64,000 bases of DNA from Candidatus Cloacimonadales bacterium. GTDB lineage: Bacteria; Cloacimonadota; Cloacimonadia; Cloacimonadales; DAONDQ01. Of the stretch, positions 1 to 64,000 are shown piece by piece (position 1 is the first letter of the stretch; each line of letters opens with the position of its first letter). The translations under genes and the position numbers were made by a program. Under the pieces are notes generated by a model that worked only from the letters and a program-made list of their open reading frames with translations, made no database searches and was not told the DNA's origin. The stretch is taken from contig OY759316.1 of assembly GCA_963662275.1 (NCBI GenBank), positions 3,328,001 to 3,392,000 of the forward strand, read 5' to 3'.

Positions 1-662
1 TCAAACACTTTGATAAAATACGAATACTCGAAGTATATACTATCAGGACTCATGGTCACATTCTTCATATCATTAAAGGATACTTGTGAAGGCGAAATGG
101 AAGCTATCATTTTCGGAGCGGAAATTTCATTGAATCTATATACTTGAATATGATCCAGATCTGAATCGTGTAAAGGTTCCCAACTGATCTTTATTCCATC
201 TACTTCAGGGATCGCATCTATGCCATTGGTTTCATCTTGTATGACAACCCATGCACCATTAAAATAGAGTGAATCAGTGGAATCACCGGTATCTCCGAGA
301 TGAGGAATTAGAATTGGTTTGGCTGGAGGATGGAAGATCGTATACGTGATCATCGTGACAGCACTGGAAGTCCAGCCTTGTTTATATGCTTTTGCCTTAA
401 ATGTAGTTGTATTCGCTATTTCAAGAGGAATTGTATATAATGCTGATGAATCAGATGGTATCGTTCCATTTGTCGTGTAACGGATTTGAGCATCCATCGT
501 TGGGCATGTGATCGTAACAGTCTTCGAAGTATTGTACGTACCTTCCTGGAGAGAAAATACAGGTTGTGCAACGATTGAAAGCGTGTGGTTTTCGGTGGGA
601 GTTGAACATCCAATTAACAAAATGGTTATCAACGCAGACAGGCAAATATATAAGTATCTCAT
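1..662 (-). CDS. Lipoprotein with chitobiase/beta-hexosaminidase C-terminal (Fn3-associated) domain; runs off the left edge
   Basis: Not in the ORF track. Manual translation from ATG at 662 (RBS GGAGA): MRYLYICLSALITILLIGC (lipobox) STPTENH..VAQPVFSLQEGTY..VTITCPTMDAQIRYTTNGTIP..LYTIPLEI..TTFKAKAYKQGW; open to base 1. Confidence 0.8.
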   Translation of the reverse strand, partial: MRYLYICLSALITILLIGCSTPTENHTLSIVAQPVFSLQEGTYNTSKTVTITCPTMDAQIRYTTNGTIPSDSSALYTIPLEIANTTTFKAKAYKQGWTSSAVTMITYTIFHPPAKPILIPHLGDTGDSTDSLYFNGAWVVIQDETNGIDAIPEVDGIKISWEPLHDSDLDHIQVYRFNEISAPKMIASISPSQVSFNDMKNVTMSPDSIYFEYSYFIKVF

Positions 663-814
663 TATTCTCCCTAACAACGCATCATTGAATCATAAGAAAC
701 CATTGATATCAATATCAATTTAATTAAAATGACAAGTGTAAGTCAAGTAAATATTCGGAAAACTCTTTCTTGAAATATTCTTATTCCCCGACCAAGGTTA
801 AAGAATTAGCATGT

Positions 815-844
815 TAAAATGGCTGCCCGAAGGCAGCCATTTTA
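815..844. terminator. Intrinsic terminator, probably bidirectional
   Basis: TAAAATGGCTGCC-CGAA-GGCAGCCATTTTA perfect hairpin just past the stop of the 873-2162 gene. Confidence 0.8.
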
Positions 845-872
845 CTTTTTGTATGCTATAGAAACTGGATAA

Positions 873-2162
873 CTATTTTAAAATAAGAATTTTTCTTGTT
901 TGATTTAGACTCGGTGTAACCAATCGATAGAAATACATACCTTCAGCACATTTGTTGTTCTTGCTGTCCGTTCTATTCCACTCGATTCTATGAGTTCCCG
1001 ACTGTAAATTATAAGAATTTACTAATTGTCCTTTGAGATTGTAAATACTCAGAACACCAGTCTCGCCACTCTTTATGGAGGCATTGACAACCGGGTTCAC
1101 TGATCTTGCAGGATTCGGATATACGGATGATAAGCTGGTTACCGTAACGGCAACAGGTACGTTTTCACTGAGCGTATTAATATTAATCGGTCCGTATAGA
1201 TTTGATGAACCATCATAATCATTGGATTCCAACCAATAATAATAAGCCTGGTTGGAAGCGACATCCAGATCCTGGAAATGATATTCTGTTGTTTGTGACG
1301 TATTTGTCGCACTGATCATTCCACCATTCACCTTTGTGGCGGTATTGACCAGTTTATCTGTGTTACGATAGATATTGAATCCCTGGACATTCGTCTCTGA
1401 TTCAGTCACCCAGTTGATCTGACATAAACCGGAAGCATATGTACCACTAAAGGAAGACAGTTCAACAGGACATTCATCATCTACATCATCACCGAGTTTA
1501 AATGCAAGATCCTGTATTACTGGTGGAATATCCGGGAAGATATGCCACGCCCCATGCATGAAATAGGTTGCCTTATCATTCCAGGGATTATTCGTAGTTT
1601 TCCAACCAATTCTTGTGTTTATGGTATCTTGAATGGCTACACTCACACTTATCCAGTAAATTGTCCCTGAAGTTTGGATGAAAGCTAAACTATCAGGAAT
1701 AATTATCTGGGTTCGGTAATAATCAAGATGATTAGCAGGAATATACTCTTGTGTCCAAGGATCATACCAGGCTTGTACTCCTGAACCGAAATACCAGCTA
1801 TGTTTAGGTATAAACCAATCACTCCAAAGCAAGTTCCCAGGATGGCTGAATAAAGGTCCCTGACCGTCTGGATCAGCAACGTCTGACCATATCTGTATCA
1901 ATAAGCTATCAATGATTCCTTCGTCATCATTGAACCACGAATTGTAAATACAAATATTTCTGATAGGACCTGTACTCGAACAAAGCCAATCATCTGCAAG
2001 AGTGTCTGGATAGAAAAACTTGATATCAACACCGTTTGGATCTGGAAAACGCTCCCATTTCCATACAGCGTTTAATGATATTGTCGACATGATAAATAAG
2101 AATAGAATAAGCAATAACTTGCTCTTCTGCCACCAATCAAACTGTGACTTAACTAATTTCAT
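873..2162 (-). CDS. Secreted protein with PVELSSF linker and C-terminal FlgD-Ig/T9SS-type sorting domain
   Basis: Hydrophobic N-terminus; CPVELSSF; YPNP..IYNLKGQLV..WN..D..GMYFYRL..TRKILILK; start moved to ATG 2162 behind GGAGGG. Confidence 0.8.
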   Translation of the reverse strand: MKLVKSQFDWWQKSKLLLILFLFIMSTISLNAVWKWERFPDPNGVDIKFFYPDTLADDWLCSSTGPIRNICIYNSWFNDDEGIIDSLLIQIWSDVADPDGQGPLFSHPGNLLWSDWFIPKHSWYFGSGVQAWYDPWTQEYIPANHLDYYRTQIIIPDSLAFIQTSGTIYWISVSVAIQDTINTRIGWKTTNNPWNDKATYFMHGAWHIFPDIPPVIQDLAFKLGDDVDDECPVELSSFSGTYASGLCQINWVTESETNVQGFNIYRNTDKLVNTATKVNGGMISATNTSQTTEYHFQDLDVASNQAYYYWLESNDYDGSSNLYGPININTLSENVPVAVTVTSLSSVYPNPARSVNPVVNASIKSGETGVLSIYNLKGQLVNSYNLQSGTHRIEWNRTDSKNNKCAEGMYFYRLVTPSLNQTRKILILK

Positions 2163-2410
2163 ATTCCCTCCAGTATCCATATTATTTTATAGCATACAAC
2201 CCGAAAATATGTAAATATCATTTAAGGTCAAGAAGTATTTTCGTAATAGGGAGTTTTTGCATGATACATATCTCCATGTATGTGTTTGCCCAATATACAG
2301 CAGTTATAGAATTATCACACATTAACATAAGATACTGTTTTATCGTTTTAATATGATATAAATTTACTTATGACAAATTTTCAAAATGCTTACGCATTAC
2401 ATAATATGTT

Positions 2411-2899
2411 TTAACGAAGTGCTAAGATATCAGCTATCTTTTTTCTCATAGTATCCCAATGTGTTCCAGTCCAGTAGAATCTGCCACAATATCTGCAAAC
2501 AAAGTACTCATGGTATTTTGCATAAACTCGATCGGGTACTAAGCCTATCACTTTTTCCTTCTGAATGAGGTAAAGAGGACGATTACAACAAAGGCATCTT
2601 GTAAAAAAATACTTCTCATCCGGATGTAAAGAAGATAGTATCTCTTTTAGTTGTTCCAAGTGATCATCGGAATGAACCAGGATGCGTGTAAAAGGACGTT
2701 TGTCTTTACTCAGCTTGATGCTGCGTGTTAATAATATCCTGTCCTCCGTAATTGTACGTCGTATCAATTCAGAAACCGAAATAGCTGGTATGACAGCAGC
2801 ATCAAATCCCATCATGCGAAGCCATTTGGCTACTCGGTTGAGATCAATGGAAAGCAGGAACTTCTGCGTTGGGTATCCTTTTTCAGCGTCTTGCATCAC
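2411..2899 (-). CDS. Mut7-C RNase domain protein (PIN-like plus Zn ribbon)
   Basis: KWLRMMGFD, RILLT, RCLCCN..L, CRYCGRFYWTGTHW. Confidence 0.85.
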   Translation of the reverse strand: MMQDAEKGYPTQKFLLSIDLNRVAKWLRMMGFDAAVIPAISVSELIRRTITEDRILLTRSIKLSKDKRPFTRILVHSDDHLEQLKEILSSLHPDEKYFFTRCLCCNRPLYLIQKEKVIGLVPDRVYAKYHEYFVCRYCGRFYWTGTHWDTMRKKIADILALR

Positions 2900-3569
2900 G
2901 GATAAGGATCATTCGGATCAGGTTAATCAGAGCCATGAGTGTTGCTGCCACATATGTCAGGGCTGCAGCATCAAGAACTTTTTTCGCCCCTGCCATTTCC
3001 TGAGGGTTGATAATGAAGCCATCATTTAATTGCGCAAGTGCCCTGGAAGAGGCATTATATTCAACAGGCAGAGTTATTACATGAAACAGTAAAACACCTG
3101 CAAAAAGAATAATACCAACATTAATGAGAAAGGAAAAAGCTGAAAAGAACAAACCGACAAAAAACAAAGGAAATGCAAGAGTAGAACCGATATTTGCTAC
3201 AGGAAAAAAACTGTTCCGAATACGAATGGGTGAATAACCTAAAGCATGCTGAATTGCATGTCCACATTCATGAGCTGCAATGGTAATTGCAGCTAACGAT
3301 CTGGAATTATATACACCTTCGGATAGATTTAATGATAAATCCCGGGGATTGTAATTATCTGTTAAGTTGCCCTGGATCGGCTGAATAACAACATCTTTAA
3401 GCCCATTTCGGTCTAAGATCAGCCTGGCTACTTCAGAACCTGTCATATCGATTGTATTTGCTACCTTGCTATATTTTTTATAGGCACCTGATACCCTCAT
3501 CTGCGCATACAATGCGAGAATAAGAAAAGGAATCAATATCAGGAAAGTAGTTCCTCCAAAGAAAAGCAT
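2883..3569 (-). CDS. Membrane neutral zinc metallopeptidase (YugP family)
   Basis: LTDNYNP, AAHECGHAIQH (HExxH), TLPVEYNASSRA, AAALTYVAA. Confidence 0.9.
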   Translation of the reverse strand: MLFFGGTTFLILIPFLILALYAQMRVSGAYKKYSKVANTIDMTGSEVARLILDRNGLKDVVIQPIQGNLTDNYNPRDLSLNLSEGVYNSRSLAAITIAAHECGHAIQHALGYSPIRIRNSFFPVANIGSTLAFPLFFVGLFFSAFSFLINVGIILFAGVLLFHVITLPVEYNASSRALAQLNDGFIINPQEMAGAKKVLDAAALTYVAATLMALINLIRMILIRDARR

Positions 3570-3586
3570 AAGTTCCTCCCTTTAAT

Positions 3587-3820
3587 TCGTGGAGTAGGAT
3601 TCCGATCCTACTGAATACATACCCACGGAAGTAGTTGCTGCATCGTGGAGTAGGATTCCGATCCTACTGAATACTAACCCACGGAAGTAGTTGCTGCATC
3701 GTGGAGTAGGATTCCGATCCTACTGAATACATACCTGCTGAAGTGGTTGCTGCATCGTGGAGTAGGATTCCGATCCTACTGAACCTCTTTGTATTCAGCA
3801 CAATCGGTATCATGCTCTAC
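3587..3820. repeat. REP-like tandem array: four identical 29-bp palindromic cores at 56-bp period plus one inverted variant
   Basis: TCGTGGAGTAGGAT-TCCG-ATCCTACTGAA at 3587, 3643, 3699 and 3755 with near-identical 27-bp linkers; inverted GTAGAGCATGAT-ACCG-ATTGTGCT at 3820-3797. Confidence 0.9.
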
Positions 3821-3934
3821 ATAATTGAAACCATCTTCGATAATGTTTTTACATAAGGCAAGATAAATCTGATACTAAATCTCTTCGCATCAGCCCCCTA
3901 GCCTCCAGTCTCTAATCTCAAGCCTCTTCTGCCC

Positions 3935-4021
3935 CTACTTCAGCAGCAGCATTTTCTTCGATATCGTCTTCCATGGTGTTATTGCCCGATATAGGTAAAC
4001 ACCACTAGCCACTTGTTTGTC
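3935..4021 (-). pseudogene. Orphan 3' remnant of a FlgD/T9SS-CTD gene
   Basis: Translates as DKQVASGVYLYRAITPWKTISKKMLLLK*, matching the tails of intact CTD genes in this window; no upstream gene body. Confidence 0.75.
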
Positions 4022-4145
4022 ACTTGATATCCATCCAGTTTGATTGAAATTCAAACAATTTATTGACAAAAATGAAGTCGATTTAAAAATTCTGCTAAGA
4101 AAAAGTATATTGTAAATGGTATACTCTTAATATTCTGGGGGTATA

Positions 4146-5075
4146 ATGAATATAAAAAACGCTGCTGGTCTAATACTTGTAATCAGTTTACTCATTCTTG
4201 TAGGATGCAAGGATAAGATTACGGATACAAGTGGACTATTAAAGCTCAATGTGAATGGTCTTGTAAATCTTGGTTTAGATGCCAGGTATGAAGCTTGGAT
4301 CATTGTTGATGGGACACCGGAAAGTATTGGCAAATTCACAGTTAACAGTGAAGGTAATTTATCAATCACAACATTCACAGTTGAAAAGAGTATCCTTGCT
4401 GCGGCTACCGGGTTCTTTATTTCTATCGAACCGGTACCTGATCCAAGTCCTAATCATAGTAATTCTATCATTCTAGCGGGAAATTTTGGTAGTGCAACCG
4501 ATAGTACTCAGACAAACATAGCCTATCTATATATTGGACATCCACTTGCATTGAGTAATAATTTTCTGGAATCAGTAGGAAATTATGTTCTCTCTTCACC
4601 CACTGATACAAATCCAATGAATGAAACTTCAGGCATCTGGTTTATGGATGTCAGTTCAGGTTACCCTCACACTGGTTTATACTTACCACCGCTGCCAACC
4701 AGTTGGAAATATGAATCCTGGGCAGTCTTCCTCACGAATGATAATCGAATTATTACAAAATCAATGGGGAAATTTACACAAGCAAATCACTCTGATTTAG
4801 ATTCTCTGTATTGTGGTCCACTTTCTCAACCCGAGTATCCTGGTGAAGATTTTGTGAATGAAACACTAATTTCAGCTCTCGGCTTAGCTACCCCCATCAA
4901 TATGAGTGGAAAAAACATTTATATCACAGTTGAACCTGATCCGGATTTCAGTCCTGATCCATTTTTCCTGACACTACTTAAGGCTGCTATTCCTGCAAAT
5001 GCAGCACCACATTTGACATATACAATGACGAATCAAGCGGTGACCAGTAGTCCAACGGGAAAAGCAACTCGCTAG
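4146..5075 (+). CDS. Lipoprotein of unknown function with internally duplicated YE(A/S)W...S.GKF module
   Basis: Lipobox LILVGC; YEAWIIVDGTPESIGKF and YESWAVF..SMGKF; ISIEPVPD and ITVEPDPD. Confidence 0.7.
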   Translation: MNIKNAAGLILVISLLILVGCKDKITDTSGLLKLNVNGLVNLGLDARYEAWIIVDGTPESIGKFTVNSEGNLSITTFTVEKSILAAATGFFISIEPVPDPSPNHSNSIILAGNFGSATDSTQTNIAYLYIGHPLALSNNFLESVGNYVLSSPTDTNPMNETSGIWFMDVSSGYPHTGLYLPPLPTSWKYESWAVFLTNDNRIITKSMGKFTQANHSDLDSLYCGPLSQPEYPGEDFVNETLISALGLATPINMSGKNIYITVEPDPDFSPDPFFLTLLKAAIPANAAPHLTYTMTNQAVTSSPTGKATR

Positions 5076-5217
5076 ATTTCTGAGGTTACCATAAATTTAT
5101 TCAAATTAACTGCAATTCTTGCTGTAATTTGTATATCTTTTCTACTTAGAAGAGACTGACTAGTTACTGGATGATGTGTGTTCTACCAGACTCCGCAAAA
5201 CTATTAAAAAGGATGTT

Positions 5218-7281
5218 ATGTCATATTATATAGATCATATATTAGAACTATTCCAAGATGAAGAATTACGTTTTTTCTTTGTTGAAAAAGAAGATAAAGG
5301 ACAATTACATATTGTTGATCGGAATGGTAAGAGAAATAGAGTTCCCGAGTCTCGTATAGTTTTCCTTTTTCCCAATCGTACCACATCCGAAACAGCTACC
5401 AGGATCATTGATCAATTGCAGGAAGAAATCTCCCATTTGATGTTAGATATTGATACTGCGCTTCTATGGGAATCTGTTCCTGAATATGATCGTGAGTATA
5501 AAATATCGGAACTGGCTGATATTTATTTCAACACCCCATCAGTAATTGAACAATCAGCATTATTCCATGCTTTACGGTCAGATAATCTCCATTTTAAAAG
5601 AAAAGGCGTTTTCTTCTTTCCTCGAAAACAGCAGCAAATAACAGAAATCAGTCTTCAAGCTGAAAAAGATCAGGAGAAAAAAGAGAAAACAGATAGACTG
5701 TTATCTTTTTTTAAACAGATCCTCAACTCAAAAAATAAATTACAACCTGACGAATACTTCTCCAGTGTATTAATGGAGATGAAGCATCGTCTTTATCAAC
5801 ATAGACTTGATTTTGCTGAACAGATATTACAATCATTAGATACTCGACGTTCAATGGGAAGTCTTCTTTATGAGGTCTTTCACAAAACAGGAATAATTAG
5901 AGAAGATGAGAATCGTTTCCTTATAGAAGCAGGGATTCCTGAACTCTTTTCTACTGAAACCGAAGTTGCAGCAGAGACCGCATCATTATTCCAATCTGCC
6001 CAAAGTCGAATGAATCTGACTAGTCTTGATATCTTCAGCATTGATGATGAATCTACGCGTGAAATCGATGACGCTCTATCAATCGAGAAATTAGAAAATG
6101 GCTTTCGCATCGGTATCCATATCTCGGAAGTATCTTCGTGGATTGAACCGACCTCATTATTAGATAAAGAAGCACAAAAACGAATCTCCTCTATCTATCT
6201 GGAAACGGGTGTAATAACCATGTTCCCAGAAATCCTCTCCTGCGACCGTATGAGTTTGAAAAGTGGTGAGATACGCAGTGCATTAAGCTTACTGGTTCAC
6301 TGTACTCCTGAGGGAGAGATTACAAACTACCAGTTTGTCATTTCCGATTTTAATGTTCATCGCAGGCTTTCCTATGATGATACAGATGCCATGCTGAAAT
6401 CAAAAAATACTGACTTGCTTTCATCTCAAATCAGCCAATTCAAAAGTCTTACAGATACTTGGAAGAAACAAAGAATGGATGCAGGCGCAATTGATATTTG
6501 TAAACCGGAATTCAATCTTGAAGTGAATGGGGATGATATTGTCCTCAAACAATATGATCGCTTTTCACCCAGCCGTAGTATTGTATCTGAATGCATGATT
6601 CTTTTCAATAAATTGGCTGCACAGTTTGCTCTTGAAAGAGATATCCCTATGATCTATCGGGCACAAGACCCACCACAGGACTTGCTTTCCAATGAATCCC
6701 GAGGAAGAGAATTGAAGTCATTAAGTATGTTAAATGAGAAAACACTTGATCGACAATCTACTGATATTGACAAAAATGAATATAATCCCATTCAAGTTGA
6801 TCAGATCATGCGTCAAATGAGACCGGGAAGACTGACGACGATTCCTCTTCCCCATGCGGGCCTGGGTGTCGATATTTATACTCAGTTGAGTTCACCCATC
6901 CGTCGATATGCTGATCTTGTGCTGCAAAGACAGATTATTGCCAGCCTAAATAATACAGAATGTCCCTATAAAATTGAAGAATTATATGAAATCCTGGCAG
7001 CTATTGAAGAAAACGAAAAGCAAATCCGTGAAGTTTATCAGCGTTCACGTCAATATTGGCTAATTCGTTATTTAGAGAAATACCGCCTTCATGATGTTTT
7101 CCCGGCTATGGTCATCAATATGAATCCCCGCCAGGCTTTTGTAGAAATATTAGAACTCGGGTATCGTGTAGCTCTTCCAGGTAGCCCCTTGTTCAAAATA
7201 GGACAAACTCTCACCATTAAAGTTAGGAAGTTGGATGCCGAGGAAGGAATTATGGCATTTGAAGCGATATCTGTGCAATGA
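5218..7281 (+). CDS. RNB-domain exoribonuclease (RNase II/R family)
   Basis: SIDDESTREIDDALS, HAGLGVDIYTQLSSPIRRYADL, C-terminal S1-like region; start at ATG 5218 behind AAGGA. Confidence 0.9.
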   Translation: MSYYIDHILELFQDEELRFFFVEKEDKGQLHIVDRNGKRNRVPESRIVFLFPNRTTSETATRIIDQLQEEISHLMLDIDTALLWESVPEYDREYKISELADIYFNTPSVIEQSALFHALRSDNLHFKRKGVFFFPRKQQQITEISLQAEKDQEKKEKTDRLLSFFKQILNSKNKLQPDEYFSSVLMEMKHRLYQHRLDFAEQILQSLDTRRSMGSLLYEVFHKTGIIREDENRFLIEAGIPELFSTETEVAAETASLFQSAQSRMNLTSLDIFSIDDESTREIDDALSIEKLENGFRIGIHISEVSSWIEPTSLLDKEAQKRISSIYLETGVITMFPEILSCDRMSLKSGEIRSALSLLVHCTPEGEITNYQFVISDFNVHRRLSYDDTDAMLKSKNTDLLSSQISQFKSLTDTWKKQRMDAGAIDICKPEFNLEVNGDDIVLKQYDRFSPSRSIVSECMILFNKLAAQFALERDIPMIYRAQDPPQDLLSNESRGRELKSLSMLNEKTLDRQSTDIDKNEYNPIQVDQIMRQMRPGRLTTIPLPHAGLGVDIYTQLSSPIRRYADLVLQRQIIASLNNTECPYKIEELYEILAAIEENEKQIREVYQRSRQYWLIRYLEKYRLHDVFPAMVINMNPRQAFVEILELGYRVALPGSPLFKIGQTLTIKVRKLDAEEGIMAFEAISVQ

Positions 7282-7299
7282 AATAATAAGGAAGGTGAT

Positions 7300-8346
7300 A
7301 TGACACGCAGTTTTGGAAGTGATAATCATTCAGGTATTCATCCCAAAATACTGGAAGCAATCTTCCAGGCAAATATCGGTGTTGAAAGATCATACGGTGA
7401 TGATCCCTATACAGAACAAGCGATAAAGAAGCTGAAACATCTCTTTGGAGAAACAGCAGACATATATTTCGTTTGTAATGGAACTGCAGCTAATGTATTG
7501 TCATTGAATGTACTCTTACACCCGTACGAAGCAATCTTGTGTGCAGAGTCAGCTCACATCCATGTGGATGAATGCGGTGCACCAGAGCACTACATAGGCT
7601 GTCAACTCATTACTATGCCCACTTCTGACGGAAAATTGAAACCTGAGATGATACCTCCTCATTTATCAGAAATTGGGTTTGAACATCATGTTCAGCCGAA
7701 AGTGATTTCCATTTCACAAATATCGGAACTGGGAACAGTTTATTCCATTGAAGAAATTAAAGCTCTCGCTGATTTTGCACATTGTCATGATATGTTGCTG
7801 CATATGGATGGAGCACGTTTTGCAAATGCAGTTGTTTCGATGGGAATGGATGTTCGTACCATGACGGTTGATGCGGGAGTGGATGTCATGACATTTGGCG
7901 GAACGAAGAATGGCATGATGATGGGTGAAGCTGTCATTTTCTTCAATCCGGAGATGTCAAAATCATTTAAATACATACGTAAACAGGGAATGCAACTACT
8001 GTCAAAGATGCGATATGTGTCTGCTCAATTCAGTGCTTATTTGGAAAATGATCTTTGGCTGAAAAATGCCAGTAAGGCAAATAACATGGCAAAGTTATTG
8101 GAAAAAGGTTTGCGAGAATTTGAGATGTGTCATATTCATTATCAAGTCGATGCTAATGCCATCTTCCTCTCATTACCACGTGAGATAGCTTTCAAGTTAC
8201 AGGAAAGATTCTTCTTCTATTTTTGGGATGAAGACCCACTGGAAATCAGACTTATGACTTCATTCATGACCACGGAACAAGATATTGATGCTCTTTTGAA
8301 TTCCCTTCACGAAATATCTGCTTCCAACTGCCATGAATCAAAATAG
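7300..8346 (+). CDS. ltaE: Low-specificity L-threonine aldolase
   Basis: FGSDNHSG, NGTAAN, HIHVDECGA, LHMDGARFANA, FGGTKNG (PLP lysine). Confidence 0.9.
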   Translation: MTRSFGSDNHSGIHPKILEAIFQANIGVERSYGDDPYTEQAIKKLKHLFGETADIYFVCNGTAANVLSLNVLLHPYEAILCAESAHIHVDECGAPEHYIGCQLITMPTSDGKLKPEMIPPHLSEIGFEHHVQPKVISISQISELGTVYSIEEIKALADFAHCHDMLLHMDGARFANAVVSMGMDVRTMTVDAGVDVMTFGGTKNGMMMGEAVIFFNPEMSKSFKYIRKQGMQLLSKMRYVSAQFSAYLENDLWLKNASKANNMAKLLEKGLREFEMCHIHYQVDANAIFLSLPREIAFKLQERFFFYFWDEDPLEIRLMTSFMTTEQDIDALLNSLHEISASNCHESK

Positions 8347-9220
8347 AATCAGTTACATCTATTGCTTTTGGGCGATCTTCTTCTTCTCCACCATTGAACT
8401 TGTGGGGAAACTGATTGGGAAGGGGATTTCACCGCTCCTAATAACAGCCTATCGTTTCACTATAGGTGGACTTGTGCTTCTGCCATTTGCCGTGTATCAC
8501 TGTAAAAAAAGCAATTTAAAGTTGCATTTTACAGATTATCTCCATATGGCATATCCGGGTGTAATCAATGTGGCAATCAGCATGATGTTCCTACAATTGG
8601 CAGTATATTTTGGAAAAGCATCGATGGCTGGGATACTTGTTTCAACAAATCCACTTTTTGTTGCTATTTTTGCCTATTTGCTTCTCAAGGAAGATTTGGA
8701 TCGATATAAAATTCTAGGAATTGTAGTAGGCTTAGGTGGAATCTTCCTGATTATTATAGGAGAAAAACAACTTCTTTTAGGGGATGCTAATCTTCTCTTG
8801 GGAACGCTGTTTGGTTTGCTTGCGGCACTGACATTCGGCTTCAATGTTGTGCTCTCTAAGAAGTATATCAAAAAATATGGCAACTTCCTGTTTAATACAG
8901 TTGCTTTTTTTAGCGGAGCATTCGTTCTACTCATTGCCGGAATGGTATTGGGAATTGATATTACTTTTTCGTTCAGTTTGAAAAACTGGCTTTATATAAT
9001 ATATCTGGGTCTATTCGTCACAGGATTGGCATATATTCTATTCTTCGAAGGATTAAAGCATATTTCAGCAGCAACAGGTTCTATGTTTTTTTTCCTCAAA
9101 CCAGCACTGGCAAGTATCTTTGCTGTGTTGATTCTTAAGGAACATCTTTCCCCGTCGCAAGTTGTGGGTATTGTGCTGATTATTCTTAGTTTGAATACAG
9201 ACAGGTTGAGAAAAAAGTAA
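8333..9220 (+). CDS. DMT/EamA family transporter
   Basis: About 10 TM helices in two EamA-like repeats (NPLFVAIFAYLLLKE / KPALASIFAVLILKE). Confidence 0.9.
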   Translation: MNQNRISYIYCFWAIFFFSTIELVGKLIGKGISPLLITAYRFTIGGLVLLPFAVYHCKKSNLKLHFTDYLHMAYPGVINVAISMMFLQLAVYFGKASMAGILVSTNPLFVAIFAYLLLKEDLDRYKILGIVVGLGGIFLIIIGEKQLLLGDANLLLGTLFGLLAALTFGFNVVLSKKYIKKYGNFLFNTVAFFSGAFVLLIAGMVLGIDITFSFSLKNWLYIIYLGLFVTGLAYILFFEGLKHISAATGSMFFFLKPALASIFAVLILKEHLSPSQVVGIVLIILSLNTDRLRKK

Positions 9221-9269
9221 AGATACTTAACGATACTGCTTGTTTCAGTTTTCTAGAGCAAACTTCATA

Positions 9270-12200
9270 TTAGAATTGTATTTCCATCCATATACTTATA
9301 CTAAATGTTCGGAGTGATTCATTTTTCTTCAGATTTTTCTGCAATTCATAACTACTTGTTAATCCACCTTTGATATTCCTGTGAAACTGGTAGGTTGCCC
9401 CTGGTGTAATAGATATCTTCTGTGTACTCAAATTGACTACTGTTTCTCTGCCATAATTGACATTATAATCTTTTTGCCAACTTAAACCGATGCTGGAAGT
9501 CATTTCATTCTTAAATTGAATCTTCTTCTTTGAGAATGGAATATGAATACCTTTTTCAGCGGTGAAGGCATAGGAAAGATTACCTGATACAGATTGTGAA
9601 TTTGTTGTATTCCTAACTTTTGAAGAGGAAGATTGAATCGTTATATCTTCCGACTGGGATAAATTATAGGCAAGATTGGTGGTCATGTTATTCACCCAAT
9701 TGGCAGTCCAGGCAAGAAAAGGCTGCATCGATACTGTGCGAATAGTTTTCTCTGGTCTGTCTGATTCTTTATTACTCAAAGAATAATTGGATGTTAAACG
9801 TGAACTTGTTAGAATCTTTTGAGCGTGAAGATACTTCTGAAATTCACTGAGCGTAAGTGTTACATCAGGAAAAACAACCGTTGTAGATGTTTGACTGGAA
9901 TTCGCATAGCTTTTCTGAATTGACATAGTATATTTAATATCGGAATCAAGATTCGAAGTAAAAGCTATTCCGGAAGAAAGACCATAACTGTTATCGTAAT
10001 TACGGGAATTAAGTAGACTATCTGCAAGAGTATGAGGCAGACCCAATTGATACCAGAAATTAGGTCGATTATCTAAATATTGAAAACTTGTTGTATAACC
10101 GTTTTGGTATGTAGTAGCAAGATTTTTAATTTTTGAAAGATAAGAAAGGAATGAGCCAGCACTTAAAAAATCAGCTTGTGGATTTTCTGAAGAAACTTGG
10201 TCTTTCGGTTTCATCCGATTATCATTTTGATTTCCTTTTCCTTCCTGTTCAGCTTTATTCTTCTCTTCTTCTGTTTGATAAGTAAGCATTTCTTTTTGCT
10301 TTTTACGATCTTCTATAGATTTCTGATCCGATTCCTCAGAGTCAGTTACCTTGTTTTCCTGGGGTTGATCTTTACTTGTCTTTTCTGTTCCACGTTTTGT
10401 TTGTCTATTACTGTTTTCAATAGGTTTTACTGAAGGTATTTGATAGGGATTCCATCCAGCAGGTTTAACTTCTGGATACTGATCAATAGTAGTAACTGTA
10501 TTAATTGCAGATTCGGATACTGTTGATTTATTCAGCTTTTTTTGCTCTTGATGACTGATGACAATCCTCGCCCAGGAACTCAGTAGATCGGAATTTTTTA
10601 TAGTCATATTTGATCGAATAGCTCGATTCGTATTCCCGTCTCGCTTAAAATTCTCAACAGTGAGATTGTTTAGGTTTGAAGCATTGTTTTGCCTGAATGT
10701 CTCTGAGTATTTAGAATTTACATTAGTTGAAAAAGTAAGTAAATTATCTACATATCTTGGAGTATAATCCAGATTCACATCCTGTAGATGTTCTGATTCA
10801 ATGCCAATATTGATACTTTTCCGCATCTGTCTGATCATAAAATCACGCTTAGTTGTTAACCGGTAGGTTGTTGTCAAATCTGTGAGTATATCATACCCCA
10901 AACTGTTATCAGTTGTTAACTGCCTTGTATCTCTAGTTTGATCTCTCGGGTCCCACTGATTTGGATTAACCGTATTTTTCAGGTAACTTTTTGGAAAAGA
11001 GGCAAAATATGTAAAAGCATTATTAAAAGTCTTTGGCAAGAAGTAGAGAGCATAATCCTTTGAGAATTTAAGTGCAAACTTCTCCTTGGGAATATCAAGC
11101 CGATAATTATAGACTTCCCTATATGAAAGAGTAGTATCAGCAGTTGTTGGATCCAGGCGTTTGGTATATGTTATATTACCTGAAACAGCGGTATTCTTGA
11201 TAGTGTAAGCTAGAATTGCATTTTTGGGAGCTTTAAGTTGACTAAACCCAAGATCAGCAGAATAAGATGTTTGATGGCGTTCATCTCTTTCTTGGGTTTC
11301 TGTAGCTATATTCAGTTGATCGGAATATGCCCGGAATTTAGGTATACCCATTTGATATGCATATTTTAATGATAAGGGGATACTCAGACTCCAACTATCC
11401 GGCATAAACTTATGCAGGGAGTAATTATTACTAATATTTAGACTGGTTGTTTCTTCAAAGCTACCCGATAACGAACCGCTTCTCTGGCTTGTTGTACTAA
11501 AATAGGGAGACTGTTTAATAATTTCAACATCCAGAGTTGAAAAATCAGCAAAAGTCGTACTTATACTTGCCCTGCCAGCATAGCCAGCACCTACAATTGG
11601 ATCGCTGACCCTTATATCATCAAAATATATTGTACCGGTATATGGTTGGGATTGACTTCCTAGTGCCTCGACTCCAAGACTGATTTCCTTGATGTTATTC
11701 AAACTCGGATACTGATTAGAAGCCCCTACAAAAGCGAAAGTATAATTATCTTCCTGGATTTCACCCCTGGTAAGCTGAATATTTCCTAAATAAGGCTGGG
11801 TAATCTTGACATGTGAACTATCTGAACGAAGCATTGATAATTTTGAAAAAGGAAACTCCAGTGTTGTCCATTTACTTTGTTCCATCGTTGGAGTATAATA
11901 ACGTTCGACTTTTGTTTTATATCTAATTTCATAATAATGAGTAGAATCTGCTCCCATACGCATGATGATATTGATACTGTCAGGATTTTGATCAGCATTT
12001 TGCGCTTTTTCAGGATACAGTAAAAACTTGAGATTATTGTATGAAAGAAGATTAAAAGATTCCCGAAAGATCTGTTTCACTAATCCAAAATGAGTGGGTT
12101 GCAAATTCTTATAATCGATAATCAGACTCTGTTCCAACGCCGCTTTGGAATCCACTGTTTCAAATGTGCCTGCTGGAGATCGGTAATGGTTGTTATTTTG

Positions 12201-15200
12201 ATTATCGATGATTCCAACTAACATTTCTTCTTGGTACATCTCAATTGTAGAAACAGGAACGACTGTTTCATCAGGGTTACGGAGGCCTTTATCTTCCCAC
12301 TTATTACCAACAATATCAAGGTTTGCAAATTTGACACGAGTGGTCTTTTCCACTTCAAACCATATTCTGGCATAACTGATTTTTTGCAGGCTCGGATTTG
12401 TTGTTGTTGAATTCGTAACCACTCTCATGAAATTGGGATCATGCATGGGGATTCGATATAGTTTCCAACCATTCTGATTTGTATTGATCGGAGGATAAAG
12501 AGCTGGATTACTCAATGAAATCGTATATTCAAAGTACTGATCCAATACATCTAATGCACCATTTCCATTTAAATCTTCCGTATCTAATATTCCATTATGC
12601 TCAGTCCCATTAATATGCGGATAATCTCCAGTCGAAGCTTCCTGGTCACTACTGGCTATATCATTAGGATCGGCACCAAATGTACCATTGGGTTTACCAT
12701 CTAATCCTACATCCTCTCGTGAATCAAGAACACCATCCTTTGGTCCACCATTAGATCCGTCTTCTGTATTTGGTTTCCCGTTCTGTTCTCCAAAATCTGT
12801 ATAAAAATCCTCGCTGATGTTTCCCAGATCAACATGCATAACCACAGGTCCAGGTTCATCTGTACTCAAGGGATCAACTTTAACGAGAATCTCGATATAT
12901 TTCTTTTGGGATAAGTCAATCTGGTTGCCAATATACTTCATTAACCCACCCCAATAGGTAATATTTGATCCCGGCATACCTAATGGATTGGGTGACATTT
13001 TGACTGCCATCACAGTCACTTTATCCTTCTTTTCCTTTTCCGTCAGCGTAGAATCATTATAGACATCTTTTGCATAAACATCATCGGGATTGTACCAGAT
13101 TGTTTTAGCCTTAGCAAGATTGATTTGGGAAGGCTTACTTCCTGGAACCCAAGTCGAACGCATTACACCTAACGGAAATACGTCCAGGATTCCTTCCATA
13201 TCGTCTATGTAAGCTTCCTGTTTCTTCGTATTTGGATCCCCATAGAGATAAGGCAAACTCATCGCAATTTCACCACTTAACAAAATCTTGGAATCAGCAT
13301 TTGTCTTAATCATGGGTAATGCATCAATCATTCTGGTAACAAAAGCTGGTTGAACAGCAAATTGACCATCTACATCTGCCAGGATCAATCGCAGATTTTC
13401 ATTCCCTATCTTAGGATGTTTATCTGTAACAGATTCCGTTCTGTAGATGAATGTTCCCCCAATTTTTGTATTATCACTGATGATATAATCAGCTCTGACA
13501 CCCATTAGGGATTTTTTTTCTACTGCAAAACCACTTTTGAACTCATAATCTATCTCAACTTTATCTTGGGGATTTTTTCCTTTTGGAGTTAAGAATGTTA
13601 CTTCACCTAAATCATAATCCATCACATAATCTATGTTTTCTCGTAATTGTTCTCCATTAACTTTAACATGAACGCTACCTTTTAGAATACCAAACTGATT
13701 CAGAGCAATTCGTTCCCGTGCCACTTTTCCCTTATAATTAATTAGCATATGCGATTGATCTAAGAGAAGATACTCCGGTTCTTTGTTATAGATCAGATCT
13801 CCCAATGGCTCGAAGGGACGTAAAAAAGGAATTCGAATATATCCTTTTGCCAAATCTAAGGAGAGATCACCGTCACCCACAAAGTTATCACCATTCGTAT
13901 CCATATGCAAATAATCATTGTACCTGACTAATCCGTTTGTGACAATCGAATCAGGTACATTATAGTCTCGTTTCATGTTTGATTGAATGGTAAAAATATC
14001 CAGACGAAATCCCTCAGCCTGAACATTACTCTGACCAAGATCATACATATTTCTGACTTCATAATCCCAGGTATTATTTGGATTAGTAGGTTCATTTTCC
14101 TGATTCTTGGATCGAAGTACTCTGACATGAAGTTTGTCTGTGTTGGGGAAAGTTGCTGGTACTGCAACTTCATTGGCTTGAACGTATTTGACTGCTATGG
14201 TAAAATTGGATTCGATGGTTTTATAGAGAATAATGATCCCTTGATTATATGCATAATCAACATCATAATCAACGCCAGGCAATAATTCATCATACATTGG
14301 CGTATAAGTTACCCCTTGTGAATTAGTTACAGGGTCACCTTCAAGAGCATTGTTATCATTATTAGAATTAGCATCATCCATATATACAAATAGTGATTGA
14401 GCTTTTGGCAGCAGATCAGTATTGGCAACTAATGCTCCCCGATAAACCTTAATGGCATTATCAACCCATCCTGGGGGAACATGAGTGGTATCCTGGATAC
14501 TTGGATCTGTATTAATCAAGTCTCCAGCTTGGTATAAAGAATATAGTTCTTTGGGTTTAGCTATATAGTACATTTTGCGATTCACAAAAGATCTACTGGA
14601 AATATCAACTGAATCTGCCTGGGTAGATCCAGTAAAGGTTTTCTTATTCTTCTGTCCTTCTTCCTTACTCAGGATGGTTGTTAGTTCCAGATTACCAATT
14701 TTCATTTTTGATTTCACACCAAACAAACCTTGCGAAGATGCACTATAACTGATATATCTGGAACCACTCAGAGCAAGTGTAATATTTCCCATTTCCACGG
14801 ACTGGACGATTTCATCTTCATCGCCCTTATATTGAACATTGATATTATTTGGATTGAAGAGCTGTTCATCTTGATTCGAATTGTGGGTCAAACTCACAGT
14901 AATCTTATCACCAATGGTACCTTTCAGGCTCAGATTTAGATCCTGTCTCATAACAACATCGAAATTTGAACCTTTCATATTTTCGCCAACAAGATGATTT
15001 TGTGATTTCGTACTTGTCCCTGTAAAAGTTAATTTCTGGCTACCATCCAAACTCAATTTCCCTGCTTTGTTTCCCAAGAATTTGCGAACTGATTTTGGAA
15101 TTGCTATGTTCGGTAAATCAATGGTAATTTCAGGAATGATGCCTGCTGTACTGGAACGATTTGATATGCTGAACATATCCAATACAGTCTTTCGCATTTC

Positions 15201-15530
15201 AACATGATAAATTGCAGAACTTAAGTTGTTGAAATATTCATCAAAGGATAAAACCACAGCAGGATATAGCTGTATTTCACCAATTTGAGCAGTCAGCTTT
15301 ACATTTTGATTCTGATAATCTACTTTTTCTGTTGTCTTCGTGCCGAAATCAGTTACCATGTAGGGTGCTGCTTTCCTAAAGTTCAAGCCTTTATCCAACT
15401 TATAGTAGATAATCTTATTATCAACAACCGGAGAATAATCCCCGATATAAAGTAAAGGACTAAATGTCTCAGCAAATGCTAACATCCAGACAAATCCAAT
15501 TGCCAGGATTAGCAGGATTTTTTTATTCAT
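9270..15530 (-). CDS. sprA: SprA/Sov-like large outer-membrane translocon (type IX secretion)
   Basis: 2086 aa; signal peptide; LKGTIGDKITV..YKGDEDEIVQSVEMGNI..QGLFGVKSKMKIG, WGGLM, DLGNISEDF, DTEDLNGNG.LD, GWKLYRIP; beta-rich C-terminus ending in F. Confidence 0.88.
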   Translation of the reverse strand: MNKKILLILAIGFVWMLAFAETFSPLLYIGDYSPVVDNKIIYYKLDKGLNFRKAAPYMVTDFGTKTTEKVDYQNQNVKLTAQIGEIQLYPAVVLSFDEYFNNLSSAIYHVEMRKTVLDMFSISNRSSTAGIIPEITIDLPNIAIPKSVRKFLGNKAGKLSLDGSQKLTFTGTSTKSQNHLVGENMKGSNFDVVMRQDLNLSLKGTIGDKITVSLTHNSNQDEQLFNPNNINVQYKGDEDEIVQSVEMGNITLALSGSRYISYSASSQGLFGVKSKMKIGNLELTTILSKEEGQKNKKTFTGSTQADSVDISSRSFVNRKMYYIAKPKELYSLYQAGDLINTDPSIQDTTHVPPGWVDNAIKVYRGALVANTDLLPKAQSLFVYMDDANSNNDNNALEGDPVTNSQGVTYTPMYDELLPGVDYDVDYAYNQGIIILYKTIESNFTIAVKYVQANEVAVPATFPNTDKLHVRVLRSKNQENEPTNPNNTWDYEVRNMYDLGQSNVQAEGFRLDIFTIQSNMKRDYNVPDSIVTNGLVRYNDYLHMDTNGDNFVGDGDLSLDLAKGYIRIPFLRPFEPLGDLIYNKEPEYLLLDQSHMLINYKGKVARERIALNQFGILKGSVHVKVNGEQLRENIDYVMDYDLGEVTFLTPKGKNPQDKVEIDYEFKSGFAVEKKSLMGVRADYIISDNTKIGGTFIYRTESVTDKHPKIGNENLRLILADVDGQFAVQPAFVTRMIDALPMIKTNADSKILLSGEIAMSLPYLYGDPNTKKQEAYIDDMEGILDVFPLGVMRSTWVPGSKPSQINLAKAKTIWYNPDDVYAKDVYNDSTLTEKEKKDKVTVMAVKMSPNPLGMPGSNITYWGGLMKYIGNQIDLSQKKYIEILVKVDPLSTDEPGPVVMHVDLGNISEDFYTDFGEQNGKPNTEDGSNGGPKDGVLDSREDVGLDGKPNGTFGADPNDIASSDQEASTGDYPHINGTEHNGILDTEDLNGNGALDVLDQYFEYTISLSNPALYPPINTNQNGWKLYRIPMHDPNFMRVVTNSTTTNPSLQKISYARIWFEVEKTTRVKFANLDIVGNKWEDKGLRNPDETVVPVSTIEMYQEEMLVGIIDNQNNNHYRSPAGTFETVDSKAALEQSLIIDYKNLQPTHFGLVKQIFRESFNLLSYNNLKFLLYPEKAQNADQNPDSINIIMRMGADSTHYYEIRYKTKVERYYTPTMEQSKWTTLEFPFSKLSMLRSDSSHVKITQPYLGNIQLTRGEIQEDNYTFAFVGASNQYPSLNNIKEISLGVEALGSQSQPYTGTIYFDDIRVSDPIVGAGYAGRASISTTFADFSTLDVEIIKQSPYFSTTSQRSGSLSGSFEETTSLNISNNYSLHKFMPDSWSLSIPLSLKYAYQMGIPKFRAYSDQLNIATETQERDERHQTSYSADLGFSQLKAPKNAILAYTIKNTAVSGNITYTKRLDPTTADTTLSYREVYNYRLDIPKEKFALKFSKDYALYFLPKTFNNAFTYFASFPKSYLKNTVNPNQWDPRDQTRDTRQLTTDNSLGYDILTDLTTTYRLTTKRDFMIRQMRKSINIGIESEHLQDVNLDYTPRYVDNLLTFSTNVNSKYSETFRQNNASNLNNLTVENFKRDGNTNRAIRSNMTIKNSDLLSSWARIVISHQEQKKLNKSTVSESAINTVTTIDQYPEVKPAGWNPYQIPSVKPIENSNRQTKRGTEKTSKDQPQENKVTDSEESDQKSIEDRKKQKEMLTYQTEEEKNKAEQEGKGNQNDNRMKPKDQVSSENPQADFLSAGSFLSYLSKIKNLATTYQNGYTTSFQYLDNRPNFWYQLGLPHTLADSLLNSRNYDNSYGLSSGIAFTSNLDSDIKYTMSIQKSYANSSQTSTTVVFPDVTLTLSEFQKYLHAQKILTSSRLTSNYSLSNKESDRPEKTIRTVSMQPFLAWTANWVNNMTTNLAYNLSQSEDITIQSSSSKVRNTTNSQSVSGNLSYAFTAEKGIHIPFSKKKIQFKNEMTSSIGLSWQKDYNVNYGRETVVNLSTQKISITPGATYQFHRNIKGGLTSSYELQKNLKKNESLRTFSISIWMEIQF

Positions 15531-15570
15531 TACGTTCCTGTATTAAAGCGTAGAAAATCATTGCATACAA

Positions 15571-16362
15571 TTATGAGGTAGAATCCAGAGTACAACTTAT
15601 TCGATATAATCCTTCAAGAGTTAAAGTCTTATCGATTACATCAATTTCTCCGCACTCTTGACAAATCAAGGAAGAAATACCACCGGTTGCAATTGCCCTG
15701 ATCTCACCCAGAGAGGCATACTCCTGACGTATTTTCCGTATAAACCCATCCACCATCAGAGAATGACCCGTAACGATACCTGAAAGTAACCCTTCCTTAG
15801 TACTTGTTCCAATCGTTTTCTTCGGTGTCTCCAACTCAATCGAACTGAGCAGAGCTGCTGTATTGAAAAGAGTCGATGCCGATGTCATAACACCAGGTGC
15901 AATTACGGTTCCATAAAATGTTCCATCCTTTCCCACCAACTGGATAGTAGTAGCAGTACCAAAATCACAGATGATACAATTCGTTTGATACTTTTCTTTG
16001 GCAGTATATGCATTCACTACCAGATCAGCACCAATGAATGAAGGGTCAGGAACCAGGAATTTTAAACCTAACGGTGTTTTTGCATTTACGATAACCAGCT
16101 TGCATTGCAAGTACTTGTTGATCATATGCGTAAAAATTCGTGTCAGTTCAGGGACAACCGAAGCTAAAATACAATTGTGAAAATGCGCAATGTTTTGAGA
16201 AATACTCTCCTTTAGAGATTTGAATAAACTATAATACTCATCTGCTGTCTTAAGTGAATCCGAATGGAACCGCCAAGACTGGATAAGTTCACTCTCTTCA
16301 TAAATACCCATGACAATATGGGTATTTCCTATATCAATGACCAGAACGTATTTTTTATTCAT
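15571..16362 (-). CDS. coaX: Type III pantothenate kinase
   Basis: IDIGNTHIVMG, ASVVP, IGADLVVN, CDFGTATT, IATGG, LTLEGL. Confidence 0.95.
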   Translation of the reverse strand: MNKKYVLVIDIGNTHIVMGIYEESELIQSWRFHSDSLKTADEYYSLFKSLKESISQNIAHFHNCILASVVPELTRIFTHMINKYLQCKLVIVNAKTPLGLKFLVPDPSFIGADLVVNAYTAKEKYQTNCIICDFGTATTIQLVGKDGTFYGTVIAPGVMTSASTLFNTAALLSSIELETPKKTIGTSTKEGLLSGIVTGHSLMVDGFIRKIRQEYASLGEIRAIATGGISSLICQECGEIDVIDKTLTLEGLYRISCTLDSTS

Positions 16363-16452
16363 TGTAACGGAGTTTTATCATTTATTATTATGCGTCAAGA
16401 AGAATATTTAGGAGTTAAGAATTCGATGATGAAAATGATAAAAAAAACTGAC

Positions 16453-16529
16453 ACTTGTAACCTGTACCCTGTCACCTGTCACCTGTCACCTGTACCCTGT
16501 ACCCTGTACGCTGTATGCTGTATGCTGTC
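16453..16529. repeat. Degenerate heptamer tandem repeat, about 11 units
   Basis: (A/C)CCTGT(A/C) units grading into TGCTGTA in the divergent coaX/SGNH intergenic region. Confidence 0.85.
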
Positions 16530-16617
16530 CTCTTCCCCATCTTTTCCTTGCCAGATTCAGGGACAATTCATTTATTGCATTTCTCTTGAAACTATTATGG
16601 AGGCTTAACAACCACGT

Positions 16618-18057
16618 ATGAATGAAGATAGAAATTTTCAGAAACCCCTATGGCTAATGCTCTGTATTTTTATCATATTGCTCATTGTGGCATATTTGAT
16701 ACCTGCCTATAACCAGGGTAACTGGAAGATTAGAAAGCTCTTTCTATTTTCGGATATTACGAATAAACCTGATAATAATCAGAAACTCACTTTAGCCAGG
16801 ATATTTGGTTTACCAACCCAGACAAAGGTTGGAAAAAGCACTGCTGAATCGAAACCTGCAGTACCACTTGTAGATTCTGAATTAACACCTTTCTTTGAAG
16901 CATTGAAGCTTTGTGAGCAAAATGGGACGCCTGTAAGGATTGCCTATTTTGGTGATTCTATCATCGAAGGTGACTTAATCACACAATCACTCAGAAAAAA
17001 CCTGCAAACCCGCTTCGGTGGTTCAGGTGTTGGCTTTGTACCGATTACTTCCATTGTAGCGAATTTCAGGACAACGATCAAACACAGTTTTTCCAATGAA
17101 TGGTCTACCTTTTCACTCATGAATCCCAACCCCAATAGATATCCTATCGGCATGTCCGGTTATGTGAGTATGCCACTCTGGGAAAAAGTACAATTCAAAA
17201 CTACTGCTGCGCTAGATAGTTCCGGAACTACTCCCGTGCCGGTGGATACGGTTAAGACAATTAGCAGTCCTTATTGCTGGGTAAGATACAGAGGAAGCCC
17301 TGTTTCCAATCCGGATGCTTTATTTCATAGAATAAGACTGTTTTATAGTAATGCTCCTTCAGGGTATTCCATCCAAACAACACTCGGGAAACAACCGATA
17401 CAAAAGATTTCTCTATCTCCGGGAAAAGAATTACAATCTCTGGCATTGAATGTAAATACTCCCATTGAGAACATCGAAATGATATTTCCCAAATCAAATA
17501 GCCTTTGCGCTTATGGTATGAGTTTTGATTCTCCGCGCGGAGTGTATGTCGATAATTATGCTTTACGTGGATATTCAGGAATGTACTTTACTAACATCCC
17601 AAGAAATATCTTAGCTGGTTTTCAACAGCAAATGCATTACAATCTAATTGTTCTTCAATATGGTACTAATGTCTCCCAGGCTAGTGTCAGAGACTACAGT
17701 GCGTATCGTAATGGTATGATCAAATCAATCAGGTATTTGCAGGAGATATTCCCCGGAACCCCGATCCTTGTTATTTCTATTGGTGATAAAAGCATGAAAG
17801 TAGGCACAGAATACCAGACATCTCCTGATATTCCATACCTGGTTCAAGCCCAACAAGAAGTTACCCGAAAAACGAATACTGTTTTTTGGAATCTTTATGA
17901 GAATATGGGTGGATACAATTCTATGGTAACATGGGCAAATTCCACACCTCCCTTGGCTCAGCGAGATTATACCCACTTTAATTCCTATGGGACGAATAAA
18001 ATAGCGGGAATGCTAACCCAGTTCCTGATGAAACAATATGACAATATCAAACGCTAA
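16618..18057 (+). CDS. Membrane-anchored SGNH-family protein (putative periplasmic O-acetyltransferase/esterase)
   Basis: N-terminal TM; blocks FGDSII, QYGTN, DYTHF; first gene of the SGNH-SGNH-MBOAT operon. Confidence 0.8.
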   Translation: MNEDRNFQKPLWLMLCIFIILLIVAYLIPAYNQGNWKIRKLFLFSDITNKPDNNQKLTLARIFGLPTQTKVGKSTAESKPAVPLVDSELTPFFEALKLCEQNGTPVRIAYFGDSIIEGDLITQSLRKNLQTRFGGSGVGFVPITSIVANFRTTIKHSFSNEWSTFSLMNPNPNRYPIGMSGYVSMPLWEKVQFKTTAALDSSGTTPVPVDTVKTISSPYCWVRYRGSPVSNPDALFHRIRLFYSNAPSGYSIQTTLGKQPIQKISLSPGKELQSLALNVNTPIENIEMIFPKSNSLCAYGMSFDSPRGVYVDNYALRGYSGMYFTNIPRNILAGFQQQMHYNLIVLQYGTNVSQASVRDYSAYRNGMIKSIRYLQEIFPGTPILVISIGDKSMKVGTEYQTSPDIPYLVQAQQEVTRKTNTVFWNLYENMGGYNSMVTWANSTPPLAQRDYTHFNSYGTNKIAGMLTQFLMKQYDNIKR

Positions 18058-19531
18058 TCGTTTTGTAATTCAATCAGTTGCTTCTATCTTTTGCCTGTTG
18101 ATGTTGACAGGTTCTTCGTTTGCCGACTCTGATAAGCTGAATATTCAGAATAATACCAGTTTTTCCTTACAATCGGAAAAGGAAGCAGTAGCATCCAATT
18201 TCATTAAATTAACAATGAATCGAACTTCCTACTCATTTATCAGAAAAGACAAGAATATACTTCAAAATGATAGCTTAGGCATGTCTCGTTTTTATCAGAA
18301 ATTATTAGCATTAAGACAAGGAAAAATCGAGCATGTGAATATCGTTCAGATTGGTGATTCACATTTACAATCAGGTTTTACTCCCGATGAAGTAAGATCT
18401 GGCTTGCAGGATTTCTTTGGTGATAGTGGCAGAGGTTTAGTTTTTCCTTATAGAACTGTTGGCGCAAATGAACCTAATGATGTTCTTCTTACTACACAGG
18501 GTTGGGCAAAAGGAAATTCTTCAACAAAAACCTATACCGTTAGAAAAGGTGATACAAAATCAGGGATTGCACGTCGGTTCGGGAAAAGCACAAAATCATT
18601 GAATCGGCTAAATCCCGGTCTGGCTTCAAAGAAAACAATTAAACCCGGTCAGGTACTGATCATTAGTAACTCAACACAAAAGATTCCACCTGGGTTATGC
18701 GGTTATTCTTTGAGAACTTCTTCGAATTTAAATTCGATCACGGTGATTACAAAAACAATAGCGAATGCTTCTCAACAATTCAATATGCTTTCGCTTTTAA
18801 TGGATAGCACGGACAGGAAAATTTCAATAGAAGTCAGCGATAAAAATAATAAACTCCTGGTAAAATCTGTGATTGACCCTTTATCAAACGCAATGAATAG
18901 CGTTCCACTCGCCTGGTCTGATTCTGTGAATTCAGTGCAGATCAAAGTAAACAGTTTGAATGGTGCGAATCCAGGTGTCACTCTCTATGGTATAACTTTG
19001 GAGAGAAATGCCCCTGGCATCATGTATCATAGCATTGGTATTAGTGGTGCAGGATTTGTGAGATATAATCAGAATTTACGCTTTTTCAAACAACTGACGG
19101 TATTAAAACCGGATTTAGTCATTGTTTCGCTTGGGACAAACGATGCTATGGGTACATTTCGCTTAACTAGCTGTGAGCAGGATGCCCTGGAATTCCTTTC
19201 TAACATCCAGGAAGTATTACCCAATGCGGATATTTTACTTACAACACCGCCCAATACATATAAAGTATCTCGTAAAGGAAAAGTGGAAGTTTATGCAATC
19301 CCCCAGATCTGTGATATGATGAAGGATGTTTCGAATTTCAACGGCTTTGCCTGGTGGAACTTCTATGAAATTATGGGTGGACAAGGCTCAATGAAGAAAT
19401 GGGTTAGCAACGGCTTGGCTCAGTACGATCACAAACATTTCAGCGCAAACGGATATCGGGAACAGGGTTATCTGCTTCGTGATTCGATCCTGCAGGGGTA
19501 TGCTTCCTATGTGGCAAGACTGGCTAAATAA
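18038..19531 (+). CDS. SGNH/GDSL esterase with inserted LysM domain (Ape/PatB-like)
   Basis: IGDSHLQ, SLGTND, DHKHF; LysM YTVRKGDTKSGIARRFG..LNRLNP..IKPGQVLII. Confidence 0.85.
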   Translation: MTISNANRFVIQSVASIFCLLMLTGSSFADSDKLNIQNNTSFSLQSEKEAVASNFIKLTMNRTSYSFIRKDKNILQNDSLGMSRFYQKLLALRQGKIEHVNIVQIGDSHLQSGFTPDEVRSGLQDFFGDSGRGLVFPYRTVGANEPNDVLLTTQGWAKGNSSTKTYTVRKGDTKSGIARRFGKSTKSLNRLNPGLASKKTIKPGQVLIISNSTQKIPPGLCGYSLRTSSNLNSITVITKTIANASQQFNMLSLLMDSTDRKISIEVSDKNNKLLVKSVIDPLSNAMNSVPLAWSDSVNSVQIKVNSLNGANPGVTLYGITLERNAPGIMYHSIGISGAGFVRYNQNLRFFKQLTVLKPDLVIVSLGTNDAMGTFRLTSCEQDALEFLSNIQEVLPNADILLTTPPNTYKVSRKGKVEVYAIPQICDMMKDVSNFNGFAWWNFYEIMGGQGSMKKWVSNGLAQYDHKHFSANGYREQGYLLRDSILQGYASYVARLAK

Positions 19532-20975
19532 CCTGCTATCCCTTCTTGTTTACGATGTACATAAACCATTGCTGTTTAACAGTATGTTCTTCTTTATTTA
19601 TTTCCTCTTACTTCTCATCTTTTATCAATTCATCCTGAAAAAAGTCAATGTCAGAACGTGGTATCTGATTGCTTTTTCCCTGTACTTCTATTATAAGACC
19701 AGCGGTATTTTTGTCCTTTTATTGATTACCACAGCTTTCATTAATTTCGTGATCAGCGAGTGGATAGATGCTTCCACATCGGAACGAAAGCGGAAATGGC
19801 TATTCTTCTTAAGTATTGTCTGGAACTTGGGAACACTCGGATATTATAAATACACAAATTTCTTTTTCCAAGCGCTGAATGACATAGGGCATCTGAATCT
19901 CCAGCATGTGGATATTTTCCTGCCCATTGGTATCTCTTTCTTCACCTTCCAAACGATGAGCTACACATTTGATATCTATCGTCGTAAGCTTAAACCGACA
20001 AAGAGTTTTGCTGACTTACTCTTCTTTGTGGCATGTTTCCCGCACCTGGTTGCAGGCCCTATTGTCAGGGCTGCCAAGTTCCTACCACAGGTACGTAAGA
20101 AAATTACACTGAGTAATGCGCAAATGGCATCAGCATTATTCCTGATCATCAGCGGACTGGTAAAGAAAGCTGTTATTGCAGATTATATCAGCATCAACTT
20201 TGTAGAACGTGTCTTTTCAGAACCTGGACGCTTCAGCGGAGTGGAGAACCTGCTTGCCATTTACGCTTATGCCCTGCAGATCTATTGTGATTTCTCCGGT
20301 TACTCGGATATTGCGATAGGCTTGGCTAGGTTGATAGGTTTTGAACTTTGTGAAAACTTCAATTTACCCTATCGCTCAAAGAGCATTACTGAATTCTGGA
20401 GAAGATGGCATATCTCACTTTCCTCCTGGTTGAAGGATTATCTCTATATCCCTCTTGGTGGTAATCGAAAGGGAAAGATCAGACAGTATGTGAACCTGAT
20501 GGTGACAATGCTTCTCGGTGGACTTTGGCATGGTGCTTCCTGGAATTATGTTGTCTGGGGCGGTATTCATGGGATAGGTCTTTGTGTAGATAAACTGCTT
20601 TTGAAATGGAAGTTCCTGAACACTTGGCTGGGAAAGTCAATGGGCTTGATCATTACCTTCCATTTCGTCTGTTTCGCTTGGATCTTCTTCAGGGCACCGG
20701 ATTTTGCCTCAGCAGGTGTTATGTTGAAACAGATTTTCACTGCTTTCCAGGCTCCTGTTTTCTTCGACTGGATCAAAGGCTTCAGGGGCGTCGCTATCCT
20801 GATGCTCTTCGGCTATGTCATGCACTTCATTCCCCGAAAATTCGACGAAATATCGGAAAAGATACTTTATCATCTGCCGGTCCCTGCCCAATCCCTGATC
20901 ATTGCTGCTGTCATTTGGGTTATGTACCAGGTCAAATCTTCCGATATCCAACCGTTTATCTATTTCCAGTTTTAA
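19509..20975 (+). CDS. algI: MBOAT family O-acyltransferase (AlgI/PatA type)
   Basis: LPIGISFFTFQ, FPHLVAGPIVRA, QIYCDFSGYSDIAIG, FWRRWHISLS, GLWHGA, C-terminal PFIYFQF; start at ATG 19509. Confidence 0.9.
   Translation: MWQDWLNNLLSLLVYDVHKPLLFNSMFFFIYFLLLLIFYQFILKKVNVRTWYLIAFSLYFYYKTSGIFVLLLITTAFINFVISEWIDASTSERKRKWLFFLSIVWNLGTLGYYKYTNFFFQALNDIGHLNLQHVDIFLPIGISFFTFQTMSYTFDIYRRKLKPTKSFADLLFFVACFPHLVAGPIVRAAKFLPQVRKKITLSNAQMASALFLIISGLVKKAVIADYISINFVERVFSEPGRFSGVENLLAIYAYALQIYCDFSGYSDIAIGLARLIGFELCENFNLPYRSKSITEFWRRWHISLSSWLKDYLYIPLGGNRKGKIRQYVNLMVTMLLGGLWHGASWNYVVWGGIHGIGLCVDKLLLKWKFLNTWLGKSMGLIITFHFVCFAWIFFRAPDFASAGVMLKQIFTAFQAPVFFDWIKGFRGVAILMLFGYVMHFIPRKFDEISEKILYHLPVPAQSLIIAAVIWVMYQVKSSDIQPFIYFQF
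20923..20975 (+). repeat. Direct repeat copy 1 (last 53 bp of the MBOAT gene)
   Basis: TGTACCAGGTCAAATCTTCCGATATCCAACCGTTTATCTATTTCCAGTTTTAA; 51/53 identical to 29416-29468. Confidence 0.95.
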
Positions 20976-20976
20976 A

Positions 20977-21450
20977 TTACCAGCATCTTCTCAGTTTTGT
21001 TGCCTGCTGAACTTGTTTTTTTGAAAATTGTTCCAAGGATACTATGAAGTCGTTGATTTTGGCATCAATCAATCCCATTAGCTTGCAGATATTATCAAAT
21101 TTGTCTTGATATGGACCCTCAAAAAAAGAAGGATCAGGGAAACTCCAATGCAGATGTTTTAAAGCTCCCAGAAAAATGGGACAACGTTCTCCACTCGCAT
21201 CGTCGCAAACCGTGATTACAAAATTGAATCTTGCTTGTTTCTTTTGAAGATCAAATACGTTCTTCGTCTTTTTATTTGAAATATCAACTCCAATTGATTT
21301 TAGGACATCTATTACCATAGGATTGAGCTCACCCGGTTCCAAACCGGCACTTTCGACATGGATTGCATCCCCTAACTTCAAACGGAGAAGCTCTTCTGCA
21401 ATTTGGCTGCGAGCTGAATTATGGATACAGACGAAGAGTACTTTGATCAT
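20977..21450 (-). CDS. arsC: Arsenate reductase, thioredoxin-type (LMW-PTP fold)
   Basis: CIHNSARSQIAE P-loop, VITVCD..ERCP, HWSFPDP. Confidence 0.8.
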   Translation of the reverse strand: MIKVLFVCIHNSARSQIAEELLRLKLGDAIHVESAGLEPGELNPMVIDVLKSIGVDISNKKTKNVFDLQKKQARFNFVITVCDDASGERCPIFLGALKHLHWSFPDPSFFEGPYQDKFDNICKLMGLIDAKINDFIVSLEQFSKKQVQQATKLRRCW

Positions 21451-22118
21451 GATAAGTCTTCTTTTTTCAGGTTTTCTTCTAAGTGATGCTTAATGACTCT
21501 TCCTTGCACGATATAGACAGTATTTTCACCGATATTCGTACTTAAATCAGCTACTCTTTCAAAGTTCTTGGCAATTCTCAGCAAATGCATGTAATGCTCA
21601 ATTTCAGCGGGACGGTCTTTCATTAATGAGACAATTTGATGATATATACGTCGATTATAACCATCTACTATTTCATCCTGGCTGCAGACTAGTCTTGCTT
21701 TGTCCACGTCTTCTTTCATGTAGGCATCAATGCTATCCAACAGCATTTTTAGGGCTACTTCTTTCATTTTTATAAGGTCGGGCAACTGAGAGTTTAAAGG
21801 GCTACCTGTCATTTTAGCGACACTTTCGGCGATATTAAATGCTTGGTCCCCTAATCTTTCCAAGTCATTATTGATTTTATAGATCATGAGGATCAAACGT
21901 AAGTCTTTTGCTTCGGGATGGAATAATGCCATAAGGACTATGCAATCATCTTCTATCTGCATCTCCATTTGATTTACTTTTTGCTCAAACTCCGCTACTT
22001 CATCGAATCTGTTAATGCCTTTTTCTATGCCTTCAAATGAGTAAGAAACCATCTTTTCAACAGTGGCTGCCATTTCGATGATCTTCTCTTTTAATTGTGT
22101 AATCTTAGTGATTAACAT
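21447..22118 (-). CDS. phoU: Phosphate signalling protein PhoU
   Basis: PEAKDLR, DLERLGD, FERVADLSTNIGE; directly downstream of pstB. Confidence 0.95.
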   Translation of the reverse strand: MLITKITQLKEKIIEMAATVEKMVSYSFEGIEKGINRFDEVAEFEQKVNQMEMQIEDDCIVLMALFHPEAKDLRLILMIYKINNDLERLGDQAFNIAESVAKMTGSPLNSQLPDLIKMKEVALKMLLDSIDAYMKEDVDKARLVCSQDEIVDGYNRRIYHQIVSLMKDRPAEIEHYMHLLRIAKNFERVADLSTNIGENTVYIVQGRVIKHHLEENLKKEDLS

Positions 22119-22127
22119 ATGTTCTCC

Positions 22128-22886
22128 TTAACCAAAGACACCGGTAAGATATGCTTCAGTTCGCTTATCCTGGGGCACCGTAAATACTTTATGGGTTTCT
22201 CCAAATTCAACCAGTTCGCCCAGGTACATATAAGCAGTGTAATCCGAAATCCTGCCTGCTTGTGAGATATTATGGGTAACAATTAGAATTGTCACATGTT
22301 TTTTTAATTCGACACAAAGCTCTTCAATTTTGGCAGTTGATTGCGGATCAAGAGCAGAAGTGGGTTCATCGAGAAGGAGAACTTCCGGCTTGTTAGCCAA
22401 AGCCCGAGCAATGCATAAACGCTGTTGTTGTCCGCCTGATAGTGACATTGCTGATTCCTGCAATCTATCCTTGACTTCTTCCCATATACAGGCTGCCTTT
22501 AAACTCTCTTCTACCCTGTCTTGAATTTCATTTTTTTTGTATTTGCCTTGAACAACAAGTCCATATGCCACGTTACTGTAAATTGATTTGGGAAAAGGAT
22601 TGGGTTTCTGAAATACCATACCAACCCTGGTTCGGATGTTTGTTACATCAGCTTTTGAATCATAAATATCTTCACCACTCAAAAGCACATTTCCTGTTAT
22701 CATGGTTTCAGCTATCAGGTCATTCATACGATTGAAGGTTCGAAGAAGTGTTGATTTTCCACATCCGCTTGGACCAATTATAGCAGTTATTTTCTTTTCT
22801 GCGATTCCAATATTAACATCATGTAAAACCTGGTTGTCTCCAAACCAAAGGTTAAGTTCTTTTGTTTGAATCTGATTGTTTACCAT
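22128..22886 (-). CDS. pstB: Phosphate ABC transporter ATPase
   Basis: [43 protein letters not shown]. Confidence 0.97.
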
Positions 22887-23734
22887 TTTCTTTTCTTCCT
22901 CATTCTATAACGTATTATGATAGCCACTGAGCTAACGCCCATTACCAGGAGTAATAAAACAACCGCTGAACCATATGCTATTGGGACTTGAGATTCTGCA
23001 TGTGTACCTTCGGTCATCAAAGCATAGATATGATACGGTAATGCCATAACTTCATCAGATAAACTTCTTGGCAGTCTTAATGAGTAAAAAGTAGCTGCCG
23101 TAAACATGATCGGTGCGGTTTCTCCTGCTACTCTTCCGATGCTGATGATGATTCCAGTCAGGATATTTGGCAAAGCTGTTGGTATCAGGACACGCATTAT
23201 TGTTTGACTCTCCGTTGCTCCTAAAGCCAGTGAAGCTTGATAAAAATCGTTTGGAACTGCACGTAAAGCTTCCTCACTAGTATTAATAATGACTGGTAAT
23301 GCCAATACTGCAAGAGTCAGCGAACCTGAAATAAGGGAAACGTTCATTTTCAGCAGATTCACAAACAAAGCTAAACCAAATAAGCCATAGACAATCGAGG
23401 GAATTCCCGCAAGAGTATTGATTGATATCCTAACTATTTTCATCAGCCACCTGGGTTTTCCATAACAATTCAGGAATATAGCAGTCGCCAATCCTAAGGG
23501 TAATGCAATCGAAATGGATAAGACCGTCAGCCAAAAAGTTCCAACTAAAGCTGGATAGATTCCGCCTTCAGTCATGCCTTTTAAAGGTGACTGAGTTAGG
23601 AAACTCCAACTGATAACTACCAGTCCTTTAGAAAGTATCTTGTACAAAAAAAGAACTAAAAAACCAATAGTTACTGCTAAACAGATTCGCATGACATTGA
23701 TTCCAATGAATTGTTTAACGCTTCTCTTGTTCAT
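22880..23734 (-). CDS. pstA: Phosphate ABC transporter permease
   Basis: [25 protein letters not shown]. Confidence 0.95.
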
Positions 23735-24600
23735 TTCTTTACTCTCTTTAAAAAGACAAGCTCTGTCACTAGATTACTTACAAATGTAATGACAAAAAGT
23801 ATGATCGCCAAGGCAAACAAAGCATTGTAATGCACATCTCCAACAACTGTTTCGCCCATTTCAGAGGCAATTGCAGATGTCATTGGTCGTACAGAAGAGA
23901 AGATATTATGTGGAATTTGAGCGCTGCCACCTGCTACCATTAATACAACCATCGTCTCACCTATAGCTCTGCCAAAACCTATCAGTATACTGCCTATGAT
24001 ACCGCTTTTAGCTGCAGGCACAACTACTTTCGTAATGGTTTCCCAGGGAGTCGCACCAAGAGCCAATGATGCTTCTCTTAGATTTTTAGGCACGTTTGTA
24101 AGTGCATCTTCACTCATGCTTGTAATGATTGGAATTATCATAATTCCTAAGATGACAGATGCTGAGAATAAATTCAGTCCTGAATCTAATCCAAATAACT
24201 GTCGGATAGCAGGAGCCAGGAATGCCATTCCAAACAAACCATATACAACGGAAGGTATTCCTGCAAGAAGTTCAACAATTGGTTTTGTGATTTCTTTCAT
24301 TCTTGAGCTTGCTAATTCTGCAATATATATTGCTGAACCTAATCCCAAAGGTACAGCAATGATCAAAGCACCCAAAGTCACATAGATCGATCCAATAATC
24401 AAACTGCCGACACCAAATGCAGGTGGATCGTGAGTTGGATACCAGGCAATACTGAAAAGGAATTCTTTCACACTGACAACACGAAATATTGGTAAACCTT
24501 CCTTAAAAATACTGAATATAATCCCAATTAGGAACACCATGACAAACATGGATGCTGTATAGGTTATGGCTCTAAAGAACTTTTCTTTGTATGAATTCAC
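23731..24600 (-). CDS. pstC: Phosphate ABC transporter permease
   Basis: ELLAGIPSVVYG, GRAIGETMVVLMVAG. Confidence 0.95.
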   Translation of the reverse strand: MNSYKEKFFRAITYTASMFVMVFLIGIIFSIFKEGLPIFRVVSVKEFLFSIAWYPTHDPPAFGVGSLIIGSIYVTLGALIIAVPLGLGSAIYIAELASSRMKEITKPIVELLAGIPSVVYGLFGMAFLAPAIRQLFGLDSGLNLFSASVILGIMIIPIITSMSEDALTNVPKNLREASLALGATPWETITKVVVPAAKSGIIGSILIGFGRAIGETMVVLMVAGGSAQIPHNIFSSVRPMTSAIASEMGETVVGDVHYNALFALAIILFVITFVSNLVTELVFLKRVKK

Positions 24601-24621
24601 ATTTGTTCCTTTTCCTCATGT

Positions 24622-24656
24622 CAAGAAGGGACACAGGAGGGGTGCATCCCTTCTTG
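24622..24656 (-). promoter_or_regulatory. pstS-pstC intercistronic stem-loop
   Basis: CAAGAAGGGA...TCCCTTCTTG 10-bp perfect stem just after the pstS stop; probably stabilises pstS mRNA or partly terminates. Confidence 0.6.
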
Positions 24657-24675
24657 TTTCTGTTTAATCACTCAA

Positions 24676-25488
24676 TTAGTCGAGAGAAATGAAGCCATTG
24701 TCTTTTACGATCTTTTGTCCTTCAGCAGATTGGATAAATGATATAAAAGTCGCAGCATTGCCTTTGGCTTTGCCATTTGTATACATATAGAGCTTGCGGC
24801 TAAGTTTATAACTCATATCTTTTACAGTCTTTTCAGTAGGTAGAACATTATCAATAGTTAAAGCATGAACCTTATCCGTCATGTATCCAAGCCCGATATA
24901 ACCAATTGCCCCAGGAGTATCACCAACGGATGAAGCAACCGCATTGTTTGAAGCAAGCATCTGGGCAGAATCAATTACTTTTGAACCTTGCAATGCTTTT
25001 TCATTAAAGACTTCGAATGTTCCTGATGAAACGTCCCTGGATATAACCACAATTGGTAAGTTCTTCCCTCCCAGTTGACTCCAATTGGTCAGTTTTCCAG
25101 TGTAGATACTTTTCAATTGTTTGAGTGAGATTCCTCTTACACCGTTGGCATTATTCACAATGATAGCAATACCATCGTTCGCAACGAAATATGGAACAGG
25201 GTTAATCCCTTTTCCTTTAGCCTGTGTAATTTCTTTGGCTTTCATTGGACGGGATGAGTTTGCTATATCTGCTGAATTTGATAGCAAGGCTGCTATGCCA
25301 ACACCACTGCCGCCACCCCGAATGGATATATTCACAGAAGGATATTTTGCCATAAAGGCTTCTGCTGCAGCCTGGGCAATAGGCAGAACTGTGGTCGAAC
25401 CTGAACAGGTCAATTGATTAGCACTTTTAGAAAATAAGGGTATTGCAATCAGCAGTATCACAAGGATTATGATGGTCATTCTTTTCAT
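24676..25488 (-). CDS. pstS: Phosphate-binding protein
   Basis: SGSTTVLP, GGGSGVG, ANSSR, SRDVSSGTFEVF. Confidence 0.95.
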   Translation of the reverse strand: MKRMTIIILVILLIAIPLFSKSANQLTCSGSTTVLPIAQAAAEAFMAKYPSVNISIRGGGSGVGIAALLSNSADIANSSRPMKAKEITQAKGKGINPVPYFVANDGIAIIVNNANGVRGISLKQLKSIYTGKLTNWSQLGGKNLPIVVISRDVSSGTFEVFNEKALQGSKVIDSAQMLASNNAVASSVGDTPGAIGYIGLGYMTDKVHALTIDNVLPTEKTVKDMSYKLSRKLYMYTNGKAKGNAATFISFIQSAEGQKIVKDNGFISLD

Positions 25489-25508
25489 GATAGATATCTC
25501 CAGTTTTC

Positions 25509-26702
25509 TTAATTCGTTAAAGTATTAGAGAATTTCCATTTCAGTTGGAGCATGATCTGGCTGCTGTCCTTCATTCCTTTGGCAAATGAACTGGCAGATT
25601 CACTCTCATCATACTTCCTGGAGGAATAGTCCAACTGTAATGTAAGTTGTGGAATATCAGAAGCATCAGGTAGGAAACCATAATTAACACCGAATATCAA
25701 GGTATTCAGCAGTGATCTGGCAGAATCAGTTGTTGGTCTATCACTTTCATCCCAGCTATCGTATCTCCCGATTACTTCAATTGGTATATTAATAATCGAT
25801 TTCAAAGCAATCGAAGGCATAATCATCAAGCCCTTGGCTTTATAATCTTTCCCGGTTGCATTGGGGTACTCGACCTCTTTGGATATATATTCCATCCAAA
25901 CATCTGCCGGACCATAAGCGATACGACCTAAACAGTCTATGAGGCTCTGCTTTTCAAATTTGCTATTTATCACATCCCCCGATAGTGTTTTATCTCTTCC
26001 AACAGAGTTACTCATATATGAACCACCTATTGTTACGCCTTGTATGGGTGTCAAACGCAGATTACCGAGATAAGTGAAGTCAGTATTTTCGCTTAGGCTA
26101 GCCCCAACTTTTTTATAACCTTCACCATTATATAATCCAAAAGCATATTCTCCCCAACCTTGTGGAATGAAACCGTTTAGGGTGATTCCATAGTCAGACG
26201 AGTTAACCACTTTATATAGATCACTAGGTGCTTTTTCAATTAGCGCATAACTCCAATCATAGATGGTCCCGAAGTATGTTTTCTGCAGTCCGACGGTTAA
26301 GTACAAATCTGGAATTGGAGTCAAATTGCCAAATTCAACATATCCATATTTGAGCTTTAGTCCTGCTCCGTCCATAGTAGCATTTTTTAAAGAGTCTATA
26401 GGCATGGTTTTATCACCGGGAACCTGATGAGTGGCATCTGAAGAAAACATATCCACTGTAAACCTGGCTTTCGTATTGGTTGAAAAGGATGTTTCAAGTC
26501 CAAAATATCCTCTTTCCAAGGATAAATAGTTTTTAGATAGCTTGTTAACGTAACTGCCTTGGGCATTTTTGAACTTGGCTGTTTCGTTTGTCCACCGCCC
26601 CCACATTTCTCCGCTTAGTTTTGTTTCCAGGGCAGAAGCGAACACCGAAACACATAGCAGGCTTGCTGTTACAATAAGCTTACTGAGCAATTTGATCGTC
26701 AT
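25509..26702 (-). CDS. Outer-membrane beta-barrel, putative phosphate-selective porin
   Basis: Signal peptide, amphipathic strands, LYNGEGY motif; first gene of the pst operon. Confidence 0.65.
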   Translation of the reverse strand: MTIKLLSKLIVTASLLCVSVFASALETKLSGEMWGRWTNETAKFKNAQGSYVNKLSKNYLSLERGYFGLETSFSTNTKARFTVDMFSSDATHQVPGDKTMPIDSLKNATMDGAGLKLKYGYVEFGNLTPIPDLYLTVGLQKTYFGTIYDWSYALIEKAPSDLYKVVNSSDYGITLNGFIPQGWGEYAFGLYNGEGYKKVGASLSENTDFTYLGNLRLTPIQGVTIGGSYMSNSVGRDKTLSGDVINSKFEKQSLIDCLGRIAYGPADVWMEYISKEVEYPNATGKDYKAKGLMIMPSIALKSIINIPIEVIGRYDSWDESDRPTTDSARSLLNTLIFGVNYGFLPDASDIPQLTLQLDYSSRKYDESESASSFAKGMKDSSQIMLQLKWKFSNTLTN

Positions 26703-26751
26703 TTGATTCTCCTTTTTTATTTGCTTAGTCTGCTTAATTATACGCTTTGAA

Positions 26752-26814
26752 TGTTAAGATTGTATAAACTTTATGTTAAGAATTGCTAACACTTTAGAAA
26801 ATACCGATTGTTAA
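26752..26814 (-). promoter_or_regulatory. Putative Pho boxes (TTAACA-type direct repeats)
   Basis: Minus strand TTAGCA/TTAACA/TTTATA/TTAACA at 10-11-bp period (26789-26752), plus TTAACA at 26814-26809, between the divergent porin-pst and phoBR units. Confidence 0.65.
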
Positions 26815-26904
26815 GAATAATTAACCGAATTTGCAGATATTTAGCTTGTCATGAACTGGTAGTATTGCTTTATGGGGGCGTTTTGCTAAACAAAGAGAGA
26901 TAAT

Positions 26905-27624
26905 ATGTCTTTAATCTATGTCCTGGATGATGAGCCTGATATTCTCGAGTTAGTCGAGTTGAATCTGACCAAAGCTGGCTTTGAAGCCCATTGCTTTGAA
27001 CGGGCAATTCCTTTACTACAGACCCTTAAGATAAAATTACCCGATCTTCTCATCCTTGACCTCATGCTACCAGACATAGACGGGATTGAAGTTTGCAGTC
27101 AAATTCGTCAACACCCAAAAATGAAAAGCCTTCCTGTTCTGATGTTAACTGCCAAAGTTGAAACTGATGAAAGGATTCATGGATTAGAAACCGGAGCTGA
27201 TGATTATCTTACAAAGCCATTTTCGCCTGGTGAACTAATTGCCCGAATCAAATCGATATTACGCCGCAAGGATTGGGAAACCGAAAACAATATACTGGAG
27301 ATAAGCTCTGATTTTCGTATTGATTTCAATTCATATGAAGTATTGATAGATGATAAACGTATCGATTTAACAAGAACAGAGTTCAAAATACTCCAATTGC
27401 TGACAAAACAACCTGGGAGAGTCTATAATCGCTCACAGATACTTGACTATCTTTGGGGAACCGACAAGATAGTGATAGATCGAACCATCGATGTCCATAT
27501 CAAACATCTACGAGAAAAGATTGGTCGTTTCGGTGAGTATATCCGTAATATTCGAAGTGTAGGATATAAATTTGAAATAGATTCCTGCAACGAAGAGAAA
27601 ATAGAAGAAAAAGATAATGAATAA
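26905..27624 (+). CDS. phoB: OmpR/PhoB family response regulator
   Basis: DDEPDI, LDLMLP, GADDYLTKPF, LTRTEF, RTIDVHIKHLREK; pst context. Confidence 0.9.
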   Translation: MSLIYVLDDEPDILELVELNLTKAGFEAHCFERAIPLLQTLKIKLPDLLILDLMLPDIDGIEVCSQIRQHPKMKSLPVLMLTAKVETDERIHGLETGADDYLTKPFSPGELIARIKSILRRKDWETENNILEISSDFRIDFNSYEVLIDDKRIDLTRTEFKILQLLTKQPGRVYNRSQILDYLWGTDKIVIDRTIDVHIKHLREKIGRFGEYIRNIRSVGYKFEIDSCNEEKIEEKDNE

Positions 27625-28789
27625 ACAAAAACCGATTTACAGAAGACCAATCCTTTGTCTTATCATATACTTGTTTTGCGTCCTATGTTTAATGGTATAT
27701 CCCCTACCTATCTTGTTTAGATTATCGATAATTTTCATATTATCAGTACTAATCATTCAAATCTGGAATCGGAATTACCAGCATCTCAATGTTCACAGGG
27801 AAGAACTTCGCATGGTAGCAAATACGATTGAGGATGCAATGTGGTCAATCAAGCCGAACGGAACGATTGAATGGATGAATCCTGCTTTCTTATCTATCTT
27901 TAACGCTTCTGAAGACCAGCGATATAAGAATTACACAGAGGTTATAAAGGTTCCTGTTGTTCGGCAATTTATCAGGGATTTTATGCAAAATCAAGAAGAA
28001 AGAATGTCCGAAGTAACTTTCGATGACCAATACTACCTCATTACAGGATCAATCAATCCCAATGCAGAGCGCATTGTCTTTATTATGCAGAATATCAATT
28101 TGATTCGACAAACCGAAAAGATGAAAAAGGATTTTATGGTCAATGTTGCCCATGAACTTCGCACCCCCCTGACTGCAATTAAAGGTTTTACTTTAGCCCT
28201 GGAAGAAGACTTTACAATAGACAACAAACGGTATTTGAAGATTATTAAGAACCATACAGACCGTCTTATTAATATGATCAGTGACTTGCAAACATTAGCA
28301 AAATTAGAACGTATGCCAGAATTGGATATCCAGGAGATTGACTTGAGAATATTCATGGAGAATATCATGGATATGTATGTACCTTCAATCCAGAAAGCAG
28401 GACTTTATCTGAAATACACCCAATATCCTGAAGATATACTCGTTAGTGTTGATCCCTTTAAATTTGAACAGATATTTGTTAACCTTATCGACAACGCTCT
28501 TCATTATACAGACAATGGGGGATTCAGCATTTCGGCAATAAAGACAGATAGCGATCTTACTATAGAAGTAGCGGATACCGGTAGTGGTATTTCTATTGAA
28601 CATATTTCAAGGATTTTTGAACGGTTTTATGTAGCTGATCCTTCCCGGAACAAGAAGATCAGCGGTACTGGTTTAGGATTGGCGATTGTGAAACATGCTG
28701 TTCTGTTGCATCATGGCAGTATTAATGTTTTGAGTGAGCCAAACAAAGGTACCCGTTTTACGATGATATTTCCTAATCAGTTTATTTAA
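27617..28789 (+). CDS. phoR: Phosphate-regulon sensor histidine kinase
   Basis: Two TMs, PAS-like region, NVAHELRTPLTAIKG, NLIDNA, DTGSGI, IFERFY, GTGLGLAIVKH. Confidence 0.9.
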   Translation: MNKQKPIYRRPILCLIIYLFCVLCLMVYPLPILFRLSIIFILSVLIIQIWNRNYQHLNVHREELRMVANTIEDAMWSIKPNGTIEWMNPAFLSIFNASEDQRYKNYTEVIKVPVVRQFIRDFMQNQEERMSEVTFDDQYYLITGSINPNAERIVFIMQNINLIRQTEKMKKDFMVNVAHELRTPLTAIKGFTLALEEDFTIDNKRYLKIIKNHTDRLINMISDLQTLAKLERMPELDIQEIDLRIFMENIMDMYVPSIQKAGLYLKYTQYPEDILVSVDPFKFEQIFVNLIDNALHYTDNGGFSISAIKTDSDLTIEVADTGSGISIEHISRIFERFYVADPSRNKKISGTGLGLAIVKHAVLLHHGSINVLSEPNKGTRFTMIFPNQFI

Positions 28790-28801
28790 GGATATTGAGA
28801 A

Positions 28802-29314
28802 ATGAATGATAGGTTCACTTCTAACATATTGATAACAGAGAATGAAAATCTTGTTTATTCTATTGCCAGGTCATACCAAATGAAAGGTATCCCTATTGAA
28901 GATATTACCCAGGAAGGTTTTATGGGTCTATTAGAAGCTCATCAGCACTTTGACCCATCCAAGCAAGCTAAATTCAGTACCTATGCCGTTTATTGGATAA
29001 AGAAGTATATCTTACTTGCTTTTGAAAAAGAAAATGATCATGGAAAAAAGATAAAAGATTCGTATTCCGATCTAAACGAGCAAAAAAAGCATAAGTACTC
29101 TCTTCAAGTATCAGATCAAGGATTCTCCAAACTGCTAAAATTGCCTCCAGATATGCCTGTCTTAGAAGAAAGTGTTATCCGGCTTAGTTATGAAAAGAAA
29201 ATGCCTATAAAAGAAATAGCTCTTCATCTGGATTTAACAAATGAGAAAGTTAGACAAATTAGGGAAAAGGCATTAAGAAGAATCAAATGTAAGCAATCCT
29301 CGTGCTTCCTCTGA
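28802..29314 (+). CDS. Minimal sigma-70 family factor (regions 2 and 4 only)
   Basis: DITQEGFMGLLEA..FDPSKQAKFSTYAVYWIK; IKEIALHLDLTNEKVRQIREKALRRIK. Confidence 0.85.
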   Translation: MNDRFTSNILITENENLVYSIARSYQMKGIPIEDITQEGFMGLLEAHQHFDPSKQAKFSTYAVYWIKKYILLAFEKENDHGKKIKDSYSDLNEQKKHKYSLQVSDQGFSKLLKLPPDMPVLEESVIRLSYEKKMPIKEIALHLDLTNEKVRQIREKALRRIKCKQSSCFL

Positions 29315-29415
29315 TATTATGAACAAATCACAAGAAATTTAATGAGAGAAAAACCGATCATAACCGAACCAAGTCCCGGTTATCGTGCCGTAATGCTGCG
29401 GTAATTTCGGAGTTT

Positions 29416-29468
29416 TGTACCAGGTCAAATCTTCCGATATCCAGCCGTTTATCTACTTCCAGTTTTAA
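29416..29468 (+). repeat. Direct repeat copy 2 (displaced MBOAT 3' end)
   Basis: Two differences from copy 1, both synonymous (CAA/CAG, TAT/TAC); degraded homology extends upstream to about 29395. Confidence 0.95.
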
Positions 29469-29474
29469 TATTAT

Positions 29475-29554
29475 CGTGGAACTCTTAATTTATTGCGTTA
29501 TCCCCGTGGAACGCTTAATTTGTTGCGTTATCCCCATGGAACTCTTAATTTATT
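29475..29554. repeat. 30-bp tandem repeat, about 2.7 copies
   Basis: CGTGGAACTCTTAATTTATTGCGTTATCCC units at 29475, 29505 and 29535. Confidence 0.85.
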
Positions 29555-29661
29555 AGGCTATGCTTTGACCGGAATGCTTCATTCATTGGCTTTGTGTTTG
29601 CCAGTTGAAATTGCATAGCCGTTTGAAAACAGCGTTCCGAGATTCCTAAAGAAATAACTAC

Positions 29662-32600
29662 CTATGCAAGCTCTTCTTTCTCGCTTTTATTGATTTCATC
29701 TAGAAACTCTAGCGATTCAATGGTTTTGGGATGTTGTTCACCAAGTTTTTCTCTGCGTATAGAGAGTGCCAGTTCATAATAATCCTTTGCCTGTTCATAA
29801 TTTTTCATATTTCGATAAGCATTGCCAATATTGAACAAGTTCAGAGCAACAACTGGATGCCTCTCTCCCAGTGTATCCTTGTTGATTGATAAAGCCTGGA
29901 ATAAATATTCCAGTGCTTTATCAAATTCAGCCCTATCCATATGAATACAACCAATATTGTTGAGGCTGCCAGTGATATTCGGGTGATGATTACCCAGGTT
30001 GTCCTTCAAGATTGACAATGCTTTCTGAGAATAATCAAGAGCTTGATCAAAAGCAGCTTTTTGATAGTAAACCATGCCAATACTGTTTAGGCTTAGAGCA
30101 GTGTTCAGATGATCGACACCCCAGATTTTCTGTTGTATGGAAAGCGCTTTTTGATGAAATTCAAAGGACTTATCAAAATTGCCTATTTTCTTAAAGTAAC
30201 TGCCAATATTATTATATGACACTGAAGTCTCCTGGTTCTCTTCTCCAAAAGCCTCAAGCCGAATAGATAACGCTTGCTGAAAATACTGATACGCTTTATC
30301 AAATATTCCCTTGTAATCATATGCAATACCAATGTTGTTTAAAATCTTAGCTGTTTCAGGGTGCCTCTCTCCATATACTTCCTGTCGAATTGCCAGTGAC
30401 TTCTGATAGTATTCCAGAGCTTTATCATATTCACCCATATTACAATAGACCGATCCTATATCATGATAACTTTCTGCTGTAGCGACATGCTTCTCACCTT
30501 GAAATTGCCTGTTTGAAAACAATGCAGACTCGTAATAGGATATACTGCTCTCAAAGTGAAATTGTCTCTTTTCATATTCACCGACTCTGTTGTAATATTG
30601 AACCGCTTTTTCCCATTCTCCGGCTTTATCAAAGTGTCTCGCCAGTTCCCCAAGCCTGGTGTTATCCTCAACATAGTGCTTTTCGATAATTTGTGCTGCA
30701 AGATAATGCAGTGATTTTATCTGTCTTTTTAGCTGCATTTCGTAGGCTGCTTCCCGTAGTAAGCTATGGCTGAAGATATATTTTATTTCGCTAATGGCAT
30801 TCCAGATATGTTCCTGTTCGCCTGCATGAAGTTGACTTTGAACGATGAGTTCATTGAGATATTCAGGACGTTGTTCGAGAGTTTCCAGCATCTCTTTGAG
30901 TATTTCCACAGCAAATTCACAACCGAGGACACTGGCTGTTTGCACAGTACGCTTGAGTTCAACTTCCAACCTATCCAAACGGGCTACCAGCAAAGATTGA
31001 ACTCCCATTGGTAATACTTCCGTCTGTTCCTTGAGTTGATAAAGTCCCTGAACGATATGCAATTTCCCGGATTCTTCCAGGTAACATACGAGTTGCTCAA
31101 CGAGGAAGGGATTTCCCTGAGAAATAGATAAGATATATTCAGTAAATTCCTCTCCAGGTGGAGTTTGTAGAATTTCTTCTATCAAAGCCATTACCTGCTG
31201 CTTGTTCAGACCATCCAGGTCAGTCGAGGTCGTATTCACATCCTTATCCAATTTAAGAACAGGTTTACTGCCGTCATCCAAAGGTCGGGATGTTAGAATG
31301 AATTTGAAAGGAACATTGTTAGCTCTCCTTGTAAGAATCGTGATAGTCTCTTCTGATTCTTTATCCAACCAATGCAAATCTTCAATGATTAGAACAACAG
31401 GTTTATCAAGCGTAAGCGTTTCCAATAAAGTTCTAAGGGCAAAACCCGTGACAGAAGATCGGTATTTAGGATCTAAATCAGCATAAATACTGCCTTCCCA
31501 TTCCAATCCTATCAGACCTGCAAGTACGGATTCAATCCTTTCAAGCTCTTTGATTAGACTTGGATACACAGCGAGAGATATGTTCCGTGTCTTTTCGATA
31601 AAACCAGCCCAATGAATTCGGAAATCTGTACGACGGGATTCAATGCTCCCCGTCAGTTCTGTAGTAAACAACTGTCTGATCCAATGAGCAAAAGGATTGA
31701 GAGGTGATCTGTGAATGGAATCGGTCTGCAGGAAAAAAGAACTGACTCTGTCGCCAAGTAGTTGTGTCAATTCAAAGACTAACCTGGATTTTCCTTGTCC
31801 TGCTGTACCATAGATGTAACTGACATGTGCAAATTGATGATCAAAAAGAAGATCGCAGGAGTTTGTTAAGTCTTTCAATTCCTGTTCCCTGCCGATAAAA
31901 CTACTCTGATAGTGCGAATGTGCTTTACTCTGTTCTCTTCCTAGCAACTTGTAGGTTCTGATTGGGTTCGGATAACCTTTCAAACTGATTTCTCCTAAAT
32001 CAGCGAAAGCAAAATCATTCTTCAAGGCAGCTTGTATTGGATGATCACACCAGATTTCACCCCAATCCGCTTTTAACATATATCTGGCAGATAAGTTTAC
32101 TGTCATCCCAATACCTGTGTAAACACTCCTGCTTCTTGAGCCAATAAAACCTGCAAAAGCCATCCCCTGGGTCAAGCCAATCCGGGCTTGTTCTCTGAAA
32201 GAACCTTGTAATTCAAAGGCAAAATTCATCGCTCTTTGCTGGATTCTCTCGTAATTCAAGGGAGCACCAAACATAATATAAGCCACCCATCCTTTGTCGG
32301 TGCAATCTATGTGGCTGAAGTATCCTCCATATTTTTGAACTGCATTGAGAATCACTAAGACCTGCTCCTCCGTAGGACTTTCCAGATTGATGAAGCAGGA
32401 AAGTACTTCACGGAATTCACCCTCTGAAGTGAGTCCTGTTACTGATTCTGGAAGGAAATCTGAATAGGAATGAACAATATCTTCTTTTGCACTACCAGCA
32501 CTGATTGTATATTTATCTAATCGATACAGCTTGATAGCGCTGTCAGGTTGAACTTCCTGATTTGTATGAAAAGGAATCTTGGTGAATTGGCTTTGGCTGT

Positions 32601-33126
32601 TTTTCTCATCGACTGTAAAAGTAGTGGTAACTTCATTCGTTTGTGATGTAGACTGAGCAATCACTGCCTGTATTATTCCTTCTCCGCTAAACCAAAATGC
32701 AGACTGACTCTCGCTCTGCACAATCTTCCATTCAACTTTTCCGTAAGCAACACCAATTCTTGAAGCTATTTCAAATTCTCCATATTGGGTTATTTGTTTA
32801 CCCTGTATTTTGATTGAATCCCTTACTTCCATTGCTGCTGATAGCACAGCAGTAATACCATCATTGGGGAATATGACGGTAAAAGCATCACCGGCAAAAC
32901 CTGCAATAAATCCACCTCGGCTATGTACAGCTTGGATTGCTGGTGAAAAAACAGCATTGATTGTATCTGTGAGAATCTCAACCCCGGCATGAGAATGACT
33001 CATGAGTTCTTGTGTCAGGAAAGTGAACCCAATCAAATCAACGCTTATCACATAAGCATCGAATATACCACTGAACTTATGCTGTTTATAATTGGAAATA
33101 ATAAATTCAGGAATCAGGACTCGCAT
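29662..33126 (-). CDS. Tandem class III nucleotide cyclase + STAND/AAA ATPase + TPR protein (soluble adenylyl cyclase-like architecture)
   Basis: C1 VDLIGFT..FAGDAF; C2 DKG..FGAP..GMTVNLSAR; Walker A GTAGQGKS; Walker B IIEDLHW; GNPFLVEQ; about 7 42-aa TPRs with G..HP. Confidence 0.9.
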   Translation of the reverse strand: MRVLIPEFIISNYKQHKFSGIFDAYVISVDLIGFTFLTQELMSHSHAGVEILTDTINAVFSPAIQAVHSRGGFIAGFAGDAFTVIFPNDGITAVLSAAMEVRDSIKIQGKQITQYGEFEIASRIGVAYGKVEWKIVQSESQSAFWFSGEGIIQAVIAQSTSQTNEVTTTFTVDEKNSQSQFTKIPFHTNQEVQPDSAIKLYRLDKYTISAGSAKEDIVHSYSDFLPESVTGLTSEGEFREVLSCFINLESPTEEQVLVILNAVQKYGGYFSHIDCTDKGWVAYIMFGAPLNYERIQQRAMNFAFELQGSFREQARIGLTQGMAFAGFIGSRSRSVYTGIGMTVNLSARYMLKADWGEIWCDHPIQAALKNDFAFADLGEISLKGYPNPIRTYKLLGREQSKAHSHYQSSFIGREQELKDLTNSCDLLFDHQFAHVSYIYGTAGQGKSRLVFELTQLLGDRVSSFFLQTDSIHRSPLNPFAHWIRQLFTTELTGSIESRRTDFRIHWAGFIEKTRNISLAVYPSLIKELERIESVLAGLIGLEWEGSIYADLDPKYRSSVTGFALRTLLETLTLDKPVVLIIEDLHWLDKESEETITILTRRANNVPFKFILTSRPLDDGSKPVLKLDKDVNTTSTDLDGLNKQQVMALIEEILQTPPGEEFTEYILSISQGNPFLVEQLVCYLEESGKLHIVQGLYQLKEQTEVLPMGVQSLLVARLDRLEVELKRTVQTASVLGCEFAVEILKEMLETLEQRPEYLNELIVQSQLHAGEQEHIWNAISEIKYIFSHSLLREAAYEMQLKRQIKSLHYLAAQIIEKHYVEDNTRLGELARHFDKAGEWEKAVQYYNRVGEYEKRQFHFESSISYYESALFSNRQFQGEKHVATAESYHDIGSVYCNMGEYDKALEYYQKSLAIRQEVYGERHPETAKILNNIGIAYDYKGIFDKAYQYFQQALSIRLEAFGEENQETSVSYNNIGSYFKKIGNFDKSFEFHQKALSIQQKIWGVDHLNTALSLNSIGMVYYQKAAFDQALDYSQKALSILKDNLGNHHPNITGSLNNIGCIHMDRAEFDKALEYLFQALSINKDTLGERHPVVALNLFNIGNAYRNMKNYEQAKDYYELALSIRREKLGEQHPKTIESLEFLDEINKSEKEELA

Positions 33127-33327
33127 GAGAACCTCCCCAAATGAGATATAATATTATCAATCCACAATATATATCCCGTCAAGAAAAAATAATATACTTT
33201 ATTCCTTTGATGAGTCCCCCTACCTTTCATTATCAATTATCATCGTAACTTGCATATTTCCTTTATAATTTCATGAAAGGCATCCAATTTCGAGTTGAAT
33301 GAAATGGGGTATAATTACTATACAACA

Positions 33328-33392
33328 ACGGTACCACTACGGTTTTTTACCGTAATGGTACCGTATTGCTACCGTATTGCTACCGTAATGCT
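33328..33392. repeat. 11-bp direct repeats (four ACCGTA(A/T)TG(C/G)T) preceded by two inverted ACGGT half-sites
   Basis: Units at 33349, 33360, 33371 and 33382; ACGGT at 33328 and 33339. Confidence 0.8.
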
Positions 33393-33570
33393 CATATGTT
33401 GCAAAGAGAGTAAAAAGGGGACTATTATTAGTTACGTTCCGAAAATTTTTCTTCTCTCTCTTTTCTACCCTAGTCTCTGGTCTCTAACACTTTCACCTAA
33501 ATATTTAAGTGAGTGAGCTTTTTGCCAAAATCAAGGGAGCATTTGTAAAAAAGCTGGAATTTCTTCAAAA

Positions 33571-33792
33571 TTCCCGTAGGGAAGAAACATATTAACACTG
33601 GATTTTAATCCGGTGATACGACCCTCGAAGACTCGAAGTCCCATCGGGATGACATATGAACTATCTAATGCCTGACTGGCTTGCTGTCATTACTCATCTG
33701 CCTTTTGCACCTAACTACTCTGCTTGTAGCTTTAGGTCACATATCGCCGGATTGAAATCCGAGCGTTATTATCTATCGTCCGAATCGGACTG
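33571..33792. repeat. Degenerate multi-hairpin REP/MITE-like element
   Basis: TTCCCGTAGGGAA, CACTGGATTTTAATCCGGTG, GTCCCATCGGGAT, CGGATTGAAATCCG, GTCCGAATCGGAC. Confidence 0.55.
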
Positions 33793-33862
33793 CCTTTGTT
33801 CTTGACATATATCAATTCAAATAAATACATTACATATAAAAATTTGTGATAGGAAGGGATAA

Positions 33863-34810
33863 ATGGCTGCTGAAGTAGCTAAAAATATCATACCGGAAAG
33901 GCTTTTTGATACGATCAAGTCTAATATAGATACAGGAAAATTCTTAGAGCAACTAATGAAAAGCCACTATGTTAATCCAAATGGTCAATTGTGGCATGGT
34001 GATTCAATGATCTGGTTAAACTCGATTCCAGATAACTCCATCGATATGGTCTTTGCTGATCCCCCATACAATATCAAAAAAGCGGAATGGGACATGTTTC
34101 CCAGCACGAATGCTTACATATATTGGTGTATGGAATGGATAGAACAGGTTCACAGAATATTGAAGCCCAATGGAACATTCTATGTTTGTGGTTTTTCAGA
34201 AATCATTGCTGAGTTGGTTGCACCGAGTATGAAGTATTTCTCAGGATTAAAGTGGCTCATTTGGCATTACAAGAACAAAGCGAATTTGGGTAAGGATTGG
34301 GGGCGCAGCCATGAAAGTATCCTCCATTTCAGGAAAAGCAGTGACTTTACAATCAATATTGATGATGTCAGAATTCCTTACCATAATCATACATTAAAAT
34401 ATCCCGAGCATCCCCAGGCGGATTCAAGTCAATACTCCAATAATGGGAAAAAGCATGACTGGACACCTCATCCTGATGGTGCTAAAGCTAAAGATGTCAT
34501 AGAAATACCCACTACATGCAACGGTATGAATGAAAAAACACCTCATCCTACTCAAAAACCAGAAGAACTTCTCAGAAAGTTGATATTAGTTTCCACGAAT
34601 CCAGGTGATATCGTATTAGATCCATTTATTGGCTCAGGTACTACCGCTGTTTGTTCTGAACAGTTACAACGCAAATGGTTGGGATGCGATTCAAATGAAG
34701 AATACCTCAATTGGGCAGTAAACAGAATTGAAAATGTGGTTCTAAAGTCAATTGAGGAATGGATTGAGATGGATAGGAAAACTCAGAAAAGAAGGATGTC
34801 AATTCGATGA
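33863..34810 (+). CDS. Site-specific DNA amino-methyltransferase (N6A/N4C, beta class)
   Basis: Catalytic FADPPY precedes HPTQKP and SAM-binding VLDPFIGSGTT. Confidence 0.93.
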   Translation: MAAEVAKNIIPERLFDTIKSNIDTGKFLEQLMKSHYVNPNGQLWHGDSMIWLNSIPDNSIDMVFADPPYNIKKAEWDMFPSTNAYIYWCMEWIEQVHRILKPNGTFYVCGFSEIIAELVAPSMKYFSGLKWLIWHYKNKANLGKDWGRSHESILHFRKSSDFTINIDDVRIPYHNHTLKYPEHPQADSSQYSNNGKKHDWTPHPDGAKAKDVIEIPTTCNGMNEKTPHPTQKPEELLRKLILVSTNPGDIVLDPFIGSGTTAVCSEQLQRKWLGCDSNEEYLNWAVNRIENVVLKSIEEWIEMDRKTQKRRMSIR

Positions 34811-35712
34811 AAATAGCAAAATTAAGGGAATGGGTAACGGATAACTCCAAATTTAACACAATTGATGAATACATACAGTTCTGTCAGTACTATTTAGATT
34901 ATATTTCGGATCAAAGCAATCTTCAAGCGAAAATAATTGCCCAGAATGAGCATCAGTATTTCTTTTATCAATATAACAAAGATGGGAATTATCAAATTAC
35001 TAGACCTCTCAATTCTGAGTTGTTTCTAGATAGAGATAATTTCGAGAAGAGTTTGAAGCTTTTCAAAGAAATCACTACTAATTTTGTAGAATATCAACCT
35101 ACGATCGAAGGAAGACAATGTATCAATAATGTAATCTATACAATTCAACAGACATTAGGTGCTACATTGGATGCACTTCCTGCTGGCAAGTCAAATCAAG
35201 CTCGTAAAGTCAATGGTACTCTCTTTGAAAAGCTGATTGTCATATTCTTCAACTCATTACATATTACTGCTAAAGCTGAAAACTTGGGAATCCCTGTTAT
35301 CCATAACAACGAAATCCTTTTTACCATGAAGTATCAGCATGATCTGGTTGTACGAAATGGTATAGGTGATGTCAAAGTGATCGGAGCTGTGAAAACAACG
35401 AGTAAAGATAGGATAGATAAAGTATTTATCGATAAATTATTGTACTCCAGATTAACTTCGACTGAGATATATCACATTGCTATCATTCTCAATGATATCC
35501 AACGCAAGAAAACCAAAGATATTACCAAATTTGGTATCAGTTCAACCTTCCTGCCTGGTAGATTCAAAGGCTATATGATAAAACTGTGCCCTCTTGATGG
35601 CGTTTATTACTTCGATATCAGAAAAGCCATGCAGACCGATAAACAATTGAAAGAAATGATCCAGACTTTTGACAGGCTTGTATTCGATGATATGAAGAAG
35701 TTTGTGAAGTAA
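34807..35712 (+). CDS. Putative type II restriction endonuclease (PD-(D/E)xK, EcoRII/CCGG-family-like)
   Basis: ATGA overlap with the MTase; RKVNGTLFEK, QHDL, AVKTTSKDR resembles EcoRII-type KTTxKDR. Confidence 0.7.
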   Translation: MKIAKLREWVTDNSKFNTIDEYIQFCQYYLDYISDQSNLQAKIIAQNEHQYFFYQYNKDGNYQITRPLNSELFLDRDNFEKSLKLFKEITTNFVEYQPTIEGRQCINNVIYTIQQTLGATLDALPAGKSNQARKVNGTLFEKLIVIFFNSLHITAKAENLGIPVIHNNEILFTMKYQHDLVVRNGIGDVKVIGAVKTTSKDRIDKVFIDKLLYSRLTSTEIYHIAIILNDIQRKKTKDITKFGISSTFLPGRFKGYMIKLCPLDGVYYFDIRKAMQTDKQLKEMIQTFDRLVFDDMKKFVK

Positions 35713-35910
35713 GTGTTTTGATACTTGGCAATATGAGCATAATTTCTGGGTTTCTGAAGATGGCTTGTGAAAGAATCAGATCAACGGGATTATAGCTACG
35801 ATATTATAATATCAACTTTCGTTATTACGCTATTTCAAGAATATAAATTGACGAAAGCTGCATGTAGCTTTAATTTGTATGTATAACGTTTACAGCAACT
35901 TGGAGTAATC

Positions 35911-36243
35911 ATAAAAACACATTAGACAGAGAATATACATATTTCAAAGCTCATTTGGATGAATTCATTAAAGAGCATACGAACGAGTTTGTAGTTATTG
36001 CTGGTGAAAGTGTGTTAGGTTTTTATCCCAGTTTAACAGCAGCATTAAAAGAAACTGTCAAAACTCATGAACCGGGTTCATTTTTTGTTGAGCTGTGTAC
36101 ACCTGATAAAGACTATTACAATACTGTATTGATAAATTGGACAGTTGCATAGCATGAACGCGTTTACCATACCCTATGGTAAAAGATTACTCAAGGTACT
36201 CTTAATAAAAGGAAATAATCTCTGTAGTTACTCTATACTCTAA
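35911..36243 (+). pseudogene. Small DUF5678-like gene with a damaged start codon plus a truncated partner ORF
   Basis: GGAG-N5-AT[G missing]AAA AAC ACA TTA GAC AGA GAA continues in frame into the 35955-36152 ORF (..EFVVIAGESVLGFY..); the next ORF MNAFTIPYG stops after 29 codons. Confidence 0.45.
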
Positions 36244-36486
36244 GTCTCATCCACATACATTGTAAACAAATCAGCCTATTTATATACAGGAATCAATGAA
36301 TTTCTATTTATTTTATTCCATGGTTATAATAGTGCCTAATTTACTAAATTAGCTTACTTGTTGGTTTTAAACTTAACTGAAAACTGGTTGTCGCAACCGA
36401 CAATGAAAGGAGTGAAGAATTCCTACTCACCACATGCCAAATCGGAGTTTGGAATACTAGCTTTCATGTAATGTCCACAGTAGTAA

Positions 36487-36537
36487 AATCAAACTCTCCC
36501 TTAATCCCTCCCTTTGTCCAAAGGGAGTGAAATCAGA
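36487..36537. repeat. CCCTCCC..GGGAG palindromic repeat family copy
   Basis: 47/51 identical to 63782-63832. Confidence 0.85.
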
Positions 36538-36611
36538 CAGGACGCGGGTTAACCATTCCTCTCTTTGGATAGAGAGAGATGAAAAACGAGAAACTGTTCT
36601 TCTTTTCTACA

Positions 36612-38018
36612 CTATTTTATCAATATCATAGAATTGGTTTTAGTGTAATGCTCTGTTTGCATTTTATAGAAATACATACTAGAACCACAGTTATTATGTT
36701 GATCATCTTTACCATTCCAAACAACACTATGTCTGCCGGAAGCCAGGTTTTCATTCACTAATGTAGTAACTTTTTGACCTTTGAGGTTGTAGATTTCGAT
36801 GGAAACGTTAGCGTTATTCCTGATCTCAAAGGAGATGGTCGTGGCTGGGTTGAACGGATTTGGATAGGCATGATAAAGAGTTGCTGAATACGCAGGCTGA
36901 TTTGCTGTGAGATCATCATTTGCCACGGTAGTTTGCCAGCGAAGCGTAGGGTAATGGTCGTTTAAACCGGTAAGCATATTCCAAATCGTGTTAAAATCCC
37001 AACCTGCATACGTAAACATGTTAAGCATTTCAACTGTGGTTTTACCAGTGGTTACACCGGCAGAGTTTACAGCACCAGAAGTATCCGTATCCCAATAAGT
37101 ATCACTCATGAGATGCATATCATCTGCATCATAAACCCCACAGAATCCTTTATCAGGAATGATAATGCCGCTATCTTTTACCCAGCCTGTGGAATAGCAT
37201 TTATTCATGGTTGCCCTAAAGTTATAAGCAACAAAACCACCGAAAACGACATCAGTTCCACTGGAACGGGTTACATTACTGCGACTGTAACAATTGGAAA
37301 TTATGCCATAATAATTCGTACCTACAAAACCACCTGCATTGCTTGCACCTGTAACAGCACCAGTACAATAACAATTGTTGATGGTGGAAGCTGATTGATT
37401 ATATCCAACAAACCCACCAACACCGCCTGCTCCTATCACTGTGCAAGTACTATAACAGTTGGAGATGATGCCATAATCAGCAATTCCGATAAGTCCACCG
37501 CAATTAAGACTAAAACCGTGTACTGTGCCCGTACTATAGCAATTTGTGATGGTTGTTTGATTAACCCATCCTACAAGTCCACCGACATCGACACCTCCAC
37601 TTATATTGACATTCGTGACACCGAGATTTGAGATCACAGCACCCGAACCGGTACGCCCGAATAGTCCTATATAGTCCATACTTGGCTGATTACATGTTAA
37701 ATTTGAAATGCTATGTCCTTGCCCGTTGTAAGTACCTTTGAATTTCGTGACCAGGTCACCTATCGTAGTCCAGCCTGTATAACCACCTGTACCATTAGGA
37801 AACCAAGTAGAAGTAGCGGAAGCATTAATACCTGCAGTTTGCACGTAGTTGTTTTCCCATCTTGTATTATCAACAGCTATCCAGTACAAGTTCTCCAAAG
37901 ATGTGATCTGATATGGATTCGCAGCAGTTCCATCACCGGTTGCAGGTGCAACAGGAGTTTGAGCCAATAAATAAATTGATATCGCCATTAACAATAATGT
38001 GATCGTGATTTTTTTCAT
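36612..38018 (-). CDS. Secreted GLUG-repeat protein with FlgD-Ig/T9SS-type CTD
   Basis: Signal peptide, GDGTAANPYQI, repeated GGLVG/GGFVG..I.NCYSTG.V, YPNPFNP..TNSMILIK. Confidence 0.88.
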   Translation of the reverse strand: MKKITITLLLMAISIYLLAQTPVAPATGDGTAANPYQITSLENLYWIAVDNTRWENNYVQTAGINASATSTWFPNGTGGYTGWTTIGDLVTKFKGTYNGQGHSISNLTCNQPSMDYIGLFGRTGSGAVISNLGVTNVNISGGVDVGGLVGWVNQTTITNCYSTGTVHGFSLNCGGLIGIADYGIISNCYSTCTVIGAGGVGGFVGYNQSASTINNCYCTGAVTGASNAGGFVGTNYYGIISNCYSRSNVTRSSGTDVVFGGFVAYNFRATMNKCYSTGWVKDSGIIIPDKGFCGVYDADDMHLMSDTYWDTDTSGAVNSAGVTTGKTTVEMLNMFTYAGWDFNTIWNMLTGLNDHYPTLRWQTTVANDDLTANQPAYSATLYHAYPNPFNPATTISFEIRNNANVSIEIYNLKGQKVTTLVNENLASGRHSVVWNGKDDQHNNCGSSMYFYKMQTEHYTKTNSMILIK

Positions 38019-38216
38019 AGAATTCTCCTTCTTTAGATTTTTAATTATTCTTACTCGTATAACTTTCTAGTATAAAAAAATTGAATAATCTCATCAATTT
38101 CTCTATTAGTCAAATTTTAGGGAAGGCGATTATTAAGTCAATGTTTTATACCTATGAAGTACTGCAGAAAATGAATAGCTCTATTTGTTGTTGGTATCCT
38201 TACGGTCTGATTTATG

Positions 38217-38248
38217 AAAAAAGGCAGTCTTACGACTGCCTTTTTTTT
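38217..38248. terminator. Intrinsic terminator, bidirectional
   Basis: AAAAAAGGCAGTC-TTAC-GACTGCCTTTTTTTT. Confidence 0.85.
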
Positions 38249-38264
38249 ATTTAGAGAATGAGAA

Positions 38265-40633
38265 TTACTTCAGCAATATCACTTTCCTGGTATTGGTCTT
38301 ATACCCAGCTTCCAACCTTACAAAATACACACCCGAACCCACAGCTTGTTTATTACTGTCTTTTCCATCCCACACGACCTTATGCTGCCCCAATGGCATA
38401 TTCTCATTGATCAACTGTGCTACTTTCTGCCCTTTGATATTATATACAGACAGGCTCACATGAGAGCTTACAGGAATATGAAAACTTATCGTCGTACTCG
38501 GATTGAACGGATTGGGGTAATTGCACAGCTTCGTAGCAACCACTTCAGCGGGTATTTCCTCTTCATTCCCTGTGGGAGAACCAAACTCATAGCAGCCCAT
38601 ATCAACGCGGTTATTCCAGATACGGTAGTTTCCCGCTAAATCTGCAAGAGGAAGGAACAGCCCTGTGGTATCCGGTGTGCCGCTATCAACGCATGGTGAA
38701 TCTGCAGTCAGATAAAGATAGTTGTCATCAAGCGGATTCGTGCTGGCAAAGAGCGGGTCTAAAGTAGTATTTCCAACACCCCAGGTATAATATTGTGGAG
38801 AAGGTATTAAAGCAGCACCACCTCTAACATCACTGTAATCTATATGAAGATTTGTAGCGACCCCATATGCACCCTGATAGCCAAGCATGATTTCGCGTGT
38901 TGTCGGATTGTTAAATATGCAATTCTTAACATTGATATAACCATTCAGGACAGTTGCTGTTTCCAGTGACGTGTTATTGGCAAAAGTACAGTTTGTTAAA
39001 TTCATCTCACCAGGACTTTCACAGCTTAAGGTATAAGCAGCTCCACCCATTGCATGGCTATCAGTGAACAAACAGTTATCAATTTCTATATGAGTATCTG
39101 TTCCGGTTTTACTTTCTATGCTAACTATACCATGCAATGATTCGGGATTATTGAATGTGGTCTGCCCACCGGAAAAAATGCAATTTCGAATCTGTAAATT
39201 ACCAGTAACTTCAGCTCCAATGTCACAGCCAAGTGCCAGTTCATGAGAAAGATCATCAGCAACATTATCTTTAAAAGTACAATCTTCTATTAAACCGGAA
39301 GAACCATTTAGCCTAATTCCTGCTACACCACTAGATCTGTTGTTTCTAAAAACAGAACGCTGAATAATAACATTGCGACATTGGAAAATACCTAATGATG
39401 GTTCGTTTGAATTAATATGTAAACTGTTTATATATTCCAGAGAGATTTTATCAATCAGAACCCTGGCAGTTACAATCTCAGGAGCTAAAAATATGCCAAA
39501 ATTACCCTGAACATTTGTTCCATTTAAAGTAAATTCACGAAGTTCAATATTTTGAATAACTCTACCAACAATTCCACTTGCAGGGAAAATAGGATCATCT
39601 AAGATTAATCGTGTATCTTCCTGACCACTCCCTACGAAATTAACATATGCTTTTAATTGTATCGGAAAAATCTGACCTTCTGATTGACGGTATTCGCCAG
39701 GTGCAAGATATACTGTTTTGGGATTGAGGCTGTCTGAAGCTATTCTTTGTAATGCTATGGCAATTGCTCGTAATGGACTTGCAGAAGTTAAACCGTCATT
39801 AGCATCATTTCCATCAGGGGAAACAAATAAATCATGGTTGATTTCTGTTATATATGCATGATTTGCAAAAATAATAGGCTGAGAAGGAACTTCGTAAAAT
39901 CCATGATCATTTCTAATGTAATATGTAGATGTAGTGAAAACAGATATAGTATCTGCATAAATAGTAGGTGTTATTTGAAAATTATCAAACAAAATATCAG
40001 ATCCCTGACCACAATAATTGCTATAGAAATTACATCGATTAGTTGCATTGAAATTAACAATAGAATCATAACCAATATATATTCCACCTCCCATAACAGA
40101 AGCAATATTATTATGGATGCTATTTCCCTGCAAACTTATTGAACCAGATGATAAATAGATTCCACCACCCACATCAGATCGATTATCAGAAATTCTATTA
40201 TTAACTAACTCCACATTAGCATGATAACCAATTTGTGCCCCCCCCCCCCCGGATAGAATACATTTTCACCCATACTTCCCTGTCCATTCGTGATTGTGAA
40301 TCCTCTAATTATTGATGCCAGTCCATTGGAGCCAGTTCCAGATACTTTGATGCAACTGCCTAATCTCCGACCGTCTATGATGGTTTGCCCTATATAAACG
40401 GGATTGCCTGTCGTCATTTCTTTGGAACACAGTATAATTCTTTTATTCAGGATTGTAATGTTTTCTAAATACCTTCCGGGATATACTAATACAGTGTCAT
40501 TATCTGCTGATGCGTTTATTGCGGACTGGATGGTAGTGTATTGGGCAGAGCCATCCAGGTTTACGGTATGAGTAAGAGCACAGAGGATTCCTGTTGAGAA
40601 TATAAGTATCATCAATAGCATTGTCTTCGACAT
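38265..40633 (-). pseudogene. Secreted beta-helix (DUF1565/pectin-lyase-like) CTD protein frameshifted at a G13 tract
   Basis: ORF 40633-40205 (signal peptide, TIQSAIN..DTVLVYPGRYLENI) and ORF 40214-38265 (FVSPDGNDANDG, DMGCYE, YPNPFNP..TRKVILLK) join in frame if G13 at 40238-40250 becomes G11 or G14. Confidence 0.85.
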
Positions 40634-40668
40634 ATCTTCTCCAAGATTCTAATTGGAACGCTTACTTT

Positions 40669-40778
40669 AGACCCCCCTACCCCCCTTCTCAAGGGGGGAA
40701 TGTAAGGAGAGTCGCATCTGAACTTAATTTTAGTCTCCCCGTTCTAATCCCCCCTTGAGAAGGGGGGTAGGGGAGTCT
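40669..40778. repeat. Inverted pair of C-rich palindromic repeats (31-bp arms, 1 mismatch)
   Basis: AGACCCCCCTACCCCCCTTCTCAAGGGGGGA at 40669-40699 and its reverse complement at 40748-40778. Confidence 0.9.
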
Positions 40779-40796
40779 TTTTCTGGATCTGTTCCC

Positions 40797-41418
40797 TTAC
40801 TTCAACAGCAGCATTTTCTTTGTGATTCTCTGTCCTTGTGTTTCCAAGCAACAGAAGTATATTCCGCTGGAACAGGCAAGTTTATTTTTATCCCTGCCAT
40901 CCCAGGTTACCTGGTATTTTCCGGACTTCTGTGCCTCATTAGAGAAACTTCGAACCATCTGCCCCCTGATGTTATAAATACTGATCCTGGCAGTACCTTT
41001 TTTTGCCAGGGAGTAATTGATTAGAGTGTGTGCCGAGAAAGGATTTGGGAAGTTCTGGTTTAGCTGGAGTGGATAAGGGGCTACCGGTGGGTTTGAGTTA
41101 TCAAACAACTTGACGAAAGCTCCATTTCTATCTTTCATTGATGTTTCTTCCCTCCCTTTCGTACCTTTATCCTCAACCAAATATGCTGAACAAATTCGTC
41201 GTGGTGCCTTTGTCCCATATTCCAGGCTGAATGTCAGACTTGCCACTTCTTCTTCAGTTAAATCGAGAATATAGGCATTTAATTGAACCCTTGTGCTGTC
41301 AACAACCACCGCTCCCATACAGGCTTCTCCCAGCATAAGACCAACTTCGATAGGGAGACTGTCCTGGATAGCTGTTAAATCCGAATAGGAGCAAGACAAA
41401 AATTAAATAGAATTTCAT
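40797..41418 (-). pseudogene. Internally deleted secreted CTD gene: signal peptide out of frame with the C-terminal domains
   Basis: AGGAG + ATG 41418 gives MKFYLIFVLLLFGFNS and then stops; another frame gives ..IEVGLMLGEACMGAVVV..NFPNPF..ITKKMLLLK. Confidence 0.7.
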
Positions 41419-41646
41419 GATTTTCTCCTACATGATTGATTCTAGTCACTAATAGAATGAATGATTTTTTCCAAATAAATAATTATGTTTTTAAAGAAAA
41501 TAGTTAGAATATATTTAGTAACTATTTTTCCTTTCTCGAATGTATTTAAACTAATTGTTAAAGACAACTTTGTTGAAACTACAAGTGACAGTTTTTCAAT
41601 ATTATTTTTACATTGACAAGTTATCAGTAATTCTTCATAAAAAGTC

Positions 41647-43731
41647 ATGAATGATTTACAATCTGATATTCAGTATTTGAAGGGCGTTGGAGAAAGACGC
41701 GCTATTTTAATGCGTCGCTTAGGCATTCGCACGATAGGCGACCTATTGGAATTTTTTCCAAGATATTACATCAATCGCCAGGTGGATACTCCTATCTATG
41801 AATTATTACCGGGAGTCCAAGCTGCTTTAGTAGGTACAATCAGTGATTTTCAAATTAAAAAGCTATCTAGTGGAAGAAGTCAATTGAATGTAGTCATTAG
41901 TGATGGGAAGAGCAGTCTTCTCTGTACTTGGTTTCAATATGGAGAGTGGTTGACAAAAGCTATCAAGCCAAGCGCTCGAATGTGGGTGAGCGGAATGGTG
42001 ACTGAATTCAGTGGCAGGCTGCAAATCATTCATCCTGATTATGAAATCCTGGAAGATGAGAAAGAAGAAACCGGCTTCTGGAAAAACAGATCAACTTTAC
42101 CTGTGTATCCCTTAACAGAAAATCTGAATATCAAGCTGATGCGGAATCTGGTTGTCCAAGCATTTTCGCAATACAGCGAGCAAATAGAAGAGACTTTACC
42201 CGAACAGATGATTACTCAATTTGAATTCATCCCGCGTAAAATCGCCTTAGAGAAAATGCACTTTACTCAACATCCTGATAATGTAGAGGAAATCAGACGT
42301 CGTTTTGTCTTTGAAGAATTTTTGTACAGTCAATTATTATGGGCACGCAGTCGTTATCACGTCCAGAAGGAAGTTCCGGGGTATGCCTTCCTACCACAGA
42401 AAACATACACAACAAAACTGAAGAACAAACTGCCGTTTCAATTGACGGGTGCACAGAAACGGGTTCTGAAAGAGATTTTTTCAGATATGGAGAAACCAAA
42501 GCCTATGCAGAGGCTTCTTCAAGGTGATGTGGGGTCAGGTAAAACGGTTGTCACCTTATTTGCTATGCTGCTGGCTGTTGAGAATGGCTTTCAGGCAGTT
42601 ATCATGGCACCGACCGAAATATTAGCCGAGCAGCATTATCGCAATGTGTCACAACTCCTGGAAGAACAGCCTGAAATCAAGATCGCCATCTTGAAAGGTG
42701 GAGCCTATAAAGGAAAGAACCAGGTGAAAGAAGAGATTGCAAATGGCAGTATCCATATCATTATTGGAACTCACGCACTCATTCAAAAAGATGTCGAATA
42801 TCATAAAATAGGATTTGTTGCCATTGATGAACAACATCGCTTCGGTGTGGAACAAAGAGCCGAATTATATCGCAAGTCAGGAGCACATCCTGATCTCTTA
42901 TATTTGTCAGCCACACCAATCCCAAGATCTTTGGCTATGACTGTGTTTGGTGATTTGGAAGTCAGCAGGTTAGATGAAATGCCTCCAAATCGTCAATCGA
43001 TCCATACGATTTGGCGTAATGAACGTCAGAAACCGGAGATTTATAAAGCAATCCATGCAGAATTGGTAAAAGGCAGACAAATCTATATTGTATGTCCTCT
43101 TATTGAAGAATCCGAAAAGAGTGATCTTCTTGATGCCGAGACATTGTTTAAGCAGATATCGGAACATGTTTATCCCAAATTCAAATCTGCAATTCTTCAT
43201 GGCAGGATGACTAATGAGATGAAGAATACAATTATGCATTCCTATCAGTCAGGTGAAATACAAATACTTGTATCAACAACAGTTATTGAAGTGGGCGTTG
43301 ATGTAGCCAATGCGACCGTGATGATGATTGAACATGCGGAACGATTTGGACTGGCACAATTGCATCAGTTACGCGGTCGAGTTGGAAGAGGGACAGAAAA
43401 ATCATATTGTTATTTAATCGGCTATCCTCCTATTTCATCTATAGGAAGAGAAAGATTAAATACTATGGTTCAAACGCAGGATGGCTTTCTGATTGCAGAA
43501 AAGGATTTAGAGCTGCGAGGACCAGGGGAATTCTTTGGAAAAGAACAATCTGGTTTGCCCATATTCAAACATGCTAATCTCGTAAAAGACCAGGAGATGT
43601 TAAGGATTGCACGAAGTGTTGCTTTTCAGATCATAGAAGAAGATTACTCCCTTCAAAAAGTAGAACTTCGTCTCCTGCATAAAAAATACATGGCAGAGTA
43701 TTTAGCCAGGGAACAGATGATCAGTTACTGA
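41647..43731 (+). CDS. recG: ATP-dependent DNA helicase RecG
   Basis: LKGVGERRA, LQGDVGSGKT, DEQHRFG, SATPIPRSL, AERFGLAQLHQLRGRVGRG. Confidence 0.97.
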   Translation: MNDLQSDIQYLKGVGERRAILMRRLGIRTIGDLLEFFPRYYINRQVDTPIYELLPGVQAALVGTISDFQIKKLSSGRSQLNVVISDGKSSLLCTWFQYGEWLTKAIKPSARMWVSGMVTEFSGRLQIIHPDYEILEDEKEETGFWKNRSTLPVYPLTENLNIKLMRNLVVQAFSQYSEQIEETLPEQMITQFEFIPRKIALEKMHFTQHPDNVEEIRRRFVFEEFLYSQLLWARSRYHVQKEVPGYAFLPQKTYTTKLKNKLPFQLTGAQKRVLKEIFSDMEKPKPMQRLLQGDVGSGKTVVTLFAMLLAVENGFQAVIMAPTEILAEQHYRNVSQLLEEQPEIKIAILKGGAYKGKNQVKEEIANGSIHIIIGTHALIQKDVEYHKIGFVAIDEQHRFGVEQRAELYRKSGAHPDLLYLSATPIPRSLAMTVFGDLEVSRLDEMPPNRQSIHTIWRNERQKPEIYKAIHAELVKGRQIYIVCPLIEESEKSDLLDAETLFKQISEHVYPKFKSAILHGRMTNEMKNTIMHSYQSGEIQILVSTTVIEVGVDVANATVMMIEHAERFGLAQLHQLRGRVGRGTEKSYCYLIGYPPISSIGRERLNTMVQTQDGFLIAEKDLELRGPGEFFGKEQSGLPIFKHANLVKDQEMLRIARSVAFQIIEEDYSLQKVELRLLHKKYMAEYLAREQMISY

Positions 43732-45669
43732 CCATTTCTGTACTACCTCCACGATATCCTTCTTTGTGAAAGGCTTAGAAATATAATCATCAAATCCTTT
43801 TGCCAGGAGAGCTTCCTTATCACCAACCATGGCATAACCGGTAACGGCAATCAGCGGTACATTTTCATAACCGGGCAGTTTACGAATCCGATGCGCTGCT
43901 TCAATGCCATTTAATCCAATACCAAGATTGATATCCATGAGAATAATATCAAATGGTTTTTGCGAAGCCAGGTGAATTGCCATGACACCGTCACGGGTAT
44001 AAGTAATGAAATGGCAATCGTGCAAATAATTGCGAATGACCTCTGAATTAAAAGGATTATCCTCAACGACAAGAAATCTCTTAGTAAGATAATCCGTAGT
44101 GTTTAGATATTTGGGCTGGTCGTAAGTTTTCTCTGAAACAGCACTTATTTTTTCTTTGGCAGCAGGTAGTGTCAGGAAGAAAGTGGAACCAAGTCCGGGA
44201 GTGCTTTCAACTTCTAATCTTCCCCCCAGCAATTCAGCAGATTTACTTGCCAAGCTAAGCCCCAAACCAACACCTTCAAAGTTTCTTCCATAACCTTCGC
44301 TAACCTGTCGGAATTCATCAAAGATTAGTTTCTGATTTTCCAAGGCAATACCGATTCCCGTATCTTTGACTGTTAAAGTGATCCAAACTTGACCATCGAT
44401 AGAATTTTTTTGATGAGAAACATAGATTTCGCCTTTTTCCGTATATTTGATCGCATTTTCAATCAGGTTATGCATGATCCTGGAAAAAATACGTTCATCA
44501 ATATTAACAAGATAACCTTCCGGAATGGAATCAAAACGAAGTTTCAAATCACTTTTTTCGGCATAACTTTTATGACTTTTAATGATTGCTGGAAGAATAT
44601 CACCTAATTCAATTGTTTGTAGTTTCGGTTTGGCTCTCTCTGATTCAAGCATTGATATATCAAGAATGGAAGTAATTGTTGCTTCCAGTCGCTGGGCAGA
44701 AATGATAATATTCTGAACCATATCCTGTTGCCCTTCCGTGATAGGTTCCTGTGTCAGAAAATCAGCAAATCCGATGATGGCATTCATCGGAGTTCTTAAT
44801 TCATGGCTCATGTTTCGCAGGAGTGATTCTTTCAGACGGGATGATTCCTCTGCTTTCTCTTTGGCTATGATTAAATCCTGTTGTATGCTTTTCCGTTCCG
44901 TAATATCTTCCAATACTGCTAAATAACTGACAATTTCGCCATTATCATCCTTAATAGCTGAAATGGAAGCAGATTCCCAAAACAACTCACCATTCTTTTT
45001 CTTGTTATGAAAATCTCCATGCCATTCATTACCCAAAGTGATCGTTTTCCACAATTCAATATATACATCAGGAGTGGATTCACCTGACTTCAAAATGCGG
45101 GGATTTTGCCCAATTACTTCCTCATAGGTATATCCCGTGATCTCAGAAAACTTGGGATTTACATACTCAATCTCACCATTGGCATCTGTCATAATGATCA
45201 TGACAGGACTTTGCTCAACTGCACGGGAGAGTTTTCGTACTTCAATTTCCGCCATTTTACGACGAATCTCTTCCTGGTGATGCTGATGTTTCAATTGATA
45301 TTCCTGGAGAGCTCTTTCCACGGCTGGAATAAAACGAGCCAGATTATTCTTCAATACATAATCATAGGCACCAGCCTTAATCATATTCACGGCTTTGTCT
45401 TCACCGATCAGTCCGGATACAATAATGAACGGAATTTCCAGGTTCAAGGATTTATAAATTTCCAAGGCAACATTACCATCAAAATGAGGTAAAATGTAAT
45501 CGCAAATAATCAGATCCCAAAATTCATTTTTAAGTGTCTTCTGCAATTCCTCTGCTGTTTGTACCTGTGTATGTTTGACTTCATAACCAGCAATACGCAT
45601 TTCTCTTAAAATTAGTAAAAGATCATTTTCATTATCTTCAATAAAAATTACTTTCAGATTTTTACTCAT
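43702..45669 (-). CDS. Cytoplasmic hybrid histidine kinase (REC-PAS-HisKA-HATPase-REC)
   Basis: IEDNEND..CDY; PAS YVNPKF..GQNPRILKSG; MSHELRTPMN; DTGIGI; GLGL; terminal VEDN..MDI..KP. Confidence 0.92.
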   Translation of the reverse strand: MSKNLKVIFIEDNENDLLLILREMRIAGYEVKHTQVQTAEELQKTLKNEFWDLIICDYILPHFDGNVALEIYKSLNLEIPFIIVSGLIGEDKAVNMIKAGAYDYVLKNNLARFIPAVERALQEYQLKHQHHQEEIRRKMAEIEVRKLSRAVEQSPVMIIMTDANGEIEYVNPKFSEITGYTYEEVIGQNPRILKSGESTPDVYIELWKTITLGNEWHGDFHNKKKNGELFWESASISAIKDDNGEIVSYLAVLEDITERKSIQQDLIIAKEKAEESSRLKESLLRNMSHELRTPMNAIIGFADFLTQEPITEGQQDMVQNIIISAQRLEATITSILDISMLESERAKPKLQTIELGDILPAIIKSHKSYAEKSDLKLRFDSIPEGYLVNIDERIFSRIMHNLIENAIKYTEKGEIYVSHQKNSIDGQVWITLTVKDTGIGIALENQKLIFDEFRQVSEGYGRNFEGVGLGLSLASKSAELLGGRLEVESTPGLGSTFFLTLPAAKEKISAVSEKTYDQPKYLNTTDYLTKRFLVVEDNPFNSEVIRNYLHDCHFITYTRDGVMAIHLASQKPFDIILMDINLGIGLNGIEAAHRIRKLPGYENVPLIAVTGYAMVGDKEALLAKGFDDYISKPFTKKDIVEVVQKWSVTDHLFPG

Positions 45670-46118
45670 AAATTTTCTCCCAAGATTGGTGGCAGTTCAT
45701 TGAGAACAAGCCAATAGCGACCTAATTGTTCAATGGTATTCATGAATTGGTTAAAATCAATAGGTTTGCGAATGTAGCTATTGGCACCAAGTGAATAACA
45801 GATTATCAGATCCTTTTCCTCCCGTGATGATGTTAAAATGACAACGGGGAGAAGCTTTGTTCGAGGATTGGAACGAATCAATTGAAGTACTTCCAATCCA
45901 TTCATTTTGGGAAGTTTCAAATCCAGTAAGATAATAGATGGAAGTGTTGTTTGTTCAGCATTTGCATAATTTCCCTGGTTGAAGAGATAATCGATAGCAA
46001 TAGCGCCATCTGTCATAACAACAACTTCATTATCGATTTTATTCTTTTGTAGGGCACGTATTGTCAGGTCAATTTCATCAGGATTATCTTCGATTAGAAG
46101 TATCGTCCGTGCACTCAT
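45666..46118 (-). CDS. Single-domain response regulator (Rcp1-like)
   Basis: IEDNPDE, LLDLKLPKMNGLEVL, ILTSSREEKD, GANSYIRKP. Confidence 0.92.
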   Translation of the reverse strand: MSARTILLIEDNPDEIDLTIRALQKNKIDNEVVVMTDGAIAIDYLFNQGNYANAEQTTLPSIILLDLKLPKMNGLEVLQLIRSNPRTKLLPVVILTSSREEKDLIICYSLGANSYIRKPIDFNQFMNTIEQLGRYWLVLNELPPILGENL

Positions 46119-46349
46119 ATCTTACTCCCTGATCCATAATTTATTCTTATAACATATGACTAAATTTAGTAATCCAACAAAAAAATAAGCTTTAATTAGA
46201 TGAATTATTATGTCAACTCTTATTCTAAAACCTGCAAATTCAGTATTAGGTAACTGACACGGTATGAAGTAAATCGATTGTGCTTGACAATATTGCAGAC
46301 CCAGAAATACTTCGTTTCGCTATCGAGTAAATACTATAAGGAGAAAGGA

Positions 46350-46778
46350 ATGAAGACATTGACCCCAAAACCAGGTCAGATTGACCAAGGCTGGCATTTG
46401 ATCGATGCTTCGGACATGACCTTAGGTAGGCTTGCTACACAGATAGCTTCGATTCTTAGAGGCAAAAATAAACCATATTTTGTGCCCAACATTGATACTG
46501 GTGATTTTATCGTGGTTATTAATGCAGAAAAAGTAAGAATATCAGGTAGTAAGTTTCTACAGAAGTTCTACAAGGATTATAGCGGTTATCCCAGCGGTTT
46601 AAGAGAAACCCCGTATGCCCGTATGATCCAGGAAAATCCCGAACAGATCATTCAACGTGCTGTTAAAGGAATGCTCCCCAAAAACACATTGGGACGGCAG
46701 ATGATCACAAAATTGAAAGTCTATAGTGGACAGGAACATCCGCATCAAGCACAGCAACCTGTACCATTTAGACCGTAG
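46350..46778 (+). CDS. rplM: 50S ribosomal protein L13
   Basis: [31 protein letters not shown]; start at ATG 46350. Confidence 0.97.
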
Positions 46779-46789
46779 GAGGAAATTGG

Positions 46790-47176
46790 ATGCAATATTT
46801 TGATGCAGTAGGCAGAAGAAAAACTGCAACCGCTCGGGTTAGATTGACCCCGGGAACAGGAAAGCGAATCATCAATAATGTTCAGATGAAGAAATATCTT
46901 CAGCGTGAAGTATTGGAAATGGTAGTGGAACAGCCTTTTGAAATTGCAGATCTCAGTGAAAAATTTGATATGAAAGTGAACGTGGTCGGCGGTGGTCTTA
47001 GTGGCCAGGCAGGAGCGATCCGGCATGGTATTTCTCGTGCCTTACTGAAATATGATGAAGCCCTGAGAGAAGGTTTAAAGAAACGTGGTTTTCTGACTCG
47101 TGACCCGCGTATGGTGGAACGTAAAAAAGCCGGACGTCCGAAAGCGAGAAAAAGATTCCAGTTCTCTAAACGTTAA
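46790..47176 (+). CDS. rpsI: 30S ribosomal protein S9
   Basis: [35 protein letters not shown]. Confidence 0.98.
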
Positions 47177-47199
47177 AATAGTTTTTTATTCTTCCTATA

Positions 47200-47280
47200 G
47201 GGAGTTGCAAGGCGGTGTTTCCCGTGGAAACTGGATTGCTTATATCCCGATATGGAATATTAACCGTAACATTTAAGGAG
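47200..47280 (+). promoter_or_regulatory. Putative S2 (rpsB) autoregulatory leader RNA
   Basis: GGCGGTG-hairpin(GTTTCC..GGAAAC)..ATGGAATATTAACCG; the CGGT/ACCG pairing resembles rpsB leader architecture. Confidence 0.5.
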
Positions 47281-47287
47281 TAAATGA

Positions 47288-48097
47288 ATGTCTGTTGTAT
47301 CAATGAAACAACTCTTGGAAGCGGGTGTACATTTTGGACACCAAACACATAAATGGAATCCCAAGATGAAGAAATATATCTTTATCAAACGTAATGGGAT
47401 TCACATTCTTGATCTGAAACAAACGGTAGATTCCATCAATGATGCCTACCAGTTTGTGAAAGATATTGCCGGCAAAGGTGAATACCTGCTCTTTGTCGGA
47501 ACGAAGAAACAAGCTCAGGATGCAGTCAAACAAGCTGCTGAAAAAGCCAATGTTTTCTACGTTAATAATCGCTGGTACGGTGGTATGCTTACGAATATGC
47601 AAACTATTCGTAAAAGTATTGAAAAGATGGAATACTTTGAACAGATCGTCACTGACGGTACTGTCAGTAGTTATACCAAACTTGAACAAGGGCGTATGAA
47701 ACGTAAGCATGACAAGATAGAAGGCGCTCTAGGTGGAATCAGGGGAATGAACAGACAGCCTGGTGCAGTCTTTATTGTCGATACCGAACATGAAGAAATT
47801 GCCGTTGCTGAAGCTCGTAAACTTGGTATCCCAATTATCGGTATGGTAGACACAAACTGCAATCCTGATGTGGTTGATTATGTGATTCCTTCCAATGATG
47901 ATGCAATTCGTGCCATTTATCTGATTGCAGATATTATTGCGAATGCTGTCATTGAAGGTAAACAATCTTTAGCTGAAGGTGTAGATGCAGCTCCCCTGGT
48001 AATTCCTGAAATTGATCCTTCTCTTGAGGGTGAAGAGGAAAAACCGGTCGTTGATGTTGCTCTTGAAGAAATGCTGGAAACAGTAACAGAAGAATAA
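47288..48097 (+). CDS. rpsB: 30S ribosomal protein S2
   Basis: LLEAGVHFGH..WNPKM, FVGTKKQA, DTNCNPD, PSNDDAIRA. Confidence 0.98.
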   Translation: MSVVSMKQLLEAGVHFGHQTHKWNPKMKKYIFIKRNGIHILDLKQTVDSINDAYQFVKDIAGKGEYLLFVGTKKQAQDAVKQAAEKANVFYVNNRWYGGMLTNMQTIRKSIEKMEYFEQIVTDGTVSSYTKLEQGRMKRKHDKIEGALGGIRGMNRQPGAVFIVDTEHEEIAVAEARKLGIPIIGMVDTNCNPDVVDYVIPSNDDAIRAIYLIADIIANAVIEGKQSLAEGVDAAPLVIPEIDPSLEGEEEKPVVDVALEEMLETVTEE

Positions 48098-48111
48098 ACG
48101 ATTTCCATAAT

Positions 48112-48144
48112 GGGGGAGATCGTGATTGATCTCTCCCTTTTTTT
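48112..48144 (+). terminator. Terminator/attenuator between rpsB and tsf
   Basis: GGGGGAGATC-GTGATT-GATCTCTCCC followed by T7. Confidence 0.7.
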
Positions 48145-48227
48145 ATCCACGAACCTCTATCCGGATTACTTTCAATACTTGAAACGACAATCCGCTTCGG
48201 AGGCAAGCCAATTAGAAAGGAGTTCCA

Positions 48228-48824
48228 ATGGTAGAAATCACTGCTGCCCTGGTAAAAGAGTTAAGAGACAGAACTAGTGTAGGCATGATGGAATGCAAGA
48301 AAGCATTAGTAGAAATGAACGGTAATATCGATGAAGCCATTAAATATTTACGCGAAAAAGGTATCAGCAAAGCTGCTGCCAAAGCCTCACGTGAGACAAA
48401 AGAAGGCTTGATCTTCTCTTATGTGCACTCAAATCACAAACTTGGTGTACTCGTTGAAGTCAATTGTGAATCAGATTTCGTGGCTCGTACAGATAACTTT
48501 AAAGCTCTGTGCAAGGACATTGCCATGCAGGTTGCTGCATCAAATCCTATCGCTATCGAACCGACTGATATTGATCCTAAGCTCATTGAATCTGAGAAGG
48601 AAATAGCCAGGAACAAAGCGATCAATGAAGGAAAACCGGAAAAGATCATCGACAAGATCGTGGAAGGTTCCATTCAAAAGTTTTGTAAGGATAATTCCCT
48701 TTTAGACCAAGAATACATTAAGGATCCACAACGCACTATTCGCATGTTGCTGCATGATGCAGTGATGTCGATGGGCGAGAATATCAAAGTTGCACGCTTC
48801 GTACGTTATTCCCTAGGTGAATAA
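48228..48824 (+). CDS. tsf: Elongation factor Ts, short form
   Basis: VKELRDRTSVGMMECKKAL, EVNCESDFVA; 198 aa. Confidence 0.96.
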   Translation: MVEITAALVKELRDRTSVGMMECKKALVEMNGNIDEAIKYLREKGISKAAAKASRETKEGLIFSYVHSNHKLGVLVEVNCESDFVARTDNFKALCKDIAMQVAASNPIAIEPTDIDPKLIESEKEIARNKAINEGKPEKIIDKIVEGSIQKFCKDNSLLDQEYIKDPQRTIRMLLHDAVMSMGENIKVARFVRYSLGE

Positions 48825-48836
48825 TCGGGAGTTCTT

Positions 48837-49562
48837 ATGTTAACCTATAAGCCGGAAAAGATCCATAGAATCATATTAAAGTTAAGTGGTGAGGTACTGG
48901 CGGGTGAGAAAGGATTTGGATTTGATGATGATGTTATCGATAGAATAACCGATGATATTATTGAATTAAGGAAGATCGGATTAAGCTGTGGAATTGTCCT
49001 GGGTGGAGGTAACTTCTTCCGTGGCGGTACTTGGAAGAATAAGAAACTGGATCGTGTCGTACTTGATAATATCGGAATGTTAGCGACAATCCAAAACGCA
49101 CTTTATCTTTCCGAAATTCTACGTAAGAAAAACTACAGTACGGATGTCTTTTCTGCCATTCAAGCCGATAAGATTGCCAAGTACTATACACCTATCCGTG
49201 TTGAAACAGCCTTCCAGGAAGGTCGTATCTGTTTTCTCTGTGGTGGAACCGGCAGTCCCTTTTTTACAACAGATACTGCTGCTGTTTTAAGAGCTACAGA
49301 ATTGAATGCAGATTTGGTCTTGAAAGGCACGAAAGTGAACGGCGTTTATTCCGAAGATCCTATGGTCAATCCAGAAGCTGAATTCTATGCTAATATCAGT
49401 TATGATGAAGTCTTGAAGAAAGAACTCAAGGTTATGGACTTGACTGCATTTTCCCTTGCCAAGGAAAACAATATACCCATCAAAGTGTTTAATATCAGTG
49501 CGAAGGGTAGCATGCGGGAGGCAGTCTTATCTCGTGATTCCGGTACATTCATACATCGTTGA
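48837..49562 (+). CDS. pyrH: UMP kinase
   Basis: LKLSGEVL, GGGNFFRG, FFTTDTAA, VMDLTA. Confidence 0.97.
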   Translation: MLTYKPEKIHRIILKLSGEVLAGEKGFGFDDDVIDRITDDIIELRKIGLSCGIVLGGGNFFRGGTWKNKKLDRVVLDNIGMLATIQNALYLSEILRKKNYSTDVFSAIQADKIAKYYTPIRVETAFQEGRICFLCGGTGSPFFTTDTAAVLRATELNADLVLKGTKVNGVYSEDPMVNPEAEFYANISYDEVLKKELKVMDLTAFSLAKENNIPIKVFNISAKGSMREAVLSRDSGTFIHR

Positions 49563-49573
49563 AAGAGGTGATT

Positions 49574-50128
49574 ATGGAAGATTTCAAAAAGATTACTGAA
49601 GAAAGAATGCAAAAAACCCTGGATGCTTTGCTGCATCAATTCTCGAAAGTAAGAACAGGCAGAGCAAGCGCATCCATACTAGATGATGTGAAGATTGATT
49701 ATTACGGTCAGCCTACTCCAGTGAAGCAGTTATGTAATGTAACAATACCTGATGCCAGGATGATCGTACTGCAACCTTGGGATAAAACCAGTTTGCCAGA
49801 TATTGAAAAGGCTATCCTGGCTGCCAACTTGGGAATTACCCCCGATAATGATGGAAATGTCATACGCCTTCCTTTCCAGTCATTGACTGAAGAAAAAAGA
49901 AAGGAAATCGTAAAGCAAATTAAGAAGACTTGCGAGGAAACCCGCATTGCCATGCGTAACGTTCGTCGTGAATCAAACGATGCAATTAAAAAGGCTAAAA
50001 AAGATAACGAAATCAGCGAAGATGATGAGAAAAAACACTTAAAGGAAATTCAGGATGTCACTGATAAATGGATTCTGAAAGTGGACGAATCCGAAAAAGT
50101 GAAAGAAAAAGAAATCATGGAAGTGTAA
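49574..50128 (+). CDS. frr: Ribosome recycling factor
   Basis: VRTGRAS, IEKAILAANLGITP, RNVRR; start at ATG 49574 behind GAGGTG. Confidence 0.97.
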   Translation: MEDFKKITEERMQKTLDALLHQFSKVRTGRASASILDDVKIDYYGQPTPVKQLCNVTIPDARMIVLQPWDKTSLPDIEKAILAANLGITPDNDGNVIRLPFQSLTEEKRKEIVKQIKKTCEETRIAMRNVRRESNDAIKKAKKDNEISEDDEKKHLKEIQDVTDKWILKVDESEKVKEKEIMEV

Positions 50129-50148
50129 GAAACTTCTTAAATCTAATG

Positions 50149-50179
50149 AAAGGCAACCTGTGAAGGTTGCCTTTTTTTT
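50149..50179 (+). terminator. Intrinsic terminator of the ribosomal/frr operon
   Basis: AAAGGCAACCT-GTGA-AGGTTGCC followed by T8. Confidence 0.88.
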
Positions 50180-50428
50180 GTACATTCTCATATTTACAGA
50201 CTCATGTGTCTGTCCACTTCATTAAGGATTTCCAATAAATAATAATCCAGTTCATCAATCAATAATGGAAAACCAAACATGATTCTCTCCATATTTTTTA
50301 AATATAATTGGATTAATCAAACGAAACAGGTACAAAGTCAAGTGTTTTCACATTAACTCTGTACCTGTCTTTCAAAAACATTCATTATCTATAGAGAAAT
50401 AATATGTTCGCAAAACCTGGTTATCAGC

Positions 50429-52495
50429 TTACTTCAGCATAATCATCTTTCCTGTAAGCAGATATTTTCCAATTTGAATCTTATAGAAATATATCCCGCT
50501 AACTGCTTGTTTTTCCAGGTTATCCTTACCATTCCAATAGACACCATATTCTCCTTTTCCATCTACGCGACTTGCCAGGTTACGAACTAGTTGTCCCTTA
50601 ATATTATAGATTTCCATGAAGACAGGTGCTTTCATATCGGTTAGAACTGAAAAACGAATCGCTGTTTCAGGATTGAAAGGATTGGGGAAATTACCAAGCA
50701 ATCGAATGGGTTGAGTAATATGAATGGCTATATTATCATCAATCTCCGTATCACCGGAAAAGCTTGTAAAGACGCAAACAACTCCGTAGGCTAAACTCAA
50801 ATTAATTATTGCTTCTTTCATTTCCATTGCTTGAGCTGAATCTGTGGGATAGGAATAGTATTCCACTAGAAGTTGATCGATTTTCTTACTCGCCCACAAC
50901 TTAGGAATGAATTGCATAAGAGAATCATTATTCGTTGTCAGTGTTGCTTCATAAGGATAGCTGACTGGTCCATTGGCATCATTGCCGTCAAAGTGCAGCG
51001 TTATATTCTGACCTGTATTATATCTGCCAGTGATAATGAGTTGAGAGTCATGATATAAGCTTGGCAGGGGATCTGGATAAATTTCAGTGAGCGCATTATT
51101 TGGAGTAACTGAAAGGGTAGGATCAAGTATTACTGCCTGGCTGATTAGATTAAAAAAGGATGTAACCGTTGTGAAAAGATCACTACTTCCAAGAAATACA
51201 GCAGTTCCATTATTATCTTGAGCAAGCAAGTTAAGAAGCTGCGTATTTACATCACTACCCACACCAAAATTAAACAACGCAAGACTGAGATCATGGGAAG
51301 AAACCAGAGAATGAACATGATTTACTAATTGATATGTATCGGTGATTCCAACAGTCGGACCTCCATCAGTAATCATGATAATCACATTTCGATAAGAGGA
51401 TGATGGTGATGCTATAAATTCATTAATAGCTTCATCCAAAGCACCTGAGATATTAGTACCATTCGGGGCAACTGCTGATATGTTGTTAATCCAATTCGTA
51501 GCTGTTGTGATATTGGTTAAACTAACCTCCTGATGACTACTCCATATATGCTGAATCTCATGATCAAATGCAATCACATTGAATCTATCATCAGCGCTCA
51601 AGTGATTGATAATATATATCATCGCCTGACGTGCCTGTGTGATTCTGTTTTCAGTATTCATACTACCGGAATGGTCAACAATTAACGCTATTCTAATTGG
51701 CAGAGGTCTTGTTTGTACATTTCCAGGTTCTACAATGAAGGTAAAGAATCCGTTACCAAATGAATCTGGTACAGAATCACGTACAGTACTCATTGCCCTG
51801 AATCCAATCTCACTTTGAGCAAGTGAATAATTGAGACTATAATTCGAAGAAGCTATAGAGTTAGCTAATTCAAAATGAGCAAAACCTGATTCGCTGTTAA
51901 ATTCTATGTTGGCAGCAGGTTGATTCAAAGCAAAAGATTGGATAGCGCGATCGGATTGAAGATTAATATCAAGCTCCTGGAGAACCAATGGTTGTTGCTG
52001 GATTGGAGTATAATCATTTTTTAGAAAAAGATTCACTGTTCCCACAGAATAATTCAGTAATTGAACATATGTCAGTTCTACACGGATATCTTCATTAGCT
52101 TCCAGAGTTGTTCCAAAATCAAAAGTAACAGGGAAAAACCCAATGTATAGTTTATAATAATCCGGTATCGAAGATGGACCTCCAGGCAGGCTTGGAGGAT
52201 TGCCAGCTATTGAAGCCAGGTGCCATTCTCCATGTACAAACCAACGTAATTGAGTAGCGCTGGCACCACTAGGTAATGGAAAAGAATAGCGAGGTTCTAC
52301 TACTGAATTGAAAGTATTTCGAAAAATCTCAGATACAGTAACTGCAGCAACCTGGTTTTGAATAGCTACATCATAATGACAAGTACGTAAAAGAATCGGC
52401 TGAAGCACGGTAACATTCTTATTAATAACCACACCTACCGCAAATAAGGATGAGATGACACTAATAAGGATGATCAGACAAAAGTAAACTTTCAT
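50429..52495 (-). CDS. Secreted VIT + vWA domain protein with FlgD-Ig/T9SS-type CTD
   Basis: VIT region (EIFRN..YSFPLPSGA), MIDAS DHSGSM..GTNI..ITDG, LWA.KKI, FPNPFNP..TGKMIMLK. Confidence 0.88.
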   Translation of the reverse strand: MKVYFCLIILISVISSLFAVGVVINKNVTVLQPILLRTCHYDVAIQNQVAAVTVSEIFRNTFNSVVEPRYSFPLPSGASATQLRWFVHGEWHLASIAGNPPSLPGGPSSIPDYYKLYIGFFPVTFDFGTTLEANEDIRVELTYVQLLNYSVGTVNLFLKNDYTPIQQQPLVLQELDINLQSDRAIQSFALNQPAANIEFNSESGFAHFELANSIASSNYSLNYSLAQSEIGFRAMSTVRDSVPDSFGNGFFTFIVEPGNVQTRPLPIRIALIVDHSGSMNTENRITQARQAMIYIINHLSADDRFNVIAFDHEIQHIWSSHQEVSLTNITTATNWINNISAVAPNGTNISGALDEAINEFIASPSSSYRNVIIMITDGGPTVGITDTYQLVNHVHSLVSSHDLSLALFNFGVGSDVNTQLLNLLAQDNNGTAVFLGSSDLFTTVTSFFNLISQAVILDPTLSVTPNNALTEIYPDPLPSLYHDSQLIITGRYNTGQNITLHFDGNDANGPVSYPYEATLTTNNDSLMQFIPKLWASKKIDQLLVEYYSYPTDSAQAMEMKEAIINLSLAYGVVCVFTSFSGDTEIDDNIAIHITQPIRLLGNFPNPFNPETAIRFSVLTDMKAPVFMEIYNIKGQLVRNLASRVDGKGEYGVYWNGKDNLEKQAVSGIYFYKIQIGKYLLTGKMIMLK

Positions 52496-52720
52496 ATATC
52501 CTCCAATGTTATATTAAATAATATACATAACGATATAAATGAGTCAAGGTAATTATTTAATTAATCTCTTTTTTTTGATAACCATAATTAACTTTGAATC
52601 CCTATAGATATTCTTGGAATAAAATACAGAAATCTCCATTTATGAAATAAATCTGTTTTAACTTGACGTTTATCTAATCTTCATTCAGAATTTGTGTATC
52701 TACAAAAAAGAAAGGATGAT

Positions 52721-54391
52721 ATGAGTATTTATCACGTTTTAGGTCATAAAAATCCTGACACTGACACAATCTGTGCCGCCTATTGTTATGCATGGTTCAA
52801 GAAACAGCTACACCCGGAAAATGAATATATTTCCGGGATATGCGGAACACCTAATGAGACCACGGATTATGTGTTCCAAAGATTTGGAGTTGATTTACCG
52901 GACTTTATCAAAGATCTGCACCCCAGGGTTGAAGATGTCATGCTGACTGATATCATCACAATTTCTGAGAATGAGCCAGTTTTGAACGCAATTAAAAGAT
53001 TCGAAGAAAAGCATGTTCGTACACTTCCCGTTTTACATGAGGATAAAAGCTATTTGGGTGCACTTAGTATTTGGGAAATGGCTGAGTTTTTTATGGCAAG
53101 AGACTTTGCAAAGCGTCCCGATTATCTATTTCGACCGGAGAATTTCGAGAAAGTACTGCCAGGTCGTTTTTTAAAGCGCGGCAGCAACATGGAATTTGAA
53201 ACATCCCTTATGGTCGGAGCCATGTCCTATCATACATTTTTGATACGTCTGCACAAAGCTGTGTCTGTTGAGCATAATGATACAATATATCCTATCATCG
53301 TAGTCGGTGACAGGTTGGAAGTCGTGGAATATGCCTTGCACCTGCCATTTCCTGCAATCATACTAACTGGATATTCTAAGGAAGATACTCTTCCCTTCGA
53401 TATCAGTCATTTCAAAGGTTGGATTTTTATATCTGAAGCGGATACCTCAGAGACGATTCGTCTTTTACGAACCAGTATCCCTGTGAAAGCGATTGCTAAT
53501 CGCGACTTGCCATTAATGAAGCGAACGGACTTATTAAGAACAGCTAAGGAAATGCTGAAAACTACAAATTATCGCGGTTTGCCTGTTGTGGAAGATTCTC
53601 GTTTATATGGACTTGTCAATTCATCGGCACTCGTCGATCCTCCTGAGAAGAAAGTGATTATGGTTGATCATAATGAATTTTCTCAGTCGGTGGATGGGAT
53701 AGAAAATGCTGAAATTTGTGAAATCATAGACCATCATCGTATCAATATTATGAAAACGACAAATCCTATCTATATTTATGCAAAACCTTTAGGAAGTACA
53801 TGTACTTTGGTTTATCAGCATTACTTATCCTATCAGATAGAGATACCTCCCCATATTGCAGCCTTATTATTAGCAGGTATCTTAGCTGATACTGTCATAT
53901 TGAAATCTCCCACATCCACACCCGAAGATGTATCAGCAGCAGAACAACTGGCATTGATTGCCGGTTTGGATTTTACCGAATTCGGAAAGGATATTTTCTC
54001 ACATACACCCAATCTTACCAATACAGATGCAGTTCAGGTCATTAATGAAGACTTGAAGATCTATCCTGAATTCGGAATCAGGGTAGGCATATCGCAAGTG
54101 GAAGTTGTCACACTCTCGGACTTAGACGAAGTCAAGGATAGATTCCTGGATGCTTTGGAAAAATCCCGATATGAATTGAACGTCCAGTGGCTGATGTTGT
54201 TGGTTACAAATATTCTTTCAGAAGAAAGCTATCTATTCAGTTCCATTTTCCCAAACGGGGAAAAATATCTGCTTTATGAAAAGAGTAGTGATCGAGTCTA
54301 TCACTTACCCGGCATTTTATCAAGAAAGAAGCAGCTCTTACCAGAAGTGTTACGTGTACTTGAAAAATGGAGCAAGGAAACGCCTCTTTAA
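52721..54391 (+). CDS. ppaC: Family II Mn-dependent inorganic pyrophosphatase with CBS-DRTGG-CBS insert
   Basis: GHKNPDTD, VDHNE, IIDHH, LADT, SRKKQ; insert of roughly 250 aa; start at ATG 52721. Confidence 0.9.
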   Translation: MSIYHVLGHKNPDTDTICAAYCYAWFKKQLHPENEYISGICGTPNETTDYVFQRFGVDLPDFIKDLHPRVEDVMLTDIITISENEPVLNAIKRFEEKHVRTLPVLHEDKSYLGALSIWEMAEFFMARDFAKRPDYLFRPENFEKVLPGRFLKRGSNMEFETSLMVGAMSYHTFLIRLHKAVSVEHNDTIYPIIVVGDRLEVVEYALHLPFPAIILTGYSKEDTLPFDISHFKGWIFISEADTSETIRLLRTSIPVKAIANRDLPLMKRTDLLRTAKEMLKTTNYRGLPVVEDSRLYGLVNSSALVDPPEKKVIMVDHNEFSQSVDGIENAEICEIIDHHRINIMKTTNPIYIYAKPLGSTCTLVYQHYLSYQIEIPPHIAALLLAGILADTVILKSPTSTPEDVSAAEQLALIAGLDFTEFGKDIFSHTPNLTNTDAVQVINEDLKIYPEFGIRVGISQVEVVTLSDLDEVKDRFLDALEKSRYELNVQWLMLLVTNILSEESYLFSSIFPNGEKYLLYEKSSDRVYHLPGILSRKKQLLPEVLRVLEKWSKETPL

Positions 54392-54520
54392 GGATATCAA
54401 TTCGCCTTATTCAGGAATTTAGTTTATACTATATAAATCAGAGACATATAATTTTATAGAAGATCATTGACACACTAAAAATAAATTACATAGTTACTTT
54501 ATATATCGTAGGAGGAATTT

Positions 54521-56824
54521 ATGAACCCTATCCAAGTAATATTCATGATAGCCCCAGTCGGTGCTGCACTAGGATTGGTCTTCGCATACATTTTCTTTGT
54601 TATGATGAATAAATCACCGGAAGGAAATGATCGGATGAAAGAGATTGCGGCTTATGTGAGAGAAGGAGCGAAAGCATATCTTACACAGCAATACAAAGTC
54701 GTTTCGATTTTCTTTGCTTGCGCGTTTATATTCTTTTCCATCTTAGCTTATGTTCTGCATGTCCAAAGTGCCTGGACACCAATTGCTTTCTTAACGGGTG
54801 GTTTCTTCAGCGGTCTCTCCGGTTTCCTAGGCATGAATACGGCTACGTTGGCTTCCAATAGAACGACGGAAGCTTGTCGCCACAGCCTGAATGCCGGACT
54901 GAAAGTCGCATTCCGTTCCGGTGCTGTAATGGGACTCGTTGTTGTTGGTTTGGGACTATTGGATATTTCTATATGGTTTGTGATATTGAATAAAGTAATG
55001 AATGGACATATAACAGGTCCGTTTGCTGTGAAGAACCTGGCTGAAATTACGATCATTATGCTGACATTTGGAATGGGAGCATCTTTCCAGGCATTATTCG
55101 CACGTGTTGGCGGTGGTATTTTTACAAAAGCTGCTGATGTCGGTGCTGACCTGGTTGGCAAGATCGAAGCCGGTATTCCTGAAGATGACCCTCGCAACCC
55201 AGCCACTATTGCTGATAATGTTGGCGATAATGTCGGTGACGTTGCCGGTATGGGTGCTGATCTTTATGAATCTTACTGCGGTGCGATTCTCTCAACAGCT
55301 ACTTTGGGAGCTTCAGCATTTGCCGTCGTTAATACTGCATTACAAATGCCTTCGGTTATCCTACCCATGGCAATTGCCGGAGTTGGTGTTGTAGCTTCAA
55401 TTATTGGAATTTTCATTGTCCGCAGTAATGAAAATGCTTCCCAGCTTCAACTGCTTAAATCACTGAGCCATGGTGTTAATCTCAGTTCTTTAATTATCAT
55501 CATTGCCTCCTTCTTCTTGGTTAAAGTCCTTCTCCCTGGTTATCTAGGTGTGTTTGGTTCCATTTTATCCGGCTTGTTAGCAGGTATCATTATTGGCAAA
55601 TCCACAGAATATTATACATCAAGTGATTATAAGCCAACAAAAGAAATAGCAGACCAGGCTTTAACTGGTCCAGCTACAGTGATCATCAGCGGTGTGTCAA
55701 CCGGTATGCTTTCCACTGGTATACCTGTGCTAACAGTTAGTGCCGCTATTTTACTCAGTTATGGTTTTGGTAATAACTGGCATTTCGGCGACATTGCCAT
55801 GGGTTTATACGGTATTGGTATAGCAGCAGTGGGAATGCTTTCCACCCTTGGAATCACTCTCGCTACAGATGCATATGGTCCAATTGCAGACAATGCAGGC
55901 GGTAACGCCGAGATGAGTGGACTTCCTGAGGAAGTACGTAAGCGTACGGATGCCCTGGATGCCCTGGGTAATACAACTGCTGCAACCGGTAAAGGCTTTG
56001 CCATCGGATCAGCGGCTTTGACTGCAATGGCGTTATTGGCTGCGTATATTGATGAAGTTCGGATCGGATTCGAAAGAATGGGTCGTACCACTTTTGAAGT
56101 TGGTGGACAGGTCATTCAAACTGCAAGTGCAACTATGAGTGATTTTATCAATTATTATGATATTACGTTAATCAATCCCAAAGTCCTGATTGGGTTATTC
56201 ATCGGTTCCATGTCAGCCTTTGTTTTCTGCGCACTTACGATGAAAGCTGTGGGGCGTGCTGCCGGTAAGATGGTGGATGAAGTACGTAGACAATTCAAAG
56301 TCTTTCCTGGTATACTGAAAGGAACCGAAAAACCTGATTATAAGGTCTGCGTTGAGATTTCCACGAAAGCAGCGCAGAAGGAGATGGTACTTCCTTCTCT
56401 TTTAGCTTTGATCATTCCAATTGCTACGGGTTTATTACTCGGCGTTACTGGTGTCATGGGTTTGTTAGCAGGTGCCATGACAGCAGGTTTCACATTAGCA
56501 GTCTTTCTTAATAATGCGGGTGGTGCCTGGGATAATGCGAAAAAGTACATTGAAAGCGGCGTACATGGTGGAAAAGGATCAGCTCCACACACCGCTACCG
56601 TGATCGGGGATACTGTTGGAGATCCGTTTAAGGATACTTCCGGTCCTTCACTGAATATTCTTATCAAGCTGATGAGTATGATCAGTATCGTTGTCGCTGG
56701 CTTAACCGTTAAATATGCCTTGGAATTCAAGAATATCGATTCTGAAACGGTGAAACCCAACACATATCAAACAGAGCAAGCAATGCCATCACCTGTTGAT
56801 GCACCTGTACAGACAGGTAATTGA
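54521..56824 (+). CDS. hppA: Membrane-integral K+-dependent pyrophosphatase, probably Na+,H+-translocating
   Basis: DVGADLVGKIE, IADNVGDNVGD, GNTTAATGKG (Ala form = K+-dependent), GDTVGDPFKDTSGP. Confidence 0.95.
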   Translation: MNPIQVIFMIAPVGAALGLVFAYIFFVMMNKSPEGNDRMKEIAAYVREGAKAYLTQQYKVVSIFFACAFIFFSILAYVLHVQSAWTPIAFLTGGFFSGLSGFLGMNTATLASNRTTEACRHSLNAGLKVAFRSGAVMGLVVVGLGLLDISIWFVILNKVMNGHITGPFAVKNLAEITIIMLTFGMGASFQALFARVGGGIFTKAADVGADLVGKIEAGIPEDDPRNPATIADNVGDNVGDVAGMGADLYESYCGAILSTATLGASAFAVVNTALQMPSVILPMAIAGVGVVASIIGIFIVRSNENASQLQLLKSLSHGVNLSSLIIIIASFFLVKVLLPGYLGVFGSILSGLLAGIIIGKSTEYYTSSDYKPTKEIADQALTGPATVIISGVSTGMLSTGIPVLTVSAAILLSYGFGNNWHFGDIAMGLYGIGIAAVGMLSTLGITLATDAYGPIADNAGGNAEMSGLPEEVRKRTDALDALGNTTAATGKGFAIGSAALTAMALLAAYIDEVRIGFERMGRTTFEVGGQVIQTASATMSDFINYYDITLINPKVLIGLFIGSMSAFVFCALTMKAVGRAAGKMVDEVRRQFKVFPGILKGTEKPDYKVCVEISTKAAQKEMVLPSLLALIIPIATGLLLGVTGVMGLLAGAMTAGFTLAVFLNNAGGAWDNAKKYIESGVHGGKGSAPHTATVIGDTVGDPFKDTSGPSLNILIKLMSMISIVVAGLTVKYALEFKNIDSETVKPNTYQTEQAMPSPVDAPVQTGN

Positions 56825-56844
56825 TATATCTATATTATGCAATA

Positions 56845-56875
56845 GAACGAGGTCAATGACCTCGTTCCTTTTTTT
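56845..56875 (+). terminator. Intrinsic terminator
   Basis: GAACGAGGTC-AAT-GACCTCGTTC-C followed by T7. Confidence 0.85.
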
Positions 56876-57069
56876 GTCTATAGAAAGATAAATCATATTG
56901 CCAATGTAAAAAAGCAAATACTTCACAACCAGTAAAAACGAAAAAACACTTGACTTGAGATCTATCATATTCCCTAAATTGCTATAAATGATTCGTTAAA
57001 AAATATTCCACATTGCCTTACTTATCAGTTGTGATTAGTGTCAGTACCAAAACAAAGCAAGGGGATTTA

Positions 57070-59217
57070 ATGCGTTTTTGGTTGGTATTTCTATTAATGG
57101 CTACTTCAACATTATTGTTAGGTAATTCACCTGCTCCGGAAAGTATCGTGGAACGTATGCCTAATTTAGTGATGCAACTTGGGATACTTATCTTTGCTGC
57201 CAGGATAGGTGCTTCTATAGTTGAGAAATTTGGTATTCCGGGTGTACTGGGTGAATTGCTGATCGGTATCCTGATAGGTCCATACATGCTTGGATCAATT
57301 CCGATATTGGGTTTTCCAAATGGTCTATTTACCAGTTCAAATACCGCTTTTCCAATTCAACCGGAGCTTTATGGAATAGCGATCATTGCATCTATCATTC
57401 TCCTTTTTCTGACCGGTTTAGAAACAGATTTGAATCTATTGGTTCGATTTTCTGTGGCTGGTATGGTAGTTGGAATCGGTGGTATCATATTTTCCTTTTT
57501 TATCGGTGCCTTTACAGCGATGTATTTCATGCATCTTCCATTAATGGATCCAAAATGTCTATTCTTGGGTATTATGAGTACGGCAACTTCAGTTGGAATC
57601 ACAGCCAGGATTCTTTCAGAAAGAAAAAGGATGGATTCACCGGAAGGTGTGACAATACTAGCTGGGGCTGTGATTGATGATGTACTTGGTGTTGTTCTTT
57701 TAGCAATCGTTCTGGGTGTATCATTAGTGATCAAATCTGGTGGACAGGAAACCCTGAATTGGACCAAGATCATCCTGATTGCTTTTAAGGAAATAGGGAT
57801 TTGGTTGGGAGTCATGATTGTCGGTCTGACGTTTGCCAATCGAATCAGCGGATTTCTGAAAGTATTCAAAGATCGGGGAGTCTTTTCAATCTTAGCATTC
57901 AGCCTTGCTTTGATCATTGCAGGTATTTTTGAAAGAGCTGGCTTAGCTATGATCATTGGTGCATATGTTGTTGGTTTGACTTTATCAAAAACGGAAATAA
58001 GCTTTGCCATCCAGGAAGCCCTCAGTCCTTTGCGTATCTTCTTTGTACCTGTTTTCTTCACAGTCATGGGGATGCTCGTTAATGTAAAAGAACTGCTTAA
58101 ACCCGGAACTCTTGTCTTTGGCTTAGTCTATACTTTGGGTGCAATCCTGGCAAAATTCCTGGGATGTGGGATTCCAGCATTTGCCTTGAAATTTAATATT
58201 ACTGGCGCTGTACGTGTCGGTCTGGGGATGATTCCCCGTGGGGAAGTTGCTCTTATTATTGCTGGAATCGGCTTATCATATGGATTTATCAATGATCCAC
58301 ATTACAATATTTTCTCAATCGGAATCATGATGACCCTGGTTACAACCCTAATCTCTCCTCCATTACTACATAAAATACTGGGAAGTGACAAAATAGGTAT
58401 CAAAAACACAAATATGCTTCCTGAAAAAGAAATCATAACAATTCATTTACTGGATCACGACATTGCAGAATTACTGGTTCATAAGATTCTTATCCAATTC
58501 AAATCTATGGGGTTCTTCATCAACCAGGTGGAACAGGAGTCAGGCATTTTCCAGATACGCCGCCAGAACACAAATATATCCATGACCCATGACAAAAATG
58601 ATATCACGCTGCAGACTGATCATGAAAATGGACTCTTTGTACAAAGAATGGTTCATGAGGCTGCCTTTTATCTCAAGCAGACAGTTGCTGGGATATTGAA
58701 TATTGAAGACATTCATGCGGTAAATAAGACTGAAATGTATGATAAAGCCACAGAAGACGAAATGGAAAGATTACTGGTCAAGGAGCAAATTATTCCCCGA
58801 TTAAAAGCAGAATCCAAAGAGGGTATCATCTGGGAAATGCTGCAGCGTTTGCATGATATCGGGAAGATCAAGGATGTAAAAAAAATCTATTATACCGTGA
58901 TTGAAAGAGAGAAGCATCTAAGCGGTGGTCTGACACATGGGATAGCGATTCCCCATGCTCATACAGATGATGTTTCTGAACCTATGGTTGTCATTGGCAT
59001 GAAACATGAAGGAATGGATTTTAGTTCCATCGATCAAAAACCTTCTTTCCTGATTATCCTGATTCTCACACCTGTCGCAGAAGCCAGTGTTCATATCAGG
59101 GTTCTTTCGAGAATAGGACATTTGAACAGAAATGTGAAGCATCTAAGCGATTTACTGGTGAATGAAAACCCTACTGCCATCCGTAATTATATTCTACAGC
59201 ATAGCCAAGGGGAATGA
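57070..59217 (+). CDS. CPA2/NapA-type cation:proton antiporter fused to a C-terminal PTS EIIA(Ntr/Fru)-like domain
   Basis: ATSVGIT, AVIDDVLG, GMIPRGEV; C-terminal EREKHLSGGLTHGIAIPHAH..DFSSID; start at ATG 57070. Confidence 0.88.
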   Translation: MRFWLVFLLMATSTLLLGNSPAPESIVERMPNLVMQLGILIFAARIGASIVEKFGIPGVLGELLIGILIGPYMLGSIPILGFPNGLFTSSNTAFPIQPELYGIAIIASIILLFLTGLETDLNLLVRFSVAGMVVGIGGIIFSFFIGAFTAMYFMHLPLMDPKCLFLGIMSTATSVGITARILSERKRMDSPEGVTILAGAVIDDVLGVVLLAIVLGVSLVIKSGGQETLNWTKIILIAFKEIGIWLGVMIVGLTFANRISGFLKVFKDRGVFSILAFSLALIIAGIFERAGLAMIIGAYVVGLTLSKTEISFAIQEALSPLRIFFVPVFFTVMGMLVNVKELLKPGTLVFGLVYTLGAILAKFLGCGIPAFALKFNITGAVRVGLGMIPRGEVALIIAGIGLSYGFINDPHYNIFSIGIMMTLVTTLISPPLLHKILGSDKIGIKNTNMLPEKEIITIHLLDHDIAELLVHKILIQFKSMGFFINQVEQESGIFQIRRQNTNISMTHDKNDITLQTDHENGLFVQRMVHEAAFYLKQTVAGILNIEDIHAVNKTEMYDKATEDEMERLLVKEQIIPRLKAESKEGIIWEMLQRLHDIGKIKDVKKIYYTVIEREKHLSGGLTHGIAIPHAHTDDVSEPMVVIGMKHEGMDFSSIDQKPSFLIILILTPVAEASVHIRVLSRIGHLNRNVKHLSDLLVNENPTAIRNYILQHSQGE

Positions 59218-59247
59218 AATACATATATACTTAACGTGGGTGCTACG

Positions 59248-59274
59248 GTGGAGTAGGATTCCGATCCTACTGAA
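59248..59274 (+). repeat. Single REP copy identical to the core of the 3587 array
   Basis: GTGGAGTAGGATTCCGATCCTACTGAA. Confidence 0.9.
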
Positions 59275-59304
59275 CTCCTTGATTCAAATTTAATACAATA
59301 GAGC

Positions 59305-59376
59305 GTAGGGGTCCGCGTCAGCAGACCCTTCCTGAAAATTTGTACTGTATAAGGGTCTGCTGACGCGGACCCCTAC
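59305..59376. repeat. REPIN-like perfect inverted pair of GTAG-type REPs between convergent genes
   Basis: 26-bp arms GTAGGGGTCCGCGTCAGCAGACCCTT with a 20-bp spacer. Confidence 0.9.
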
Positions 59377-59381
59377 TTTTT

Positions 59382-61367
59382 TTATTTCGGTGTAACTATC
59401 ATCAGGACATCGCCCTTTCCGACTGAGTCACCTTTCTTTAAAGGAATAGCTTTAATCGTTCCATCACAGGGACTAGCGATGTTATTGTACATCTTCATTG
59501 CTTCCAGTACAAGAACAGTCTCACCATACTTCACAGCATCCCCTTCTTTCTTTTCATAAGAGATGATCATACCTGGCATAGGTGCTGCAATTGTCTGGTC
59601 ATTGCCTGAAACAGCTACTTCAACCTTGGGTTGAACTGGAGCTGCTTCAGTTTTGACAGGTGCAGGCTGCGATGCTGGTTGTTTTGGTTGAGGGGCAGCA
59701 GCAACGGGTCTTGCCACTGTCGGAACACCCTGTTCATTGACTTCAACCTTGAAATATTCACCATCTACAAAGACATCAAAAGTTCTCATATTTTCCGGTT
59801 TTACCGGTGTATCTTTTACGGGCTTATCCATAAGTTTTCCCCCTAGGGCTTTTTCTATTAGTTCTTTCTGTTTTTCAACGAACTCCATAGTAATGGGTTT
59901 CGCATCTTCAGGCACTTCTTCCAAACCATACTTCCATTTGAGGAAGCGTGGACCTGTGACAGGATACAAAGCAACAATCAGTTCATCATCAATATCCTTG
60001 GCAAGACCTTTCACTGATTCCTGGATCGCTTTTAATTCCGGTTCAAGAATGTCTCCTGGTCTGCTGGTGATTGGAGTTTCTCCGCGTGGATAACCCTTCA
60101 ATGCTTTTGCTCTTACTTCTGAATTGATAGGAAGAGTTGTCTCACCATACAAGCCATAGCACAAGTCTTTGACCTGTTCTGTGATTCTTGCATACTCACA
60201 GGGCTTTGTATCGAACAGCACATTATTCACTGTTTGAATACCAACAATCTGGCTAGTGGGAGTTACCAATGGAATCATACCCAGGTCTTTTCTAACCTTC
60301 GGCAAAGTCTCAAACACTTCGTCCAATCTATCTAAAGCATCCATTTGACGCAATTGATTCACAAGATTGGAAAGCATACCACCCGGAGTCTGATGCAGGA
60401 TAACGTTGGTATCTATGATGGAATATTTTGTATTATCAGCAAATTGCAGATATTTAGGAATGACCTTCTCGAGTTCACGATCGATCTTATCCAGCAGCTT
60501 GATATCAATGCCGGTATCACGATTCGTACCGAGTAACGTCACGACCAATGGTTCGATGGCAGCATGGGAAGTACGATATGCATATGGTGCAAGACACGTA
60601 TCAACGATATCCACACCAGCTTCAATCGCTTTCAGGAGAGCGAGATCGCCCATACCCGAAGTGAAATGCGTATGCAGATGAATTGGCACATTCACGGCTT
60701 CTTTTAATGCCCTGATCAGGTTGTAGGCATCGTAAGGGGCTATGATTCCTGCCATATCCTTGATACAGATGGAATCAGCACCCATATCTTCCAGTTTCTT
60801 TGCTCTAGCCACATAATAATCGATGGTATAGATGTCTCCACCCATGCGCATCTCTGTCAGTGAATAGACGATAGAACCCTGGAAATGCTTCTTGTTCTTT
60901 TGGATGATTTTAACGGCAGTTTCAAAGTTACGGAAATCATTCAGTGCATCGAATACTCTGAAAATATCAATGCCATTATCACATGCTCTCTGGACGAATG
61001 TTTCTACAACATCATCCGCATAATTTCTATATCCAACGAGATTTTGACCGCGAAGCAGCATCGAGAACGGTGTGTTTTTGATGTACTTCTTCAAAGTGCG
61101 GATACGTTCCCAAGGATCTTCATTCAAGTAACGGGTCATCGTATCGAAAGTCGCTCCACCCCATACTTCCATGGAATAGAAACCAACCTTGTCCATATCT
61201 TCTGCAACCACGAGCATATCTTCTGTTCTGCCTCGTGTGGCAAAAAGAGACTGATGACCATCACGGAATGTCAGATCTTGAACTTTCACAGGATTTTCAG
61301 CACGTCTGCGATTTGGTGCATACTGCATCTCTGACATCATCAGAACGCCATGATTGTCCAACTTCAT
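59382..61367 (-). CDS. Pyruvate/oxaloacetate carboxyltransferase fused to a biotin carrier (PycB/OadA/transcarboxylase 5S+1.3S-like)
   Basis: RDGHQSL, EVWGGATFD, IKDMAG, HLHTH, PGGMLSNL, LVTPTSQIVG, Pro/Ala linker, EAMKM. Confidence 0.92.
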   Translation of the reverse strand: MKLDNHGVLMMSEMQYAPNRRRAENPVKVQDLTFRDGHQSLFATRGRTEDMLVVAEDMDKVGFYSMEVWGGATFDTMTRYLNEDPWERIRTLKKYIKNTPFSMLLRGQNLVGYRNYADDVVETFVQRACDNGIDIFRVFDALNDFRNFETAVKIIQKNKKHFQGSIVYSLTEMRMGGDIYTIDYYVARAKKLEDMGADSICIKDMAGIIAPYDAYNLIRALKEAVNVPIHLHTHFTSGMGDLALLKAIEAGVDIVDTCLAPYAYRTSHAAIEPLVVTLLGTNRDTGIDIKLLDKIDRELEKVIPKYLQFADNTKYSIIDTNVILHQTPGGMLSNLVNQLRQMDALDRLDEVFETLPKVRKDLGMIPLVTPTSQIVGIQTVNNVLFDTKPCEYARITEQVKDLCYGLYGETTLPINSEVRAKALKGYPRGETPITSRPGDILEPELKAIQESVKGLAKDIDDELIVALYPVTGPRFLKWKYGLEEVPEDAKPITMEFVEKQKELIEKALGGKLMDKPVKDTPVKPENMRTFDVFVDGEYFKVEVNEQGVPTVARPVAAAPQPKQPASQPAPVKTEAAPVQPKVEVAVSGNDQTIAAPMPGMIISYEKKEGDAVKYGETVLVLEAMKMYNNIASPCDGTIKAIPLKKGDSVGKGDVLMIVTPK

Positions 61368-61408
61368 AAATCCTCCATTGATCTATATTTTATCTTTTGA
61401 TTACTCTT

Positions 61409-61586
61409 GTGGAGTAAGATGCCGATCTTACTGTCTAGTTATTCTCTTGTGGAGTAAGATGCCGATCTTACTGTCTAGTTATTCTCTTGTGGAGTAAGAT
61501 GCCGATCTTACTGTCTAGTTATTCTCTTGTGGAGTAAGATGCCGATCTTACTTTTTCTTCTTGTAGAGTAAGACTACGTTCTTACT
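61409..61586 (+). repeat. REP tandem array: four copies at 40-bp period plus one variant
   Basis: GTGGAGTAAGAT-GCCG-ATCTTACT at 61409, 61449, 61489 and 61529; GTAGAGTAAGACTACGTTCTTACT at 61563. Confidence 0.9.
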
Positions 61587-61770
61587 ATCTTTTAATTACT
61601 CTTCTTTGAATCAAACTGCGATCTGTCATCTGTGTCTGCCTTCCATACATTGCCCAATACGTGGGTAGTGTCGGTGGAACTGTCTGAATTACTACAGCGT
61701 TATCATTTTCTGCATGAATCAATGCCATGACAGCAGAGATAGCAGCAATTTCTTTCTTCTTATCCATCAT
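61585..61770 (-). CDS. Small carboxylase-associated subunit (epsilon-like)
   Basis: IAAISAVMALI helix and W..YGR motif; lies between the two carboxyltransferase genes. Confidence 0.65.
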   Translation of the reverse strand: MMDKKKEIAAISAVMALIHAENDNAVVIQTVPPTLPTYWAMYGRQTQMTDRSLIQRRVIKR

Positions 61771-61781
61771 TCCTACCTGTT

Positions 61782-61834
61782 GTGGAGTAAGATGCCGATC
61801 TTACTGTGTCGTAGAGTAGGACGCCGTTCCTGCT
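61782..61834 (+). repeat. Two further REP copies
   Basis: GTGGAGTAAGATGCCGATCTTACT (61782) and GTAGAGTAGGACGCCGTTCCTGCT (61811). Confidence 0.85.
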
Positions 61835-61863
61835 TTTATTCTTCATATTCATTATCTACTTCC

Positions 61864-63417
61864 TTACACCGGGATATTCCCATGTTTTTTTGGAGGAAGG
61901 CTCTCGCTCTTCGTGGAAAGGATTTCCAAAGCATCAATCAGTCGAATACGTGTCTCTGCTGGTCTGATGATGGCGTCCACGTACCCGCGTTGCGCAGCCA
62001 TGTATGGATTGGAGAACAGCTCTTCATATTCGTGAATCTTCTCTGCGCGTTTTGCATTCTTATCTTCTGCTTCATTGATTTCTTTTCTGTAAATAATGTT
62101 GGCAGCACCCTGTGCTCCCATTACTGCAATTTCTGATGAAGGCCAGGCAAAGACCATGTCAGCACCGAGATGTCTAGAACTCATGGCTATATAAGAACCG
62201 CCGTAGTCCTTGCGGGTAACAACTGTCAGTTTCGGCACAGTGGCTTCGGAATAACACCAGAGCAGCTTGGCACCGTGACGTATGATCCCGCCCCATTCCT
62301 GGTGAGTGCCGGGTAAGTAACCTGGAACATCGACCAGAGTTAATAATGGAATATTGAAGGCATCGCAGAAACGGATGAAGCGAGTGGCTTTATCTGATGC
62401 ATCGATATCGAGACAACCGGCTAATACAAGAGGCTGGTCTGCAACAATGCCAATCACTCTGCCATTTAACCTGCCGAAACCAACGATGATATTTTGCGCA
62501 TAATAATAGTGAGGTTCAAAGAAAGTACCGTTATCCACGATGGAATGAATCACATCACGCATATCATAACCCATGCGTGCAGTGTCAGGAATGATTGTAT
62601 CCAGTTCAGGACATATGCGGCTGCGTGAATCAGTTGGTTCAATGCGAGGTGGATCTTCCATGTTGTTGCTGGGCAAATAGGAAAGCAGGATTTTCATCTG
62701 TTCGATGGCATCTTCATCACTTTCACAGGCAAAATGAGCATTTCCGCTTTTACTGTTGTGAGCCATAGCACCACCGAGGTCTTCCTGGGTTGTCTCTTCC
62801 CCTGTGACTGCACGAATGACATCCGGTCCTGTGATGAACATGAAACTGGTATTCTTAACCATAAAGACGAAGTCCGTCATGGCAGGAGAATACACGGCAC
62901 CGCCGGCGCATGGTCCCATAATGGCAGAAAGCTGTGGAATCACACCTGATGACCTGGAATTACGGAAGAAGATATCGCCATAACCTTTGAGGGCATCCAC
63001 ACCTTCCTGGATTCTTGCACCACCGGAATCATTGATACCGATACATGGTACACCGGAACGCAGAGCCATATCCATGACTTTGCAGATCTTAGCTGCATGC
63101 ATTTCACCGAGTGAACCGGCTCTAGCTGTGAAGTCCTGGGCAAAAGCAAAGACGGGACGCCCATTCACCAGACCATGTCCTGTGACAACACCGTCAGATG
63201 GGATCACCACTTTTTCCATACCGAAATTCACACAATGATGCTGAACAAACATATCGATTTCACGGAATGTACCTGCATCAAATAAGAGATCAAGGCGTTC
63301 ACGGGCTGTCAGTTTGCCGGTTTCCTTCTGCTTGGCAACCGCGGCAGCACCACCCATTTCACGAATCTTAGCTTCTTTTTCAGCTAATTTTTTGATTGCT
63401 TCCAATGTCGAAGACAT
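61864..63417 (-). CDS. Acyl-CoA carboxyltransferase beta subunit (methylmalonyl-CoA carboxyltransferase 12S/PccB/MmdA type)
   Basis: GKLTARERL, DSGGARIQEG, GPCAGGAVYSPA, DVPGYLPG, GIIRHGAK, KKHGNIPV. Confidence 0.95.
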   Translation of the reverse strand: MSSTLEAIKKLAEKEAKIREMGGAAAVAKQKETGKLTARERLDLLFDAGTFREIDMFVQHHCVNFGMEKVVIPSDGVVTGHGLVNGRPVFAFAQDFTARAGSLGEMHAAKICKVMDMALRSGVPCIGINDSGGARIQEGVDALKGYGDIFFRNSRSSGVIPQLSAIMGPCAGGAVYSPAMTDFVFMVKNTSFMFITGPDVIRAVTGEETTQEDLGGAMAHNSKSGNAHFACESDEDAIEQMKILLSYLPSNNMEDPPRIEPTDSRSRICPELDTIIPDTARMGYDMRDVIHSIVDNGTFFEPHYYYAQNIIVGFGRLNGRVIGIVADQPLVLAGCLDIDASDKATRFIRFCDAFNIPLLTLVDVPGYLPGTHQEWGGIIRHGAKLLWCYSEATVPKLTVVTRKDYGGSYIAMSSRHLGADMVFAWPSSEIAVMGAQGAANIIYRKEINEAEDKNAKRAEKIHEYEELFSNPYMAAQRGYVDAIIRPAETRIRLIDALEILSTKSESLPPKKHGNIPV

Positions 63418-63555
63418 GGCATCTCCTCATTCTATTTAATTTTGTTTTGCTATTATGATTGTGGGGAAACCAGATTTCATGCTCATTCTTCCCCAGAGTA
63501 ATGAATATCTCACTTTTTATATCTCAATATTTTAAGGCAAGTTTTTTGTGTCTGA

Positions 63556-63832
63556 TTCCCCTCCCATTTGTAAAGGGAGGGGTTAGGGGAGAGCTAGTTC
63601 TGTTTCATTCCTCTCTTTGGATATAGAAAATTGAAAGGTTACTGAGCGTAGTCGAAGTATTAGTGTCGGAGAGTTTGAGAGAATGTAATTGTAATAGTAC
63701 TTATACATTCGGATATCTTCTATTTTACGAAATAATGCTCATGATATTAGATCATAAATTACATATTGTAGAAGAGCAGAGAATCAAACTCTCCCTTATT
63801 CCCTCCCTTTATCCAAAGGGAGGGAGATCAGA
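63556..63832. repeat. Mosaic of palindromic repeat fragments
   Basis: CCCCTCCC..GGGAGGGG, CATTCCTCTCTTTGGATA (also at about 36554), ACTGAGCGTAGTCGAAGT, and a copy of the 36487 repeat at 63782-63832. Confidence 0.7.
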
Positions 63833-64000
63833 AGGACAGCATCAGATTCCTGAAGTAAACTTTACCATTCCTAAAGAAATAACTACCATCGGCAATTCAT
63901 CTTACAAAGTCTTGTTAAATCTCATGATTCAGCATACTCGCCTCCGGTATATTAAATAGCATTCCGCTTTTCATCGCTTCCACAATACTTCTTATCGGAT

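Follow-up and report, generated by a model that had tools for sequence, protein, structure and literature searches.

The end of an MBOAT O-acyltransferase gene is present twice in a Cloacimonadota genome, and the two copies enclose a set of pho/pst genes within the window, the 64-kb stretch of DNA that was analysed. The results indicate that the duplicated gene end is a real but fairly ordinary scar of a DNA insertion and that the pho block between the copies, judged from trees and protein identities, was laterally acquired from a lineage of another family. A decayed, integrase-less island of the CIME-like kind, situated at the 3′ end of the gene, is the reading that we prefer, with a probability of about 0.4. 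Cloacimonadota are common in digesters, and the locus would be a clean, datable example of an uncultured anaerobe gaining complete high-affinity phosphate uptake and its regulation, for which its congener has no counterpart, with the exact insertion point marked by the duplicated gene end. The scar is a single one, its general type is known, and it opens no long-standing question.

The MBOAT gene (19479..20975, plus strand; 498 aa; PF03062, 98.7 bits) is intact, and its last 17 codons and stop form the left repeat copy (20923..20975, plus strand) in an attL-like position. Alignment and a genome-wide search confirmed the original prediction that these 53 bp recur about 8.5 kb downstream with two synonymous differences. 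The second copy lies at 29416-29468 and is identical at 51 of 53 positions; the differences, A/G at repeat position 29 (CAA/CAG) and T/C at position 41 (TAT/TAC), are both synonymous third-position transitions. A repeat search extended the pair to 57 nt (20919-20975 versus 29412-29468, 95% identity). The blastn-short search showed exactly two copies in the 4.38-Mb single-contig genome, and tblastn with the MBOAT protein as query detected the orphan end as a 20-residue match inside a 24-codon open frame, untranslatable as part of the gene.

The homology between the copies ends on the right at the MBOAT stop codon, while on the left identity falls sharply from 96% to a decayed stretch, the weaker homology starting at about position 20896 in the gene. 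In an anchored alignment, the approximately 30 nt just upstream of the repeat scored higher than 98.7% of shuffled sequences and 99.2% of windows drawn at random from the genome (P ~0.01), but similarity farther upstream was not significant (P = 0.09). Degraded homology upstream of the repeat had been reported earlier; its proximal 30 nt are probably real and the more distant part did not hold up, suggesting a homologous tract of about 80 nt (~29389-29468). The orphan MBOAT 3′ end, in an attR-like position, was accordingly delimited as 29389..29468 (plus strand), with 29416-29468 96% identical to the gene end and 29389-29415 degraded by three substitutions and two small insertions. The degraded part keeps an A-A-V-I coding run, in which two third positions are changed, and has two small insertions. 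Synonymous-only divergence had been taken to mean that both copies were once coding alleles; this argument depends on two substitutions, and the probability that both are synonymous by chance is 0.03 (all substitutions) to 0.12 (transitions only). The outgroup, congener G001, has G at the first variable position and T at the second, so that outgroup states are split between the two copies and the variable positions are uninformative.

An assembly artefact, a concern already raised with the original prediction, or a chance resemblance through the conserved C-terminal motif of MBOAT proteins would explain the second copy without any insertion. In runs X1 and X3, which come from two studies and may include the sample from which the genome came, 25,883-nt Logan contigs match 18000-29637 without a mismatch or a gap. 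These independent contigs span both copies and both junctions without difference, indicating that the repeat is not an assembly artefact, and the genome itself is one contig. The motif, IQPFIYFQF, is widely conserved, and short similar stretches do occur at paralogues (22 nt at 818840, by blastn-short). However, the two copies agree at 51 of 53 positions including synonymous ones, whereas the six other MBOAT-family matches found in the genome by tblastn share at most 22 nt with the repeat. Artefact or chance is thus extremely improbable. Short-read contigs break at a REP-like palindromic element in the right flank (29475..29650), the left arm of which is triplicated as a 30-bp tandem repeat (29475-29564); arms of this element were found also at four other genome loci, and it is probably host-side sequence. 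Neither an empty-site joint (20975 to 29469) nor a circle joint (29415 back to 20976) was found in four runs, all of which are represented by Logan contigs, which drop rare variants. A joint 21455>32894 in X3, with only 20 letters on its shorter side, was treated as spurious.

The 8.4-kb block between the repeats (20976-29388) contains ten genes, all of them pho genes, and is predicted to be an accessory phosphate-starvation module consisting of a high-affinity Pst transporter, PhoU, a porin, PhoBR, a sigma factor and an ArsC-like phosphatase. Pfam and NCBIfam searches bore out the earlier description of everything between the copies as one functional unit, with the arsC and porin assignments resting on sub-threshold matches. 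The transport half (20977..26702, minus strand) comprises the ArsC-like LMW phosphatase (20977-21450; 91 bits versus a cut-off of 174), phoU (21447-22118; TIGR02135, 172.4 bits, cut-off 130.25), pstB (22128-22886; TIGR00972, 384.9 bits, cut-off 343.2), pstA (22880-23734; TIGR00974, 283.8 bits, cut-off 193.45), pstC (23731-24600; TIGR02138, 303.1 bits, cut-off 196.45), pstS (24676-25488; TIGR02136, 270.8 bits, cut-off 206.6) and a putative phosphate porin (25509-26702; 19.5 versus 20.9 bits). The regulatory half (26905..29314, plus strand) comprises a phoB-like response regulator (26905-27624), a phoR-like histidine kinase (27617-28789) and a sigma-70 family factor of 170 aa (28802-29314). The best models for the regulator and the kinase are PhoB and PhoR/PnpS, both below the equivalog cut-offs (231 versus 296 bits and 272 versus 400 bits), and a PhoB-PhoR role is supported by the linkage with pst that is conserved in four other genomes (G040, G015, G022 and G028).

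Both junctions are short. The left spacer of about 50 nt (20976..21027) has no counterpart in the module of G040, and the arsC-like ORF reads through it, resulting in a 16-residue C-terminal extension (157 aa here versus 141 aa in G040). As first described, this ORF (end 20977) and the MBOAT stop (20973-20975) are 1 nt apart with no terminator between them; a scan of 20800-21200 found no terminator-like site. The right spacer of about 75 nt (29315..29388) shows no significant similarity to MBOAT and carries a hairpin (29360-29383, 9-bp stem) that reads as a minus-strand terminator.

In a maximum-likelihood tree of concatenated PstS-PstC-PstA-PstB-PhoU from 23 genomes, the genome under study, a member of family f1, nests inside genus g14 of family f3, as sister to G040 (SH-aLRT 98) and grouped with G015 (SH-aLRT 100). 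The five proteins are 81-87% identical to those of G040, and the transport half is 73% identical to it in DNA over 5.6 kb, the nearest module sampled. The identities of housekeeping and host proteins to G040 are 54-62% for RecG, 63% for proton pyrophosphatase, 74% for ribosomal protein S2 and 60% for MBOAT. The two g14 genomes share 86-87% identity with each other in S2 and pyrophosphatase, but just 75-86.5% in the pst/phoU proteins. The only congener, G001 (99% complete), gave no match to PhoU, PstS or PstC and possesses Pit-type transporters. The nested tree placement, the identities to G040 above those of housekeeping proteins and the absence of a match in the congener show that the module is foreign. 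The regulatory half is closest to G015 (73%, 65% and 49% for the phoB-like, phoR-like and sigma proteins) rather than to G040; with its two halves nearest to different genomes, the pho module appears to have been exchanged between families of the order as a mosaic.

The compositional comparison of the inside and outside of the repeats, proposed earlier as a check, gave no foreign signal: GC content was 38.3% versus 39.05%, and the tetranucleotide profile, at the 27th percentile, was host-typical; codon type likewise gave no signal. The nearest PstS among 5.8 billion proteins, the genome's own aside, is 85-86% identical. Given this value and a nearest module of only 73% identity in DNA, either the donor has not been sampled or the transfer took place long ago, and the latter fits poorly with the 96% identity retained by an orphan that is not translated.

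The MBOAT gene is vertically inherited, with 79% identity to congener G001 and about 60% to family f3. The left repeat completes the conserved C-terminal motif, so that the gene stayed intact, in line with the original proposal that its function was preserved. Upstream lie two GDSL-family acylhydrolase genes (16618-18057 and 18038-19531, plus strand; Pfam), the second with a LysM domain, which together with MBOAT form a conserved host operon. The GDSL-GDSL-MBOAT order is kept in five of seven relative loci and as GDSL-MBOAT in the other two, and it is kept also in the metagenome loci. In none of these 7 relative and 12 metagenome loci do the MBOAT/GDSL genes adjoin a pho module.

Neither pho genes nor the sequence from 29470 onwards follow MBOAT in any of the seven relative loci. 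No empty site was found in a 20-kb DNA search of G001, nor among 12 metagenome loci searched with a back-translated C-terminal pattern, the best of which (79%) belongs to the G001 species. In the closest relatives, G001 and metagenome loci L055 and L056, MBOAT is followed by other genes; at about 68% DNA identity, and with synteny lost on both sides of the operon, these relatives are too distant for the empty-site search to decide. An orphan MBOAT end was present in 0 of the 202 other genomes of the order (1 of 203 counting its own), and all 12 metagenome loci had a single match, with no element seen at the MBOAT site. Three other short-frame matches among the 202 genomes have 41, 46 and 82 codons, and one of them (G091) begins 30 nt from a contig start.

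According to the preferred reading, a circular intermediate bearing an MBOAT-end look-alike as an attP-like site would have integrated by a crossover within the last ~80 bp of MBOAT, placing the module directly 3′ of the GDSL-GDSL-MBOAT operon. One copy of the MBOAT end would complete the gene, and the other, moved to the distal boundary of the insert, would be decaying there without being translated. The catalysing recombinase would not, or no longer, be encoded in the island, and what remains would be an immobile, integrase-less relic between attL- and attR-like repeats. That the repeat dates from the insertion of the module is our inference, as are the circular form of the intermediate and the action of a site-specific recombinase. 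The sharp step from 96% identity to a decayed stretch, together with the end at the stop codon, fits a crossover region of which one copy was kept by selection on the C-terminal motif and the other was never translated. Also in favour of an island are the uniqueness of the repeat in the genome and of the orphan among 203 genomes, the foreign module beside conserved MBOAT/GDSL genes that never adjoin pho elsewhere, and the fact that integrase-less, att-flanked elements at target-gene ends have already been described. The host-typical composition argues against it, as do the lack of recurrence and of a recombinase or its remnant.

The searches for mobility genes agreed with the earlier remark that no integrase is near. 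No recombinase was found among the 45 ORFs of the window, which contains 0 of the genome's 15 PF00589 matches. No excisionase, transfer gene or pseudogene remnant was found between or beside the repeats, where the spacers measure no more than about 50 and 75 nt, and no tRNA, tmRNA or Rfam family was found near the island. A dif-like site for Xer recombination, which in IMEX takes the form of flanking repeats with two 11-nt inverted arms around a 6-8-nt spacer, was rejected, as arm complementarity was at most 6-7 of 11 and no better than in shuffles (P = 0.7-1.0). Positions 29562-29575 match exactly, over 14 nt, a 2.4-kb element that is present in 13 copies and carries a tyrosine recombinase. 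This lead towards a trans-acting enzyme was taken as chance because the match lies 885 nt inside the element, away from its ends. A k-mer scan of the genome for other two-copy direct repeats returned 159 segments, mostly paralogous duplications and a few isolated pairs; this says little, since the 30-nt exact-chain threshold misses the MBOAT-end repeat itself.

No flanking direct repeats were found around the related modules of G040 and G015, suggesting that the block is not self-mobile in the presumed donor clade. The G010 module has one 28-nt pair, 8.2 kb apart. A pho block that is a minimal recombinase-less cassette still on the move, with the MBOAT-end look-alike as attachment site and a recombinase supplied in trans or by another element, is very unlikely; if it were true, a full phosphate-starvation regulon would hop between Cloacimonadota lineages, always repairing its landing gene. 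With no recombinase or remnant, recurrence in 0 of 202 genomes and no repeats around the G040 and G015 modules, the site-specific form of the recombination originally proposed was not borne out by these data.

Insertion without a site-specific recombinase, by homology-facilitated illegitimate recombination or a RecA-dependent single crossover, is possible but doubtful. DNA of a close relative, carrying an MBOAT segment as anchor followed by the pho module, would have been joined illegitimately at its far end to the MBOAT gene of the recipient, about 80 (or 53-57) bp short of the stop codon, pushing the recipient's own end downstream as the orphan. This would account for the absence of recombinase and mobility genes and for the single occurrence among 203 genomes, and the homology would end at the stop codon because donor and recipient differ downstream. 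It would also account for both copies resembling the MBOAT of their own lineage: the degraded part of the orphan, with its A-A-V-I run, is like the MBOAT of its own genome and unlike the G040 type, which counts against the island. In the relevant part of PMC5361080, the orphaned 3′ regions at Rhs and T6SS effector loci are likewise proposed to have arisen in this way. However, a donor with MBOAT beside arsC-pho is needed, and this arrangement was found in 0 of 7 relative and 0 of 12 metagenome loci, so that the problem is moved back one step; moreover, uniform neutral decay can barely account for the 96%-to-decayed step in the orphan (binomial estimate ~0.05). Such a recombination would be expected to leave a donor-type mosaic in the anchor gene and a microhomology joint at the illegitimate end; the collections searched contain no same-species genome free of the event with which to compare.

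From the end of coaX at 16362 to the start of recG at 41647, the 25 kb show no synteny with the congener, and the gene that follows MBOAT in G001 has its orthologue at a distance of 91 kb, on the other strand with respect to MBOAT. In a genome rich in repeats, these findings suggest that the repeat could stem from a different rearrangement, unrelated to the acquisition of pho, which we consider unlikely. Either the MBOAT end and the module would have been duplicated in tandem and the second module copy then deleted, or the right-hand block would have come from a close relative with the last 80 bp of that relative's MBOAT at its edge. Beyond 29470, this block holds the REP-like element, a gene (29662..33126, minus strand; outside the pho block) whose 1154-aa product combines cyclase, AAA-ATPase and TPR domains, and a DNA methyltransferase with an unknown partner, which is typical mobile or defence cargo. 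An old module, at 73% DNA identity to its nearest relative, would fit better with a younger, separate origin of the 96% repeat. Yet a rearrangement would require either a pair of events, with a boundary falling precisely on the MBOAT stop codon, or a donor arrangement that was not observed; the genome has one PhoU and one PstS, with no trace of a second module copy anywhere, and the host-typical composition of the right-hand block means that nothing marks it as a newcomer.

Known systems share features with the locus. For Rhs, CDI and T6SS effector-immunity loci, the pertinent sections of PMC5361080 describe 3′-end displacement with orphans and propose homology-facilitated illegitimate recombination. 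As there, an incoming block replaces a gene 3′ end, the old end is shifted downstream as an untranslated orphan and no dedicated recombinase is needed. In those loci, however, as described in these sections, a variable toxin tip is displaced and the process recurs, building arrays, whereas at the pho locus both ends encode the same peptide, the insert is metabolic, unrelated and on the opposite strand, and the event is single. In marine Prochlorococcus, phosphate-acquisition genes are found on flexible genomic islands and tycheposons, according to the part of bioRxiv 10.1101/2020.12.28.424599 that treats them. Judged against that part, the pho locus is similar in its nutrient-uptake cargo, phosphate genes included, and in lateral block transfer into a plastic genome region, but phylum and habitat differ. 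Tycheposons carry their own recombinase and are mostly at tRNA genes, while the pho island has neither nearby.

Integrative elements at protein-coding 3′ ends include ICESt1/ICESt3 at fda and SGI1 at trmE, which have their own tyrosine integrase beside one att site. The pho island lacks such an integrase, but resembles these elements in its repeat of tens of bp over the end of a conserved housekeeping-type gene and in the restoration of the coding sequence by an element-borne copy. An ICE or IME must have a tyrosine, serine or DDE recombinase gene, or its remnant, inside or beside the repeats, whereas a CIME by definition has none. CIMEs are decayed ICEs or IMEs that have kept attL and attR and lost the genes for integration and transfer, and the sections of PMC5704250 devoted to them already describe insertion into protein-coding genes at their 3′ ends, as well as relics that lack an integrase and are flanked by att sites. 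In the light of these sections, an O-acyltransferase gene as island target is less unusual than was originally supposed. The comparison with the CIMEs described there has its limits: they were defined in Firmicutes, whereas the host here belongs to Cloacimonadota and mobility in cis is only conjectural, and neither a parent ICE/IME nor a related integrase-bearing element was seen at the site in 203 genomes and 12 metagenome loci, nor a decayed backbone. Like the CIMEs of that account, the pho locus combines flanking direct repeats that include the target-gene end, an interior free of integrase, foreign adaptive cargo and an intact target gene.

The final 53 nt of the MBOAT gene, including its stop codon (20923-20975), are present again at 29416-29468 with two differences, and a repeat search extended the pair to 57 nt (95% identity). 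A blastn-short search of the 4,378,784-bp single contig that holds the window found these two copies in the whole genome and none more. The duplication of the MBOAT end and its two synonymous differences, as described in the original prediction, are confirmed. Each difference is a transition at a third codon position and does not alter the encoded peptide. Within this stretch, a single substitution is synonymous in 18% of cases overall and in 34% if it is a transition, and the probability that both changes are synonymous by chance is 0.03 to 0.12, which is suggestive, but not proof, of both copies having evolved as coding sequence. In the roughly 27 nt just upstream of the second, orphan copy (from about 29389) the homology continues in decayed form: an A-A-V-I coding stretch is kept, with two small insertions and three substitutions. 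When anchored beside the repeat, this alignment outscored about 99% of controls, whether shuffled or drawn at random from the genome. Farther upstream, similarity to MBOAT was without significance (P = 0.09), and the right-hand limit of similarity is the stop codon. Of the order's 203 genomes, only this one had the orphan end, which was also absent from all 12 metagenome loci examined. A dif-like site in the repeat was also considered and was rejected, as the repeat has no dif-like symmetry.

The repeat-flanked structure is real. Runs from two studies, which may include the source sample of the genome, contain 25,883-nt contigs that match 18000-29637 without any difference; a 3,778-nt contig picks up from 29611, and the contig break lies within a repeat element, away from the MBOAT-end copies. 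No excision joint or empty-site joint was seen in the run data, which consisted of contigs only.

To the left of the repeat lies a GDSL-GDSL(LysM)-MBOAT operon. The genes between the copies (20976-29388) are pho genes only: an ArsC-like low-molecular-weight phosphatase gene, phoU, pstB, pstA, pstC, pstS and a putative phosphate porin gene on the minus strand, and phoB-like, phoR-like and 170-residue sigma-70 family genes on the plus strand. PstS, PstC, PstA, PstB and PhoU score above curated NCBIfam cut-offs, whereas ArsC, the porin, PhoB and PhoR were assigned as best matches with scores below cut-off. The arsC-like ORF is convergent with MBOAT and ends 1 nt from its stop codon, and no terminator-like site was found between the two genes. 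Compared with its homologue in G040 (family f3, genus g14), the ArsC-like protein has a C-terminal extension of 16 residues (20977-21033), encoded by a junction spacer of roughly 50 nt that has no counterpart in G040. To the right of the orphan are a palindromic, REP-like element in which one arm is triplicated (29475-29650), a 1154-residue cyclase/AAA-ATPase/TPR (STAND-like) gene (29662-33126) and an N6/N4 DNA methyltransferase gene overlapping a 301-residue ORF without family match (33863-35712); the last two may form a restriction-modification pair. No recombinase, transposase, tRNA, tmRNA or Rfam family was found within the window.

Several other repeats were observed. The REP-like element is roughly 110 nt long, its two inverted arms being conserved and the loop between them variable, and also occurs near genome positions 660821, 1218059, 3473605 and 4123148; its left arm in the window is a triplicated 30-bp tandem repeat at which short-read contigs end. 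Upstream of the GDSL-GDSL-MBOAT operon, intergenic 16448-16524 is made up of consecutive 7-nt units, with a 14-nt period and four overlapping copies of 35 nt. An imperfect 36-nt inverted repeat at 33308-33399, with no Rfam or tRNA match, matches at least 10 places on eight contigs of the sole congener (G001) at 74-85% identity, and so belongs to a dispersed repeat family common to the genus. Outside the window, 13 loci (e.g. near 462273, 907447 and 1278327) carry identical copies of an element of about 2.4 kb, apparently an active mobile element in multiple copies, and each copy codes for a tyrosine recombinase of 294 residues (PF00589, 127 bits each). A 14-nt match to this element was dismissed as a lead, since the match falls inside the element and is best put down to chance. 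Elsewhere in the genome, a single 414-residue integrase and a single Xer-like gene lie near 828343 and 1748669, respectively.

At the protein level, MBOAT shares 79% identity with its counterpart in the congener and about 60% with those of family f3, and the GDSL-MBOAT gene order is conserved throughout the order; the host operon is thus vertically inherited. PhoU, PstS and PstC had no match in the congener, whose genome is 99% complete, while Pit-type transporters are common to both genomes, and the same ten-gene pho architecture was found in other families. The identity of PstS, PstC, PstA, PstB and PhoU to their G040 counterparts is 81-87%, above the values for S2 ribosomal protein (74%), pyrophosphatase (63%), RecG (54-62%) and MBOAT (60%) in the same genome pair. 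Between G040 and its own congener G015, identity is 75-86.5% in the pst/phoU proteins compared to 86-87% in S2 and pyrophosphatase, and four of the five proteins are closer between this genome and G040 than between G040 and G015, the exception being PstB (85.7% versus 86.5%). In a maximum-likelihood tree built on these five proteins across 23 genomes, this genome fell inside g14 as sister to G040 (SH-aLRT 98), with the grouping with G015 supported at SH-aLRT 100; the tree omits the fetched loci G128 and G171 (gene missing or partial) and G163 (no PhoU past the filter). From these comparisons we conclude that the pho module was gained laterally, the simplest source being a g14-like lineage. The inserted island of the original prediction finds support in its general form, as a foreign block at a gene end with the gene preserved.

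Comparison of 20977-29314 with the G040 and G015 loci showed that PstSCAB and PhoU are nearest to G040 and that the porin, PhoB, PhoR and sigma factor are nearest to G015, implying that the block is a mosaic. In each half, the closest g14 member is nearer to this genome than to the other g14 genome. The DNA identity of the module to that of G040 is only 73%, the best PstS in a collection of 5.8 billion proteins, besides the genome's own, is 85-86% identical, and the GC content and tetranucleotide profile of the block are host-typical. Either the donor is unsampled or the transfer was not recent. In the pho locus of another genome (G010:C83), a 28-nt direct repeat (93%) was observed at 691-718 and 8926-8953, 8.2 kb apart, around porin-pst-phoU genes; this pair may be a dispersed repeat or flank a second module.

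The anatomy of the locus matches integration at the 3' end of a gene and so favours an att-type event. One copy completes MBOAT and the other is displaced to the far end; homology stops on one side at the stop codon, the limit of selection on the conserved C-terminal motif, and decays on the opposite side, as expected of never-translated sequence. Tentatively, with a probability of about 0.4, the island would be a decayed, integrase-less relic of the CIME kind (att-flanked elements without integration genes). However, there is no space for a mobility backbone and no trace of one, no repeats flank the related modules in G040 and G015, the orphan is unique in the order and metagenome loci surveyed, and the decayed arm resembles this lineage's own MBOAT rather than a foreign gene. 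These negatives fit a recombinase-free route, in which a homologous anchor in MBOAT is combined with an illegitimate joint, as has been suggested for 3' ends left orphaned at Rhs and T6SS loci (PMC5361080); this route requires a donor with the MBOAT-pho junction already in place and is rather unlikely. Insertion at the gene end is supported, but site-specific recombination, one of the routes put forward with it, was not demonstrated.

Comparison of 16400-41550 with congener contigs C14, C93 and C12 showed synteny from SprA to CoaX and from RecG onwards, but not in the 25 kb from coaX to recG, which is a plasticity zone where the MBOAT operon and the pho block lie together with defence-like genes and genes for several T9SS-tail proteins. 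This loss of synteny is in line with the repeat being the product of a separate local rearrangement, as are the position of the orthologue of the congener's MBOAT neighbour, 91 kb off and on the opposite strand relative to MBOAT, and the repeat-rich genome with its 13 identical recombinase-bearing elements; such an origin is nonetheless considered the least likely of those discussed.

The interest of the locus is local: it records that a complete Pho/Pst system was gained within Cloacimonadota. To call it unusual, as was done originally, was an overstatement. A duplicated MBOAT end with a foreign block is a fresh instance of an already known type of scar. As an att-type relic, the island would match the class of decayed, integrase-less CIMEs outlined in PMC5704250.
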